A stretch of DNA of 48,006 nucleotides from a virus (Duplodnaviria; Heunggongvirae; Uroviricota; Caudoviricetes): the IMG/VR virus record IMGVR_UViG_2541047905_000004, positions 1 through 48,006 of that record; one strand, 5' to 3'. Shown piece after piece: positions 1 to 48,006 of this stretch; position 1 is the stretch's first letter; each line of letters begins with the position of its first letter. The notes under the pieces are model-generated. The model had not been told where the DNA came from, made no database searches, and was given only the letters and a program-made list of their open reading frames with translations. The translations under genes and the position numbers were made by a program.

Positions 1-478
1 GCGCCGGGTTCCCGGCATGTGTCTGGCGGGGGAAGGCTGCATCGTTCTCTGGTGTATCCGGTGTGCGCCAGAACACACCATCGATGGCCAGCAGGGTCAG
101 GCCGCACCAGTGCGGATGCGGCGTGGCGTTATGCCAGAGCTGCGCTGTTTTCGTGAACACGCGGCGGACAGCCTCACTTCCCAGGCGCTGGCGGGCCTGA
201 ATAACGGCACTGGGGGCAACGAAGGGGCGATTGCCCGGCAGCATGATGTCCAGGCGATTCACAATCTGGTGAAGAGGTTCTTTACGCTCAAGCGCCATGC
301 CAACAATACACCAGACCATCATTTCGAGGGGAAGACGGCGCTTGCGTAGCGTTACAGTACCTGATTCGGCAAGGCAACGAGAGATGAGTTCGGGGTCGAG
401 GTAATCCCCCAGAGAAGTCAGTGGGTTACGCAGAGAATCGTAACGGGATACCAGATCAAGAGCCTGTCCAATGTGCAT
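1..478 (-). CDS. insG: IS4-family transposase, N-terminal part (runs off the window start)
   Basis: Minus-strand ORF with ATG at 476-478 (rc). Translation MHIGQALDLVSRYDSLRNPLTSLGDYLDPELISRCLAESGTVTLRKRRLPLEMMVWCIVGMALERKEPLHQIVNRLD... recognised from memory as the IS4 transposase N-terminus. Track ORF 17..349 (+) is its antisense shadow. Confidence 0.75.
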   Translation of the reverse strand, partial: MHIGQALDLVSRYDSLRNPLTSLGDYLDPELISRCLAESGTVTLRKRRLPLEMMVWCIVGMALERKEPLHQIVNRLDIMLPGNRPFVAPSAVIQARQRLGSEAVRRVFTKTAQLWHNATPHPHWCGLTLLAIDGVFWRTPDTPENDAAFPRQTHAGNPA

Positions 479-511
479 AAAAAAATCCGGAAACAAGTGA
501 GCGTTTCCGGA
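479..511 (-). terminator. Hairpin plus T-run immediately 5' of the IS4 transposase ATG (read-through terminator or RBS-sequestering structure)
   Basis: Minus strand reads ATCCGGAAAC-GCTCACTT-GTTTCCGGAT followed by TTTTTT then ATG. 10-bp perfect stem seen directly; function inferred. Confidence 0.4.
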
Positions 512-741
512 TTCTTACACAGCCACTGGATCGGTCAACTGATCCTTAACTGATCGGCATTACCTCCAATAGAGAGCATTTTTACTGTATGTATAACCAG
601 TGTCAATGTATGAAATCCTGCGACCATACATCTCACTGAAGCCATAATGAAGTAGGCTATTCTTTTTGCTATGTGATCATGTAACTTTTGCGGTTAACCT
701 GTGGCTCATTTTTATTTTAGGCGCAGATATAAAAGCAAAAG

Positions 742-933
742 TTATCGTGAGTTTTTAGTACAGATTTTTTTGGATTTACTAATAGTTCCATCATTGCAAA
801 CGAATTTGCCATCAGAGGTACAGTGAGAAACACCTCCCTTTTTCCCTGAGCAGGGATAATTTCTAGCATAGGTAGCTAGTGGGTTTAATAACAAAGAACA
901 TGACAAAACCACAAAAAATACCTTACCAAGCAT
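742..933 (-). CDS. Small secreted or lipoprotein-like hypothetical protein (63 aa), AT-rich
   Basis: ATG at 933 (rc) preceded by GGGAGG; hydrophobic N-terminus [20 protein letters not shown]; Cys-rich mature part; AT-rich relative to the phage core. Sits where int would be expected downstream of cI. Confidence 0.4.
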
Positions 934-948
934 AATTTCCTCCCGGTA

Positions 949-1518
949 CTATTTAACATACTTGACTGTTAAACTTATAATTTTACCAATTATTTCAATG
1001 TCTTCTATCTTACATTCAAAGGCTCTGTTTCCACCCTCGACGAAGATTCTTCCACCGGGTAAACGAGTAATGTCACGGATCGTTATTTCGCCATCAATAC
1101 TTATTACCCATTTACCATCACGTATATCATCAAATTCCTTATCACAAATAAATTCAGAATTATTATCTGTGATTACAAAAAGATTCTTGAATGCCGACGG
1201 TAGAAATTCTCTATCGAAAATATAAAAACCGTCTTCACACAAGGCCCCATCAGATAATACATATTTAGCAACTTCCATAGTATTTGTATTACCTGAAGTT
1301 TGCTTTGAACCATGCCCGGTTGTGAGCCAATTAAGCGAGGTGCCTGTTTCAAGGGCGCACTGGATTACCCATTCTGCTGGGAATGAGTCACGCATGTAGC
1401 GTGTGGCGAGTGTACTTTTAGAGATTCCTAAATGATCGCACAACGCCTGTCGAGTCTTGAATCCATAAGCTTCTACCATGCGCTCTATGGCGCCTCGTCC
1501 GCCTTTCTCCAAATTCAT
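949..1518 (-). CDS. cI: Phage 186-type CI immunity repressor
   Basis: ATG at 1518 (rc) with GGAG upstream (the track ORF starts 6 nt earlier at GTG). N-terminal HTH-like region AYGFKTRQALCDHLGISKSTLATRYMRDSFPAEWVIQCALETGTSLNWLTTG typical of 186-family CI; leftward orientation facing the early operon. Confidence 0.7.
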   Translation of the reverse strand: MNLEKGGRGAIERMVEAYGFKTRQALCDHLGISKSTLATRYMRDSFPAEWVIQCALETGTSLNWLTTGHGSKQTSGNTNTMEVAKYVLSDGALCEDGFYIFDREFLPSAFKNLFVITDNNSEFICDKEFDDIRDGKWVISIDGEITIRDITRLPGGRIFVEGGNRAFECKIEDIEIIGKIISLTVKYVK

Positions 1519-1524
1519 GGTCAC

Positions 1525-1643
1525 TCCAAGTGAACTTTTATCTTGACGATTTCACCGTGCGATCGTATGTTTATGGTGTTCACAAAATACAAACGATCCG
1601 TATTCGTCCTGATTAATCATCATTAAACGAGGAATGTTGCATC
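1525..1643. promoter_or_regulatory. Immunity switch region with rightward lytic promoter candidate; leftward cI promoter and operators expected here
   Basis: -35 TTGACG at 1543-1548, 17-bp spacer, -10 TATGTT at 1566-1571 on the + strand; inverted GTGAAC...GTTCAC around it. A face-to-face pR/pL arrangement is inferred from 186 biology and not resolved here. Confidence 0.45.
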
Positions 1644-1865
1644 ATGAGACCTAACATTTCAATCACTCTTACCACGCCTCATGTGACTATTGAACGCTAT
1701 AGCGAGCTGACAGGGCTATCCATCGATACCATCAATGACATGTTGGCTGATGGACGCCTTATCCGTCACCGTCTGCGCAAAGATAAAAAACGCGAAAAAG
1801 TGATGATCAACATAGCAGCAATGACCGTTGATGCGCTTTCAGAATGCAATCTAAACCTTAATTAG
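1644..1865 (+). CDS. Small DNA-binding regulator at the Apl/Cox position (first gene of the rightward early operon)
   Basis: ATG at 1644; 73 aa, basic; position equivalent to 186 apl / P2 cox. Sequence homology not verifiable by eye. Confidence 0.45.
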
Positions 1866-1897
1866 TTCGATTCTGAAATACATCAGAGGCATTGACC

Positions 1898-2407
1898 ATG
1901 TTTGATTACCAAGTTTCCAAACATCCACATTTTGATGAAGCCTGTCGTGCATTTGCACTGCGCCACAATCTGGTGCAACTGGCAGAACGTGCAGGCATGA
2001 ATGTGCAGATTCTGCGGAACAAGCTGAACCCAGCTCAGCCTCATTTATTAACCGCACCAGAAATCTGGCTGCTTACCGATCTGACTGAAGATTCAACGCT
2101 GGTAGATGGTTTTCTGGCACAGATTCATTGTCTGCCATGTGTACCGATTAATGAGGTGGCAAAAGAGAAACTGCCACATTACGTCATGAGTGCAACCGCA
2201 GAGATCGGGCGTGTTGCTGCAGGTGCGGTGTCTGGCGATGTAAAAACCTGTGCCGGTCGTCGTGATGCTATCAGCAGCATTAACTCTGTAACACGACTGA
2301 TGGCGCTGGCGGCTGTTTCATTGCAGGCCCGTTTACAGGCTAATCCTGCGATGGCGAGTGCAGTTGATACCGTGACTGGCCTCGGTGCTTCATTTGGTTT
2401 GCTGTGA
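1898..2407 (+). CDS. cII: Phage regulatory protein CII (186 CII-like)
   Basis: ATG at 1898 with GAGG 8 nt upstream (track ORF starts at TTG 1892); about 169 aa; second gene of the early operon; sequence of the type I recall as 186 CII. Confidence 0.55.
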
Positions 2408-2414
2408 GGTGCTT

Positions 2415-2615
2415 ATGCTGACGAAAGAACCATCATTTGCATCGCTGCTGGTTAAACAAAGCCCGGCAATGCATTACGGTCACGGCTGGATCATGGGGGA
2501 GGATGGTAAACGCTGGCATCCGTGCCGTTCACAAGATGAATTGCTGGCAGAACTATCTACGAAAAAACGGGGGAACAAATGGCTATTGAAGGCACTGCGG
2601 CGACTGTTCCATTAA
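2415..2615 (+). CDS. Small early protein, possibly Fil-like
   Basis: ATG at 2415 after GAGG (track ORF starts at GTG 2385); 66 aa with HYGHGWIMGEDGKRWHPCRSQDELL; family assignment from memory only. Confidence 0.35.
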   Translation: MLTKEPSFASLLVKQSPAMHYGHGWIMGEDGKRWHPCRSQDELLAELSTKKRGNKWLLKALRRLFH

Positions 2616-2920
2616 GCCCCGGTGAACGCCTGAATGGACTTAATCACATTGCGGAGTTAAGGGCGAAAGTTTTTGGCCTGAATATTGAGTCAGAGCTTGA
2701 GCGGTTTATTAAAGATATGCGTGATTCACGGGATATTAATAGCGAACAAAATAAACGGGCACTGGCTGCCATATTCTTTATGGCAAAAATTCCAGCTGAA
2801 CGTCATAGCATCAGCATTAATGAGCTGACCACTGACGAAAAGCGGGAGTTGATTAAAGCAATGAATCATTTTCGTGCAGTGGTGAGCTTATTTCCCAGAC
2901 GGCTAACCATGCCGAATTAA
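2579..2920 (+). CDS. Hypothetical early-operon protein (113 aa)
   Basis: ATG at 2579 after GGGGGA; overlaps the previous gene end; same-strand operon context. Confidence 0.4.
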   Translation: MAIEGTAATVPLSPGERLNGLNHIAELRAKVFGLNIESELERFIKDMRDSRDINSEQNKRALAAIFFMAKIPAERHSISINELTTDEKRELIKAMNHFRAVVSLFPRRLTMPN

Positions 2921-2987
2921 CCAACTAATGAAATTAATGGCGTAAACCCGCCGGGCATCCCTTTATCTAAATTCAGGAGAATTGATT

Positions 2988-3221
2988 ATGCGTAATATTG
3001 AAACCCTCTCGACCAAAACCGGACCGGATGACGCAGGGCTTAATATTTTACTGACAGAGGCTCGTCTGGAAGAACGCCGGGCAAGGGCTGAAGCAATGGC
3101 AGCTCGCCTTGATAGCCTGGCGTGTCATATCACATCCCGCCAGCTAACCCACGTCGAAGCGGCAGAACTGCTTCGTGTGACTGCTGAAGCAATCCAGAAC
3201 GAAGCGCAGGAGATCCACTAA
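2988..3221 (+). CDS. Hypothetical early-operon protein (77 aa)
   Basis: ATG at 2988, 8 nt after AGGAGA (track ORF starts at TTG 2982). Confidence 0.4.
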   Translation: MRNIETLSTKTGPDDAGLNILLTEARLEERRARAEAMAARLDSLACHITSRQLTHVEAAELLRVTAEAIQNEAQEIH

Positions 3222-3448
3222 TGGCTGATGCAATGGATCTCGTACAGCAGCGCGTTGAAGAAGAACGCCAACGCCATATCCGTGCTGCCCGTGCCAAAAC
3301 GCCGGGCGTGTCCCGCGTGCTTTGCATTGAGTGTGAAGCGCCAATTCCGCCAGCACGCCGCCGTGCCATTCCGGGTGTGCAGCTTTGCATTACCTGTCAG
3401 GAAATCGCAGAGCTGAAAGGCAAACATTACAACGGAGGTGCTGTATGA
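3221..3448 (+). CDS. TraR/DksA-family C4 zinc-finger protein
   Basis: ATG at 3221 after AGGAG; motif CIECEAPIPPARRRAIPGVQLCITCQ...KHY matches the TraR/DksA C4 zinc finger (CxxC-N17-CxxC). Confidence 0.65.
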   Translation: MADAMDLVQQRVEEERQRHIRAARAKTPGVSRVLCIECEAPIPPARRRAIPGVQLCITCQEIAELKGKHYNGGAV

Positions 3449-4302
3449 GCACCATCCTGAAATGGGCGGGAAATAAAACTGCCATAATGTCCGAACTAAA
3501 AAAACATCTTCCTGCTGGCCCGCGACTGGTTGAACCTTTCGCGGGTTCCTGTGCTGTGATGATGGAGACGGATTATCCCAGCTATCTGGTTGCGGATATT
3601 AATCCTGATTTAATCAACCTCTATAAAAAGGTTGCCGCTGATTGTGAATCGTTTATATCTCGCGCCAGAGTTTTATTTGAGATCGCAAACAGGGAGGTGG
3701 CTTATTACAACATAAGGCAGGAGTTTAATTACTCAACTGAAATTACTGATTTCATGAAAGCGGTATATTTCCTGTATCTCAATCGTCACGGTTACCGTGG
3801 TTTATGTCGCTATAACAAGAGCGGGCATTTCAACATTCCCTACGGTAATTATAAAAATCCGTATTTCCCTGAAAAAGAAATTCGCGCATTTGCAGAAAAG
3901 GCCCAGCGAGCAACGTTTATCTGCGCCAGCTTTGATGAAACGCTGGCGATGTTGAAGGCGGGGGATGTGGTGTATTGCGATCCGCCGTATGACGGTACGT
4001 TTTCCGGCTATCACACTGACGGCTTCACTGAAGATGACCAGTATCACCTGGCATCTGTTCTTGAACATCGGTCATCAGAAGGACATCCGGTCATTGTTTC
4101 TAACAGTGACACATCCCTGATCCGTTCGCTGTATCGCAATTTTACTCACCACTACATCAAGGCAAAACGCAGCATCGGTGTGGCAGCTGGCGAGGGTAAA
4201 TCAGCAACAGAAATCATTGCTGTTTCCGGGCCGCGCTGCTGGGTGGGATTTGATTATTCGCGTGGCGTGGATAGTTCTGCCGTGTACGGAGTACGTGCAT
4301 GA
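3445..4302 (+). CDS. dam: DNA adenine methyltransferase (Dam-like, D12 class N6-MTase)
   Basis: ATG at 3445 after GGAGG (track ORF starts earlier). Motifs KWAGNK, FAGSCAV and DPPY in [11 protein letters not shown]...[10 protein letters not shown]...[11 protein letters not shown]. Overlaps the TraR stop and the A start (ATGA-type couplings). Confidence 0.8.
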
Positions 4303-6713
4303 GTCATGCCGATATGAACAACTGCTGCGGCTTTAACGAAGCTGCCGCATCGTTCTCATGGAACAGCTCGAAAAAGGCCATTAACCCTTATCTGGACCCG
4401 GTGGAAGTTGCGCCGGTTTCTACGCTTTCAAACCTGATCACTCTGTACGCTGCCGATAACGAGCAGGAACAGCTGCGCCGTGAGGCGCTGAGTGATCAGG
4501 TCTGGGAGCGTTATTTCTTTAATGAATCCCGTGATCCTGTCCAGCGCGAAATGGAACAGGATAAGCTCATTAGTCGGGCAAAGCTGGCGCATGAGCAGCA
4601 GCGTTTTAATCCGGATATGGTCATTCTGGCGGACGTCAACGCCCAGCCTTCCCATATCAGCAAGCCGCTGATGCAACGTATTGAATACTTCAGCAGCCTG
4701 GGCAGGCCAAAGGCTTATTCCCGCTATTTACGTGAGACGATTAAGCCATGTCTGGAACGACTGGAGCATGTACGCGACAGTCAGCTATCTGCATCTTTTC
4801 GCTTTATGGCAAGCCATGAAGGGCTGGACGGCCTGCTGATCCTGCCTGAAATGAGTCAGGATCAGGTGAAACGCCTGTCCACCCTGGTAGCTGCGCATAT
4901 GAGTATGTGCCTTGATGCCGCTTGTGGCGATTTGTATGCTACCGATGACGTTAAGCCAGAAGAAATCCGCAATACATGGGAAAGGGTGGCAGCGGAAACC
5001 CTGCGTCTGGATGTCATCCCGCCTGCGTTTGAGCAACTCCGTCGGAAAAGAAACCGCCGTAAACCCGTGCCCTATGAACTCATTCCGGGTTCGCTGGCGC
5101 GTATGTTGTGCGCCGACTGGTGGTATCGGAAATTATGGAAGATGCGTTGCGAATGGCGGGAAGAGCAGTTGCGTGCTGTCTGCCTTGTCAGCAAAAAAGC
5201 ATCTCCCTATGTCAGCTATGAAGCCGTGTTGCATAAACGTGAGCAGCGCCGTAAGTCGCTGGAGTTTTTCCGTTCTCATGAACTGGTGAACGAAGACGGC
5301 GACACGCTAGACATGGAGGATGTGGTAAACGCCAGCAGCAGCAACCCTGCGCATCGCCGCAATGAGATGATGGCCTGTGTTAAAGGTCTGGAGCTTATCG
5401 CGGAAATGCGCGGTGACTGCGCCGTTTTCTACACCATCACCTGTCCGTCACGTTTCCATTCCACGCTAAATAACGGCAGGCCCAACCCGACCTGGACAAA
5501 TGCGACGGTAAGACAAAGCAGCGATTATCTGGTCGGTATGTTTGCTGCATTTCGTAAGGCGATGCACAAAGCCGGGTTGCGCTGGTATGGCGTGCGGGTG
5601 GCTGAGCCGCATCACGACGGCACAGTTCACTGGCACCTGTTGTGTTTCATGCGCAAAAAAGACCGCCGCGCCATTACAGCATTGTTGCGTAAGTTTGCTA
5701 TCCGTGAAGACCGCGAGGAGCTGGGCAATAACACGGGGCCGCGCTTTAAGTCTGAGCTGATTAACCCGCGCAAAGGAACGCCGACAAGCTACATAGCGAA
5801 ATACATCAGTAAGAACATTGACGGGCGTGGTCTGGCTGGCGAGATCAGCAAGGAAACGGGTAAATCTCTGCGTGATAACGCTGAATACGTGAATGCCTGG
5901 GCGTCTTTGCATCGTGTTCAGCAATTCCGCTTCTTTGGCATTCCGGGGCGTCAGGCTTACCGTGAACTGCGATTGCTGGCTGGTCAGGCGGTAAGGCAAA
6001 AGGGGGACAAAAAAGCAGGTGCGCCGGTACTGGATAACCCGCGCCTTGATGCCATCCTGGCTGCTGCTGATGCTGGTTGTTTTGCCACCTACATCATGAA
6101 GCAGGGCGGCGTACTGGTTCCCCGTAAATATCACCTCATCAGAACCGCTTATGAAATCAACGAAGAGCCGACCGCCTATGGCGATCACGGCATTCGTATT
6201 TATGGCATCTGGTCACCCATTGCAGAGGGCAAGATCTGCACTCATGCAGTGAAGTGGAAAATGGTTCGTAAAGCCGTTGACGTTCAGGAGGCGGCAGCCG
6301 ACCAGGGCGCTTGCGCCCCTTGGACTCGTGGCAATAACTGTCCCCTTGCTGAAAATTTGAACCAACAGGAGAAAGATAAATCAGCTGATGGGGACACTAG
6401 AACGGACATTAACCGCATGGATGACAAGGAGTTGCACGATTACCTGCACAGTATGAGCAAAAAAGAGCGCCGGGAACTGGCAGCAAGGTTACGCCTGGTT
6501 AAACCGAAACGGCGTAAAGACTACAAACAGCGAATTACAGACCATCAGCGACTGCAGCTCGTCTATGAGCTGAAGTCCAGAGGATTTGATGGTAGCGAGA
6601 AAGAGGTCGATTTACTCCTTCGCGGCGGCAGTATTCCGTCAGGAGCAGGCCTGCGTATCTTCTATCGGAACCAGCGTTTGCGGGAAGATGATAAGTGGCG
6701 GGATCTGTATTAA
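4299..6713 (+). CDS. A: P2/186-type replication initiation protein A (rolling-circle HUH endonuclease)
   Basis: 804 aa; HUH-like VHWHLLCF and tyrosine motif YIAKYISK; position after the early regulators as in P2/186. Confidence 0.85.
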
Positions 6714-6805
6714 TTACGCGGGTTAACAATTCGTGCTCTTAATAATACCAGGCATATCAGGCTGATGAACGTAAAAAAACGTTTTACATCAGTAAGATTA
6801 TTATA

Positions 6806-6825
6806 TACTGTAAATATAAACAGTG
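6806..6825. promoter_or_regulatory. LexA (SOS) box candidate
   Basis: TACTGTAAATATAAACAGTG contains CTG-N10-CAG in an AT-rich spacer, matching the TACTGT(AT)4ACAGTA consensus; 40 bp upstream of the 6866 ORF. Confidence 0.55.
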
Positions 6826-6865
6826 ATTATATATACAGTATTGCTTTGGTGTCATAGGAGGAAAG

Positions 6866-7054
6866 ATGCAGGACTATTTTTTGGAGTCTTTGAAGCTCCA
6901 GCGCATTGATTTTTTTCTTAAGCTTGTAGCGGCTAGTGAGTGTAGTGATGAAGAGAAGGGGCTGGCTCTGCAGTGGGTTTCTGAGTTGACTGATGAACTC
7001 ATGGCAAAAATCAGAACTCACGAATACAACCGCTCAATGGATGTCATCAGTTGA
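6866..7054 (+). CDS. Hypothetical SOS-regulated small protein (62 aa)
   Basis: ATG at 6866 after AGGAGG; first ORF downstream of the LexA box. Confidence 0.4.
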   Translation: MQDYFLESLKLQRIDFFLKLVAASECSDEEKGLALQWVSELTDELMAKIRTHEYNRSMDVIS

Positions 7055-7064
7055 GGTGACTTTT

Positions 7065-7298
7065 ATGCGCATTGAAATAATGATCGATAAAGAGCAGAAG
7101 ATTAGCCAGTCTACCCTGGACGCTCTTGAATCAGAGCTTTACCGCAATCTGCGCCCCCTGTATCCCAAAACGGTAATTCGCATCCGCAAAGGTAGCTCTA
7201 ACGGTGTGGAACTGACCGGACTGCAACTGGACGAAGAAAGAAAACAAGTGATGAAAATTATGCAGAAGGTGTGGGAAGACGACAGCTGGCTGCATTAA
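7065..7298 (+). CDS. DinI-like protein (Tum-type antirepressor candidate)
   Basis: ATG at 7065 after GAGGTGA (track ORF starts earlier); MRIEIMIDKEQ...LDALESELYRNL...KIMQKVWEDDSWLH aligns by eye to E. coli DinI (MRIEV...DALAGEL...ILQETWESADDW). Confidence 0.6.
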   Translation: MRIEIMIDKEQKISQSTLDALESELYRNLRPLYPKTVIRIRKGSSNGVELTGLQLDEERKQVMKIMQKVWEDDSWLH

Positions 7299-7457
7299 GA
7301 AAAGTTGCTGGCGTCTGAACTTGGTTCTGGCGTCAGCAAGGTTGAACAACGAGTACAGTGAGGCGTTAGGTGTGGCGTTTATTTGATGAGTGAACGCCCG
7401 TTCTCCGACAGGTTCGGAGATTAAGGTTGAAACTACGGGCAAAATACCATCTTTTTC

Positions 7458-7883
7458 CTACTTAATTGAGTCCAGTAACAAGTTACAGTTACTCTCATTG
7501 TAGAGAGAACGAGCAATTAGTGTTACCTGCTTTCCATTCATTCCCGGCTTATCCCATAACACAGCTTCTTGCGACGCCACAAATTCAGCATAATCAATTA
7601 TGCGTTGTTCGTGATCTGGTTCCTCATAGCCAAAGTATGAGAGCGCATCGTTGTAAGCGTGGTAAGCTGCTTTCTGTAATATCTTGATATCGGCTGTAGG
7701 TACTTGCCCCGTGTAGCTAGGATCTAATTGTGTGCTACTGCCATAGAATGCACATGAAAGGTAAGATATTGATTTCTGTTGAGCTTTAGTTCCTTTCTCA
7801 TAGTTTTTAGCTGTTACCGCCTGAACTGGGACGCTAACAAAGCTTGCAACCAGAATTAAAATTAATACGTAAAAGCTTTTCAT
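7458..7883 (-). CDS. Secreted hypothetical protein (141 aa), AT-rich moron
   Basis: ATG at 7883 (rc) after GAGG; signal-peptide-like MKSFYVLILILVASFVSVPVQA; AT-rich; opposite strand to neighbours. Confidence 0.5.
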   Translation of the reverse strand: MKSFYVLILILVASFVSVPVQAVTAKNYEKGTKAQQKSISYLSCAFYGSSTQLDPSYTGQVPTADIKILQKAAYHAYNDALSYFGYEEPDHEQRIIDYAEFVASQEAVLWDKPGMNGKQVTLIARSLYNESNCNLLLDSIK

Positions 7884-8155
7884 TTTGACCTCAGCCGAAA
7901 CGTTAGAGAGACTATCGAAATTTGTAAAACCCGTGGCGATTCAGTTTGAGATCCTCCCCCTTACATGATTTTTAATCAAATATATGCTTTTGTAAGCATA
8001 CCTGTTAACCGAATTATTTATTTTTAGAGATCTTCCGACATACTGATTATACCCGCTGAGGAGTTCACCTTGCGTAAAGTCCGATTCGCTTTACTCGTTT
8101 GTGCATGTCTATGCTGCATGAGATTGCATGATCGTTTGAGGATCGTTTTTGCTAA

Positions 8156-8180
8156 GGCCCGCCAGAACTGGCGGGCTTTT
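8156..8180 (+). terminator. Rho-independent terminator-like hairpin with no upstream ORF
   Basis: GGCCCGCCAG-AACT-CTGGCGGGC followed by TTTT on the + strand. Confidence 0.4.
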
Positions 8181-8225
8181 GCGTAGATCATGCACCTGCA
8201 TGAAAACCACTACATAAAGCGGGCA

Positions 8226-8244
8226 GGCGTGGCGGGGATACGAG
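8226..8244. other. Candidate cos (cohesive end) site
   Basis: GGCGTGGCGGGGATACGAG resembles the 19-nt P2-family cos as I remember it (GGCGAGGCGGGGAAAGCAC); location between the replication/tum region and the portal gene is as expected. Confidence 0.3.
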
Positions 8245-8350
8245 CGCGCGGGATGACATAACAGATTGAATTGAAAAATATTGACTAAATGTAAAATGCG
8301 AAGGATATTTAGTCCCTCTATGAAGTTTTAGATATGGAAAATGATAGGTT

Positions 8351-8641
8351 ATGAAAACGATATATAGCTATGATTACCAATACTTGCCTAAAGGGTCCAC
8401 AAGACCAATTGATGACGGAGATATAGTAGGCTGTTCGTCAGAAGAAAATCCTTTTCTTCTACTTCCCAATGTAGGTGATTTTGTCTCTATATGTAATGAC
8501 AATAGTCGGTCTTCGTTTAGTGGTATTGTTAAAACTAGATATTTCACTTATACGAGAATAAGTGAGGAGTGCGTACAATGTTCAATTAATATTGTAGTTG
8601 CAGAATCTGATGTAGATTGGGGTACTCTTATTAAAGAATAA
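8351..8641 (+). CDS. Hypothetical small protein (96 aa), AT-rich, with 4 Cys
   Basis: ATG at 8351; AT-rich; Cys at GCSSEE, ICND and two in ECVQCS could form a small metal-binding fold (inference). Confidence 0.45.
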   Translation: MKTIYSYDYQYLPKGSTRPIDDGDIVGCSSEENPFLLLPNVGDFVSICNDNSRSSFSGIVKTRYFTYTRISEECVQCSINIVVAESDVDWGTLIKE

Positions 8642-8696
8642 TATGGGGCGTCTGCGTAAGTGGGCGCTATTAAAATAAAATGGAATCTTGTAATGT

Positions 8697-9383
8697 ATGG
8701 TTAAATTTAATAATAACTTTGATTTTCCATTGGTAACAATACTGACGGTGTTGCTATTTATATTGGCATATTTTTTTAAACTTGGTGAGGCCGTTTATTT
8801 TGGTTATCCAGCAATACTTATATCATTAGATTTAACGAGTGTTGCGAATATTTCTTTAAAGCTTTTTTTCTATTTTGGTAGTATTGTTATAGGTGTTTTT
8901 AATTTTATTTTGAATGATGGTGCGATTAAACTTAATAAAATTAAGTATGTTCTTTGGATTTTTATTGCCATAACAATATTTTCAGTTTTTTTAAGTTTTA
9001 AGAGGGGGGAGAAAGACTTAGTTAACTATCTTAATGGTGGTCTTTTTGGTATTTGTTCATGGTTGGTGGTAATGTCGTTGTTCAAAACATTTGAACGAAG
9101 TGGTGATTTGATTAATATAGATTTCGTATATGCCATATTAACGGTTTTCTTTATGTCAGTTACTAGTTTTCTTGGAGGGATTAATTATCATAATCAGTTT
9201 GCATCTGTTCTATGGAAAACCTTGGATGGAAAAATAGTAGTTGGAGAATATAACGGCAATTTTGTTTTAAAGAAATGCGTAGATGGCAAAGGGGTTTTTA
9301 GCTTTAGAGAGGTAAATGGTAGCGAATTTGTTGAGGTTGTAAATTATGTGGAAGGGAAGTTTAATCCAAGGTGCAATAGATAA
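8697..9383 (+). CDS. Hypothetical polytopic membrane protein (228 aa), AT-rich
   Basis: ATG at 8697; about five hydrophobic helices (LVTILTVLLFILAYFF, FYFGSIVIGVFNFIL, VLWIFIAITIFSVFLSF, LFGICSWLVVMSLF, VYAILTVFFMSVTSFLGGI) followed by a roughly 60-aa soluble tail. Confidence 0.5.
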   Translation: MVKFNNNFDFPLVTILTVLLFILAYFFKLGEAVYFGYPAILISLDLTSVANISLKLFFYFGSIVIGVFNFILNDGAIKLNKIKYVLWIFIAITIFSVFLSFKRGEKDLVNYLNGGLFGICSWLVVMSLFKTFERSGDLINIDFVYAILTVFFMSVTSFLGGINYHNQFASVLWKTLDGKIVVGEYNGNFVLKKCVDGKGVFSFREVNGSEFVEVVNYVEGKFNPRCNR

Positions 9384-9406
9384 AGGTGCCAGGGCACCTT
9401 TCAAAT
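9384..9406. terminator. Bidirectional hairpin between convergent genes
   Basis: AAAGGTGCC-AGG-GCACCTTT between the stops of the 8697..9383 ORF and the portal gene. Confidence 0.4.
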
Positions 9407-9411
9407 AATTA

Positions 9412-10437
9412 TTAAAGTTTGTAGGCGTCAAAACTGATAACAGTTTTACCTAACCATATATTCAATTCTTCAAATCTTTTTTGCAATGATGTTAGTTCAT
9501 TTCTTACAAAAACATTACTCGCCTTCTCCACATCCCCAAACCCTCCAACATTATTAGGCATAATCCCCATCATTTGCGGCGGCACGCGGTGCGCAGCCAT
9601 CATGTCATCCCGGCTCACGTTCTTGATATTCAAAAATTCATCCTTTGCCGCGACTTCTGACAGAGGAATAATCTGAAGCCCGTCCTTTTTGCCGTTAGGC
9701 GAGTACATAAACAGGTTGCGGAAGTTGCCTGGACCTTTGGCGCTTTTCATCGCGTTGCGGAGGTTGTTCACATCTTCCTGGTTCTGCGCGGCGTCGGTCA
9801 TATACATGATGAAGCCAGCATGACTGCCGTTAATGTAATACTTTCGACGGAACAGCGTGGCGGACTCATTGAGCAGGGCGGACGGAATGGCAGAAAGATA
9901 GCCGGGCAAGCCGTAGATCTCCTGGTTAATGTCCGGTTCCATCAGATGAAAAATGCTGCCTTTCGTGAACTGATATGGCTGGGTTGTCATACCGTATTGC
10001 ACAAACCAGTAGGTATCCAAGTCTAACCCGCGTCGGGTGTATTTTGCCAGCGCAGGCTCAAGGGCGATAACTTCACCGAAGCGGTTCGTGCGTTTCTCCA
10101 GGTAGGCGTTACCAAAAACCAAATAGTCCTGCACAAAACGCGAAAAAGCCTGCTGGCTGAGCAGCGGGTGAGGGATGTAGGTGCTGGTCAAAATGTTGCA
10201 TTTCACCGCAATCGGTGAGCTGTGATGCACGGCGGCACGGAAGGTTCGTGCCAGCCCGTCAAAGCTGACGGGCGGCTCATACCAGCGATCCATCTGTACG
10301 CATTCCACATAGTCCAGCAGTTCGCGGCGGTCCAGAACAGGAACGGGATCACCGAAGCTGAATGCTTCGGCTGAAGTCTGGCTTTTATGCTGGTTCTGGT
10401 TCGTCGACGCAGCGCGGTTCTTCTTACTCTTTCCCAT
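9412..10437 (-). CDS. Q: Portal protein (P2 gpQ-like)
   Basis: ATG at 10435-10437 (rc) overlapping the P stop (TGATG); track ORF starts 3 nt earlier at TTG. MGKSKKNRAAS...; size and order Q-P as in P2/186. Confidence 0.85.
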   Translation of the reverse strand: MGKSKKNRAASTNQNQHKSQTSAEAFSFGDPVPVLDRRELLDYVECVQMDRWYEPPVSFDGLARTFRAAVHHSSPIAVKCNILTSTYIPHPLLSQQAFSRFVQDYLVFGNAYLEKRTNRFGEVIALEPALAKYTRRGLDLDTYWFVQYGMTTQPYQFTKGSIFHLMEPDINQEIYGLPGYLSAIPSALLNESATLFRRKYYINGSHAGFIMYMTDAAQNQEDVNNLRNAMKSAKGPGNFRNLFMYSPNGKKDGLQIIPLSEVAAKDEFLNIKNVSRDDMMAAHRVPPQMMGIMPNNVGGFGDVEKASNVFVRNELTSLQKRFEELNIWLGKTVISFDAYKL

Positions 10438-12203
10438 CAAAAAATCTCCACAATATTGCTGGCATTGGCGGACTCGCCCTGCAGCGGTTCGTTAAACAGT
10501 GCGTGCATTGTTGCCCAGGCCAGATCGGCATGGCTGGCTTCTTCGCTGCGGCTGGCTTCATAGGTCGGGCGGTTGCCGCTGGCGGTGGTGGCGCGACGGA
10601 TTGCCATGAATGACTGCGCAATGTCGGTGTGTCCGGCGTCAAATTCCAGGCGGCGGTGACTGATAATGTCGTAGGCCTTGAGTACCAGGGCGTTTTTAAC
10701 GTTGGGGTTGTAGACAAACTCCCGGACGGCAGGAAAAAACGCTTTCACGTTCTCGTAAACCCCGTGACCGACGCCGGTCGAGTCGATGCCGATATAGGTC
10801 ACGTTATACTGTTCGGTCAGTTTTTTGATGGCGTCAGCCTGGGCGCGGAAGTCCATTCCGCGCCACTGGTGACGCTCAAGAATGCGGAACTTACCGCCCT
10901 GCACGGCTGGCGGTGCCACCACCACGCATCCGGCGCTGTCGCCGTTCTGCGTACCTTTTGCCGGGTCATAACCGATCCACACTTCGCGCCAGCCAAACGG
11001 GCGCAGGGCCAGTGCATGAAAGTCGGTCCAGACTTCCCAACTGTCCACCATGCACGCCTGCAGCTCGCTGAGCGGGAACACGGACGCGAGATCGTCCACG
11101 AACTCACACATCAGCAGGTTCTGGTATTCGTCCGGGCTGTATTCCATGCGCAACTGGTCAAGGTCGAACAGGTTACAGCCGCCGCGCACCGCATCTTCTA
11201 CGGTGACTATCTGGCGGTATTGCCCGTCTGCGCACAGCAGGCCGGGGGCCAGATTGCTGTGGGACAGGTCGATGTCCACCTTGTCGGCTTTGTTGCGTCC
11301 ACGGTTGAACAGCGCACCGGACCAGAACGGATAAGCACTGTGGGTCAGGCTGGATGGCGTGGAAAAATAGGTTTGTCGCCATTTTTTGTGAATAGCCATA
11401 CCGGAAGCCACTTTGCGCAGCTCCTGGAATTTCGGGATCCAGAAATATTCATCCAGATACAGGTTGCCGTGGTAACTCTGGGCAGTGCGGGCATTGGTGC
11501 CGAGGAAGTAAAGCGTGGCCCCGTTAGGAAGCACCATCGGATCACCTTTCAGCTCCACCTCGACTTCTTTGGCAAAATCGATGATGTACTGCTTAAAGAC
11601 GTGAGCCTGTGCCTTACTGGCAGAAAGGAAAATCTGGTTACGTCCGGTAAGCAGGGCGTCAATCAGGGCTTCACGGGCAAAATAGAAGGTCGCGCCGATC
11701 TGGCGTGACTTTAGCAGGTTGCGGATGCGGTTGGTTTTTCCGGCTTCCCACCAGTGGCGCTGGTAGTTGAACATGGAGGAATGGAAGATTTCTTCCAGCT
11801 TCTCAATCTGTTCATCGGTGAAAACGTTCTTTTCCGGCTGACGACGCGGGCCTTTGTTGCGGTTGGCGACGTTAGGGTTTAAGTCGGCTTCGTTGCCGCC
11901 ATTGTTAAACTTGCCGATCCGCGCGTGGCGCTCCGACTGGCGCGCCAGCAGGTCAATCTCTTTGAAATCTTTCCCTTCTTTGTGCTCCTTCATAATGAGC
12001 TGGCAGTAGCGTGCGGCGGTGGTGAGCTGCATCTGATCCAGCGGCCCATAGTCACCCCACTTGTCGCGTTTTTTCCAGCTGTGAACGGTTGCAACTTTCT
12101 CGCCCAGCATTTCAGCAATGCGGGCTACGCGGTATCCCTGAAAGTACAGCAGCATGGCCTGCCGACGGGGATCGAGATCTGCGGGTGTCAGTGTGGTGTT
12201 CAT
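10437..12203 (-). CDS. P: Terminase large (ATPase) subunit (P2 gpP-like)
   Basis: 588 aa, ATG at 12203 (rc); divergent from O as in P2; N-terminus MNTTLTPADLDPRRQAMLLYFQGYRVARIAEMLG recalled as gpP-like. Confidence 0.85.
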   Translation of the reverse strand: MNTTLTPADLDPRRQAMLLYFQGYRVARIAEMLGEKVATVHSWKKRDKWGDYGPLDQMQLTTAARYCQLIMKEHKEGKDFKEIDLLARQSERHARIGKFNNGGNEADLNPNVANRNKGPRRQPEKNVFTDEQIEKLEEIFHSSMFNYQRHWWEAGKTNRIRNLLKSRQIGATFYFAREALIDALLTGRNQIFLSASKAQAHVFKQYIIDFAKEVEVELKGDPMVLPNGATLYFLGTNARTAQSYHGNLYLDEYFWIPKFQELRKVASGMAIHKKWRQTYFSTPSSLTHSAYPFWSGALFNRGRNKADKVDIDLSHSNLAPGLLCADGQYRQIVTVEDAVRGGCNLFDLDQLRMEYSPDEYQNLLMCEFVDDLASVFPLSELQACMVDSWEVWTDFHALALRPFGWREVWIGYDPAKGTQNGDSAGCVVVAPPAVQGGKFRILERHQWRGMDFRAQADAIKKLTEQYNVTYIGIDSTGVGHGVYENVKAFFPAVREFVYNPNVKNALVLKAYDIISHRRLEFDAGHTDIAQSFMAIRRATTASGNRPTYEASRSEEASHADLAWATMHALFNEPLQGESANASNIVEIF

Positions 12204-12249
12204 GGCACAAACCTACAGCCTTGAATGAAGGCTTTCCCCGCCTGCGGTT

Positions 12250-12267
12250 TGTGTGGTTCTCGGTACA
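12250..12267. promoter_or_regulatory. Late promoter activator site (TGT-N12-ACA, Ogr/B type) in the P/O divergent region
   Basis: TGT at 12250-12252, 12-nt spacer, ACA at 12265-12267; about 80 bp upstream of the O ATG. Confidence 0.4.
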
Positions 12268-12345
12268 AATACCGCGCATTGTTTCACTGCCCCCATCACC
12301 GCAACCATAAGGCTCCAGTAAGTTTTTTCTAACGGAGCACGGCTC

Positions 12346-13179
12346 ATGACAGTGAAAGCAAAGCGTTTTCGCATCGGGGTGGAAGGTGCCACCACCGACG
12401 GACGCGAAATCCAGCGTGAATGGCTGGAACAGATGGCAGCCAGCTACAACCCGGCGGTGTATACCGCGCTGATTAACCTTGAGCACATCAAGTCTTATCT
12501 GCCGGACAGCACCTTTAACCGCTACGGCAAGGTGACGGAGCTGTTTGCTGAAGAAATCACGGAAGGTCCGCTGGCAGGCAAGATGGCGCTGTATGCCGAC
12601 GTTGAGCCAACGGAGTCCCTGGTGGAACTGGTGAAAAAAGGCCAGAAATTATTCACCTCTATGGAAGTCAGCCCGAAGTTCGCTGATACGGGCAAAGCCT
12701 ACCTGGTCGGCCTGGCTGCCACTGATGACCCTGCCAGTCTGGGTACGGAAATGCTGACATTCAGCGCCAGTGCAGCCCATAACCCACTGGCAAACCGCAA
12801 GCAGAATCCTGCCAATCTCTTTACCGCTGCAGAAGAAACGGTGATCGAACTGGAAGAAATCCAGGACGATAAACCGTCCCTGTTTGCCCGTGTCACGGCG
12901 CTGTTTACCAAAAAAGAGCAGTCCGATGACGCCCGGTTCTCTGATGTGCATAAGGCCGTGGAGCTGGTCGCCACTGAGCAGCAGAACCTGAGCGCACGCA
13001 CCGAAAAATCCCTGTCTGAGCAGGAAGAACGCCTGTCTGAGCTGGAGACAGCCCTGCAGGCACAGCAAACCGCCTTTAACGAACTGGTGGACAAGCTGAG
13101 TCATGAAGACAGCCGCCAGGACTACCGCCAGCGTGCAACAGGCGGTAACGCCCCCGTTGACACTCTGACCAATTGCTGA
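12346..13179 (+). CDS. O: Capsid scaffolding protein (gpO-like)
   Basis: ATG at 12346 after GGAG; 277 aa; order O-N-M as in P2. Confidence 0.85.
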   Translation: MTVKAKRFRIGVEGATTDGREIQREWLEQMAASYNPAVYTALINLEHIKSYLPDSTFNRYGKVTELFAEEITEGPLAGKMALYADVEPTESLVELVKKGQKLFTSMEVSPKFADTGKAYLVGLAATDDPASLGTEMLTFSASAAHNPLANRKQNPANLFTAAEETVIELEEIQDDKPSLFARVTALFTKKEQSDDARFSDVHKAVELVATEQQNLSARTEKSLSEQEERLSELETALQAQQTAFNELVDKLSHEDSRQDYRQRATGGNAPVDTLTNC

Positions 13180-13195
13180 TGGAGCACAAAACCCG

Positions 13196-14254
13196 ATGAA
13201 GAAGAATACCCGCTTTGCTTTTAACGCTTACCTGCAGCAGCTGGCGCGTCTGAACGGTGTGGCAGTTGAAGAACTGTCCAGCAAGTTCACCGTGGAGCCG
13301 TCTGTGCAGCAGACGCTGGAAGACCAGATCCAGCAGTCCGCCGCTTTCCTGACGCTGATTAACGTCACGCCAGTGACTGAGCAGTCCGGTCAGCTGCTGG
13401 GGCTGGGTGTTGGCAGCACCATTGCCGGAACCACTGACACCACCGCGAAAGAGCGTGAGCCTGTCGATCCGACGCTGATGGTCGATGTGGAATACAAATG
13501 CGAGCAGACCAACTTTGATACGGTGCTGACCTACGCGAAGCTGGACCTGTGGGCGAAATTTCAGGATTTCCAGGTGCGTATCCGTGACGCCATCGTGAAA
13601 CGTCAGGCACTGGACCGCATCATGATCGGCTTTAACGGCGTGAAGCGTGCGAAAACCTCCAACCGTAGTGAAAACCCGCTGCTGCAGGATGTGAACAAAG
13701 GCTGGCTGCAGAAAATCCGTGAGGATGCACCGGATCACGTCATGGGCAGCACCACCACAGGCGGTGAAACCACACCGGGCGCGGTGAAAGTCGGTAAAGG
13801 TGGCGAATATGCCAACCTGGACGCTGTGGTGATGGATGCCGTCAATGAGCTTATCGACGTGGTCTACCAGGACGATGACGATCTGGTGGTGATTTGCGGT
13901 CGTGAACTGTTGTCTGACAAGTATTTCCCACTGGTCAACAAAGAGCAGGAAAACAGTGAAAAACTGGCTGCCGATATGATCATCAGTCAGAAACGCATGG
14001 GTGGCCTGCAGGCCGTGCGTGCGCCGTTCTTTCCGCCGAATGCGCTGCTGATCACCCGTCTGGATAACCTGTCCATCTACTGGCAGGAAGACACCCGCCG
14101 CCGTTCAGTTATCGACAACCCGAAACGTGACCGGATTGAAAATTTTGAATCCGTTAACGAAGCCTATGTGGTTGAGGACTACCGCTGCGCCGCACTGGTG
14201 GAAAACATCCAGATTGGCGACTTCAGCGCCGCCGCAGCAGAAACCGGAGCGTAA
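13196..14254 (+). CDS. N: Major capsid protein (gpN-like)
   Basis: ATG at 13196 after GGAG; 352 aa; MKKNTRFAFNAYLQQLARLNGV N-terminus typical of P2 N. Confidence 0.9.
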   Translation: MKKNTRFAFNAYLQQLARLNGVAVEELSSKFTVEPSVQQTLEDQIQQSAAFLTLINVTPVTEQSGQLLGLGVGSTIAGTTDTTAKEREPVDPTLMVDVEYKCEQTNFDTVLTYAKLDLWAKFQDFQVRIRDAIVKRQALDRIMIGFNGVKRAKTSNRSENPLLQDVNKGWLQKIREDAPDHVMGSTTTGGETTPGAVKVGKGGEYANLDAVVMDAVNELIDVVYQDDDDLVVICGRELLSDKYFPLVNKEQENSEKLAADMIISQKRMGGLQAVRAPFFPPNALLITRLDNLSIYWQEDTRRRSVIDNPKRDRIENFESVNEAYVVEDYRCAALVENIQIGDFSAAAAETGA

Positions 14255-14257
14255 TCC

Positions 14258-14908
14258 ATGAGCCTGAGTCCCGCACGGCAGCATCGCCTGCGCGTTCAGG
14301 CTGAACAGGCCGCCCGTGAGGGCGGCAGTGTTCGCCACGCGTCGGGCTATGACCTGATGCTGCTGCAACTGGCGGAAGACCGTCGCCGTCTCAAGGGCGT
14401 TCAGTCCACGGTGAAAAAAGCGGAAATAAAGGTGGAGCTGCTGCCGAAATATGCCGCCTGGGCGGAGGGCGTCCTGGCTGCCGGAGGCGCTCAACAGGAT
14501 GACGTGCTGATGTATGTGATGCTGTGGCGCATTGATGCCGGAGATTATGCCGGGGCGCTGGAGATCGGGCGTCATGCCCTGCGTCATGGCTGGGTGATGC
14601 CGCTGGGTAACCGCAACGTGCAGACCGTGCTGGCAGAGGAAATGGCAGATGCAGCGCAGAGCGCAATGCTTGCCGCCACCGGCTTTGATGCCGATCTGTT
14701 GCTGCAGACGCTGGAGCTGACAGACGGTCTGGATATGCCGGACCAGTCACGGGCGCGTCTGCATAAAGCGATTGGCGCTGTCCTGAGTGAAAGCAATCCG
14801 GCTTCCGCCCTTAATCATCTCAACCATGCGTTACAGCTCGATCCCCGCTGTGGCGTGAAAAAAGACAAACAGCAGCTGGAGCGCAGACTGCGCAATGACA
14901 GCCGCTGA
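14258..14908 (+). CDS. M: Terminase small/endonuclease subunit (gpM-like)
   Basis: ATG at 14258 after GGAG; 216 aa; follows N. Confidence 0.85.
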   Translation: MSLSPARQHRLRVQAEQAAREGGSVRHASGYDLMLLQLAEDRRRLKGVQSTVKKAEIKVELLPKYAAWAEGVLAAGGAQQDDVLMYVMLWRIDAGDYAGALEIGRHALRHGWVMPLGNRNVQTVLAEEMADAAQSAMLAATGFDADLLLQTLELTDGLDMPDQSRARLHKAIGAVLSESNPASALNHLNHALQLDPRCGVKKDKQQLERRLRNDSR

Positions 14909-15002
14909 CAGAACGTGCCCCGCGCACGGGCGGCACGGGGTGGCGAAAGGCACTGCCACATCAAAACCCCGTCCACCGCCCTTTATTTCAGGAGAAAGCA
15001 GC

Positions 15003-15467
15003 ATGAAGTTTGTTGCGCCAGAACAGGCACCGGAACAGGCGGAAATCATCAGAAATACGCCGTTCTGGCCTGATGTGGACCTGTCGGAGTTTCGCAGTGT
15101 CATGCGCACTGACGGCACGGTGACGCAGCCGCGTTTAAAGCAGGTTGCGCTGTCGGCAATTTCGGAGGTCAACGCAGAGCTGTATGAGTTTCGCAGACGC
15201 CAGCAGATGCTGGGGTATGCCTCGCTGGCAGAAGTCCCGGCGGAACAACTGGACGGCAAAAGCGAGCGCATTCAGCACTATTTCAACGCGGTTTACTGCT
15301 GGGCACGCGCCATGCTCAACGAACGTTACCTGGACTATGACGCCACGGCATCGGGTGTGAAGCGAGGCGAGGAACTGGCAGAAGCCAGCGGTGATTTGTG
15401 GCGTGACGCCCGCTGGGCCATCAGCCGGGTACAGGATGCGCCGCACTGCACAGTGGAGCTTATCTGA
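15003..15467 (+). CDS. L: Head completion/stabilisation protein (gpL-like)
   Basis: ATG at 15003 after AGGAGAAAG (track ORF starts earlier); stop overlaps the X start. Confidence 0.75.
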   Translation: MKFVAPEQAPEQAEIIRNTPFWPDVDLSEFRSVMRTDGTVTQPRLKQVALSAISEVNAELYEFRRRQQMLGYASLAEVPAEQLDGKSERIQHYFNAVYCWARAMLNERYLDYDATASGVKRGEELAEASGDLWRDARWAISRVQDAPHCTVELI

Positions 15468-15670
15468 TGAAAGTGCGTGCGCATCAGTATGACACGGTGG
15501 ACGCGCTTTGCTGGCGTCATTACGGGCGCACGCAGGGTGTCACGGAGCAGGTACTGAAGGCAAATCCGGGGCTTGCCGAACACGGCCCCTTTTTACCTCA
15601 CGGGCTGCAGGTGGAGCTGCCGGACATTCCGATCACCACCACCGTGCAGACCGTCCAGCTATGGGACTGA
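15467..15670 (+). CDS. X: Tail protein X (gpX-like)
   Basis: 67 aa, MKVRAHQYDTVDALCWRHYGRT...; ATG overlaps the L stop. Confidence 0.8.
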   Translation: MKVRAHQYDTVDALCWRHYGRTQGVTEQVLKANPGLAEHGPFLPHGLQVELPDIPITTTVQTVQLWD

Positions 15671-15673
15671 ATT

Positions 15674-15889
15674 ATGACGCTTGAGCGAATCAGCGCCTTT
15701 ATCACGTATTGCATCGCCGTCGTGCTGGCCTGGCTGGGCGATTTGTCCATCAAGGATGCCTCAACGCTGGGCGGCCTGATGATTGGTGTACTGATGCTGG
15801 CTATCAACTGGTACTACAAACACAAAGCCTACCAGCTTCTGCGCGACGGGCAGATCTCGCGGGAGGACTATGAATCCATCAATCGTTAA
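15674..15889 (+). CDS. Holin (two TM segments; possible pinholin)
   Basis: 71 aa with two hydrophobic segments and a charged C-terminus; immediately upstream of and overlapping the endolysin. Confidence 0.6.
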   Translation: MTLERISAFITYCIAVVLAWLGDLSIKDASTLGGLMIGVLMLAINWYYKHKAYQLLRDGQISREDYESINR

Positions 15890-16385
15890 ACGCTGCCTTG
15901 TCGGGGCCGTGCTGGCTATTGCTGCCACGCTGCCGGGTTTTCAGCAGCTTCACACCTCCGTGGAAGGGCTGAAACTGATTGCCGATTACGAAGGTTGTCG
16001 TCTGCAGCCGTATCAGTGCAGCGCGGGTGTCTGGACCGACGGCATTGGTAATACATCGGGCGTCATCCCGGGCAAAACCATTACGGAACGACAGGCAGCG
16101 GAAGGGCTGATCTCCAACGTGCTGCGTGTGGAGCGGGCGCTGGAAAGGTGTGTGAAGCAACAGCCGCCGCAGAAGGTGTATGACGCTGCGGTGTCGTTTG
16201 CCTTCAACGTGGGAACGGGAAATGCCTGCAGTTCCACACTGGTGAAATTACTCAATCAGCGGCGCTGGGCGGATGCGTGCCGACAGTTGCCGCGCTGGGT
16301 TTATGTAAAAGGTGTTTTTAATCAGGGGCTGGATAACCGCCGTGCGCGGGAGATGGCCTGGTGCCTTAAAGGAGCTGGACTATGA
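15870..16385 (+). CDS. SAR-type endolysin (T4-lysozyme-like muramidase)
   Basis: ATG at 15870 after GGGAGGA; weakly hydrophobic Gly/Ala-rich N-terminus (CLVGAVLAIAATLPG) followed by an E...D...T catalytic pattern (EGLKLIADYEG...DGIGNT). Confidence 0.8.
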   Translation: MNPSIVKRCLVGAVLAIAATLPGFQQLHTSVEGLKLIADYEGCRLQPYQCSAGVWTDGIGNTSGVIPGKTITERQAAEGLISNVLRVERALERCVKQQPPQKVYDAAVSFAFNVGTGNACSSTLVKLLNQRRWADACRQLPRWVYVKGVFNQGLDNRRAREMAWCLKGAGL

Positions 16386-16810
16386 CGCGTGCTCTGGCAG
16401 TAGTGGTGGCGCTGGCACTCGTTGCGCTGGGCTGGCAGTCGAGGCGGCTTAACAGCGCCAGCCACACCATCGAAACGCAGCGCGCGGCGCTGAAAAGTAA
16501 AGCGCAGGAACTAACGAAGAAAAATAGCCAGCTGATCGGTCTGTCCATTCTGGCTGAAACCAACAACCGGGAGCAGGCGCGGCTCTATGCCGACGCAGAA
16601 CAGACCAGCGCACTGCTGAGACAACGACAACACCGGATTGAGGAACTGAAACGTGAGAACGAGGATTTACGCCGCTGGGCTGATACTCCTTTGCCTGCTG
16701 ACATTATCCGGCTGCGGGAACGCCCCACGCTCACCGGAGGTGCAGCTTACCGTCAGTGGTTGTCCGCGAGTGACGCCGTGTCGGCTGGAGCAGGCAGCGC
16801 CGCGCACTAA
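16382..16810 (+). CDS. i-spanin (Rz/LysB-like)
   Basis: N-terminal TM (ALAVVVALALVALGW) and a coiled-coil-like Q/R/E-rich body; start overlaps the endolysin stop. Confidence 0.6.
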   Translation: MTRALAVVVALALVALGWQSRRLNSASHTIETQRAALKSKAQELTKKNSQLIGLSILAETNNREQARLYADAEQTSALLRQRQHRIEELKRENEDLRRWADTPLPADIIRLRERPTLTGGAAYRQWLSASDAVSAGAGSAAH

Positions 16811-16943
16811 TGGTGATCTGAACGCGTTGCTGGATGAAACGGAGGCTGCCTGGGCGGTCTGTGCAGACAAAGTGGACATGATTATTGCGTGTCAGGAGCG
16901 AAACAGTGAACAAACCACAATCCCTGCGCCACGCCCTCAATAA
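16653..16943 (+). CDS. o-spanin lipoprotein (Rz1/LysC-like), overlapping the i-spanin in another frame
   Basis: GTG start at 16653; lipobox LTLSGC in MRTRIYAAGLILLCLLTLSGC; Pro-rich; overlaps the i-spanin 3' half and the start of R. Confidence 0.5.
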   Translation: MRTRIYAAGLILLCLLTLSGCGNAPRSPEVQLTVSGCPRVTPCRLEQAAPRTNGDLNALLDETEAAWAVCADKVDMIIACQERNSEQTTIPAPRPQ

Positions 16944-17337
16944 AGCGGTGCCTTATGTCCGCAATAACCCGGACAAACTGCATCTGTTTGTGGATAACGG
17001 TTCGCTGGTTGCCACAGGGGCCAGCTCCATGTCGTGGGAGTACCGTTACACCCTGAACGCGGTGATTGAGGATTTCAGCGGCGACCAGAATCTGCTGATG
17101 GCCCCGGTTTTGCTGTGGCTGAGGGATAACCAGCCCGATGCCATCAATAACCCGGCGTTACGGGAAAAACTATTCACCTTTGAGGTGGATATTCTGCGCA
17201 ACGATGTCTGTGATATCAGCCTGAACCTGCAACTGACGGAGCGTGTGCTGGTCCGCACTGACGGCAGTGTGTCGAGCGTTGAAGCTGTAGCAGAACCCGA
17301 TGAACCTGAAGAAATGTGGACGGTGAAACGTGGCTGA
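16906..17337 (+). CDS. R: Tail completion protein R (gpR-like)
   Basis: GTG at 16906, 8 nt after AGGAG (track ORF starts at TTG 16885); similar to P2 R as recalled (LRRAL...IFVDNGS...RYTLN). Confidence 0.75.
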   Translation: MNKPQSLRHALNKAVPYVRNNPDKLHLFVDNGSLVATGASSMSWEYRYTLNAVIEDFSGDQNLLMAPVLLWLRDNQPDAINNPALREKLFTFEVDILRNDVCDISLNLQLTERVLVRTDGSVSSVEAVAEPDEPEEMWTVKRG

Positions 17338-17773
17338 ACTGCAGAAGGTGGACGACTGGTTGAGTGCCTTGCTGGCGAATCTGGAACCAGCCACGAGAAG
17401 TCGCATGATGCGCCAGCTGGCGCAGGAACTGCGCAGGACACAACAGAAGAACATCAGGATGCAGCGCAATCCAGATGGCAGTAGTTATGAACCGCGACGG
17501 GTAACAGCACGCAGTAAAAAGGGGCGTATCAAACGTCAGATGTTTGCAAAGCTGCGCACCACAAAATACCTGAAAACTGCCGCCAGCGCCGATTCTGCCA
17601 GCGTGCAGTTTGAAGGTAAGGTACAGCGCATTGCCCGTGTTCACCATTACGGCCTGCGTGATCGCGTCAGCCGCAAAGGACCGGAGGTCCGTTATGCAGA
17701 GCGGCAGTTACTTGGCATAGATTCTAAAATAACCGCCGTTATTCGTAATAAGCTATTTGAGTTTATTAAATAA
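17330..17773 (+). CDS. S: Tail completion / virion morphogenesis protein S (gpS-like)
   Basis: GTG start at 17330 directly after the in-frame stop; 147 aa; follows R. Confidence 0.8.
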   Translation: MAELQKVDDWLSALLANLEPATRSRMMRQLAQELRRTQQKNIRMQRNPDGSSYEPRRVTARSKKGRIKRQMFAKLRTTKYLKTAASADSASVQFEGKVQRIARVHHYGLRDRVSRKGPEVRYAERQLLGIDSKITAVIRNKLFEFIK

Positions 17774-17779
17774 AAACTC

Positions 17780-19576
17780 TCAGGATTGTGATAAATGTAT
17801 TAAACATTGACAAAAATATTTAATGTCGTCACATATTTCATCTTTATTCATGTGTTCCAAAACTTCATCTCGAGTAATTGAGAAGTTATGTTTTAGTGAA
17901 TTTTCGCCACTAATGAAAATTTCTTTTCCATGTGCGTCTTTTAAGGCTGCAGCTATATCTGTAGATGTTATCGAATCAGGGATAGCTAACGCATGTCTAT
18001 CTCTAAAGAAATTACGTATATCTTCTTCAGATGTGTCTGCAGCTCTTGCGATGGCTGATATATCTAGAAAGTAATTTTCAATGTGTCTGCGACGCCATTT
18101 CATGGCTAAAAAATCACTATCGCCGTGATTTGTTGATTTATCTTTAAGATCAGCTCCTACAGAATGGTCGCTATCATCATCACGATCGCGCATGCTAATG
18201 GCTTTTAAGTCAGGAATTTCATTTTTTAATTGTTTGTATAATTGAAATCTTTCTGAAGATTTTCCAGTCCAAAGCCATGTGACAATATTTTTGGGCCATG
18301 TTAGTTCTAACTTTTCAAATATTTTTTTTAGGAATCTTTCATCGCTAACACCTTCAACAATCAACAATTTTTTGTCTTCGGTAAGCTTATGGATTTTAGG
18401 GCTAAAGATCGTGCCAATTCCACTTAATAGACCTATTTTTTCATTATCAGATCCAAGGTATTTCCCTCTGGACTTTGATAGTGCCAAAATTTTCTGTGGT
18501 TCATAAGCCCTGATTAATTCAGTAGAGTGTGTTGCCAATAGGACCTGCTTTCCTTTTTTAATTGTTATCTCTTCTAAACGTTCAGTTAGATTTTTCTGTA
18601 ATTGTGTATGCAGGTGAGCATCTGGTTCATCTAGTAGAATGACATTAAATTCTTCTGATAAGGCCAATGTATATACACTTAACCATTGAAGAAAACCGCT
18701 TCCTTCAACCATAATATCTCTAGCATTGAAGTTTTTGTGTTTTTTAAATTGATAACCATTGACAACGCCAGCGACACATTCAATTTTTAAGTAACTATGA
18801 TATTGTTCATTAAATGGAGTTACTTCAAGTTTTAAAGAAAAAAGGTCAAAGAGTGTTTTTTGTAATATTTCCCAAGGATCTGTTTCCCTTAATAAATTAA
18901 GGTCTTTATTGGCGATTTTGTTTCGCCCTTCTTTTAACTTCCGGCGTTTGTTTTGATTCTCTAAGTGAATATCGTAAATAGAATTTCTGATTACTCCACC
19001 AGAAAGCCCCTGACCGATTAGTCGATTCCTCATTGCTGGGCTAAGACGGCTTTCTCGGTCTGTAATACCTGCAAATGGAGGGAGATAAGCGATCTGGGGT
19101 ATATTCTCATTATTTGGAGAACCATCGTCATTCTGTATTTCTTGTAAAGCAAGGTTGCTAGATGTATTTTTTATAAATAATCTATCATTTGCTAATGATA
19201 AACCGATCTCTAAAAACTTCTCATTTTTTAAAATATCATCCCAAAAAAGCTTTATCTTTAGAGTATAACCATCATCTTCTGTTTGTTTTTGAGATTTTAA
19301 ATTGGTCCATAAGTGGCTTAAAGACGGTATAAACATCGGCGTGAAATCGACAATGCCTAGTCCGACACCTTGATTTGTCGCATTTTCAGTCCAACTCACT
19401 CTTCCTTTTTCAATTTCTAAAAGAGTCTTACAGAATTGCCACGTTGCCATTGCTTGCAGTAACGATGACTTACCGGAATTGTTCCCGCCGACTAGGAGGC
19501 TTAATTCGTCATTTAATTGTATTGTTGAGTTTTTATATTTTTTGAATTTCTTAAGCTCTACTTTTTTTATGTACAT
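17780..19576 (-). CDS. ABC-type ATPase fused to a Toprim-like C-terminal domain (OLD-family / PARIS AriA-AriB-like); candidate anti-phage defence or exclusion gene
   Basis: 598 aa, ATG at 19576 (rc). Walker A GGNNSGKSS, signature-like GLSGG, Walker B ILLDEPDAHLH, H-loop LLATHS; C-terminal LLIVEGVSDERF and SMRDRDDDSD acidic motifs. AT-rich, opposite strand, inserted between S and V. Confidence 0.6.
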   Translation of the reverse strand: MYIKKVELKKFKKYKNSTIQLNDELSLLVGGNNSGKSSLLQAMATWQFCKTLLEIEKGRVSWTENATNQGVGLGIVDFTPMFIPSLSHLWTNLKSQKQTEDDGYTLKIKLFWDDILKNEKFLEIGLSLANDRLFIKNTSSNLALQEIQNDDGSPNNENIPQIAYLPPFAGITDRESRLSPAMRNRLIGQGLSGGVIRNSIYDIHLENQNKRRKLKEGRNKIANKDLNLLRETDPWEILQKTLFDLFSLKLEVTPFNEQYHSYLKIECVAGVVNGYQFKKHKNFNARDIMVEGSGFLQWLSVYTLALSEEFNVILLDEPDAHLHTQLQKNLTERLEEITIKKGKQVLLATHSTELIRAYEPQKILALSKSRGKYLGSDNEKIGLLSGIGTIFSPKIHKLTEDKKLLIVEGVSDERFLKKIFEKLELTWPKNIVTWLWTGKSSERFQLYKQLKNEIPDLKAISMRDRDDDSDHSVGADLKDKSTNHGDSDFLAMKWRRRHIENYFLDISAIARAADTSEEDIRNFFRDRHALAIPDSITSTDIAAALKDAHGKEIFISGENSLKHNFSITRDEVLEHMNKDEICDDIKYFCQCLIHLSQS

Positions 19577-19666
19577 AGTGGAGATACCTAACCTTTATTA
19601 AACCAAATCGCCTCATCATGAGAACTGGGACAGTTTACTATCTACTGAATTGTTTCTAAAGAGAAT

Positions 19667-19684
19667 TGTATCAAGTTCCAGACA
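19667..19684. promoter_or_regulatory. Late promoter activator site (TGT-N12-ACA) upstream of V
   Basis: TGT at 19667-19669, ATCAAGTTCCAG, ACA at 19682-19684; about 50 bp upstream of the V ATG; -10-like TATGTG follows. Confidence 0.4.
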
Positions 19685-19732
19685 ATTACAATCCATTTGG
19701 GACACGCCCAATATGTGGCAATTTTTTAAGCT

Positions 19733-20311
19733 ATGAATGCACAATTAACCGAAATCATGCGCCTTATCACTAACCTGATCCGCACTGGTGTAGTCACCGA
19801 AGTGGACCGGGAAAACTGGCTTTGCCGGGTGAAAACGGGCGACCTTGAAACCAACTGGATCAGCTGGCTGACGCTGCGTGCCGGGAATGCCCGCACATGG
19901 TGGCGACCATCGGAAGGTGAGCAGGTGGTGGTGCTGAGTCTGGCAGGCAATCTGGAAACCGCGTTTGCGCTGCCCGCCATCTATTCGAATCAGTTCGCTC
20001 CACCGTCGACGTCGGCAGACGCCTGCGTGACAGAACATCCTGACGGCGGCTGGTTTGAATACGAACCCACCACCGGGCGCTGGTATGTCAGGGGCATCAA
20101 ATCCATGGTCATTGAGACTGCCGACAACATCACCCTGAAAACCAGTGAGTTTGTGCTGGAGGCTGACCGCACGCGTATTAACAGCGAAGTAGTGATCAAT
20201 GGTGGCGTTACCCAGGGCGGCGGAGTGATGAGTTCTAACGGGATCGTCGTTGATGCGCATCAGCATACTGGCGTCCTGAAAGGCGGCGACACAACCGGAG
20301 GCCCGGTATGA
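19733..20311 (+). CDS. V: Baseplate assembly / spike protein V (gpV-like)
   Basis: 192 aa; aligns by eye with P2 gpV (…RTWW.PS.GEQV…AF.LP.IYS…SNG…H.H.G…GGTTG). Confidence 0.85.
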   Translation: MNAQLTEIMRLITNLIRTGVVTEVDRENWLCRVKTGDLETNWISWLTLRAGNARTWWRPSEGEQVVVLSLAGNLETAFALPAIYSNQFAPPSTSADACVTEHPDGGWFEYEPTTGRWYVRGIKSMVIETADNITLKTSEFVLEADRTRINSEVVINGGVTQGGGVMSSNGIVVDAHQHTGVLKGGDTTGGPV

Positions 20312-20667
20312 CGCTTTATAGCGGGATGAACAATACCAGCGGTAAAGCCATTACTGATATTGACCATCTGCGCCAGTCGGTGCGGGACATTCTGCTGACA
20401 CCGCAGGGTAGCCGTATTGCCCGTCGTGAATATGGCTCCCTGCTGTTGGCGCTAATAGACCAGCCACAAAATCCGGCGTTACGCCTGCAGGTCATGTCGG
20501 CAGTGTATGTGGCGCTGAGTCGCTGGGAGCCACGGCTGACGCTGGATTCCATCACCATTAACAGCAATTTTGACGGTTCAATGGTGGTGGAGCTGACCGG
20601 GCGGCGTAATAACGGTGTGCCTGTTTCCCTTTCCGTATCAACAGGAGCAGAGAATGGCAGTGATTGA
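20308..20667 (+). CDS. W: Baseplate protein W (gpW / gp25-like)
   Basis: ATG at 20308 after GGAGG, overlapping the V stop; 119 aa. Confidence 0.8.
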   Translation: MTLYSGMNNTSGKAITDIDHLRQSVRDILLTPQGSRIARREYGSLLLALIDQPQNPALRLQVMSAVYVALSRWEPRLTLDSITINSNFDGSMVVELTGRRNNGVPVSLSVSTGAENGSD

Positions 20668-21562
20668 CCTTTCGCAGTTGCCTGCGCCGCAGATTGTGGA
20701 TGTGCCGGACTTTGAGACGCTGCTTGCCGAACGCAAGGCCGAATTTGTTGCGCTTCATCCGAAAGATGAGCAGGAAGCAGTGATCCGCACGCTTGAACTG
20801 GAATCTGAACCCGTCACCAAATTGCTGCAGGAGAACGCTTACCGTGAGTTGCTTCTGCGCCAGCGCATTAACGAAGCCGCGCAGGCTGTGATGGTGGCTT
20901 ACGCTATGGGCAGCGATCTTGACCAGCTCGCTGCCAACTACAACGTGAAACGCCTGACGGTGACGCCTGCTGATAATGACGCTGTGCCGCCCGTTGCAGC
21001 TGTGATGGAAAGCGATGAAGCGTTACGCCTGCGTGTGCCTGCAGCCTTTGAAGGGCTTTCAGTTGCGGGGCCAACTGCAGCTTATGAATTTCATGCCCGA
21101 AGCGCCGACGGTCGGGTGGCGGATGCCAGTGCAACCAGCCCGGCACCTGCAGAGGTGGTGCTGACTGTCCTTAGCCGCGAAGGCGATGGAACTGCAGAAA
21201 AAGATCTGCTGGACGTGGTGGAAAAAGCTCTGAACAGTGAGAACGTCCGCCCGGTGGCTGACCGTCTGACGGTTCGCAGCGCAGAAATCATCCCGTATCG
21301 CGTGGAAGCCACCATTTTTCTCTATCCGGGACCGGAAGCAGAGCCGGTAATGGCAGCGGCAAAAGCCAGCCTGCAGAAGTACATCGCCAGTCAGACGCGT
21401 CTTGGTCGGGATATTCGCCGTAGCGCCATCTTTGCCGCACTGCATGTTGAGGGTGTGCAGCGTGTGGAGCTGGCTTCTCCTCTGGCGGATGTGGTCCTGA
21501 ACAAAACACAGGCGGCATCATGTACGCAGTGGAGCGTAACCAACGGAGGAACGGATGAATAG
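20654..21562 (+). CDS. J: Baseplate assembly protein J (gpJ-like)
   Basis: ATG at 20654 after GGAGCAGAGA (track ORF starts earlier); about 302 aa. Confidence 0.85.
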   Translation: MAVIDLSQLPAPQIVDVPDFETLLAERKAEFVALHPKDEQEAVIRTLELESEPVTKLLQENAYRELLLRQRINEAAQAVMVAYAMGSDLDQLAANYNVKRLTVTPADNDAVPPVAAVMESDEALRLRVPAAFEGLSVAGPTAAYEFHARSADGRVADASATSPAPAEVVLTVLSREGDGTAEKDLLDVVEKALNSENVRPVADRLTVRSAEIIPYRVEATIFLYPGPEAEPVMAAAKASLQKYIASQTRLGRDIRRSAIFAALHVEGVQRVELASPLADVVLNKTQAASCTQWSVTNGGTDE

Positions 21563-22160
21563 TCTGCTGCCACCGGGTTCAACACCACTGGAGCGCCGAC
21601 TGGCGCAAACCTGCAGCGGGATTTCTGATCTGCAGGTGCCGCTTCGTGACTTGTGGAATCCGGCAACCTGCCCGGTCAGTTTCCTGCCTTATCTCGCCTG
21701 GGCGTTCTCTGTGGATCGCTGGGACGAGGGCTGGACAGAAAGCGTCAAGCGCCAGGTGGTGAAGGATGCTTTTTATATTCATCAGCATAAAGGGACCACC
21801 AGTGCCGTGCGTCGGGTGGTGGAGCCGTTCGGCTTTCTGATCCGCATTATTGAGTGGTGGCAGACCGGAGAGACACCGGGCACGTTTCGTCTGGATATCG
21901 GCGTGCAGGACCAGGGCATCACTGAAGATACCTATCTGGAACTTGAGCGACTGATAAGCGATGCCAAACCATGTAGCCGTCACATGATCGGCATGTCCAT
22001 CAACCTGCAGACCAGCGGCCCGCATTGGGTGGGAGCCGCCAGCTATCTTGGCGAAGAAATCACGATCTATCCGTATATCAACGAAACAATTATTTCCGGC
22101 GGCACCGCGCATGAAGGCGGGGCGGTCCATGTTATTGACACAATGAGAGTGAATCCATGA
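21555..22160 (+). CDS. I: Baseplate / tail formation protein I (gpI-like)
   Basis: ATG at 21555 after GGAGG; 201 aa; between J and H. Confidence 0.8.
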
Positions 22161-23557
22161 GCACAAAATTTTATACCCTGCTGACGGATATTGGCGCGGC
22201 GAAACTTGCCAGCGCCGCCGCGCTCGGTGTGCCTTTAAAAATTACCCATATGGCGGTCGGCGATGGCGGCGGAACATTGCCAACGCCGGACGCAAAGCAG
22301 ACAGCATTAGTAAATGAGAAACGCCGGGCTGCGCTGAATATGCTCTATATCGACCCGCAGAACAGCAGCCAGATTATTGCTGAACAGGTGATCCCTGAAA
22401 ACGAGGGCGGTTGGTGGATACGTGAAGTGGGCCTGTTTGATGAGTCCGGGGCATTGATTGCCGTGGGCAACTGCCCGGAAAGCTATAAGCCGCAACTGGC
22501 TGAAGGCAGCGGGCGTACCCAGACCGTGCGCATGGTGCTGATTACCAGCAGCACGGACAATATCACCCTGAAAATCGACCCTGCCGTAGTGCTGGCAACC
22601 CGCAAGTATGTGGATGACAAGGTACTGGAGCTGAAGGTGTACGTAGATGACCTGATGGCAAAACATCTTGCTGCACAGGACCCACATTCACAGTACGCGC
22701 CAAAAGCCAGCCCGACATTTACCGGAACCCCCAAAGCGCCAACGCCAGCGGCGGGGAATAATACCACGCGGGTTGCGACCACTGCGTTTGTACAGGCGGC
22801 ACTGACGGCCCTTATTAATGGTGCGCCAGCCACGCTGGACACGCTGAAAGAAATAGCCGCAGCCATTAACAATGATCCGAATTTCAGTACCACCATTAAC
22901 AATGCGCTGGCACTAAAAGCACCGTTGTCGAGTCCGGCACTCACCGGAACGCCAACAGCCCCCACGGCGGCGCAGTCGGTCAACAATACACAGATTGCCA
23001 CTACGGCTTTTGTGAAATCGGCGATTGCAGGAATGGTGGGTTCTGCACCTGCTGCACTGGATACACTGAACGAACTGGCGGCGGCACTGGGGAATGATCC
23101 GAACTTTGCCACGACAATGCTTAATGCGCTGGCAGGTAAACAACCGCTGGACAATACGCTTACCAATTTGAGTGGAAAGGATGTGGCTGGTCTTCTCGCA
23201 TACCTTGGTTTGGGAAAAGCGGCTAAAAGGAATGTAGGGACAGGGGCGAATCAGATACCTGATATGGGTAGCTTCACGCTTTCTGTTTCAGGTACTGGAT
23301 ATCAAAAATTACCATCAGGTTTTATTCTTCAGTGGGGCTCAATCGGCGCACCAGGCATTGCACAGGATGTAGTAACCCATTTCCCGATTGCATTTCCAAA
23401 CAGATGTCTGCGTGTTTTGGTCTCACAAGACTACACACCAGATAGCGGGGCTGTTGGTTATATTGCCTGTGCAGGTTTTAGTCCCGACCCGGTTAAATTT
23501 ATATCCAGAGCCAGTACTCCTGGCCTCGGCGCTTCATTTTTAGCGTTAGGCTGTTAA
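22157..23557 (+). CDS. H: Tail fibre protein H, variant 1 (constant N-terminal part plus Mu/P1 S-type C-terminal module)
   Basis: 466 aa; N-terminus [18 protein letters not shown]...MAVGDGGG typical of P2 gpH; C-terminal 114 aa (from 23216) unique to this copy, with [13 protein letters not shown]. Confidence 0.85.
23193..23218. other. Candidate serine-invertase crossover site (hix/gix/cix/pix-like), left
   Basis: TTCTCGCATACC-TT-GGTTTGGGAAAA: two 12-bp imperfect inverted half-sites (9/12) around a central dinucleotide; inverted copy of the right site with 25/26 identity; lies exactly at the constant/variable junction of H. Confidence 0.55.
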
Positions 23558-23578
23558 TTTAGCTATATGGAGTGAAAA

Positions 23579-24019
23579 ATGAATTACATATATTCCGCGA
23601 CTACAAACTCTTTCTATCCGCTGGAGATGAAAGAGGATTACACTCAAGCTGACTCATGGCCAGATGATGCTGTTGAAGTTGATGAGCAAGTGTATATTGA
23701 GTTTTCCGGATTACCGCCGAAAGGAAAAATCCGTATCGCTGGAGAAAATGGTTTTCCTGCATGGTCTGAAATTCCACCACCAACACATGAGGAACAGATT
23801 GCTGCAGCCGAACTGGAAAAGCAGCAACTGATTAATCAGGCCAACGATTATATGAACAGTAAACAATGGCCTGGTAAAGCGGCTATTGGCCGGCTGAAAG
23901 GTGAGGAACTGGCGCAATATAATTTGTGGCTGGATTATCTGGACGCACTGGAACTGGTCGATACTTCCGGTGCGCCAGATATTGAATGGCCTACGCCTCC
24001 GGCAGTTCAGGCCAGATGA
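23579..24019 (+). CDS. Tail fibre assembly protein (Tfa / gpG-like), cognate to H variant 1
   Basis: ATG at 23579, 21 nt after the H stop, with GGAGTGA; C-terminal WLDYLDAL...WPTPP Tfa-type motif. Confidence 0.75.
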   Translation: MNYIYSATTNSFYPLEMKEDYTQADSWPDDAVEVDEQVYIEFSGLPPKGKIRIAGENGFPAWSEIPPPTHEEQIAAAELEKQQLINQANDYMNSKQWPGKAAIGRLKGEELAQYNLWLDYLDALELVDTSGAPDIEWPTPPAVQAR

Positions 24020-24584
24020 CGTCCGGCGCTGTGCTGGTATCTGTTGCCGTCACCGCGTCAATGTAATCCAGCACAGCGTTAAGTCGGGTGTTTTCTGGCT
24101 GCGTCAGCTTCCGCCCAGCCTGTAATTTCAGTTGAATCAGACTGATGGAAGCCATTGCAGCATCAATCAGCGACTGGCGCTGTGCTTCTGCCGCTTCTAC
24201 TGCGGCGCTATGCTGTGCCTCGGTATCCGTCACCCATTTCTCACCATCCCATTTATCGTATGGCGTTAACGGTGAAAGCGTGACATAACCGTCTTTGATG
24301 GCACCGATATAATCCACTGTAACAGCTGCGCCATTTTCAGTTGAGTAAACGGTCTCATTGCGATGGTCTTCTTCATGGCTCCATCCCTTACCCGTAAATA
24401 CTGCCACTTTTCCCGGAATGTTTTCGCCCGGGTCAATACCAGTGGAACAGGCGGGTATACTTACGCCAGTATTAATATATTCATCAGACCAGCCGGTATA
24501 TTCATACGTTACTGCATTATAATAAAAACAACGCATATCGCCCGGCACTGTAGCCAGCCCATTTTCATCAAAAACAGGTTTCAT
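23991..24584 (-). CDS. Tail fibre assembly protein (Tfa / gpG-like), cognate to H variant 2
   Basis: ATG at 24584 (rc) overlapping the H-variant-2 stop (TAATG); C-terminal VLDYIDAV...WPELP Tfa motif; 3' end overlaps the other Tfa by 29 bp. Confidence 0.75.
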   Translation of the reverse strand: MKPVFDENGLATVPGDMRCFYYNAVTYEYTGWSDEYINTGVSIPACSTGIDPGENIPGKVAVFTGKGWSHEEDHRNETVYSTENGAAVTVDYIGAIKDGYVTLSPLTPYDKWDGEKWVTDTEAQHSAAVEAAEAQRQSLIDAAMASISLIQLKLQAGRKLTQPENTRLNAVLDYIDAVTATDTSTAPDVIWPELPEA

Positions 24585-26164
24585 TATTTAGCCCTCACCA
24601 GAAAGTTAAATGCAATATTTCGTGGACGGGTTTCTGTATCTACATTTCCACTAATTTCACCATAACGTTTAACACTACGAGAGCTAAGAGCTCGTAGTGA
24701 GGAAGGCACCTTAAGACCGGGTTCGTCCGTTTTAACTATTCCCCCGTCACCGTATGTGGCCAGTATTCCTGGGTTTACTCCCTCCCGTGCACTTCCTGCG
24801 GCAAGCCCGTCCCCCGTCCACAACTCCATATTGTGTGCATGATCCATAATTGTGTGTGATTGCCCTGAAAGTAGGGTACGTCCGACATCAATCCCGCGCC
24901 CATCATCCCAGATACGAATGAAATCACCCCGTGCGTCAGGTAATGCTAGCGCCGGAAACACTTTCGCCAGCACAGGGTAATCAGTGGCAGAGAATTTCGC
25001 GCCGTTGAACTTCAAAAACACCATACTGGACCAACTGTCGATTACAGTATTTGGCATTGCGGCGGACGGCCAGAAGAACGGAACGCCAATAGCTGGAGCA
25101 CCTTCTCCCAAACCAAGGTATGCGAGAAGACCAGCCACATCCTTTCCACTCAAATTGGTAAGCGTATTGTCCAGCGGTTGTTTACCTGCCAGCGCATTAA
25201 GCATTGTCGTGGCAAAGTTCGGATCATTCCCCAGTGCCGCCGCCAGTTCGTTCAGTGTATCCAGTGCAGCAGGTGCAGAACCCACCATTCCTGCAATCGC
25301 CGATTTCACAAAAGCCGTAGTGGCAATCTGTGTATTGTTGACCGACTGCGCCGCCGTGGGGGCTGTTGGCGTTCCGGTGAGTGCCGGACTCGACAACGGT
25401 GCTTTTAGTGCCAGCGCATTGTTAATGGTGGTACTGAAATTCGGATCATTGTTAATGGCTGCGGCTATTTCTTTCAGCGTGTCCAGCGTGGCTGGCGCAC
25501 CATTAATAAGGGCCGTCAGTGCCGCCTGTACAAACGCAGTGGTCGCAACCCGCGTGGTATTATTCCCCGCCGCTGGCGTTGGCGCTTTGGGGGTTCCGGT
25601 AAATGTCGGGCTGGCTTTTGGCGCGTACTGTGAATGTGGGTCCTGTGCAGCAAGATGTTTTGCCATCAGGTCATCTACGTACACCTTCAGCTCCAGTACC
25701 TTGTCATCCACATACTTGCGGGTTGCCAGCACTACGGCAGGGTCGATTTTCAGGGTGATATTGTCCGTGCTGCTGGTAATCAGCACCATGCGCACGGTCT
25801 GGGTACGCCCGCTGCCTTCAGCCAGTTGCGGCTTATAGCTTTCCGGGCAGTTGCCCACGGCAATCAATGCCCCGGACTCATCAAACAGGCCCACTTCACG
25901 TATCCACCAACCGCCCTCGTTTTCAGGGATCACCTGTTCAGCAATAATCTGGCTGCTGTTCTGCGGGTCGATATAGAGCATATTCAGCGCAGCCCGGCGT
26001 TTCTCATTTACTAATGCTGTCTGCTTTGCGTCCGGCGTTGGCAATGTTCCGCCGCCATCGCCGACCGCCATATGGGTAATTTTTAAAGGCACACCGAGCG
26101 CGGCGGCGCTGGCAAGTTTCGCCGCGCCAATATCCGTCAGCAGGGTATAAAATTTTGTGCTCAT
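24584..26164 (-). CDS. H: Tail fibre protein H, variant 2 (same constant N-terminus plus tail-collar-type C-terminal module)
   Basis: 526 aa; first ~347 aa identical to variant 1; unique C-terminus (coded 24584..25105) contains LPDARGDFIRIWDDGRGID...SGQSHTIMDHAH, typical of phage tail collar domains. Confidence 0.85.
   Translation of the reverse strand: MSTKFYTLLTDIGAAKLASAAALGVPLKITHMAVGDGGGTLPTPDAKQTALVNEKRRAALNMLYIDPQNSSQIIAEQVIPENEGGWWIREVGLFDESGALIAVGNCPESYKPQLAEGSGRTQTVRMVLITSSTDNITLKIDPAVVLATRKYVDDKVLELKVYVDDLMAKHLAAQDPHSQYAPKASPTFTGTPKAPTPAAGNNTTRVATTAFVQAALTALINGAPATLDTLKEIAAAINNDPNFSTTINNALALKAPLSSPALTGTPTAPTAAQSVNNTQIATTAFVKSAIAGMVGSAPAALDTLNELAAALGNDPNFATTMLNALAGKQPLDNTLTNLSGKDVAGLLAYLGLGEGAPAIGVPFFWPSAAMPNTVIDSWSSMVFLKFNGAKFSATDYPVLAKVFPALALPDARGDFIRIWDDGRGIDVGRTLLSGQSHTIMDHAHNMELWTGDGLAAGSAREGVNPGILATYGDGGIVKTDEPGLKVPSSLRALSSRSVKRYGEISGNVDTETRPRNIAFNFLVRAK
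25103..25128. other. Candidate serine-invertase crossover site, right
   Basis: TTCTCCCAAACC-AA-GGTATGCGAGAA; resembles hixL as I recall it (TTCTTGAAAACCAAGGTTTTTGATAA); inverted relative to the left site. Confidence 0.55.
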
Positions 26165-26766
26165 GGATTCACTCTCATTGTGTCAATAACATGGACCGCC
26201 CCGCCTTCATGCGCGGTGCCGCCGGAAATAATTGTTTCGTTGATATACGGATAGATCGTGATTTCTTCGCCAAGATAGCTGGCGGCTCCCACCCAATGCG
26301 GGCCGCTGGTCTGCAGGTTGATGGACATGCCGATCATGTGACGGCTACATGGTTTGGCATCGCTTATCAGTCGCTCAAGTTCCAGATAGGTATCTTCAGT
26401 GATGCCCTGGTCCTGCACGCCGATATCCAGACGAAACGTGCCCGGTGTCTCTCCGGTCTGCCACCACTCAATAATGCGGATCAGAAAGCCGAACGGCTCC
26501 ACCACCCGACGCACGGCACTGGTGGTCCCTTTATGCTGATGAATATAAAAAGCATCCTTCACCACCTGGCGCTTGACGCTTTCTGTCCAGCCCTCGTCCC
26601 AGCGATCCACAGAGAACGCCCAGGCGAGATAAGGCAGGAAACTGACCGGGCAGGTTGCCGGATTCCACAAGTCACGAAGCGGCACCTGCAGATCAGAAAT
26701 CCCGCTGCAGGTTTGCGCCAGTCGGCGCTCCAGTGGTGTTGAACCCGGTGGCAGCAGACTATTCAT
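26161..26766 (-). CDS. I: Baseplate / tail formation protein I (mirror copy)
   Basis: Mirror of 21555..22160; identical translation. Confidence 0.8.
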   Translation of the reverse strand: MNSLLPPGSTPLERRLAQTCSGISDLQVPLRDLWNPATCPVSFLPYLAWAFSVDRWDEGWTESVKRQVVKDAFYIHQHKGTTSAVRRVVEPFGFLIRIIEWWQTGETPGTFRLDIGVQDQGITEDTYLELERLISDAKPCSRHMIGMSINLQTSGPHWVGAASYLGEEITIYPYINETIISGGTAHEGGAVHVIDTMRVNP

Positions 26767-27667
26767 CCGTTCCTCCGTTGGTTACGCTCCACTGCGTACA
26801 TGATGCCGCCTGTGTTTTGTTCAGGACCACATCCGCCAGAGGAGAAGCCAGCTCCACACGCTGCACACCCTCAACATGCAGTGCGGCAAAGATGGCGCTA
26901 CGGCGAATATCCCGACCAAGACGCGTCTGACTGGCGATGTACTTCTGCAGGCTGGCTTTTGCCGCTGCCATTACCGGCTCTGCTTCCGGTCCCGGATAGA
27001 GAAAAATGGTGGCTTCCACGCGATACGGGATGATTTCTGCGCTGCGAACCGTCAGACGGTCAGCCACCGGGCGGACGTTCTCACTGTTCAGAGCTTTTTC
27101 CACCACGTCCAGCAGATCTTTTTCTGCAGTTCCATCGCCTTCGCGGCTAAGGACAGTCAGCACCACCTCTGCAGGTGCCGGGCTGGTTGCACTGGCATCC
27201 GCCACCCGACCGTCGGCGCTTCGGGCATGAAATTCATAAGCTGCAGTTGGCCCCGCAACTGAAAGCCCTTCAAAGGCTGCAGGCACACGCAGGCGTAACG
27301 CTTCATCGCTTTCCATCACAGCTGCAACGGGCGGCACAGCGTCATTATCAGCAGGCGTCACCGTCAGGCGTTTCACGTTGTAGTTGGCAGCGAGCTGGTC
27401 AAGATCGCTGCCCATAGCGTAAGCCACCATCACAGCCTGCGCGGCTTCGTTAATGCGCTGGCGCAGAAGCAACTCACGGTAAGCGTTCTCCTGCAGCAAT
27501 TTGGTGACGGGTTCAGATTCCAGTTCAAGCGTGCGGATCACTGCTTCCTGCTCATCTTTCGGATGAAGCGCAACAAATTCGGCCTTGCGTTCGGCAAGCA
27601 GCGTCTCAAAGTCCGGCACATCCACAATCTGCGGCGCAGGCAACTGCGAAAGGTCAATCACTGCCAT
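26759..27667 (-). CDS. J: Baseplate assembly protein J (mirror copy)
   Basis: Mirror of 20654..21562; identical translation. Confidence 0.85.
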   Translation of the reverse strand: MAVIDLSQLPAPQIVDVPDFETLLAERKAEFVALHPKDEQEAVIRTLELESEPVTKLLQENAYRELLLRQRINEAAQAVMVAYAMGSDLDQLAANYNVKRLTVTPADNDAVPPVAAVMESDEALRLRVPAAFEGLSVAGPTAAYEFHARSADGRVADASATSPAPAEVVLTVLSREGDGTAEKDLLDVVEKALNSENVRPVADRLTVRSAEIIPYRVEATIFLYPGPEAEPVMAAAKASLQKYIASQTRLGRDIRRSAIFAALHVEGVQRVELASPLADVVLNKTQAASCTQWSVTNGGTDE

Positions 27668-28013
27668 TCTCTGCTCCTGTTGATACGGAAAGGGAAACAG
27701 GCACACCGTTATTACGCCGCCCGGTCAGCTCCACCACCATTGAACCGTCAAAATTGCTGTTAATGGTGATGGAATCCAGCGTCAGCCGTGGCTCCCAGCG
27801 ACTCAGCGCCACATACACTGCCGACATGACCTGCAGGCGTAACGCCGGATTTTGTGGCTGGTCTATTAGCGCCAACAGCAGGGAGCCATATTCACGACGG
27901 GCAATACGGCTACCCTGCGGTGTCAGCAGAATGTCCCGCACCGACTGGCGCAGATGGTCAATATCAGTAATGGCTTTACCGCTGGTATTGTTCATCCCGC
28001 TATAAAGCGTCAT
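27654..28013 (-). CDS. W: Baseplate protein W (mirror copy)
   Basis: Mirror of 20308..20667; identical translation. Confidence 0.8.
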   Translation of the reverse strand: MTLYSGMNNTSGKAITDIDHLRQSVRDILLTPQGSRIARREYGSLLLALIDQPQNPALRLQVMSAVYVALSRWEPRLTLDSITINSNFDGSMVVELTGRRNNGVPVSLSVSTGAENGSD

Positions 28014-28588
28014 ACCGGGCCTCCGGTTGTGTCGCCGCCTTTCAGGACGCCAGTATGCTGATGCGCATCAACGACGATCCCGTTAGAACTCATCACTCCG
28101 CCGCCCTGGGTAACGCCACCATTGATCACTACTTCGCTGTTAATACGCGTGCGGTCAGCCTCCAGCACAAACTCACTGGTTTTCAGGGTGATGTTGTCGG
28201 CAGTCTCAATGACCATGGATTTGATGCCCCTGACATACCAGCGCCCGGTGGTGGGTTCGTATTCAAACCAGCCGCCGTCAGGATGTTCTGTCACGCAGGC
28301 GTCTGCCGACGTCGACGGTGGAGCGAACTGATTCGAATAGATGGCGGGCAGCGCAAACGCGGTTTCCAGATTGCCTGCCAGACTCAGCACCACCACCTGC
28401 TCACCTTCCGATGGTCGCCACCATGTGCGGGCATTCCCGGCACGCAGCGTCAGCCAGCTGATCCAGTTGGTTTCAAGGTCGCCCGTTTTCACCCGGCAAA
28501 GCCAGTTTTCCCGGTCCACTTCGGTGACTACACCAGTGCGGATCAGGTTAGTGATAAGGCGCATGATTTCGGTTAATTGTGCATTCAT
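28010..28588 (-). CDS. V: Baseplate spike protein V (mirror copy)
   Basis: Mirror of 19733..20311; identical translation. Confidence 0.85.
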   Translation of the reverse strand: MNAQLTEIMRLITNLIRTGVVTEVDRENWLCRVKTGDLETNWISWLTLRAGNARTWWRPSEGEQVVVLSLAGNLETAFALPAIYSNQFAPPSTSADACVTEHPDGGWFEYEPTTGRWYVRGIKSMVIETADNITLKTSEFVLEADRTRINSEVVINGGVTQGGGVMSSNGIVVDAHQHTGVLKGGDTTGGPV

Positions 28589-28636
28589 AGCTTAAAAAAT
28601 TGCCACATATTGGGCGTGTCCCAAATGGATTGTAAT

Positions 28637-28654
28637 TGTCTGGAACTTGATACA
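28637..28654. promoter_or_regulatory. Late promoter TGT-N12-ACA site upstream of V (mirror copy)
   Basis: Mirror of 19667..19684. Confidence 0.4.
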
Positions 28655-28744
28655 ATTCTCTTTAGAAACAATTCAGTAGATAGTAAACTGTCCCAGTTCT
28701 CATGATGAGGCGATTTGGTTTAATAAAGGTTAGGTATCTCCACT

Positions 28745-30541
28745 ATGTACATAAAAAAAGTAGAGCTTAAGAAATTCAAAAAATATAAAAACTCAACAAT
28801 ACAATTAAATGACGAATTAAGCCTCCTAGTCGGCGGGAACAATTCCGGTAAGTCATCGTTACTGCAAGCAATGGCAACGTGGCAATTCTGTAAGACTCTT
28901 TTAGAAATTGAAAAAGGAAGAGTGAGTTGGACTGAAAATGCGACAAATCAAGGTGTCGGACTAGGCATTGTCGATTTCACGCCGATGTTTATACCGTCTT
29001 TAAGCCACTTATGGACCAATTTAAAATCTCAAAAACAAACAGAAGATGATGGTTATACTCTAAAGATAAAGCTTTTTTGGGATGATATTTTAAAAAATGA
29101 GAAGTTTTTAGAGATCGGTTTATCATTAGCAAATGATAGATTATTTATAAAAAATACATCTAGCAACCTTGCTTTACAAGAAATACAGAATGACGATGGT
29201 TCTCCAAATAATGAGAATATACCCCAGATCGCTTATCTCCCTCCATTTGCAGGTATTACAGACCGAGAAAGCCGTCTTAGCCCAGCAATGAGGAATCGAC
29301 TAATCGGTCAGGGGCTTTCTGGTGGAGTAATCAGAAATTCTATTTACGATATTCACTTAGAGAATCAAAACAAACGCCGGAAGTTAAAAGAAGGGCGAAA
29401 CAAAATCGCCAATAAAGACCTTAATTTATTAAGGGAAACAGATCCTTGGGAAATATTACAAAAAACACTCTTTGACCTTTTTTCTTTAAAACTTGAAGTA
29501 ACTCCATTTAATGAACAATATCATAGTTACTTAAAAATTGAATGTGTCGCTGGCGTTGTCAATGGTTATCAATTTAAAAAACACAAAAACTTCAATGCTA
29601 GAGATATTATGGTTGAAGGAAGCGGTTTTCTTCAATGGTTAAGTGTATATACATTGGCCTTATCAGAAGAATTTAATGTCATTCTACTAGATGAACCAGA
29701 TGCTCACCTGCATACACAATTACAGAAAAATCTAACTGAACGTTTAGAAGAGATAACAATTAAAAAAGGAAAGCAGGTCCTATTGGCAACACACTCTACT
29801 GAATTAATCAGGGCTTATGAACCACAGAAAATTTTGGCACTATCAAAGTCCAGAGGGAAATACCTTGGATCTGATAATGAAAAAATAGGTCTATTAAGTG
29901 GAATTGGCACGATCTTTAGCCCTAAAATCCATAAGCTTACCGAAGACAAAAAATTGTTGATTGTTGAAGGTGTTAGCGATGAAAGATTCCTAAAAAAAAT
30001 ATTTGAAAAGTTAGAACTAACATGGCCCAAAAATATTGTCACATGGCTTTGGACTGGAAAATCTTCAGAAAGATTTCAATTATACAAACAATTAAAAAAT
30101 GAAATTCCTGACTTAAAAGCCATTAGCATGCGCGATCGTGATGATGATAGCGACCATTCTGTAGGAGCTGATCTTAAAGATAAATCAACAAATCACGGCG
30201 ATAGTGATTTTTTAGCCATGAAATGGCGTCGCAGACACATTGAAAATTACTTTCTAGATATATCAGCCATCGCAAGAGCTGCAGACACATCTGAAGAAGA
30301 TATACGTAATTTCTTTAGAGATAGACATGCGTTAGCTATCCCTGATTCGATAACATCTACAGATATAGCTGCAGCCTTAAAAGACGCACATGGAAAAGAA
30401 ATTTTCATTAGTGGCGAAAATTCACTAAAACATAACTTCTCAATTACTCGAGATGAAGTTTTGGAACACATGAATAAAGATGAAATATGTGACGACATTA
30501 AATATTTTTGTCAATGTTTAATACATTTATCACAATCCTGA
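28745..30541 (+). CDS. OLD/PARIS-like ABC ATPase-Toprim fusion (mirror copy)
   Basis: Mirror of 17780..19576; identical 598-aa translation. Confidence 0.6.
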   Translation: MYIKKVELKKFKKYKNSTIQLNDELSLLVGGNNSGKSSLLQAMATWQFCKTLLEIEKGRVSWTENATNQGVGLGIVDFTPMFIPSLSHLWTNLKSQKQTEDDGYTLKIKLFWDDILKNEKFLEIGLSLANDRLFIKNTSSNLALQEIQNDDGSPNNENIPQIAYLPPFAGITDRESRLSPAMRNRLIGQGLSGGVIRNSIYDIHLENQNKRRKLKEGRNKIANKDLNLLRETDPWEILQKTLFDLFSLKLEVTPFNEQYHSYLKIECVAGVVNGYQFKKHKNFNARDIMVEGSGFLQWLSVYTLALSEEFNVILLDEPDAHLHTQLQKNLTERLEEITIKKGKQVLLATHSTELIRAYEPQKILALSKSRGKYLGSDNEKIGLLSGIGTIFSPKIHKLTEDKKLLIVEGVSDERFLKKIFEKLELTWPKNIVTWLWTGKSSERFQLYKQLKNEIPDLKAISMRDRDDDSDHSVGADLKDKSTNHGDSDFLAMKWRRRHIENYFLDISAIARAADTSEEDIRNFFRDRHALAIPDSITSTDIAAALKDAHGKEIFISGENSLKHNFSITRDEVLEHMNKDEICDDIKYFCQCLIHLSQS

Positions 30542-30547
30542 GAGTTT

Positions 30548-30991
30548 TTATTTAATAAACTCAAATAGCTTATTACGAATAACGGCGGTTATTTTAGAAT
30601 CTATGCCAAGTAACTGCCGCTCTGCATAACGGACCTCCGGTCCTTTGCGGCTGACGCGATCACGCAGGCCGTAATGGTGAACACGGGCAATGCGCTGTAC
30701 CTTACCTTCAAACTGCACGCTGGCAGAATCGGCGCTGGCGGCAGTTTTCAGGTATTTTGTGGTGCGCAGCTTTGCAAACATCTGACGTTTGATACGCCCC
30801 TTTTTACTGCGTGCTGTTACCCGTCGCGGTTCATAACTACTGCCATCTGGATTGCGCTGCATCCTGATGTTCTTCTGTTGTGTCCTGCGCAGTTCCTGCG
30901 CCAGCTGGCGCATCATGCGACTTCTCGTGGCTGGTTCCAGATTCGCCAGCAAGGCACTCAACCAGTCGTCCACCTTCTGCAGTTCAGCCAC
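30548..30991 (-). CDS. S: Tail completion protein S (mirror copy)
   Basis: Mirror of 17330..17773; identical translation. Confidence 0.8.
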   Translation of the reverse strand: MAELQKVDDWLSALLANLEPATRSRMMRQLAQELRRTQQKNIRMQRNPDGSSYEPRRVTARSKKGRIKRQMFAKLRTTKYLKTAASADSASVQFEGKVQRIARVHHYGLRDRVSRKGPEVRYAERQLLGIDSKITAVIRNKLFEFIK

Positions 30992-31415
30992 GTTTCACCG
31001 TCCACATTTCTTCAGGTTCATCGGGTTCTGCTACAGCTTCAACGCTCGACACACTGCCGTCAGTGCGGACCAGCACACGCTCCGTCAGTTGCAGGTTCAG
31101 GCTGATATCACAGACATCGTTGCGCAGAATATCCACCTCAAAGGTGAATAGTTTTTCCCGTAACGCCGGGTTATTGATGGCATCGGGCTGGTTATCCCTC
31201 AGCCACAGCAAAACCGGGGCCATCAGCAGATTCTGGTCGCCGCTGAAATCCTCAATCACCGCGTTCAGGGTGTAACGGTACTCCCACGACATGGAGCTGG
31301 CCCCTGTGGCAACCAGCGAACCGTTATCCACAAACAGATGCAGTTTGTCCGGGTTATTGCGGACATAAGGCACCGCTTTATTGAGGGCGTGGCGCAGGGA
31401 TTGTGGTTTGTTCAC
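30984..31415 (-). CDS. R: Tail completion protein R (mirror copy)
   Basis: Mirror of 16906..17337. Confidence 0.75.
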   Translation of the reverse strand: MNKPQSLRHALNKAVPYVRNNPDKLHLFVDNGSLVATGASSMSWEYRYTLNAVIEDFSGDQNLLMAPVLLWLRDNQPDAINNPALREKLFTFEVDILRNDVCDISLNLQLTERVLVRTDGSVSSVEAVAEPDEPEEMWTVKRG

Positions 31416-31668
31416 TGTTTCGCTCCTGACACGCAATAATCATGTCCACTTTGTCTGCACAGACCGCCCAGGCAGCCTCCGTTTCATCCAGCAACGCGTT
31501 CAGATCACCATTAGTGCGCGGCGCTGCCTGCTCCAGCCGACACGGCGTCACTCGCGGACAACCACTGACGGTAAGCTGCACCTCCGGTGAGCGTGGGGCG
31601 TTCCCGCAGCCGGATAATGTCAGCAGGCAAAGGAGTATCAGCCCAGCGGCGTAAATCCTCGTTCTCAC
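31378..31668 (-). CDS. o-spanin lipoprotein (mirror copy)
   Basis: Mirror of 16653..16943. Confidence 0.5.
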   Translation of the reverse strand: MRTRIYAAGLILLCLLTLSGCGNAPRSPEVQLTVSGCPRVTPCRLEQAAPRTNGDLNALLDETEAAWAVCADKVDMIIACQERNSEQTTIPAPRPQ

Positions 31669-31939
31669 GTTTCAGTTCCTCAATCCGGTGTTGTCGTTGT
31701 CTCAGCAGTGCGCTGGTCTGTTCTGCGTCGGCATAGAGCCGCGCCTGCTCCCGGTTGTTGGTTTCAGCCAGAATGGACAGACCGATCAGCTGGCTATTTT
31801 TCTTCGTTAGTTCCTGCGCTTTACTTTTCAGCGCCGCGCGCTGCGTTTCGATGGTGTGGCTGGCGCTGTTAAGCCGCCTCGACTGCCAGCCCAGCGCAAC
31901 GAGTGCCAGCGCCACCACTACTGCCAGAGCACGCGTCAT
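31511..31939 (-). CDS. i-spanin (mirror copy)
   Basis: Mirror of 16382..16810. Confidence 0.6.
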   Translation of the reverse strand: MTRALAVVVALALVALGWQSRRLNSASHTIETQRAALKSKAQELTKKNSQLIGLSILAETNNREQARLYADAEQTSALLRQRQHRIEELKRENEDLRRWADTPLPADIIRLRERPTLTGGAAYRQWLSASDAVSAGAGSAAH

Positions 31940-32451
31940 AGTCCAGCTCCTTTAAGGCACCAGGCCATCTCCCGCGCACGGCGGTTATCCAGCCCCTGAT
32001 TAAAAACACCTTTTACATAAACCCAGCGCGGCAACTGTCGGCACGCATCCGCCCAGCGCCGCTGATTGAGTAATTTCACCAGTGTGGAACTGCAGGCATT
32101 TCCCGTTCCCACGTTGAAGGCAAACGACACCGCAGCGTCATACACCTTCTGCGGCGGCTGTTGCTTCACACACCTTTCCAGCGCCCGCTCCACACGCAGC
32201 ACGTTGGAGATCAGCCCTTCCGCTGCCTGTCGTTCCGTAATGGTTTTGCCCGGGATGACGCCCGATGTATTACCAATGCCGTCGGTCCAGACACCCGCGC
32301 TGCACTGATACGGCTGCAGACGACAACCTTCGTAATCGGCAATCAGTTTCAGCCCTTCCACGGAGGTGTGAAGCTGCTGAAAACCCGGCAGCGTGGCAGC
32401 AATAGCCAGCACGGCCCCGACAAGGCAGCGTTTAACGATTGATGGATTCAT
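31936..32451 (-). CDS. SAR-type endolysin (mirror copy)
   Basis: Mirror of 15870..16385. Confidence 0.8.
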   Translation of the reverse strand: MNPSIVKRCLVGAVLAIAATLPGFQQLHTSVEGLKLIADYEGCRLQPYQCSAGVWTDGIGNTSGVIPGKTITERQAAEGLISNVLRVERALERCVKQQPPQKVYDAAVSFAFNVGTGNACSSTLVKLLNQRRWADACRQLPRWVYVKGVFNQGLDNRRAREMAWCLKGAGL

Positions 32452-32647
32452 AGTCCTCCCGCGAGATCTGCCCGTCGCGCAGAAGCTGGTAGGCTTTGTG
32501 TTTGTAGTACCAGTTGATAGCCAGCATCAGTACACCAATCATCAGGCCGCCCAGCGTTGAGGCATCCTTGATGGACAAATCGCCCAGCCAGGCCAGCACG
32601 ACGGCGATGCAATACGTGATAAAGGCGCTGATTCGCTCAAGCGTCAT
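32432..32647 (-). CDS. Holin (mirror copy)
   Basis: Mirror of 15674..15889. Confidence 0.6.
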   Translation of the reverse strand: MTLERISAFITYCIAVVLAWLGDLSIKDASTLGGLMIGVLMLAINWYYKHKAYQLLRDGQISREDYESINR

Positions 32648-32650
32648 AAT

Positions 32651-32854
32651 TCAGTCCCATAGCTGGACGGTCTGCACGGTGGTGGTGATCGGAATGTCCG
32701 GCAGCTCCACCTGCAGCCCGTGAGGTAAAAAGGGGCCGTGTTCGGCAAGCCCCGGATTTGCCTTCAGTACCTGCTCCGTGACACCCTGCGTGCGCCCGTA
32801 ATGACGCCAGCAAAGCGCGTCCACCGTGTCATACTGATGCGCACGCACTTTCAT
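32651..32854 (-). CDS. X: Tail protein X (mirror copy)
   Basis: Mirror of 15467..15670. Confidence 0.8.
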   Translation of the reverse strand: MKVRAHQYDTVDALCWRHYGRTQGVTEQVLKANPGLAEHGPFLPHGLQVELPDIPITTTVQTVQLWD

Positions 32855-33318
32855 CAGATAAGCTCCACTGTGCAGTGCGGCGCATCCTGTACCCGGCTGA
32901 TGGCCCAGCGGGCGTCACGCCACAAATCACCGCTGGCTTCTGCCAGTTCCTCGCCTCGCTTCACACCCGATGCCGTGGCGTCATAGTCCAGGTAACGTTC
33001 GTTGAGCATGGCGCGTGCCCAGCAGTAAACCGCGTTGAAATAGTGCTGAATGCGCTCGCTTTTGCCGTCCAGTTGTTCCGCCGGGACTTCTGCCAGCGAG
33101 GCATACCCCAGCATCTGCTGGCGTCTGCGAAACTCATACAGCTCTGCGTTGACCTCCGAAATTGCCGACAGCGCAACCTGCTTTAAACGCGGCTGCGTCA
33201 CCGTGCCGTCAGTGCGCATGACACTGCGAAACTCCGACAGGTCCACATCAGGCCAGAACGGCGTATTTCTGATGATTTCCGCCTGTTCCGGTGCCTGTTC
33301 TGGCGCAACAAACTTCAT
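32854..33318 (-). CDS. L: Head completion protein L (mirror copy)
   Basis: Mirror of 15003..15467. Confidence 0.75.
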   Translation of the reverse strand: MKFVAPEQAPEQAEIIRNTPFWPDVDLSEFRSVMRTDGTVTQPRLKQVALSAISEVNAELYEFRRRQQMLGYASLAEVPAEQLDGKSERIQHYFNAVYCWARAMLNERYLDYDATASGVKRGEELAEASGDLWRDARWAISRVQDAPHCTVELI

Positions 33319-33412
33319 GCTGCTTTCTCCTGAAATAAAGGGCGGTGGACGGGGTTTTGATGTGGCAGTGCCTTTCGCCACCCCGTGCCGCCCGTGCGCG
33401 GGGCACGTTCTG

Positions 33413-34063
33413 TCAGCGGCTGTCATTGCGCAGTCTGCGCTCCAGCTGCTGTTTGTCTTTTTTCACGCCACAGCGGGGATCGAGCTGTAACGCATGGTTG
33501 AGATGATTAAGGGCGGAAGCCGGATTGCTTTCACTCAGGACAGCGCCAATCGCTTTATGCAGACGCGCCCGTGACTGGTCCGGCATATCCAGACCGTCTG
33601 TCAGCTCCAGCGTCTGCAGCAACAGATCGGCATCAAAGCCGGTGGCGGCAAGCATTGCGCTCTGCGCTGCATCTGCCATTTCCTCTGCCAGCACGGTCTG
33701 CACGTTGCGGTTACCCAGCGGCATCACCCAGCCATGACGCAGGGCATGACGCCCGATCTCCAGCGCCCCGGCATAATCTCCGGCATCAATGCGCCACAGC
33801 ATCACATACATCAGCACGTCATCCTGTTGAGCGCCTCCGGCAGCCAGGACGCCCTCCGCCCAGGCGGCATATTTCGGCAGCAGCTCCACCTTTATTTCCG
33901 CTTTTTTCACCGTGGACTGAACGCCCTTGAGACGGCGACGGTCTTCCGCCAGTTGCAGCAGCATCAGGTCATAGCCCGACGCGTGGCGAACACTGCCGCC
34001 CTCACGGGCGGCCTGTTCAGCCTGAACGCGCAGGCGATGCTGCCGTGCGGGACTCAGGCTCAT
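33413..34063 (-). CDS. M: Terminase small/endonuclease subunit M (mirror copy)
   Basis: Mirror of 14258..14908. Confidence 0.85.
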   Translation of the reverse strand: MSLSPARQHRLRVQAEQAAREGGSVRHASGYDLMLLQLAEDRRRLKGVQSTVKKAEIKVELLPKYAAWAEGVLAAGGAQQDDVLMYVMLWRIDAGDYAGALEIGRHALRHGWVMPLGNRNVQTVLAEEMADAAQSAMLAATGFDADLLLQTLELTDGLDMPDQSRARLHKAIGAVLSESNPASALNHLNHALQLDPRCGVKKDKQQLERRLRNDSR

Positions 34064-34066
34064 GGA

Positions 34067-35125
34067 TTACGCTCCGGTTTCTGCTGCGGCGGCGCTGAAG
34101 TCGCCAATCTGGATGTTTTCCACCAGTGCGGCGCAGCGGTAGTCCTCAACCACATAGGCTTCGTTAACGGATTCAAAATTTTCAATCCGGTCACGTTTCG
34201 GGTTGTCGATAACTGAACGGCGGCGGGTGTCTTCCTGCCAGTAGATGGACAGGTTATCCAGACGGGTGATCAGCAGCGCATTCGGCGGAAAGAACGGCGC
34301 ACGCACGGCCTGCAGGCCACCCATGCGTTTCTGACTGATGATCATATCGGCAGCCAGTTTTTCACTGTTTTCCTGCTCTTTGTTGACCAGTGGGAAATAC
34401 TTGTCAGACAACAGTTCACGACCGCAAATCACCACCAGATCGTCATCGTCCTGGTAGACCACGTCGATAAGCTCATTGACGGCATCCATCACCACAGCGT
34501 CCAGGTTGGCATATTCGCCACCTTTACCGACTTTCACCGCGCCCGGTGTGGTTTCACCGCCTGTGGTGGTGCTGCCCATGACGTGATCCGGTGCATCCTC
34601 ACGGATTTTCTGCAGCCAGCCTTTGTTCACATCCTGCAGCAGCGGGTTTTCACTACGGTTGGAGGTTTTCGCACGCTTCACGCCGTTAAAGCCGATCATG
34701 ATGCGGTCCAGTGCCTGACGTTTCACGATGGCGTCACGGATACGCACCTGGAAATCCTGAAATTTCGCCCACAGGTCCAGCTTCGCGTAGGTCAGCACCG
34801 TATCAAAGTTGGTCTGCTCGCATTTGTATTCCACATCGACCATCAGCGTCGGATCGACAGGCTCACGCTCTTTCGCGGTGGTGTCAGTGGTTCCGGCAAT
34901 GGTGCTGCCAACACCCAGCCCCAGCAGCTGACCGGACTGCTCAGTCACTGGCGTGACGTTAATCAGCGTCAGGAAAGCGGCGGACTGCTGGATCTGGTCT
35001 TCCAGCGTCTGCTGCACAGACGGCTCCACGGTGAACTTGCTGGACAGTTCTTCAACTGCCACACCGTTCAGACGCGCCAGCTGCTGCAGGTAAGCGTTAA
35101 AAGCAAAGCGGGTATTCTTCTTCAT
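34067..35125 (-). CDS. N: Major capsid protein N (mirror copy)
   Basis: Mirror of 13196..14254. Confidence 0.9.
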   Translation of the reverse strand: MKKNTRFAFNAYLQQLARLNGVAVEELSSKFTVEPSVQQTLEDQIQQSAAFLTLINVTPVTEQSGQLLGLGVGSTIAGTTDTTAKEREPVDPTLMVDVEYKCEQTNFDTVLTYAKLDLWAKFQDFQVRIRDAIVKRQALDRIMIGFNGVKRAKTSNRSENPLLQDVNKGWLQKIREDAPDHVMGSTTTGGETTPGAVKVGKGGEYANLDAVVMDAVNELIDVVYQDDDDLVVICGRELLSDKYFPLVNKEQENSEKLAADMIISQKRMGGLQAVRAPFFPPNALLITRLDNLSIYWQEDTRRRSVIDNPKRDRIENFESVNEAYVVEDYRCAALVENIQIGDFSAAAAETGA

Positions 35126-35141
35126 CGGGTTTTGTGCTCCA

Positions 35142-35975
35142 TCAGCAATTGGTCAGAGTGTCAACGGGGGCGTTACCGCCTGTTGCACGCTGGCGGTAGT
35201 CCTGGCGGCTGTCTTCATGACTCAGCTTGTCCACCAGTTCGTTAAAGGCGGTTTGCTGTGCCTGCAGGGCTGTCTCCAGCTCAGACAGGCGTTCTTCCTG
35301 CTCAGACAGGGATTTTTCGGTGCGTGCGCTCAGGTTCTGCTGCTCAGTGGCGACCAGCTCCACGGCCTTATGCACATCAGAGAACCGGGCGTCATCGGAC
35401 TGCTCTTTTTTGGTAAACAGCGCCGTGACACGGGCAAACAGGGACGGTTTATCGTCCTGGATTTCTTCCAGTTCGATCACCGTTTCTTCTGCAGCGGTAA
35501 AGAGATTGGCAGGATTCTGCTTGCGGTTTGCCAGTGGGTTATGGGCTGCACTGGCGCTGAATGTCAGCATTTCCGTACCCAGACTGGCAGGGTCATCAGT
35601 GGCAGCCAGGCCGACCAGGTAGGCTTTGCCCGTATCAGCGAACTTCGGGCTGACTTCCATAGAGGTGAATAATTTCTGGCCTTTTTTCACCAGTTCCACC
35701 AGGGACTCCGTTGGCTCAACGTCGGCATACAGCGCCATCTTGCCTGCCAGCGGACCTTCCGTGATTTCTTCAGCAAACAGCTCCGTCACCTTGCCGTAGC
35801 GGTTAAAGGTGCTGTCCGGCAGATAAGACTTGATGTGCTCAAGGTTAATCAGCGCGGTATACACCGCCGGGTTGTAGCTGGCTGCCATCTGTTCCAGCCA
35901 TTCACGCTGGATTTCGCGTCCGTCGGTGGTGGCACCTTCCACCCCGATGCGAAAACGCTTTGCTTTCACTGTCAT
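35142..35975 (-). CDS. O: Capsid scaffolding protein O (mirror copy)
   Basis: Mirror of 12346..13179. Confidence 0.85.
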   Translation of the reverse strand: MTVKAKRFRIGVEGATTDGREIQREWLEQMAASYNPAVYTALINLEHIKSYLPDSTFNRYGKVTELFAEEITEGPLAGKMALYADVEPTESLVELVKKGQKLFTSMEVSPKFADTGKAYLVGLAATDDPASLGTEMLTFSASAAHNPLANRKQNPANLFTAAEETVIELEEIQDDKPSLFARVTALFTKKEQSDDARFSDVHKAVELVATEQQNLSARTEKSLSEQEERLSELETALQAQQTAFNELVDKLSHEDSRQDYRQRATGGNAPVDTLTNC

Positions 35976-36053
35976 GAGCCGTGCTCCGTTAGAAAAAACT
36001 TACTGGAGCCTTATGGTTGCGGTGATGGGGGCAGTGAAACAATGCGCGGTATT

Positions 36054-36071
36054 TGTACCGAGAACCACACA
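36054..36071. promoter_or_regulatory. Late promoter TGT-N12-ACA site in the P/O divergent region (mirror copy)
   Basis: Mirror of 12250..12267. Confidence 0.4.
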
Positions 36072-36117
36072 AACCGCAGGCGGGGAAAGCCTTCATTCAA
36101 GGCTGTAGGTTTGTGCC

Positions 36118-37884
36118 ATGAACACCACACTGACACCCGCAGATCTCGATCCCCGTCGGCAGGCCATGCTGCTGTACTTTCAGGGATACCGCGTAGCCCG
36201 CATTGCTGAAATGCTGGGCGAGAAAGTTGCAACCGTTCACAGCTGGAAAAAACGCGACAAGTGGGGTGACTATGGGCCGCTGGATCAGATGCAGCTCACC
36301 ACCGCCGCACGCTACTGCCAGCTCATTATGAAGGAGCACAAAGAAGGGAAAGATTTCAAAGAGATTGACCTGCTGGCGCGCCAGTCGGAGCGCCACGCGC
36401 GGATCGGCAAGTTTAACAATGGCGGCAACGAAGCCGACTTAAACCCTAACGTCGCCAACCGCAACAAAGGCCCGCGTCGTCAGCCGGAAAAGAACGTTTT
36501 CACCGATGAACAGATTGAGAAGCTGGAAGAAATCTTCCATTCCTCCATGTTCAACTACCAGCGCCACTGGTGGGAAGCCGGAAAAACCAACCGCATCCGC
36601 AACCTGCTAAAGTCACGCCAGATCGGCGCGACCTTCTATTTTGCCCGTGAAGCCCTGATTGACGCCCTGCTTACCGGACGTAACCAGATTTTCCTTTCTG
36701 CCAGTAAGGCACAGGCTCACGTCTTTAAGCAGTACATCATCGATTTTGCCAAAGAAGTCGAGGTGGAGCTGAAAGGTGATCCGATGGTGCTTCCTAACGG
36801 GGCCACGCTTTACTTCCTCGGCACCAATGCCCGCACTGCCCAGAGTTACCACGGCAACCTGTATCTGGATGAATATTTCTGGATCCCGAAATTCCAGGAG
36901 CTGCGCAAAGTGGCTTCCGGTATGGCTATTCACAAAAAATGGCGACAAACCTATTTTTCCACGCCATCCAGCCTGACCCACAGTGCTTATCCGTTCTGGT
37001 CCGGTGCGCTGTTCAACCGTGGACGCAACAAAGCCGACAAGGTGGACATCGACCTGTCCCACAGCAATCTGGCCCCCGGCCTGCTGTGCGCAGACGGGCA
37101 ATACCGCCAGATAGTCACCGTAGAAGATGCGGTGCGCGGCGGCTGTAACCTGTTCGACCTTGACCAGTTGCGCATGGAATACAGCCCGGACGAATACCAG
37201 AACCTGCTGATGTGTGAGTTCGTGGACGATCTCGCGTCCGTGTTCCCGCTCAGCGAGCTGCAGGCGTGCATGGTGGACAGTTGGGAAGTCTGGACCGACT
37301 TTCATGCACTGGCCCTGCGCCCGTTTGGCTGGCGCGAAGTGTGGATCGGTTATGACCCGGCAAAAGGTACGCAGAACGGCGACAGCGCCGGATGCGTGGT
37401 GGTGGCACCGCCAGCCGTGCAGGGCGGTAAGTTCCGCATTCTTGAGCGTCACCAGTGGCGCGGAATGGACTTCCGCGCCCAGGCTGACGCCATCAAAAAA
37501 CTGACCGAACAGTATAACGTGACCTATATCGGCATCGACTCGACCGGCGTCGGTCACGGGGTTTACGAGAACGTGAAAGCGTTTTTTCCTGCCGTCCGGG
37601 AGTTTGTCTACAACCCCAACGTTAAAAACGCCCTGGTACTCAAGGCCTACGACATTATCAGTCACCGCCGCCTGGAATTTGACGCCGGACACACCGACAT
37701 TGCGCAGTCATTCATGGCAATCCGTCGCGCCACCACCGCCAGCGGCAACCGCCCGACCTATGAAGCCAGCCGCAGCGAAGAAGCCAGCCATGCCGATCTG
37801 GCCTGGGCAACAATGCACGCACTGTTTAACGAACCGCTGCAGGGCGAGTCCGCCAATGCCAGCAATATTGTGGAGATTTTTTGA
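36118..37884 (+). CDS. P: Terminase large subunit P (mirror copy)
   Basis: Mirror of 10437..12203. Confidence 0.85.
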   Translation: MNTTLTPADLDPRRQAMLLYFQGYRVARIAEMLGEKVATVHSWKKRDKWGDYGPLDQMQLTTAARYCQLIMKEHKEGKDFKEIDLLARQSERHARIGKFNNGGNEADLNPNVANRNKGPRRQPEKNVFTDEQIEKLEEIFHSSMFNYQRHWWEAGKTNRIRNLLKSRQIGATFYFAREALIDALLTGRNQIFLSASKAQAHVFKQYIIDFAKEVEVELKGDPMVLPNGATLYFLGTNARTAQSYHGNLYLDEYFWIPKFQELRKVASGMAIHKKWRQTYFSTPSSLTHSAYPFWSGALFNRGRNKADKVDIDLSHSNLAPGLLCADGQYRQIVTVEDAVRGGCNLFDLDQLRMEYSPDEYQNLLMCEFVDDLASVFPLSELQACMVDSWEVWTDFHALALRPFGWREVWIGYDPAKGTQNGDSAGCVVVAPPAVQGGKFRILERHQWRGMDFRAQADAIKKLTEQYNVTYIGIDSTGVGHGVYENVKAFFPAVREFVYNPNVKNALVLKAYDIISHRRLEFDAGHTDIAQSFMAIRRATTASGNRPTYEASRSEEASHADLAWATMHALFNEPLQGESANASNIVEIF

Positions 37885-38909
37885 TGGGAAAGAGTAAGAA
37901 GAACCGCGCTGCGTCGACGAACCAGAACCAGCATAAAAGCCAGACTTCAGCCGAAGCATTCAGCTTCGGTGATCCCGTTCCTGTTCTGGACCGCCGCGAA
38001 CTGCTGGACTATGTGGAATGCGTACAGATGGATCGCTGGTATGAGCCGCCCGTCAGCTTTGACGGGCTGGCACGAACCTTCCGTGCCGCCGTGCATCACA
38101 GCTCACCGATTGCGGTGAAATGCAACATTTTGACCAGCACCTACATCCCTCACCCGCTGCTCAGCCAGCAGGCTTTTTCGCGTTTTGTGCAGGACTATTT
38201 GGTTTTTGGTAACGCCTACCTGGAGAAACGCACGAACCGCTTCGGTGAAGTTATCGCCCTTGAGCCTGCGCTGGCAAAATACACCCGACGCGGGTTAGAC
38301 TTGGATACCTACTGGTTTGTGCAATACGGTATGACAACCCAGCCATATCAGTTCACGAAAGGCAGCATTTTTCATCTGATGGAACCGGACATTAACCAGG
38401 AGATCTACGGCTTGCCCGGCTATCTTTCTGCCATTCCGTCCGCCCTGCTCAATGAGTCCGCCACGCTGTTCCGTCGAAAGTATTACATTAACGGCAGTCA
38501 TGCTGGCTTCATCATGTATATGACCGACGCCGCGCAGAACCAGGAAGATGTGAACAACCTCCGCAACGCGATGAAAAGCGCCAAAGGTCCAGGCAACTTC
38601 CGCAACCTGTTTATGTACTCGCCTAACGGCAAAAAGGACGGGCTTCAGATTATTCCTCTGTCAGAAGTCGCGGCAAAGGATGAATTTTTGAATATCAAGA
38701 ACGTGAGCCGGGATGACATGATGGCTGCGCACCGCGTGCCGCCGCAAATGATGGGGATTATGCCTAATAATGTTGGAGGGTTTGGGGATGTGGAGAAGGC
38801 GAGTAATGTTTTTGTAAGAAATGAACTAACATCATTGCAAAAAAGATTTGAAGAATTGAATATATGGTTAGGTAAAACTGTTATCAGTTTTGACGCCTAC
38901 AAACTTTAA
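37884..38909 (+). CDS. Q: Portal protein Q (mirror copy)
   Basis: Mirror of 9412..10437; ATG at 37884 checked in sequence. Confidence 0.85.
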   Translation: MGKSKKNRAASTNQNQHKSQTSAEAFSFGDPVPVLDRRELLDYVECVQMDRWYEPPVSFDGLARTFRAAVHHSSPIAVKCNILTSTYIPHPLLSQQAFSRFVQDYLVFGNAYLEKRTNRFGEVIALEPALAKYTRRGLDLDTYWFVQYGMTTQPYQFTKGSIFHLMEPDINQEIYGLPGYLSAIPSALLNESATLFRRKYYINGSHAGFIMYMTDAAQNQEDVNNLRNAMKSAKGPGNFRNLFMYSPNGKKDGLQIIPLSEVAAKDEFLNIKNVSRDDMMAAHRVPPQMMGIMPNNVGGFGDVEKASNVFVRNELTSLQKRFEELNIWLGKTVISFDAYKL

Positions 38910-38914
38910 TAATT

Positions 38915-38937
38915 ATTTGAAAGGTGCCCTGGCACCT
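38915..38937. terminator. Bidirectional hairpin (mirror copy)
   Basis: Mirror of 9384..9406. Confidence 0.4.
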
Positions 38938-39624
38938 TTATCTATTGCACCTTGGATTAAACTTCCCTTCCACATAATTTACAACCTCAACAAATTCGCT
39001 ACCATTTACCTCTCTAAAGCTAAAAACCCCTTTGCCATCTACGCATTTCTTTAAAACAAAATTGCCGTTATATTCTCCAACTACTATTTTTCCATCCAAG
39101 GTTTTCCATAGAACAGATGCAAACTGATTATGATAATTAATCCCTCCAAGAAAACTAGTAACTGACATAAAGAAAACCGTTAATATGGCATATACGAAAT
39201 CTATATTAATCAAATCACCACTTCGTTCAAATGTTTTGAACAACGACATTACCACCAACCATGAACAAATACCAAAAAGACCACCATTAAGATAGTTAAC
39301 TAAGTCTTTCTCCCCCCTCTTAAAACTTAAAAAAACTGAAAATATTGTTATGGCAATAAAAATCCAAAGAACATACTTAATTTTATTAAGTTTAATCGCA
39401 CCATCATTCAAAATAAAATTAAAAACACCTATAACAATACTACCAAAATAGAAAAAAAGCTTTAAAGAAATATTCGCAACACTCGTTAAATCTAATGATA
39501 TAAGTATTGCTGGATAACCAAAATAAACGGCCTCACCAAGTTTAAAAAAATATGCCAATATAAATAGCAACACCGTCAGTATTGTTACCAATGGAAAATC
39601 AAAGTTATTATTAAATTTAACCAT
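38938..39624 (-). CDS. Hypothetical polytopic membrane protein (mirror copy)
   Basis: Mirror of 8697..9383. Confidence 0.5.
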   Translation of the reverse strand: MVKFNNNFDFPLVTILTVLLFILAYFFKLGEAVYFGYPAILISLDLTSVANISLKLFFYFGSIVIGVFNFILNDGAIKLNKIKYVLWIFIAITIFSVFLSFKRGEKDLVNYLNGGLFGICSWLVVMSLFKTFERSGDLINIDFVYAILTVFFMSVTSFLGGINYHNQFASVLWKTLDGKIVVGEYNGNFVLKKCVDGKGVFSFREVNGSEFVEVVNYVEGKFNPRCNR

Positions 39625-39679
39625 ACATTACAAGATTCCATTTTATTTTAATAGCGCCCACTTACGCAGACGCCCCATA

Positions 39680-39970
39680 TTATTCTTTAATAAGAGTACC
39701 CCAATCTACATCAGATTCTGCAACTACAATATTAATTGAACATTGTACGCACTCCTCACTTATTCTCGTATAAGTGAAATATCTAGTTTTAACAATACCA
39801 CTAAACGAAGACCGACTATTGTCATTACATATAGAGACAAAATCACCTACATTGGGAAGTAGAAGAAAAGGATTTTCTTCTGACGAACAGCCTACTATAT
39901 CTCCGTCATCAATTGGTCTTGTGGACCCTTTAGGCAAGTATTGGTAATCATAGCTATATATCGTTTTCAT
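39680..39970 (-). CDS. Hypothetical Cys-containing small protein (mirror copy)
   Basis: Mirror of 8351..8641. Confidence 0.45.
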   Translation of the reverse strand: MKTIYSYDYQYLPKGSTRPIDDGDIVGCSSEENPFLLLPNVGDFVSICNDNSRSSFSGIVKTRYFTYTRISEECVQCSINIVVAESDVDWGTLIKE

Positions 39971-40076
39971 AACCTATCATTTTCCATATCTAAAACTTCA
40001 TAGAGGGACTAAATATCCTTCGCATTTTACATTTAGTCAATATTTTTCAATTCAATCTGTTATGTCATCCCGCGCG

Positions 40077-40095
40077 CTCGTATCCCCGCCACGCC
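40077..40095. other. Candidate cos site (mirror copy)
   Basis: Mirror of 8226..8244. Confidence 0.3.
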
Positions 40096-40140
40096 TGCCC
40101 GCTTTATGTAGTGGTTTTCATGCAGGTGCATGATCTACGC

Positions 40141-40165
40141 AAAAGCCCGCCAGTTCTGGCGGGCC
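40141..40165 (-). terminator. Terminator-like hairpin (mirror copy)
   Basis: Mirror of 8156..8180. Confidence 0.4.
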
Positions 40166-40437
40166 TTAGCAAAAACGATCCTCAAACGATCATGCAATCT
40201 CATGCAGCATAGACATGCACAAACGAGTAAAGCGAATCGGACTTTACGCAAGGTGAACTCCTCAGCGGGTATAATCAGTATGTCGGAAGATCTCTAAAAA
40301 TAAATAATTCGGTTAACAGGTATGCTTACAAAAGCATATATTTGATTAAAAATCATGTAAGGGGGAGGATCTCAAACTGAATCGCCACGGGTTTTACAAA
40401 TTTCGATAGTCTCTCTAACGTTTCGGCTGAGGTCAAA

Positions 40438-40863
40438 ATGAAAAGCTTTTACGTATTAATTTTAATTCTGGTTGCAAGCTTTGTTAGCGTCCCAGTTCAG
40501 GCGGTAACAGCTAAAAACTATGAGAAAGGAACTAAAGCTCAACAGAAATCAATATCTTACCTTTCATGTGCATTCTATGGCAGTAGCACACAATTAGATC
40601 CTAGCTACACGGGGCAAGTACCTACAGCCGATATCAAGATATTACAGAAAGCAGCTTACCACGCTTACAACGATGCGCTCTCATACTTTGGCTATGAGGA
40701 ACCAGATCACGAACAACGCATAATTGATTATGCTGAATTTGTGGCGTCGCAAGAAGCTGTGTTATGGGATAAGCCGGGAATGAATGGAAAGCAGGTAACA
40801 CTAATTGCTCGTTCTCTCTACAATGAGAGTAACTGTAACTTGTTACTGGACTCAATTAAGTAG
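40438..40863 (+). CDS. Secreted hypothetical protein (mirror copy)
   Basis: Mirror of 7458..7883. Confidence 0.5.
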   Translation: MKSFYVLILILVASFVSVPVQAVTAKNYEKGTKAQQKSISYLSCAFYGSSTQLDPSYTGQVPTADIKILQKAAYHAYNDALSYFGYEEPDHEQRIIDYAEFVASQEAVLWDKPGMNGKQVTLIARSLYNESNCNLLLDSIK

Positions 40864-41022
40864 GAAAAAGATGGTATTTTGCCCGTAGTTTCAACCTTAA
40901 TCTCCGAACCTGTCGGAGAACGGGCGTTCACTCATCAAATAAACGCCACACCTAACGCCTCACTGTACTCGTTGTTCAACCTTGCTGACGCCAGAACCAA
41001 GTTCAGACGCCAGCAACTTTTC

Positions 41023-41256
41023 TTAATGCAGCCAGCTGTCGTCTTCCCACACCTTCTGCATAATTTTCATCACTTGTTTTCTTTCTTCGTCCAGTTGCAG
41101 TCCGGTCAGTTCCACACCGTTAGAGCTACCTTTGCGGATGCGAATTACCGTTTTGGGATACAGGGGGCGCAGATTGCGGTAAAGCTCTGATTCAAGAGCG
41201 TCCAGGGTAGACTGGCTAATCTTCTGCTCTTTATCGATCATTATTTCAATGCGCAT
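41023..41256 (-). CDS. DinI-like protein (mirror copy)
   Basis: Mirror of 7065..7298. Confidence 0.6.
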   Translation of the reverse strand: MRIEIMIDKEQKISQSTLDALESELYRNLRPLYPKTVIRIRKGSSNGVELTGLQLDEERKQVMKIMQKVWEDDSWLH

Positions 41257-41266
41257 AAAAGTCACC

Positions 41267-41455
41267 TCAACTGATGACATCCATTGAGCGGTTGTATTCG
41301 TGAGTTCTGATTTTTGCCATGAGTTCATCAGTCAACTCAGAAACCCACTGCAGAGCCAGCCCCTTCTCTTCATCACTACACTCACTAGCCGCTACAAGCT
41401 TAAGAAAAAAATCAATGCGCTGGAGCTTCAAAGACTCCAAAAAATAGTCCTGCAT
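41267..41455 (-). CDS. Hypothetical SOS-regulated small protein (mirror copy)
   Basis: Mirror of 6866..7054. Confidence 0.4.
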   Translation of the reverse strand: MQDYFLESLKLQRIDFFLKLVAASECSDEEKGLALQWVSELTDELMAKIRTHEYNRSMDVIS

Positions 41456-41495
41456 CTTTCCTCCTATGACACCAAAGCAATACTGTATATATAAT

Positions 41496-41515
41496 CACTG
41501 TTTATATTTACAGTA
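41496..41515. promoter_or_regulatory. LexA box candidate (mirror copy)
   Basis: Mirror of 6806..6825. Confidence 0.55.
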
Positions 41516-41607
41516 TATAATAATCTTACTGATGTAAAACGTTTTTTTACGTTCATCAGCCTGATATGCCTGGTATTATTAAGAGCACGAATTGTTAACC
41601 CGCGTAA

Positions 41608-44022
41608 TTAATACAGATCCCGCCACTTATCATCTTCCCGCAAACGCTGGTTCCGATAGAAGATACGCAGGCCTGCTCCTGACGGAATACTGCCGCCGCG
41701 AAGGAGTAAATCGACCTCTTTCTCGCTACCATCAAATCCTCTGGACTTCAGCTCATAGACGAGCTGCAGTCGCTGATGGTCTGTAATTCGCTGTTTGTAG
41801 TCTTTACGCCGTTTCGGTTTAACCAGGCGTAACCTTGCTGCCAGTTCCCGGCGCTCTTTTTTGCTCATACTGTGCAGGTAATCGTGCAACTCCTTGTCAT
41901 CCATGCGGTTAATGTCCGTTCTAGTGTCCCCATCAGCTGATTTATCTTTCTCCTGTTGGTTCAAATTTTCAGCAAGGGGACAGTTATTGCCACGAGTCCA
42001 AGGGGCGCAAGCGCCCTGGTCGGCTGCCGCCTCCTGAACGTCAACGGCTTTACGAACCATTTTCCACTTCACTGCATGAGTGCAGATCTTGCCCTCTGCA
42101 ATGGGTGACCAGATGCCATAAATACGAATGCCGTGATCGCCATAGGCGGTCGGCTCTTCGTTGATTTCATAAGCGGTTCTGATGAGGTGATATTTACGGG
42201 GAACCAGTACGCCGCCCTGCTTCATGATGTAGGTGGCAAAACAACCAGCATCAGCAGCAGCCAGGATGGCATCAAGGCGCGGGTTATCCAGTACCGGCGC
42301 ACCTGCTTTTTTGTCCCCCTTTTGCCTTACCGCCTGACCAGCCAGCAATCGCAGTTCACGGTAAGCCTGACGCCCCGGAATGCCAAAGAAGCGGAATTGC
42401 TGAACACGATGCAAAGACGCCCAGGCATTCACGTATTCAGCGTTATCACGCAGAGATTTACCCGTTTCCTTGCTGATCTCGCCAGCCAGACCACGCCCGT
42501 CAATGTTCTTACTGATGTATTTCGCTATGTAGCTTGTCGGCGTTCCTTTGCGCGGGTTAATCAGCTCAGACTTAAAGCGCGGCCCCGTGTTATTGCCCAG
42601 CTCCTCGCGGTCTTCACGGATAGCAAACTTACGCAACAATGCTGTAATGGCGCGGCGGTCTTTTTTGCGCATGAAACACAACAGGTGCCAGTGAACTGTG
42701 CCGTCGTGATGCGGCTCAGCCACCCGCACGCCATACCAGCGCAACCCGGCTTTGTGCATCGCCTTACGAAATGCAGCAAACATACCGACCAGATAATCGC
42801 TGCTTTGTCTTACCGTCGCATTTGTCCAGGTCGGGTTGGGCCTGCCGTTATTTAGCGTGGAATGGAAACGTGACGGACAGGTGATGGTGTAGAAAACGGC
42901 GCAGTCACCGCGCATTTCCGCGATAAGCTCCAGACCTTTAACACAGGCCATCATCTCATTGCGGCGATGCGCAGGGTTGCTGCTGCTGGCGTTTACCACA
43001 TCCTCCATGTCTAGCGTGTCGCCGTCTTCGTTCACCAGTTCATGAGAACGGAAAAACTCCAGCGACTTACGGCGCTGCTCACGTTTATGCAACACGGCTT
43101 CATAGCTGACATAGGGAGATGCTTTTTTGCTGACAAGGCAGACAGCACGCAACTGCTCTTCCCGCCATTCGCAACGCATCTTCCATAATTTCCGATACCA
43201 CCAGTCGGCGCACAACATACGCGCCAGCGAACCCGGAATGAGTTCATAGGGCACGGGTTTACGGCGGTTTCTTTTCCGACGGAGTTGCTCAAACGCAGGC
43301 GGGATGACATCCAGACGCAGGGTTTCCGCTGCCACCCTTTCCCATGTATTGCGGATTTCTTCTGGCTTAACGTCATCGGTAGCATACAAATCGCCACAAG
43401 CGGCATCAAGGCACATACTCATATGCGCAGCTACCAGGGTGGACAGGCGTTTCACCTGATCCTGACTCATTTCAGGCAGGATCAGCAGGCCGTCCAGCCC
43501 TTCATGGCTTGCCATAAAGCGAAAAGATGCAGATAGCTGACTGTCGCGTACATGCTCCAGTCGTTCCAGACATGGCTTAATCGTCTCACGTAAATAGCGG
43601 GAATAAGCCTTTGGCCTGCCCAGGCTGCTGAAGTATTCAATACGTTGCATCAGCGGCTTGCTGATATGGGAAGGCTGGGCGTTGACGTCCGCCAGAATGA
43701 CCATATCCGGATTAAAACGCTGCTGCTCATGCGCCAGCTTTGCCCGACTAATGAGCTTATCCTGTTCCATTTCGCGCTGGACAGGATCACGGGATTCATT
43801 AAAGAAATAACGCTCCCAGACCTGATCACTCAGCGCCTCACGGCGCAGCTGTTCCTGCTCGTTATCGGCAGCGTACAGAGTGATCAGGTTTGAAAGCGTA
43901 GAAACCGGCGCAACTTCCACCGGGTCCAGATAAGGGTTAATGGCCTTTTTCGAGCTGTTCCATGAGAACGATGCGGCAGCTTCGTTAAAGCCGCAGCAGT
44001 TGTTCATATCGGCATGACTCAT
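41608..44022 (-). CDS. A: Replication initiation protein A (mirror copy)
   Basis: Mirror of 4299..6713. Confidence 0.85.
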
Positions 44023-44876
44023 GCACGTACTCCGTACACGGCAGAACTATCCACGCCACGCGAATAATCAAATCCCACCCAGCAGCGCGGCCCGGAAACA
44101 GCAATGATTTCTGTTGCTGATTTACCCTCGCCAGCTGCCACACCGATGCTGCGTTTTGCCTTGATGTAGTGGTGAGTAAAATTGCGATACAGCGAACGGA
44201 TCAGGGATGTGTCACTGTTAGAAACAATGACCGGATGTCCTTCTGATGACCGATGTTCAAGAACAGATGCCAGGTGATACTGGTCATCTTCAGTGAAGCC
44301 GTCAGTGTGATAGCCGGAAAACGTACCGTCATACGGCGGATCGCAATACACCACATCCCCCGCCTTCAACATCGCCAGCGTTTCATCAAAGCTGGCGCAG
44401 ATAAACGTTGCTCGCTGGGCCTTTTCTGCAAATGCGCGAATTTCTTTTTCAGGGAAATACGGATTTTTATAATTACCGTAGGGAATGTTGAAATGCCCGC
44501 TCTTGTTATAGCGACATAAACCACGGTAACCGTGACGATTGAGATACAGGAAATATACCGCTTTCATGAAATCAGTAATTTCAGTTGAGTAATTAAACTC
44601 CTGCCTTATGTTGTAATAAGCCACCTCCCTGTTTGCGATCTCAAATAAAACTCTGGCGCGAGATATAAACGATTCACAATCAGCGGCAACCTTTTTATAG
44701 AGGTTGATTAAATCAGGATTAATATCCGCAACCAGATAGCTGGGATAATCCGTCTCCATCATCACAGCACAGGAACCCGCGAAAGGTTCAACCAGTCGCG
44801 GGCCAGCAGGAAGATGTTTTTTTAGTTCGGACATTATGGCAGTTTTATTTCCCGCCCATTTCAGGATGGTGCTCAT
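44019..44876 (-). CDS. dam: Dam-like DNA adenine methyltransferase (mirror copy)
   Basis: Mirror of 3445..4302. Confidence 0.8.
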
Positions 44877-45100
44877 ACAGCACCTCCGTTGTAATGTTTG
44901 CCTTTCAGCTCTGCGATTTCCTGACAGGTAATGCAAAGCTGCACACCCGGAATGGCACGGCGGCGTGCTGGCGGAATTGGCGCTTCACACTCAATGCAAA
45001 GCACGCGGGACACGCCCGGCGTTTTGGCACGGGCAGCACGGATATGGCGTTGGCGTTCTTCTTCAACGCGCTGCTGTACGAGATCCATTGCATCAGCCAT
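44873..45100 (-). CDS. TraR/DksA-family zinc-finger protein (mirror copy)
   Basis: Mirror of 3221..3448. Confidence 0.65.
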   Translation of the reverse strand: MADAMDLVQQRVEEERQRHIRAARAKTPGVSRVLCIECEAPIPPARRRAIPGVQLCITCQEIAELKGKHYNGGAV

Positions 45101-45333
45101 TAGTGGATCTCCTGCGCTTCGTTCTGGATTGCTTCAGCAGTCACACGAAGCAGTTCTGCCGCTTCGACGTGGGTTAGCTGGCGGGATGTGATATGACACG
45201 CCAGGCTATCAAGGCGAGCTGCCATTGCTTCAGCCCTTGCCCGGCGTTCTTCCAGACGAGCCTCTGTCAGTAAAATATTAAGCCCTGCGTCATCCGGTCC
45301 GGTTTTGGTCGAGAGGGTTTCAATATTACGCAT
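45100..45333 (-). CDS. Hypothetical early protein, 77 aa (mirror copy)
   Basis: Mirror of 2988..3221. Confidence 0.4.
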   Translation of the reverse strand: MRNIETLSTKTGPDDAGLNILLTEARLEERRARAEAMAARLDSLACHITSRQLTHVEAAELLRVTAEAIQNEAQEIH

Positions 45334-45400
45334 AATCAATTCTCCTGAATTTAGATAAAGGGATGCCCGGCGGGTTTACGCCATTAATTTCATTAGTTGG

Positions 45401-45742
45401 TTAATTCGGCATGGTTAGCCGTCTGGGAAATAAGCTCACCACTGCACGAAAATGATTCATTGCTTTAATCAACTCCCGCTTTTCGTCAGTGGTCAGCTCA
45501 TTAATGCTGATGCTATGACGTTCAGCTGGAATTTTTGCCATAAAGAATATGGCAGCCAGTGCCCGTTTATTTTGTTCGCTATTAATATCCCGTGAATCAC
45601 GCATATCTTTAATAAACCGCTCAAGCTCTGACTCAATATTCAGGCCAAAAACTTTCGCCCTTAACTCCGCAATGTGATTAAGTCCATTCAGGCGTTCACC
45701 GGGGCTTAATGGAACAGTCGCCGCAGTGCCTTCAATAGCCAT
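45401..45742 (-). CDS. Hypothetical early protein, 113 aa (mirror copy)
   Basis: Mirror of 2579..2920. Confidence 0.4.
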   Translation of the reverse strand: MAIEGTAATVPLSPGERLNGLNHIAELRAKVFGLNIESELERFIKDMRDSRDINSEQNKRALAAIFFMAKIPAERHSISINELTTDEKRELIKAMNHFRAVVSLFPRRLTMPN

Positions 45743-45906
45743 TTGTTCCCCCGTTTTTTCGTAGATAGTTCTGCCAGCAATTCATCTTGTGAACGGCACG
45801 GATGCCAGCGTTTACCATCCTCCCCCATGATCCAGCCGTGACCGTAATGCATTGCCGGGCTTTGTTTAACCAGCAGCGATGCAAATGATGGTTCTTTCGT
45901 CAGCAT
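45706..45906 (-). CDS. Small early protein, possibly Fil-like (mirror copy)
   Basis: Mirror of 2415..2615. Confidence 0.35.
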   Translation of the reverse strand: MLTKEPSFASLLVKQSPAMHYGHGWIMGEDGKRWHPCRSQDELLAELSTKKRGNKWLLKALRRLFH

Positions 45907-45913
45907 AAGCACC

Positions 45914-46423
45914 TCACAGCAAACCAAATGAAGCACCGAGGCCAGTCACGGTATCAACTGCACTCGCCATCGCAGGATTAGCCTGTAAACGGGCCTGCAA
46001 TGAAACAGCCGCCAGCGCCATCAGTCGTGTTACAGAGTTAATGCTGCTGATAGCATCACGACGACCGGCACAGGTTTTTACATCGCCAGACACCGCACCT
46101 GCAGCAACACGCCCGATCTCTGCGGTTGCACTCATGACGTAATGTGGCAGTTTCTCTTTTGCCACCTCATTAATCGGTACACATGGCAGACAATGAATCT
46201 GTGCCAGAAAACCATCTACCAGCGTTGAATCTTCAGTCAGATCGGTAAGCAGCCAGATTTCTGGTGCGGTTAATAAATGAGGCTGAGCTGGGTTCAGCTT
46301 GTTCCGCAGAATCTGCACATTCATGCCTGCACGTTCTGCCAGTTGCACCAGATTGTGGCGCAGTGCAAATGCACGACAGGCTTCATCAAAATGTGGATGT
46401 TTGGAAACTTGGTAATCAAACAT
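45914..46423 (-). CDS. cII: CII-like regulator (mirror copy)
   Basis: Mirror of 1898..2407. Confidence 0.55.
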
Positions 46424-46455
46424 GGTCAATGCCTCTGATGTATTTCAGAATCGAA

Positions 46456-46677
46456 CTAATTAAGGTTTAGATTGCATTCTGAAAGCGCATCAACGGTCAT
46501 TGCTGCTATGTTGATCATCACTTTTTCGCGTTTTTTATCTTTGCGCAGACGGTGACGGATAAGGCGTCCATCAGCCAACATGTCATTGATGGTATCGATG
46601 GATAGCCCTGTCAGCTCGCTATAGCGTTCAATAGTCACATGAGGCGTGGTAAGAGTGATTGAAATGTTAGGTCTCAT
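46456..46677 (-). CDS. Apl/Cox-position small regulator (mirror copy)
   Basis: Mirror of 1644..1865. Confidence 0.45.
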
Positions 46678-46796
46678 GATGCAACATTCCTCGTTTAATG
46701 ATGATTAATCAGGACGAATACGGATCGTTTGTATTTTGTGAACACCATAAACATACGATCGCACGGTGAAATCGTCAAGATAAAAGTTCACTTGGA
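46678..46796. promoter_or_regulatory. Immunity switch region (mirror copy)
   Basis: Mirror of 1525..1643. Confidence 0.45.
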
Positions 46797-46802
46797 GTGA
46801 CC

Positions 46803-47372
46803 ATGAATTTGGAGAAAGGCGGACGAGGCGCCATAGAGCGCATGGTAGAAGCTTATGGATTCAAGACTCGACAGGCGTTGTGCGATCATTTAGGAATCTC
46901 TAAAAGTACACTCGCCACACGCTACATGCGTGACTCATTCCCAGCAGAATGGGTAATCCAGTGCGCCCTTGAAACAGGCACCTCGCTTAATTGGCTCACA
47001 ACCGGGCATGGTTCAAAGCAAACTTCAGGTAATACAAATACTATGGAAGTTGCTAAATATGTATTATCTGATGGGGCCTTGTGTGAAGACGGTTTTTATA
47101 TTTTCGATAGAGAATTTCTACCGTCGGCATTCAAGAATCTTTTTGTAATCACAGATAATAATTCTGAATTTATTTGTGATAAGGAATTTGATGATATACG
47201 TGATGGTAAATGGGTAATAAGTATTGATGGCGAAATAACGATCCGTGACATTACTCGTTTACCCGGTGGAAGAATCTTCGTCGAGGGTGGAAACAGAGCC
47301 TTTGAATGTAAGATAGAAGACATTGAAATAATTGGTAAAATTATAAGTTTAACAGTCAAGTATGTTAAATAG
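46803..47372 (+). CDS. cI: 186-type CI repressor (mirror copy)
   Basis: Mirror of 949..1518; ATG at 46803 checked in sequence. Confidence 0.7.
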   Translation: MNLEKGGRGAIERMVEAYGFKTRQALCDHLGISKSTLATRYMRDSFPAEWVIQCALETGTSLNWLTTGHGSKQTSGNTNTMEVAKYVLSDGALCEDGFYIFDREFLPSAFKNLFVITDNNSEFICDKEFDDIRDGKWVISIDGEITIRDITRLPGGRIFVEGGNRAFECKIEDIEIIGKIISLTVKYVK

Positions 47373-47387
47373 TACCGGGAGGAAATT

Positions 47388-47579
47388 ATGCTTGGTAAGG
47401 TATTTTTTGTGGTTTTGTCATGTTCTTTGTTATTAAACCCACTAGCTACCTATGCTAGAAATTATCCCTGCTCAGGGAAAAAGGGAGGTGTTTCTCACTG
47501 TACCTCTGATGGCAAATTCGTTTGCAATGATGGAACTATTAGTAAATCCAAAAAAATCTGTACTAAAAACTCACGATAA
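47388..47579 (+). CDS. Small secreted hypothetical protein (mirror copy)
   Basis: Mirror of 742..933. Confidence 0.4.
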
Positions 47580-47809
47580 CTTTTGCTTTTATATCTGCGC
47601 CTAAAATAAAAATGAGCCACAGGTTAACCGCAAAAGTTACATGATCACATAGCAAAAAGAATAGCCTACTTCATTATGGCTTCAGTGAGATGTATGGTCG
47701 CAGGATTTCATACATTGACACTGGTTATACATACAGTAAAAATGCTCTCTATTGGAGGTAATGCCGATCAGTTAAGGATCAGTTGACCGATCCAGTGGCT
47801 GTGTAAGAA

Positions 47810-47842
47810 TCCGGAAACGCTCACTTGTTTCCGGATTTTTTT
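47810..47842 (+). terminator. Hairpin plus T-run 5' of the IS4 transposase ATG (mirror copy)
   Basis: Mirror of 479..511. Confidence 0.4.
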
Positions 47843-48006
47843 ATGCACATTGGACAGGCTCTTGATCTGGTATCCCGTTACGATTCTCTGCGTAACCCAC
47901 TGACTTCTCTGGGGGATTACCTCGACCCCGAACTCATCTCTCGTTGCCTTGCCGAATCAGGTACTGTAACGCTACGCAAGCGCCGTCTTCCCCTCGAAAT
48001 GATGGT
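47843..48006 (+). CDS. insG: IS4-family transposase, first ~54 codons (mirror copy, truncated by window end)
   Basis: ATG at 47843; MHIGQALDLVSRYDSLRNPLTSLGDYLDPELISRCLAESGTVTLRKRRLPLEMM... Confidence 0.75.
   Translation, partial: MHIGQALDLVSRYDSLRNPLTSLGDYLDPELISRCLAESGTVTLRKRRLPLEMM

Follow-up and report, generated by a model that had tools for sequence, protein, structure and literature searches.

Two complete tail-fibre genes, each followed by a tail-fibre assembly gene, can be read in draft scaffold KE701826.1 of assembly GCA_000460555.1, and this raises the question of whether the phage has two fibres or two states of one. The entire 48-kb scaffold (48,006 nucleotides, referred to as the window) was analysed. 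The locus is most probably a Din-family (Hin/Gin/Cin/Pin-type) invertible segment that interrupts the tail-fibre gene H in an E. coli prophage of the P2/186 type, and the right arm of the scaffold is misassembled; we assign this combined reading a probability of roughly 0.9. A first-pass annotation, made from the sequence alone, had proposed that two unrelated tips with dedicated chaperones alternate on the same virion scaffold. The two tips with their Tfa genes are retained here, and Din sites and both orientations of the segment are added; the second complete fibre gene is lost to a fold-back of the scaffold.

Fibre gene H, its two tips and their Tfa proteins

The coding features at the centre of the window are the following.

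22157..23206, plus strand: Sc, constant part of the tail-fibre gene H, P2 gpH-type N-terminus and shaft up to the crossover core (Pfam PF12571 Phage_tail_fib, E 3e-65)
23207..23557, plus strand: Sv1, variable tip 1, gp53-like C-terminal domain according to Pfam PF21882 and profile matches
23579..24019, plus strand: tfa1, tail-fibre assembly protein predicted to pair with Sv1, 146 aa (Caudo_TAP, E 8e-38)
23991..24584, minus strand: tfa2, tail-fibre assembly protein predicted to pair with Sv2, 197 aa (Caudo_TAP, E 1e-27)
24584..25114, minus strand: Sv2, variable tip 2, T4 gp37/gp12-type collar tip with one HxH motif according to its family profile against the PDB

Two fibre ORFs are open in the window. 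The ORF 22157..23557 (plus strand) encodes an Sc-Sv1 fusion of 466 aa, and the ORF 24584..26164 (minus strand) encodes an Sc-Sv2 fusion of 526 aa, which contains the motif LPDARGDFIRIWDDGRGID...DHAH as previously noted. The two proteins have 353 identical residues and diverge after ...AYLGLG (nt 23216 on the plus strand, nt 25105 on the minus strand). Sc is 50% identical to the N-terminus of P2 H (376 aa) and 79% identical to residues 253-412 of P1 S.

Beyond the shaft, no similarity between tip 1 and tip 2 was detectable (BLASTP E 3.9), and the profile-profile match of the two proteins ends at LGLGE. Residues 384-466 of the 466-aa protein match PF21882 (Gp53-like_C) with 51.9 bits (cut-off 24.9; E 1.2e-13), and this domain was found in all 120 listed tip 1 homologues. 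The PDB entries matched by the tip 1 profile are 9zd7 (gp92), 4mtm (AP22 gp53) and the fibres of the R1/R2 pyocins. The assignment of tip 1 to a Mu/P1 S-type in the first-pass annotation was rejected: there is no similarity to the tips of Mu S/S', P1 S/S' or P2 H (E > 3; the best BLASTP hit had E 3.1 over 9 residues). For tip 2, the family profile yielded 2xgf (the T4 gp37 tip) with E 2e-17, 9cuy with 4e-17 and gp12 with about 1e-4. The score of tip 2 itself against Pfam Collar (PF07484) is 16.5 bits, which is under the curated cut-off of 24 bits; relatives at 69-77% identity carry PF07484.

As judged by Pfam and PDB profiles, tips 1 and 2 belong to different families. AlphaFold2 models of both tips, computed from homologue alignments, reached a mean pLDDT of 33.5 and 41.7 and were unusable; the fold assignments of the tips therefore rest on sequence profiles. 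Probable reasons for the low pLDDT are that no homologue falls below 68-75% identity and that the fibres are obligate intertwined trimers. C-termini of one family or a frameshifted pseudogene had been named as findings that would speak against two alternative tips. Neither was observed: the families differ, both ORFs are open, and neither tip module is a pseudogene.

Both assembly proteins match PF02413 Caudo_TAP (Tfa1 with 129.9 bits, Tfa2 with 97 bits; curated cut-off 22.1). Their genes converge and overlap at their 3' ends by 29 bp (23991..24019), which confirms the previous description. The part common to Tfa1 and Tfa2 comprises only the C-terminal 72 aa (38% identity), including the LDY.DA...WP motif. 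This agrees with the modular TFA model presented in PMC9608196, which cites North 2019. In analogy to this precedent, the distinct N-terminal domain of each Tfa would bind its own tip, and the C-terminal helical domain common to both would drive trimerisation. We infer that each Tfa and its adjoining tip are cognate. Both pairs of tip and Tfa could serve as parts for fibre engineering.

Crossover sites and the folded-back right arm

Din sites were searched for as 26-bp elements of the form 12-2-12 with a half-site of about TTCTCnnAAACC, in inverted orientation. The window contains two matches, compared to 0 expected by chance (0 in 100 shuffles). Applied to Mu and P1, this pattern finds the annotated gix and cixR sites, respectively. 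A third crossover site, as in a shufflon, was sought in the window, and the total remained at two. The sites, the segment that they enclose and the flanking copy are listed here.

23193..23218, plus strand: left 26-bp crossover site TTCTCGCATACC-TT-GGTTTGGGAAAA, core dinucleotide 23205-23206, within coding sequence (codons for ...AYLGLG)
25103..25128, minus strand: right 26-bp crossover site TTCTCGCATACC-TT-GGTTTGGGAGAA, core 25115-25116
23207..25114, no strand: invertible segment, 1908 bp between both core dinucleotides, found in both orientations relative to invertase and H
25117..48006, minus strand: fold-back copy of 315..23204 (Sc, I, J, W, V, an AriAB-like ATPase, head genes etc.), exact reverse complement of the left arm

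A spacing of 1908 bp was also found in the finished genomes L001 and L002. As is typical of Din-type segments, the left site lies in the fibre ORF and the reading frame is kept in both orientations, each of which gives the fibre a different C-terminus with the tfa gene of that tip behind it. The outer half of the right site, as written in the window, is the Sc half-site; in real genomes, the invertase-side half-site is found there. In a scan of 22000..26300, promoter and terminator matches were about as numerous as expected by chance, and none of the terminators lay between the convergent tfa genes.

According to the proposed mechanism, a serine invertase would recombine the two inverted sites at the central dinucleotides 23205-06 and 25115-16. 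Because the left site is in frame in H, the flip of 1908 bp would join the constant shaft of 350 residues to either tip. The alternatives would be Sv1 (gp53-like tip) together with tfa1, or Sv2 (T4 gp37-like collar tip) together with tfa2. With respect to expression, we infer that whichever pair points in the same direction as the late V-W-J-I-H operon would be the only one produced. The virion progeny would then carry either of two adsorption specificities; on the basis of precedent, it is plausible to assume that the two tips recognise different receptors.

The sole non-palindromic part of the window is the invertible segment. Positions 315..23215 and 25106..48006 are exact reverse complements of one another, with base-for-base identity of the two arms over 22.9 kb. 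It is solely this folding-back that gives rise to a second full-length fibre ORF. On this origin the first-pass annotation was silent.

The complete and isogenic chromosome OZ038772.1 (L013) is 100% identical to the scaffold over 8960 nt, as far as the core dinucleotide at 25116. Beyond this position it reads CGTTTATGAAAA, followed by the invertase gene and then by the tail sheath gene. Moreover, Sc on both sides of the segment was found in 0 of 5426 complete E. coli genomes. The most satisfactory explanation for 25117..48006 is therefore an artefact of assembly, outside the biological locus. The assembler would have entered the segment via the Sc-Sv1 junction and left it via the Sc-Sv2 junction, which would have folded the right arm back. 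Since such a path needs reads of both orientation states, the culture sequenced for KE701826.1 probably contained the two of them side by side. A literature search on palindromic contigs retrieved no relevant paper. In the public draft scaffold KE701826.1, the 48-kb fold-back at the switch makes phage genes covering 23 kb appear twice and conceals the tail genes and the invertase; gene counts taken from it at face value, or a reading of two fibre genes, are wrong.

Orientation states, invertase and rival explanations

Among the 5426 complete genomes, junction probes detected 70 with Sc-Sv1 and 73 with Sc-Sv2. The plus state occurs, for example, in CE0021a and L013, and the flipped state in WS0115A and KOr024, the last of which has an intact ORF of 526 aa. 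The scaffold KE701826.1 itself holds both Sc junctions. Parts of the 2.5-kb region match 2829 of the 5426 genomes, with a median of 2 places per matching genome and a maximum of 11. In other drafts, separate small contigs with one junction each were found. For the flipped orientation, PGAP sometimes labels the intact fibre gene a pseudogene (L016), a label that can mislead calls of prophage completeness.

A tblastn search with PinE found no invertase in the window. Consequently, it is the isogenic genome and the fold-back that support switching in this particular strain. In OZ038772.1, the gene directly downstream of the segment encodes an intact invertase of 188 aa (Resolvase/HTH_7) with a conserved catalytic N-terminus; it is 86% identical to PinE, 79% to Cin and 74% to Gin. 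An invertase also adjoins the segment in CE0021a, WS0115A, EC931 and KOr024. The Fis-dependent recombinational enhancer of Din systems is situated in the 5' part of the invertase gene and hence outside the window; at the corresponding positions of the L013 gene, 23/26 and 12/13 nt match the two ends of the annotated P1 enhancer, which could be due to coding conservation. The small neighbouring ORFs at 6993-9383 gave nothing with PADLOC and Pfam.

Din invertases such as Hin and Gin act intramolecularly on supercoiled DNA and need a synapse bound by Fis and the enhancer; intermolecular events are strongly disfavoured. This property bears on the possibility that the 48-kb palindrome is a real head-to-head inverted dimer of the phage genome, in which two complete fibre genes coexist and which arose by intermolecular recombination of the left site with the left or right site of another copy. 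Such a dimer would agree with the position of the arm ends, which lie exactly at the crossover core where the invertase cuts, and with the occurrence of the same joint in the independent assembly JNQN01000024.1. However, that contig ends 1.4 kb further on, and the Sc-flanked arrangement was absent from all finished genomes. Furthermore, every related prophage has the tail genes FI to D, ogr and an invertase gene, all of them missing from the scaffold, and both scaffold ends lie in an IS4 repeat, a typical location of contig breaks. Inverted genome dimers are not known to accumulate in vivo as a by-product of Din invertases. We therefore regard a real dimer as extremely improbable.

The cassette might also be a frozen relic that does not switch in this strain, with the two junctions contributed by a mixed culture or by two related prophages in one genome. 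The lack of an invertase in the window, the frequency of several related cassettes within one E. coli genome and the small one-junction contigs of other drafts are compatible with this idea. In contrast, two diverged prophages would not yield arms that are identical base for base, and the isogenic finished genome has an intact invertase. The near-equal split of 70:73 between the orientations fits frequent switching, and experiments have demonstrated inversion both in e14 and in P2-like EPEC prophages (PMC4272514). A relic is accordingly very unlikely. A different role of the alternative fibre protein, namely to block the adsorption of other phages in the lysogen, besides or instead of determining host range, is suggested by the e14 chimera StfE2, which is formed by inversion of the P segment and is reported to block T2 adsorption (Kirigo et al. 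2025, PMC12529663). Tip 2 and Tfa2 are related to StfE (41% identity) and TfaE (63%), respectively. The identity to StfE is modest, though; moreover, the fibre gene belongs to a late operon under Ogr control in a P2/186-like prophage that appears intact, so that expression in the lysogen is not expected. We thus consider adsorption blocking improbable to a similarly high degree, and the locus is best read as an invertible fibre segment whose right flank was misassembled.

Comparison with known fibre systems

The invertible fibre segment is of an already known kind, and biologically it is nothing new. Fibre-tip swapping driven by invertases has been textbook knowledge since the 1980s (Mu G, P1 C, e14 P). 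With P2, the prophage has in common the fibre N-terminus, the gene order V-W-J-I-H-G and a sheath gene downstream. P2 differs in that it contains a single fixed tip and G gene and no invertase, with Z/fun located after G; its H tip is unrelated to both tips described here.

The Mu G/Gin and P1 C/Cin systems correspond in mechanism, site consensus and the logic of Sc, Sv-U / U'-Sv' and invertase, and Gin and Cin are 74-79% identical to the invertase of OZ038772.1. In contrast, neither tip resembles the S or S' tips (E > 0.8), the Tfa proteins are only distantly related to U and U', and the segments of Mu and P1 are about twice as long or longer. In Mu, U and U' do not overlap.

P2-like prophages of EPEC E2348/69 (Goldberg et al. 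2014, PMC4272514) are described as likewise possessing an invertase, inverted repeats and alternative fibre C-termini. Their fibre variants coexist in clonal cultures according to sequencing and PCR (PMC4272514). One of these loci is a three-site shufflon, whereas the window contains two sites.

The P segment of e14 with PinE (stfP-tfaP / tfaE-stfE-pinE in K-12) agrees in architecture and in the 26-bp site type, and the inner half-site GGTTTGGGAGAA is identical. The convergent tfa genes of K-12 also overlap by 29 bp, and the central 424 nt are 89% identical. At the protein level, the identity of Tfa2 to TfaE extends over the full length, and Tfa1 is 60% identical to TfaP over 102 aa. The cassette of an e14-like element of strain JB2 is 99.5% identical to the one described here. 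Tip 1, on the other hand, shows only 25% identity to StfP, and the segment of e14 is 1797 bp long instead of 1908 bp. Whereas e14 is a defective lambdoid remnant, the segment is here grafted on a full-length P2 gpH-type fibre of an apparently complete P2/186-like prophage.

Fibre locus and crossover sites

The open reading frames of the fibre locus, taken from the ORF listing, are arranged as follows.

Features of the fibre locus (window coordinates; V to H belong to the P2 baseplate/fibre operon)
19733..20311, plus strand, V
20308..20667, plus strand, W
20615..21562, plus strand, J
21555..22160, plus strand, I
22157..23557, plus strand, H, 466 aa
23579..24019, plus strand, tfa1, 146 aa
23991..24584, minus strand, tfa2, 197 aa, convergent with tfa1 (29-bp overlap)
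24584..26164, minus strand, second fibre ORF, 526 aa, preceding tfa2 on this strand

The 466-aa and 526-aa fibre proteins share 353 identical residues and diverge after ...AYLGLG. The motifs quoted in the first-pass annotation were found as written in these ORFs, and the convergent, overlapping tfa genes that it described are borne out by the coordinates. An imperfect inverted repeat of 18 nt within the tfa pair (23929..23946 / 24055..24072), which is also present in CE0021a and in a further finished genome, results from the LDY(L/I)DA motif encoded by both genes; no terminator-like feature was found at this repeat.

A 26-bp site, TTCTCGCATACC-TT-GGTTTGGGAAAA, is located at 23193..23218 at the edge of the unique centre of the window, and its near mirror lies at 25103..25128. 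The pattern of Hin/Gin/Cin/Pin sites matches the window exactly twice, at these two positions, and did not occur in 100 shuffles. With a looser version of the pattern, the Mu gix sites and P1 cixR were also found, at the crossover points given in their annotation. The two window sites have their core dinucleotides at 23205-06 and 25115-16; the intervening segment therefore comprises 1908 bp.

The complete chromosome OZ038772.1 is 100% identical to window positions 16157..25116 (8960 nt) and departs from the window directly after the core dinucleotide. Past the core, the other outer half-site (CGTTTATGAAAA) is followed by the gene for a 188-aa Resolvase/HTH_7 protein and by those for tail sheath, tube and tape measure. 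This recombinase is 86%, 79% and 74% identical to PinE, Cin and Gin, respectively. The annotation of CE0021a and EC931 gives the same order, H-tfa-tfa'-Sv'-recombinase-sheath (Sv' being the silent tip). In WS0115A, variable tip 2 (Sv2) is fused to H and variable tip 1 (Sv1) adjoins the recombinase. KOr024 is in the same flipped state and possesses an intact 526-aa ORF (3572..5152 of its locus). By means of 240-nt probes across each junction (coverage at least 80%), the junction of the constant part of H (Sc) with Sv1 was detected in 70 and the Sc-Sv2 junction in 73 of 5426 complete genomes. Both states of the segment exist in nature.

In the flipped-state genomes (KOr024; WS0115A, 6383..7888 of its locus), PGAP labels the fibre gene as pseudogene fragments, despite the intact ORF of KOr024. 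The silent tip copies are annotated as short stand-alone proteins of 124-189 aa whose starts lie in the flank on the invertase side.

Tips and chaperones

Tip 1 matches Pfam Gp53-like_C (E 1.2e-13), a domain present in 120/120 of its relatives among the matches listed, and its profile matches the solved fibres 9zd7 (gp92) and 4mtm (AP22 gp53) and the R1/R2 pyocin fibres. No similarity to the tips of Mu S/S', P1 S/S' or P2 H was found, and the earlier label "Mu/P1 S-type" is therefore wrong. Tip 2 scores 16.5 bits with Pfam Collar, which is under the 24-bit cut-off; PF07484 is carried by relatives at 69-77% identity, and a search with the family profile hit the tip of T4 gp37 (2xgf, E 2e-17), T4 gp12 and a further short tail fibre (9cuy). 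The match lists of the two profiles do not overlap, and BLASTP of tip 1 against tip 2 gave only E 3.9. Their profile-profile alignment ends at LGLGE, for which the crossover site codes. AlphaFold2 gave no usable model of either tip.

Tfa1 and Tfa2 are both Caudo_TAP proteins, whose likeness is confined to the last 72 residues (38% identity). This fits the modular picture of PMC9608196 (citing North et al. 2019), in which the variable N-terminal domain is responsible for tip binding and the conserved C-terminal helical domain for trimerisation. The core of the initial proposal, i.e. two unrelated tips that have their own chaperones and are used alternately, is upheld.

Fold-back scaffold and neighbouring genes

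The window is identical to the entire 48,006-bp scaffold KE701826.1 of the draft assembly GCA_000460555.1 and contains no Ns. The inverted repeat around the switch is not local but extends far beyond it: 25106..48006 is the exact reverse complement of 315..23215 (arms of 22.9 kb; first mismatches at 23216, 23220 and 23221). Every gene to the left of the fibre switch thus appears twice, and only the centre of about 1.9 kb, the switch itself, is unique. The left end lies inside an IS4 transposase fragment (Pfam Nterm_IS4, E 6e-33; 1..~560, minus strand) that is mirrored at the right end, so that both scaffold ends stop in a repeat. No serine recombinase is encoded in the window, and tail genes and ogr are missing, although every related prophage carries them.

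The right arm takes the place of the invertase flank and starts exactly at the crossover core. In none of the finished E. coli genomes does the fibre gene flank the segment at both ends; the matches span either positions 1-2217/2220 or 303-2500 of the query, and none reaches both its ends. The same turn occurs in an independent draft, JNQN01000024.1, whose contig ends 1.4 kb further on, and in other drafts each junction lies on a separate 2-kb contig. For these reasons we regard the right arm as an assembly artefact (probability about 0.9), whereas a real inverted dimer of 48 kb is highly improbable. The artefactual duplication and the lack of the invertase had escaped the first-pass annotation. 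The inverted repeat shared at the joint measures only about 15 nt, so that the Sc-Sv2 joint cannot be assembled unless it occurs in the reads. From this indirect evidence we infer that the sequenced DNA contained the segment in both orientations. The fold-back is the sole unusual element of the locus.

The IS4-family transposase N-terminus adjoins the gene for the CI repressor (949..1524). Related prophages show similarity only from position 563 onwards and have their integrase at this end; the IS may have interrupted the integrase end or taken its place. The genes S (tail) and V (baseplate) are separated by a gene on the opposite strand for a 598-aa AAA_15/AAA_21 ATPase (17780..19576, minus strand; mirrored at 28745..30541, plus strand). 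In PADLOC, AriAB (fused PARIS-type, E 1e-24) matches this protein best, ahead of the GajA and PtuA models; judging from its sequence, the gene probably constitutes anti-phage defence cargo at a P2 hotspot. It is present at the same position in some related prophages (EC931), whereas others (CE0021a) have none there. A variable region between replication gene A and the portal gene (6993..9383) contains ORFs such as 8697..9383 (228 aa) and 7458..7883 (minus strand, 141 aa), for which Pfam and PADLOC gave no match. Related prophages carry different cargo here, e.g. a TIGR02391 family protein, SIR2 or RES.

Comparison with known systems

In e14, TfaE is 63% identical to Tfa2 and TfaP 60% identical to Tfa1. 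Over the central 424 nt of the cassette, which comprise the 29-bp overlap, identity to K-12 e14 amounts to 89%; the tips and Tfa N-terminal domains thus appear to have been exchanged around a conserved middle. In an e14-like element of strain JB2, a cassette 99.5% identical to that of the window adjoins pinE. The constant part of the fibre is 50% identical to P2 H, which its N-terminus resembles, and its residues 181-340 (22697..23176) are 79% identical to residues 253-412 of P1 S. By its sequence, the fibre is a mosaic, and mosaics of this kind have been linked with horizontal exchange among P1, P2 and Mu.

Goldberg et al. 2014 (PMC4272514) showed by experiment that e14 and fibre loci of P2-like prophages undergo inversion. 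The e14 chimera generated by inversion is reported to be able to block T2 adsorption (PMC12529663), and the alternative fibre of the window might play a similar, minor role. However, the prophage appears intact and the fibre gene belongs to a late operon, which makes such a blocker unlikely. The locus is a classical invertible fibre segment of the type found in e14 (P/PinE), Mu (G/Gin) and P1 (C/Cin), here on a P2 gpH-type fibre, and invertible fibre systems of this kind are already known and very common.
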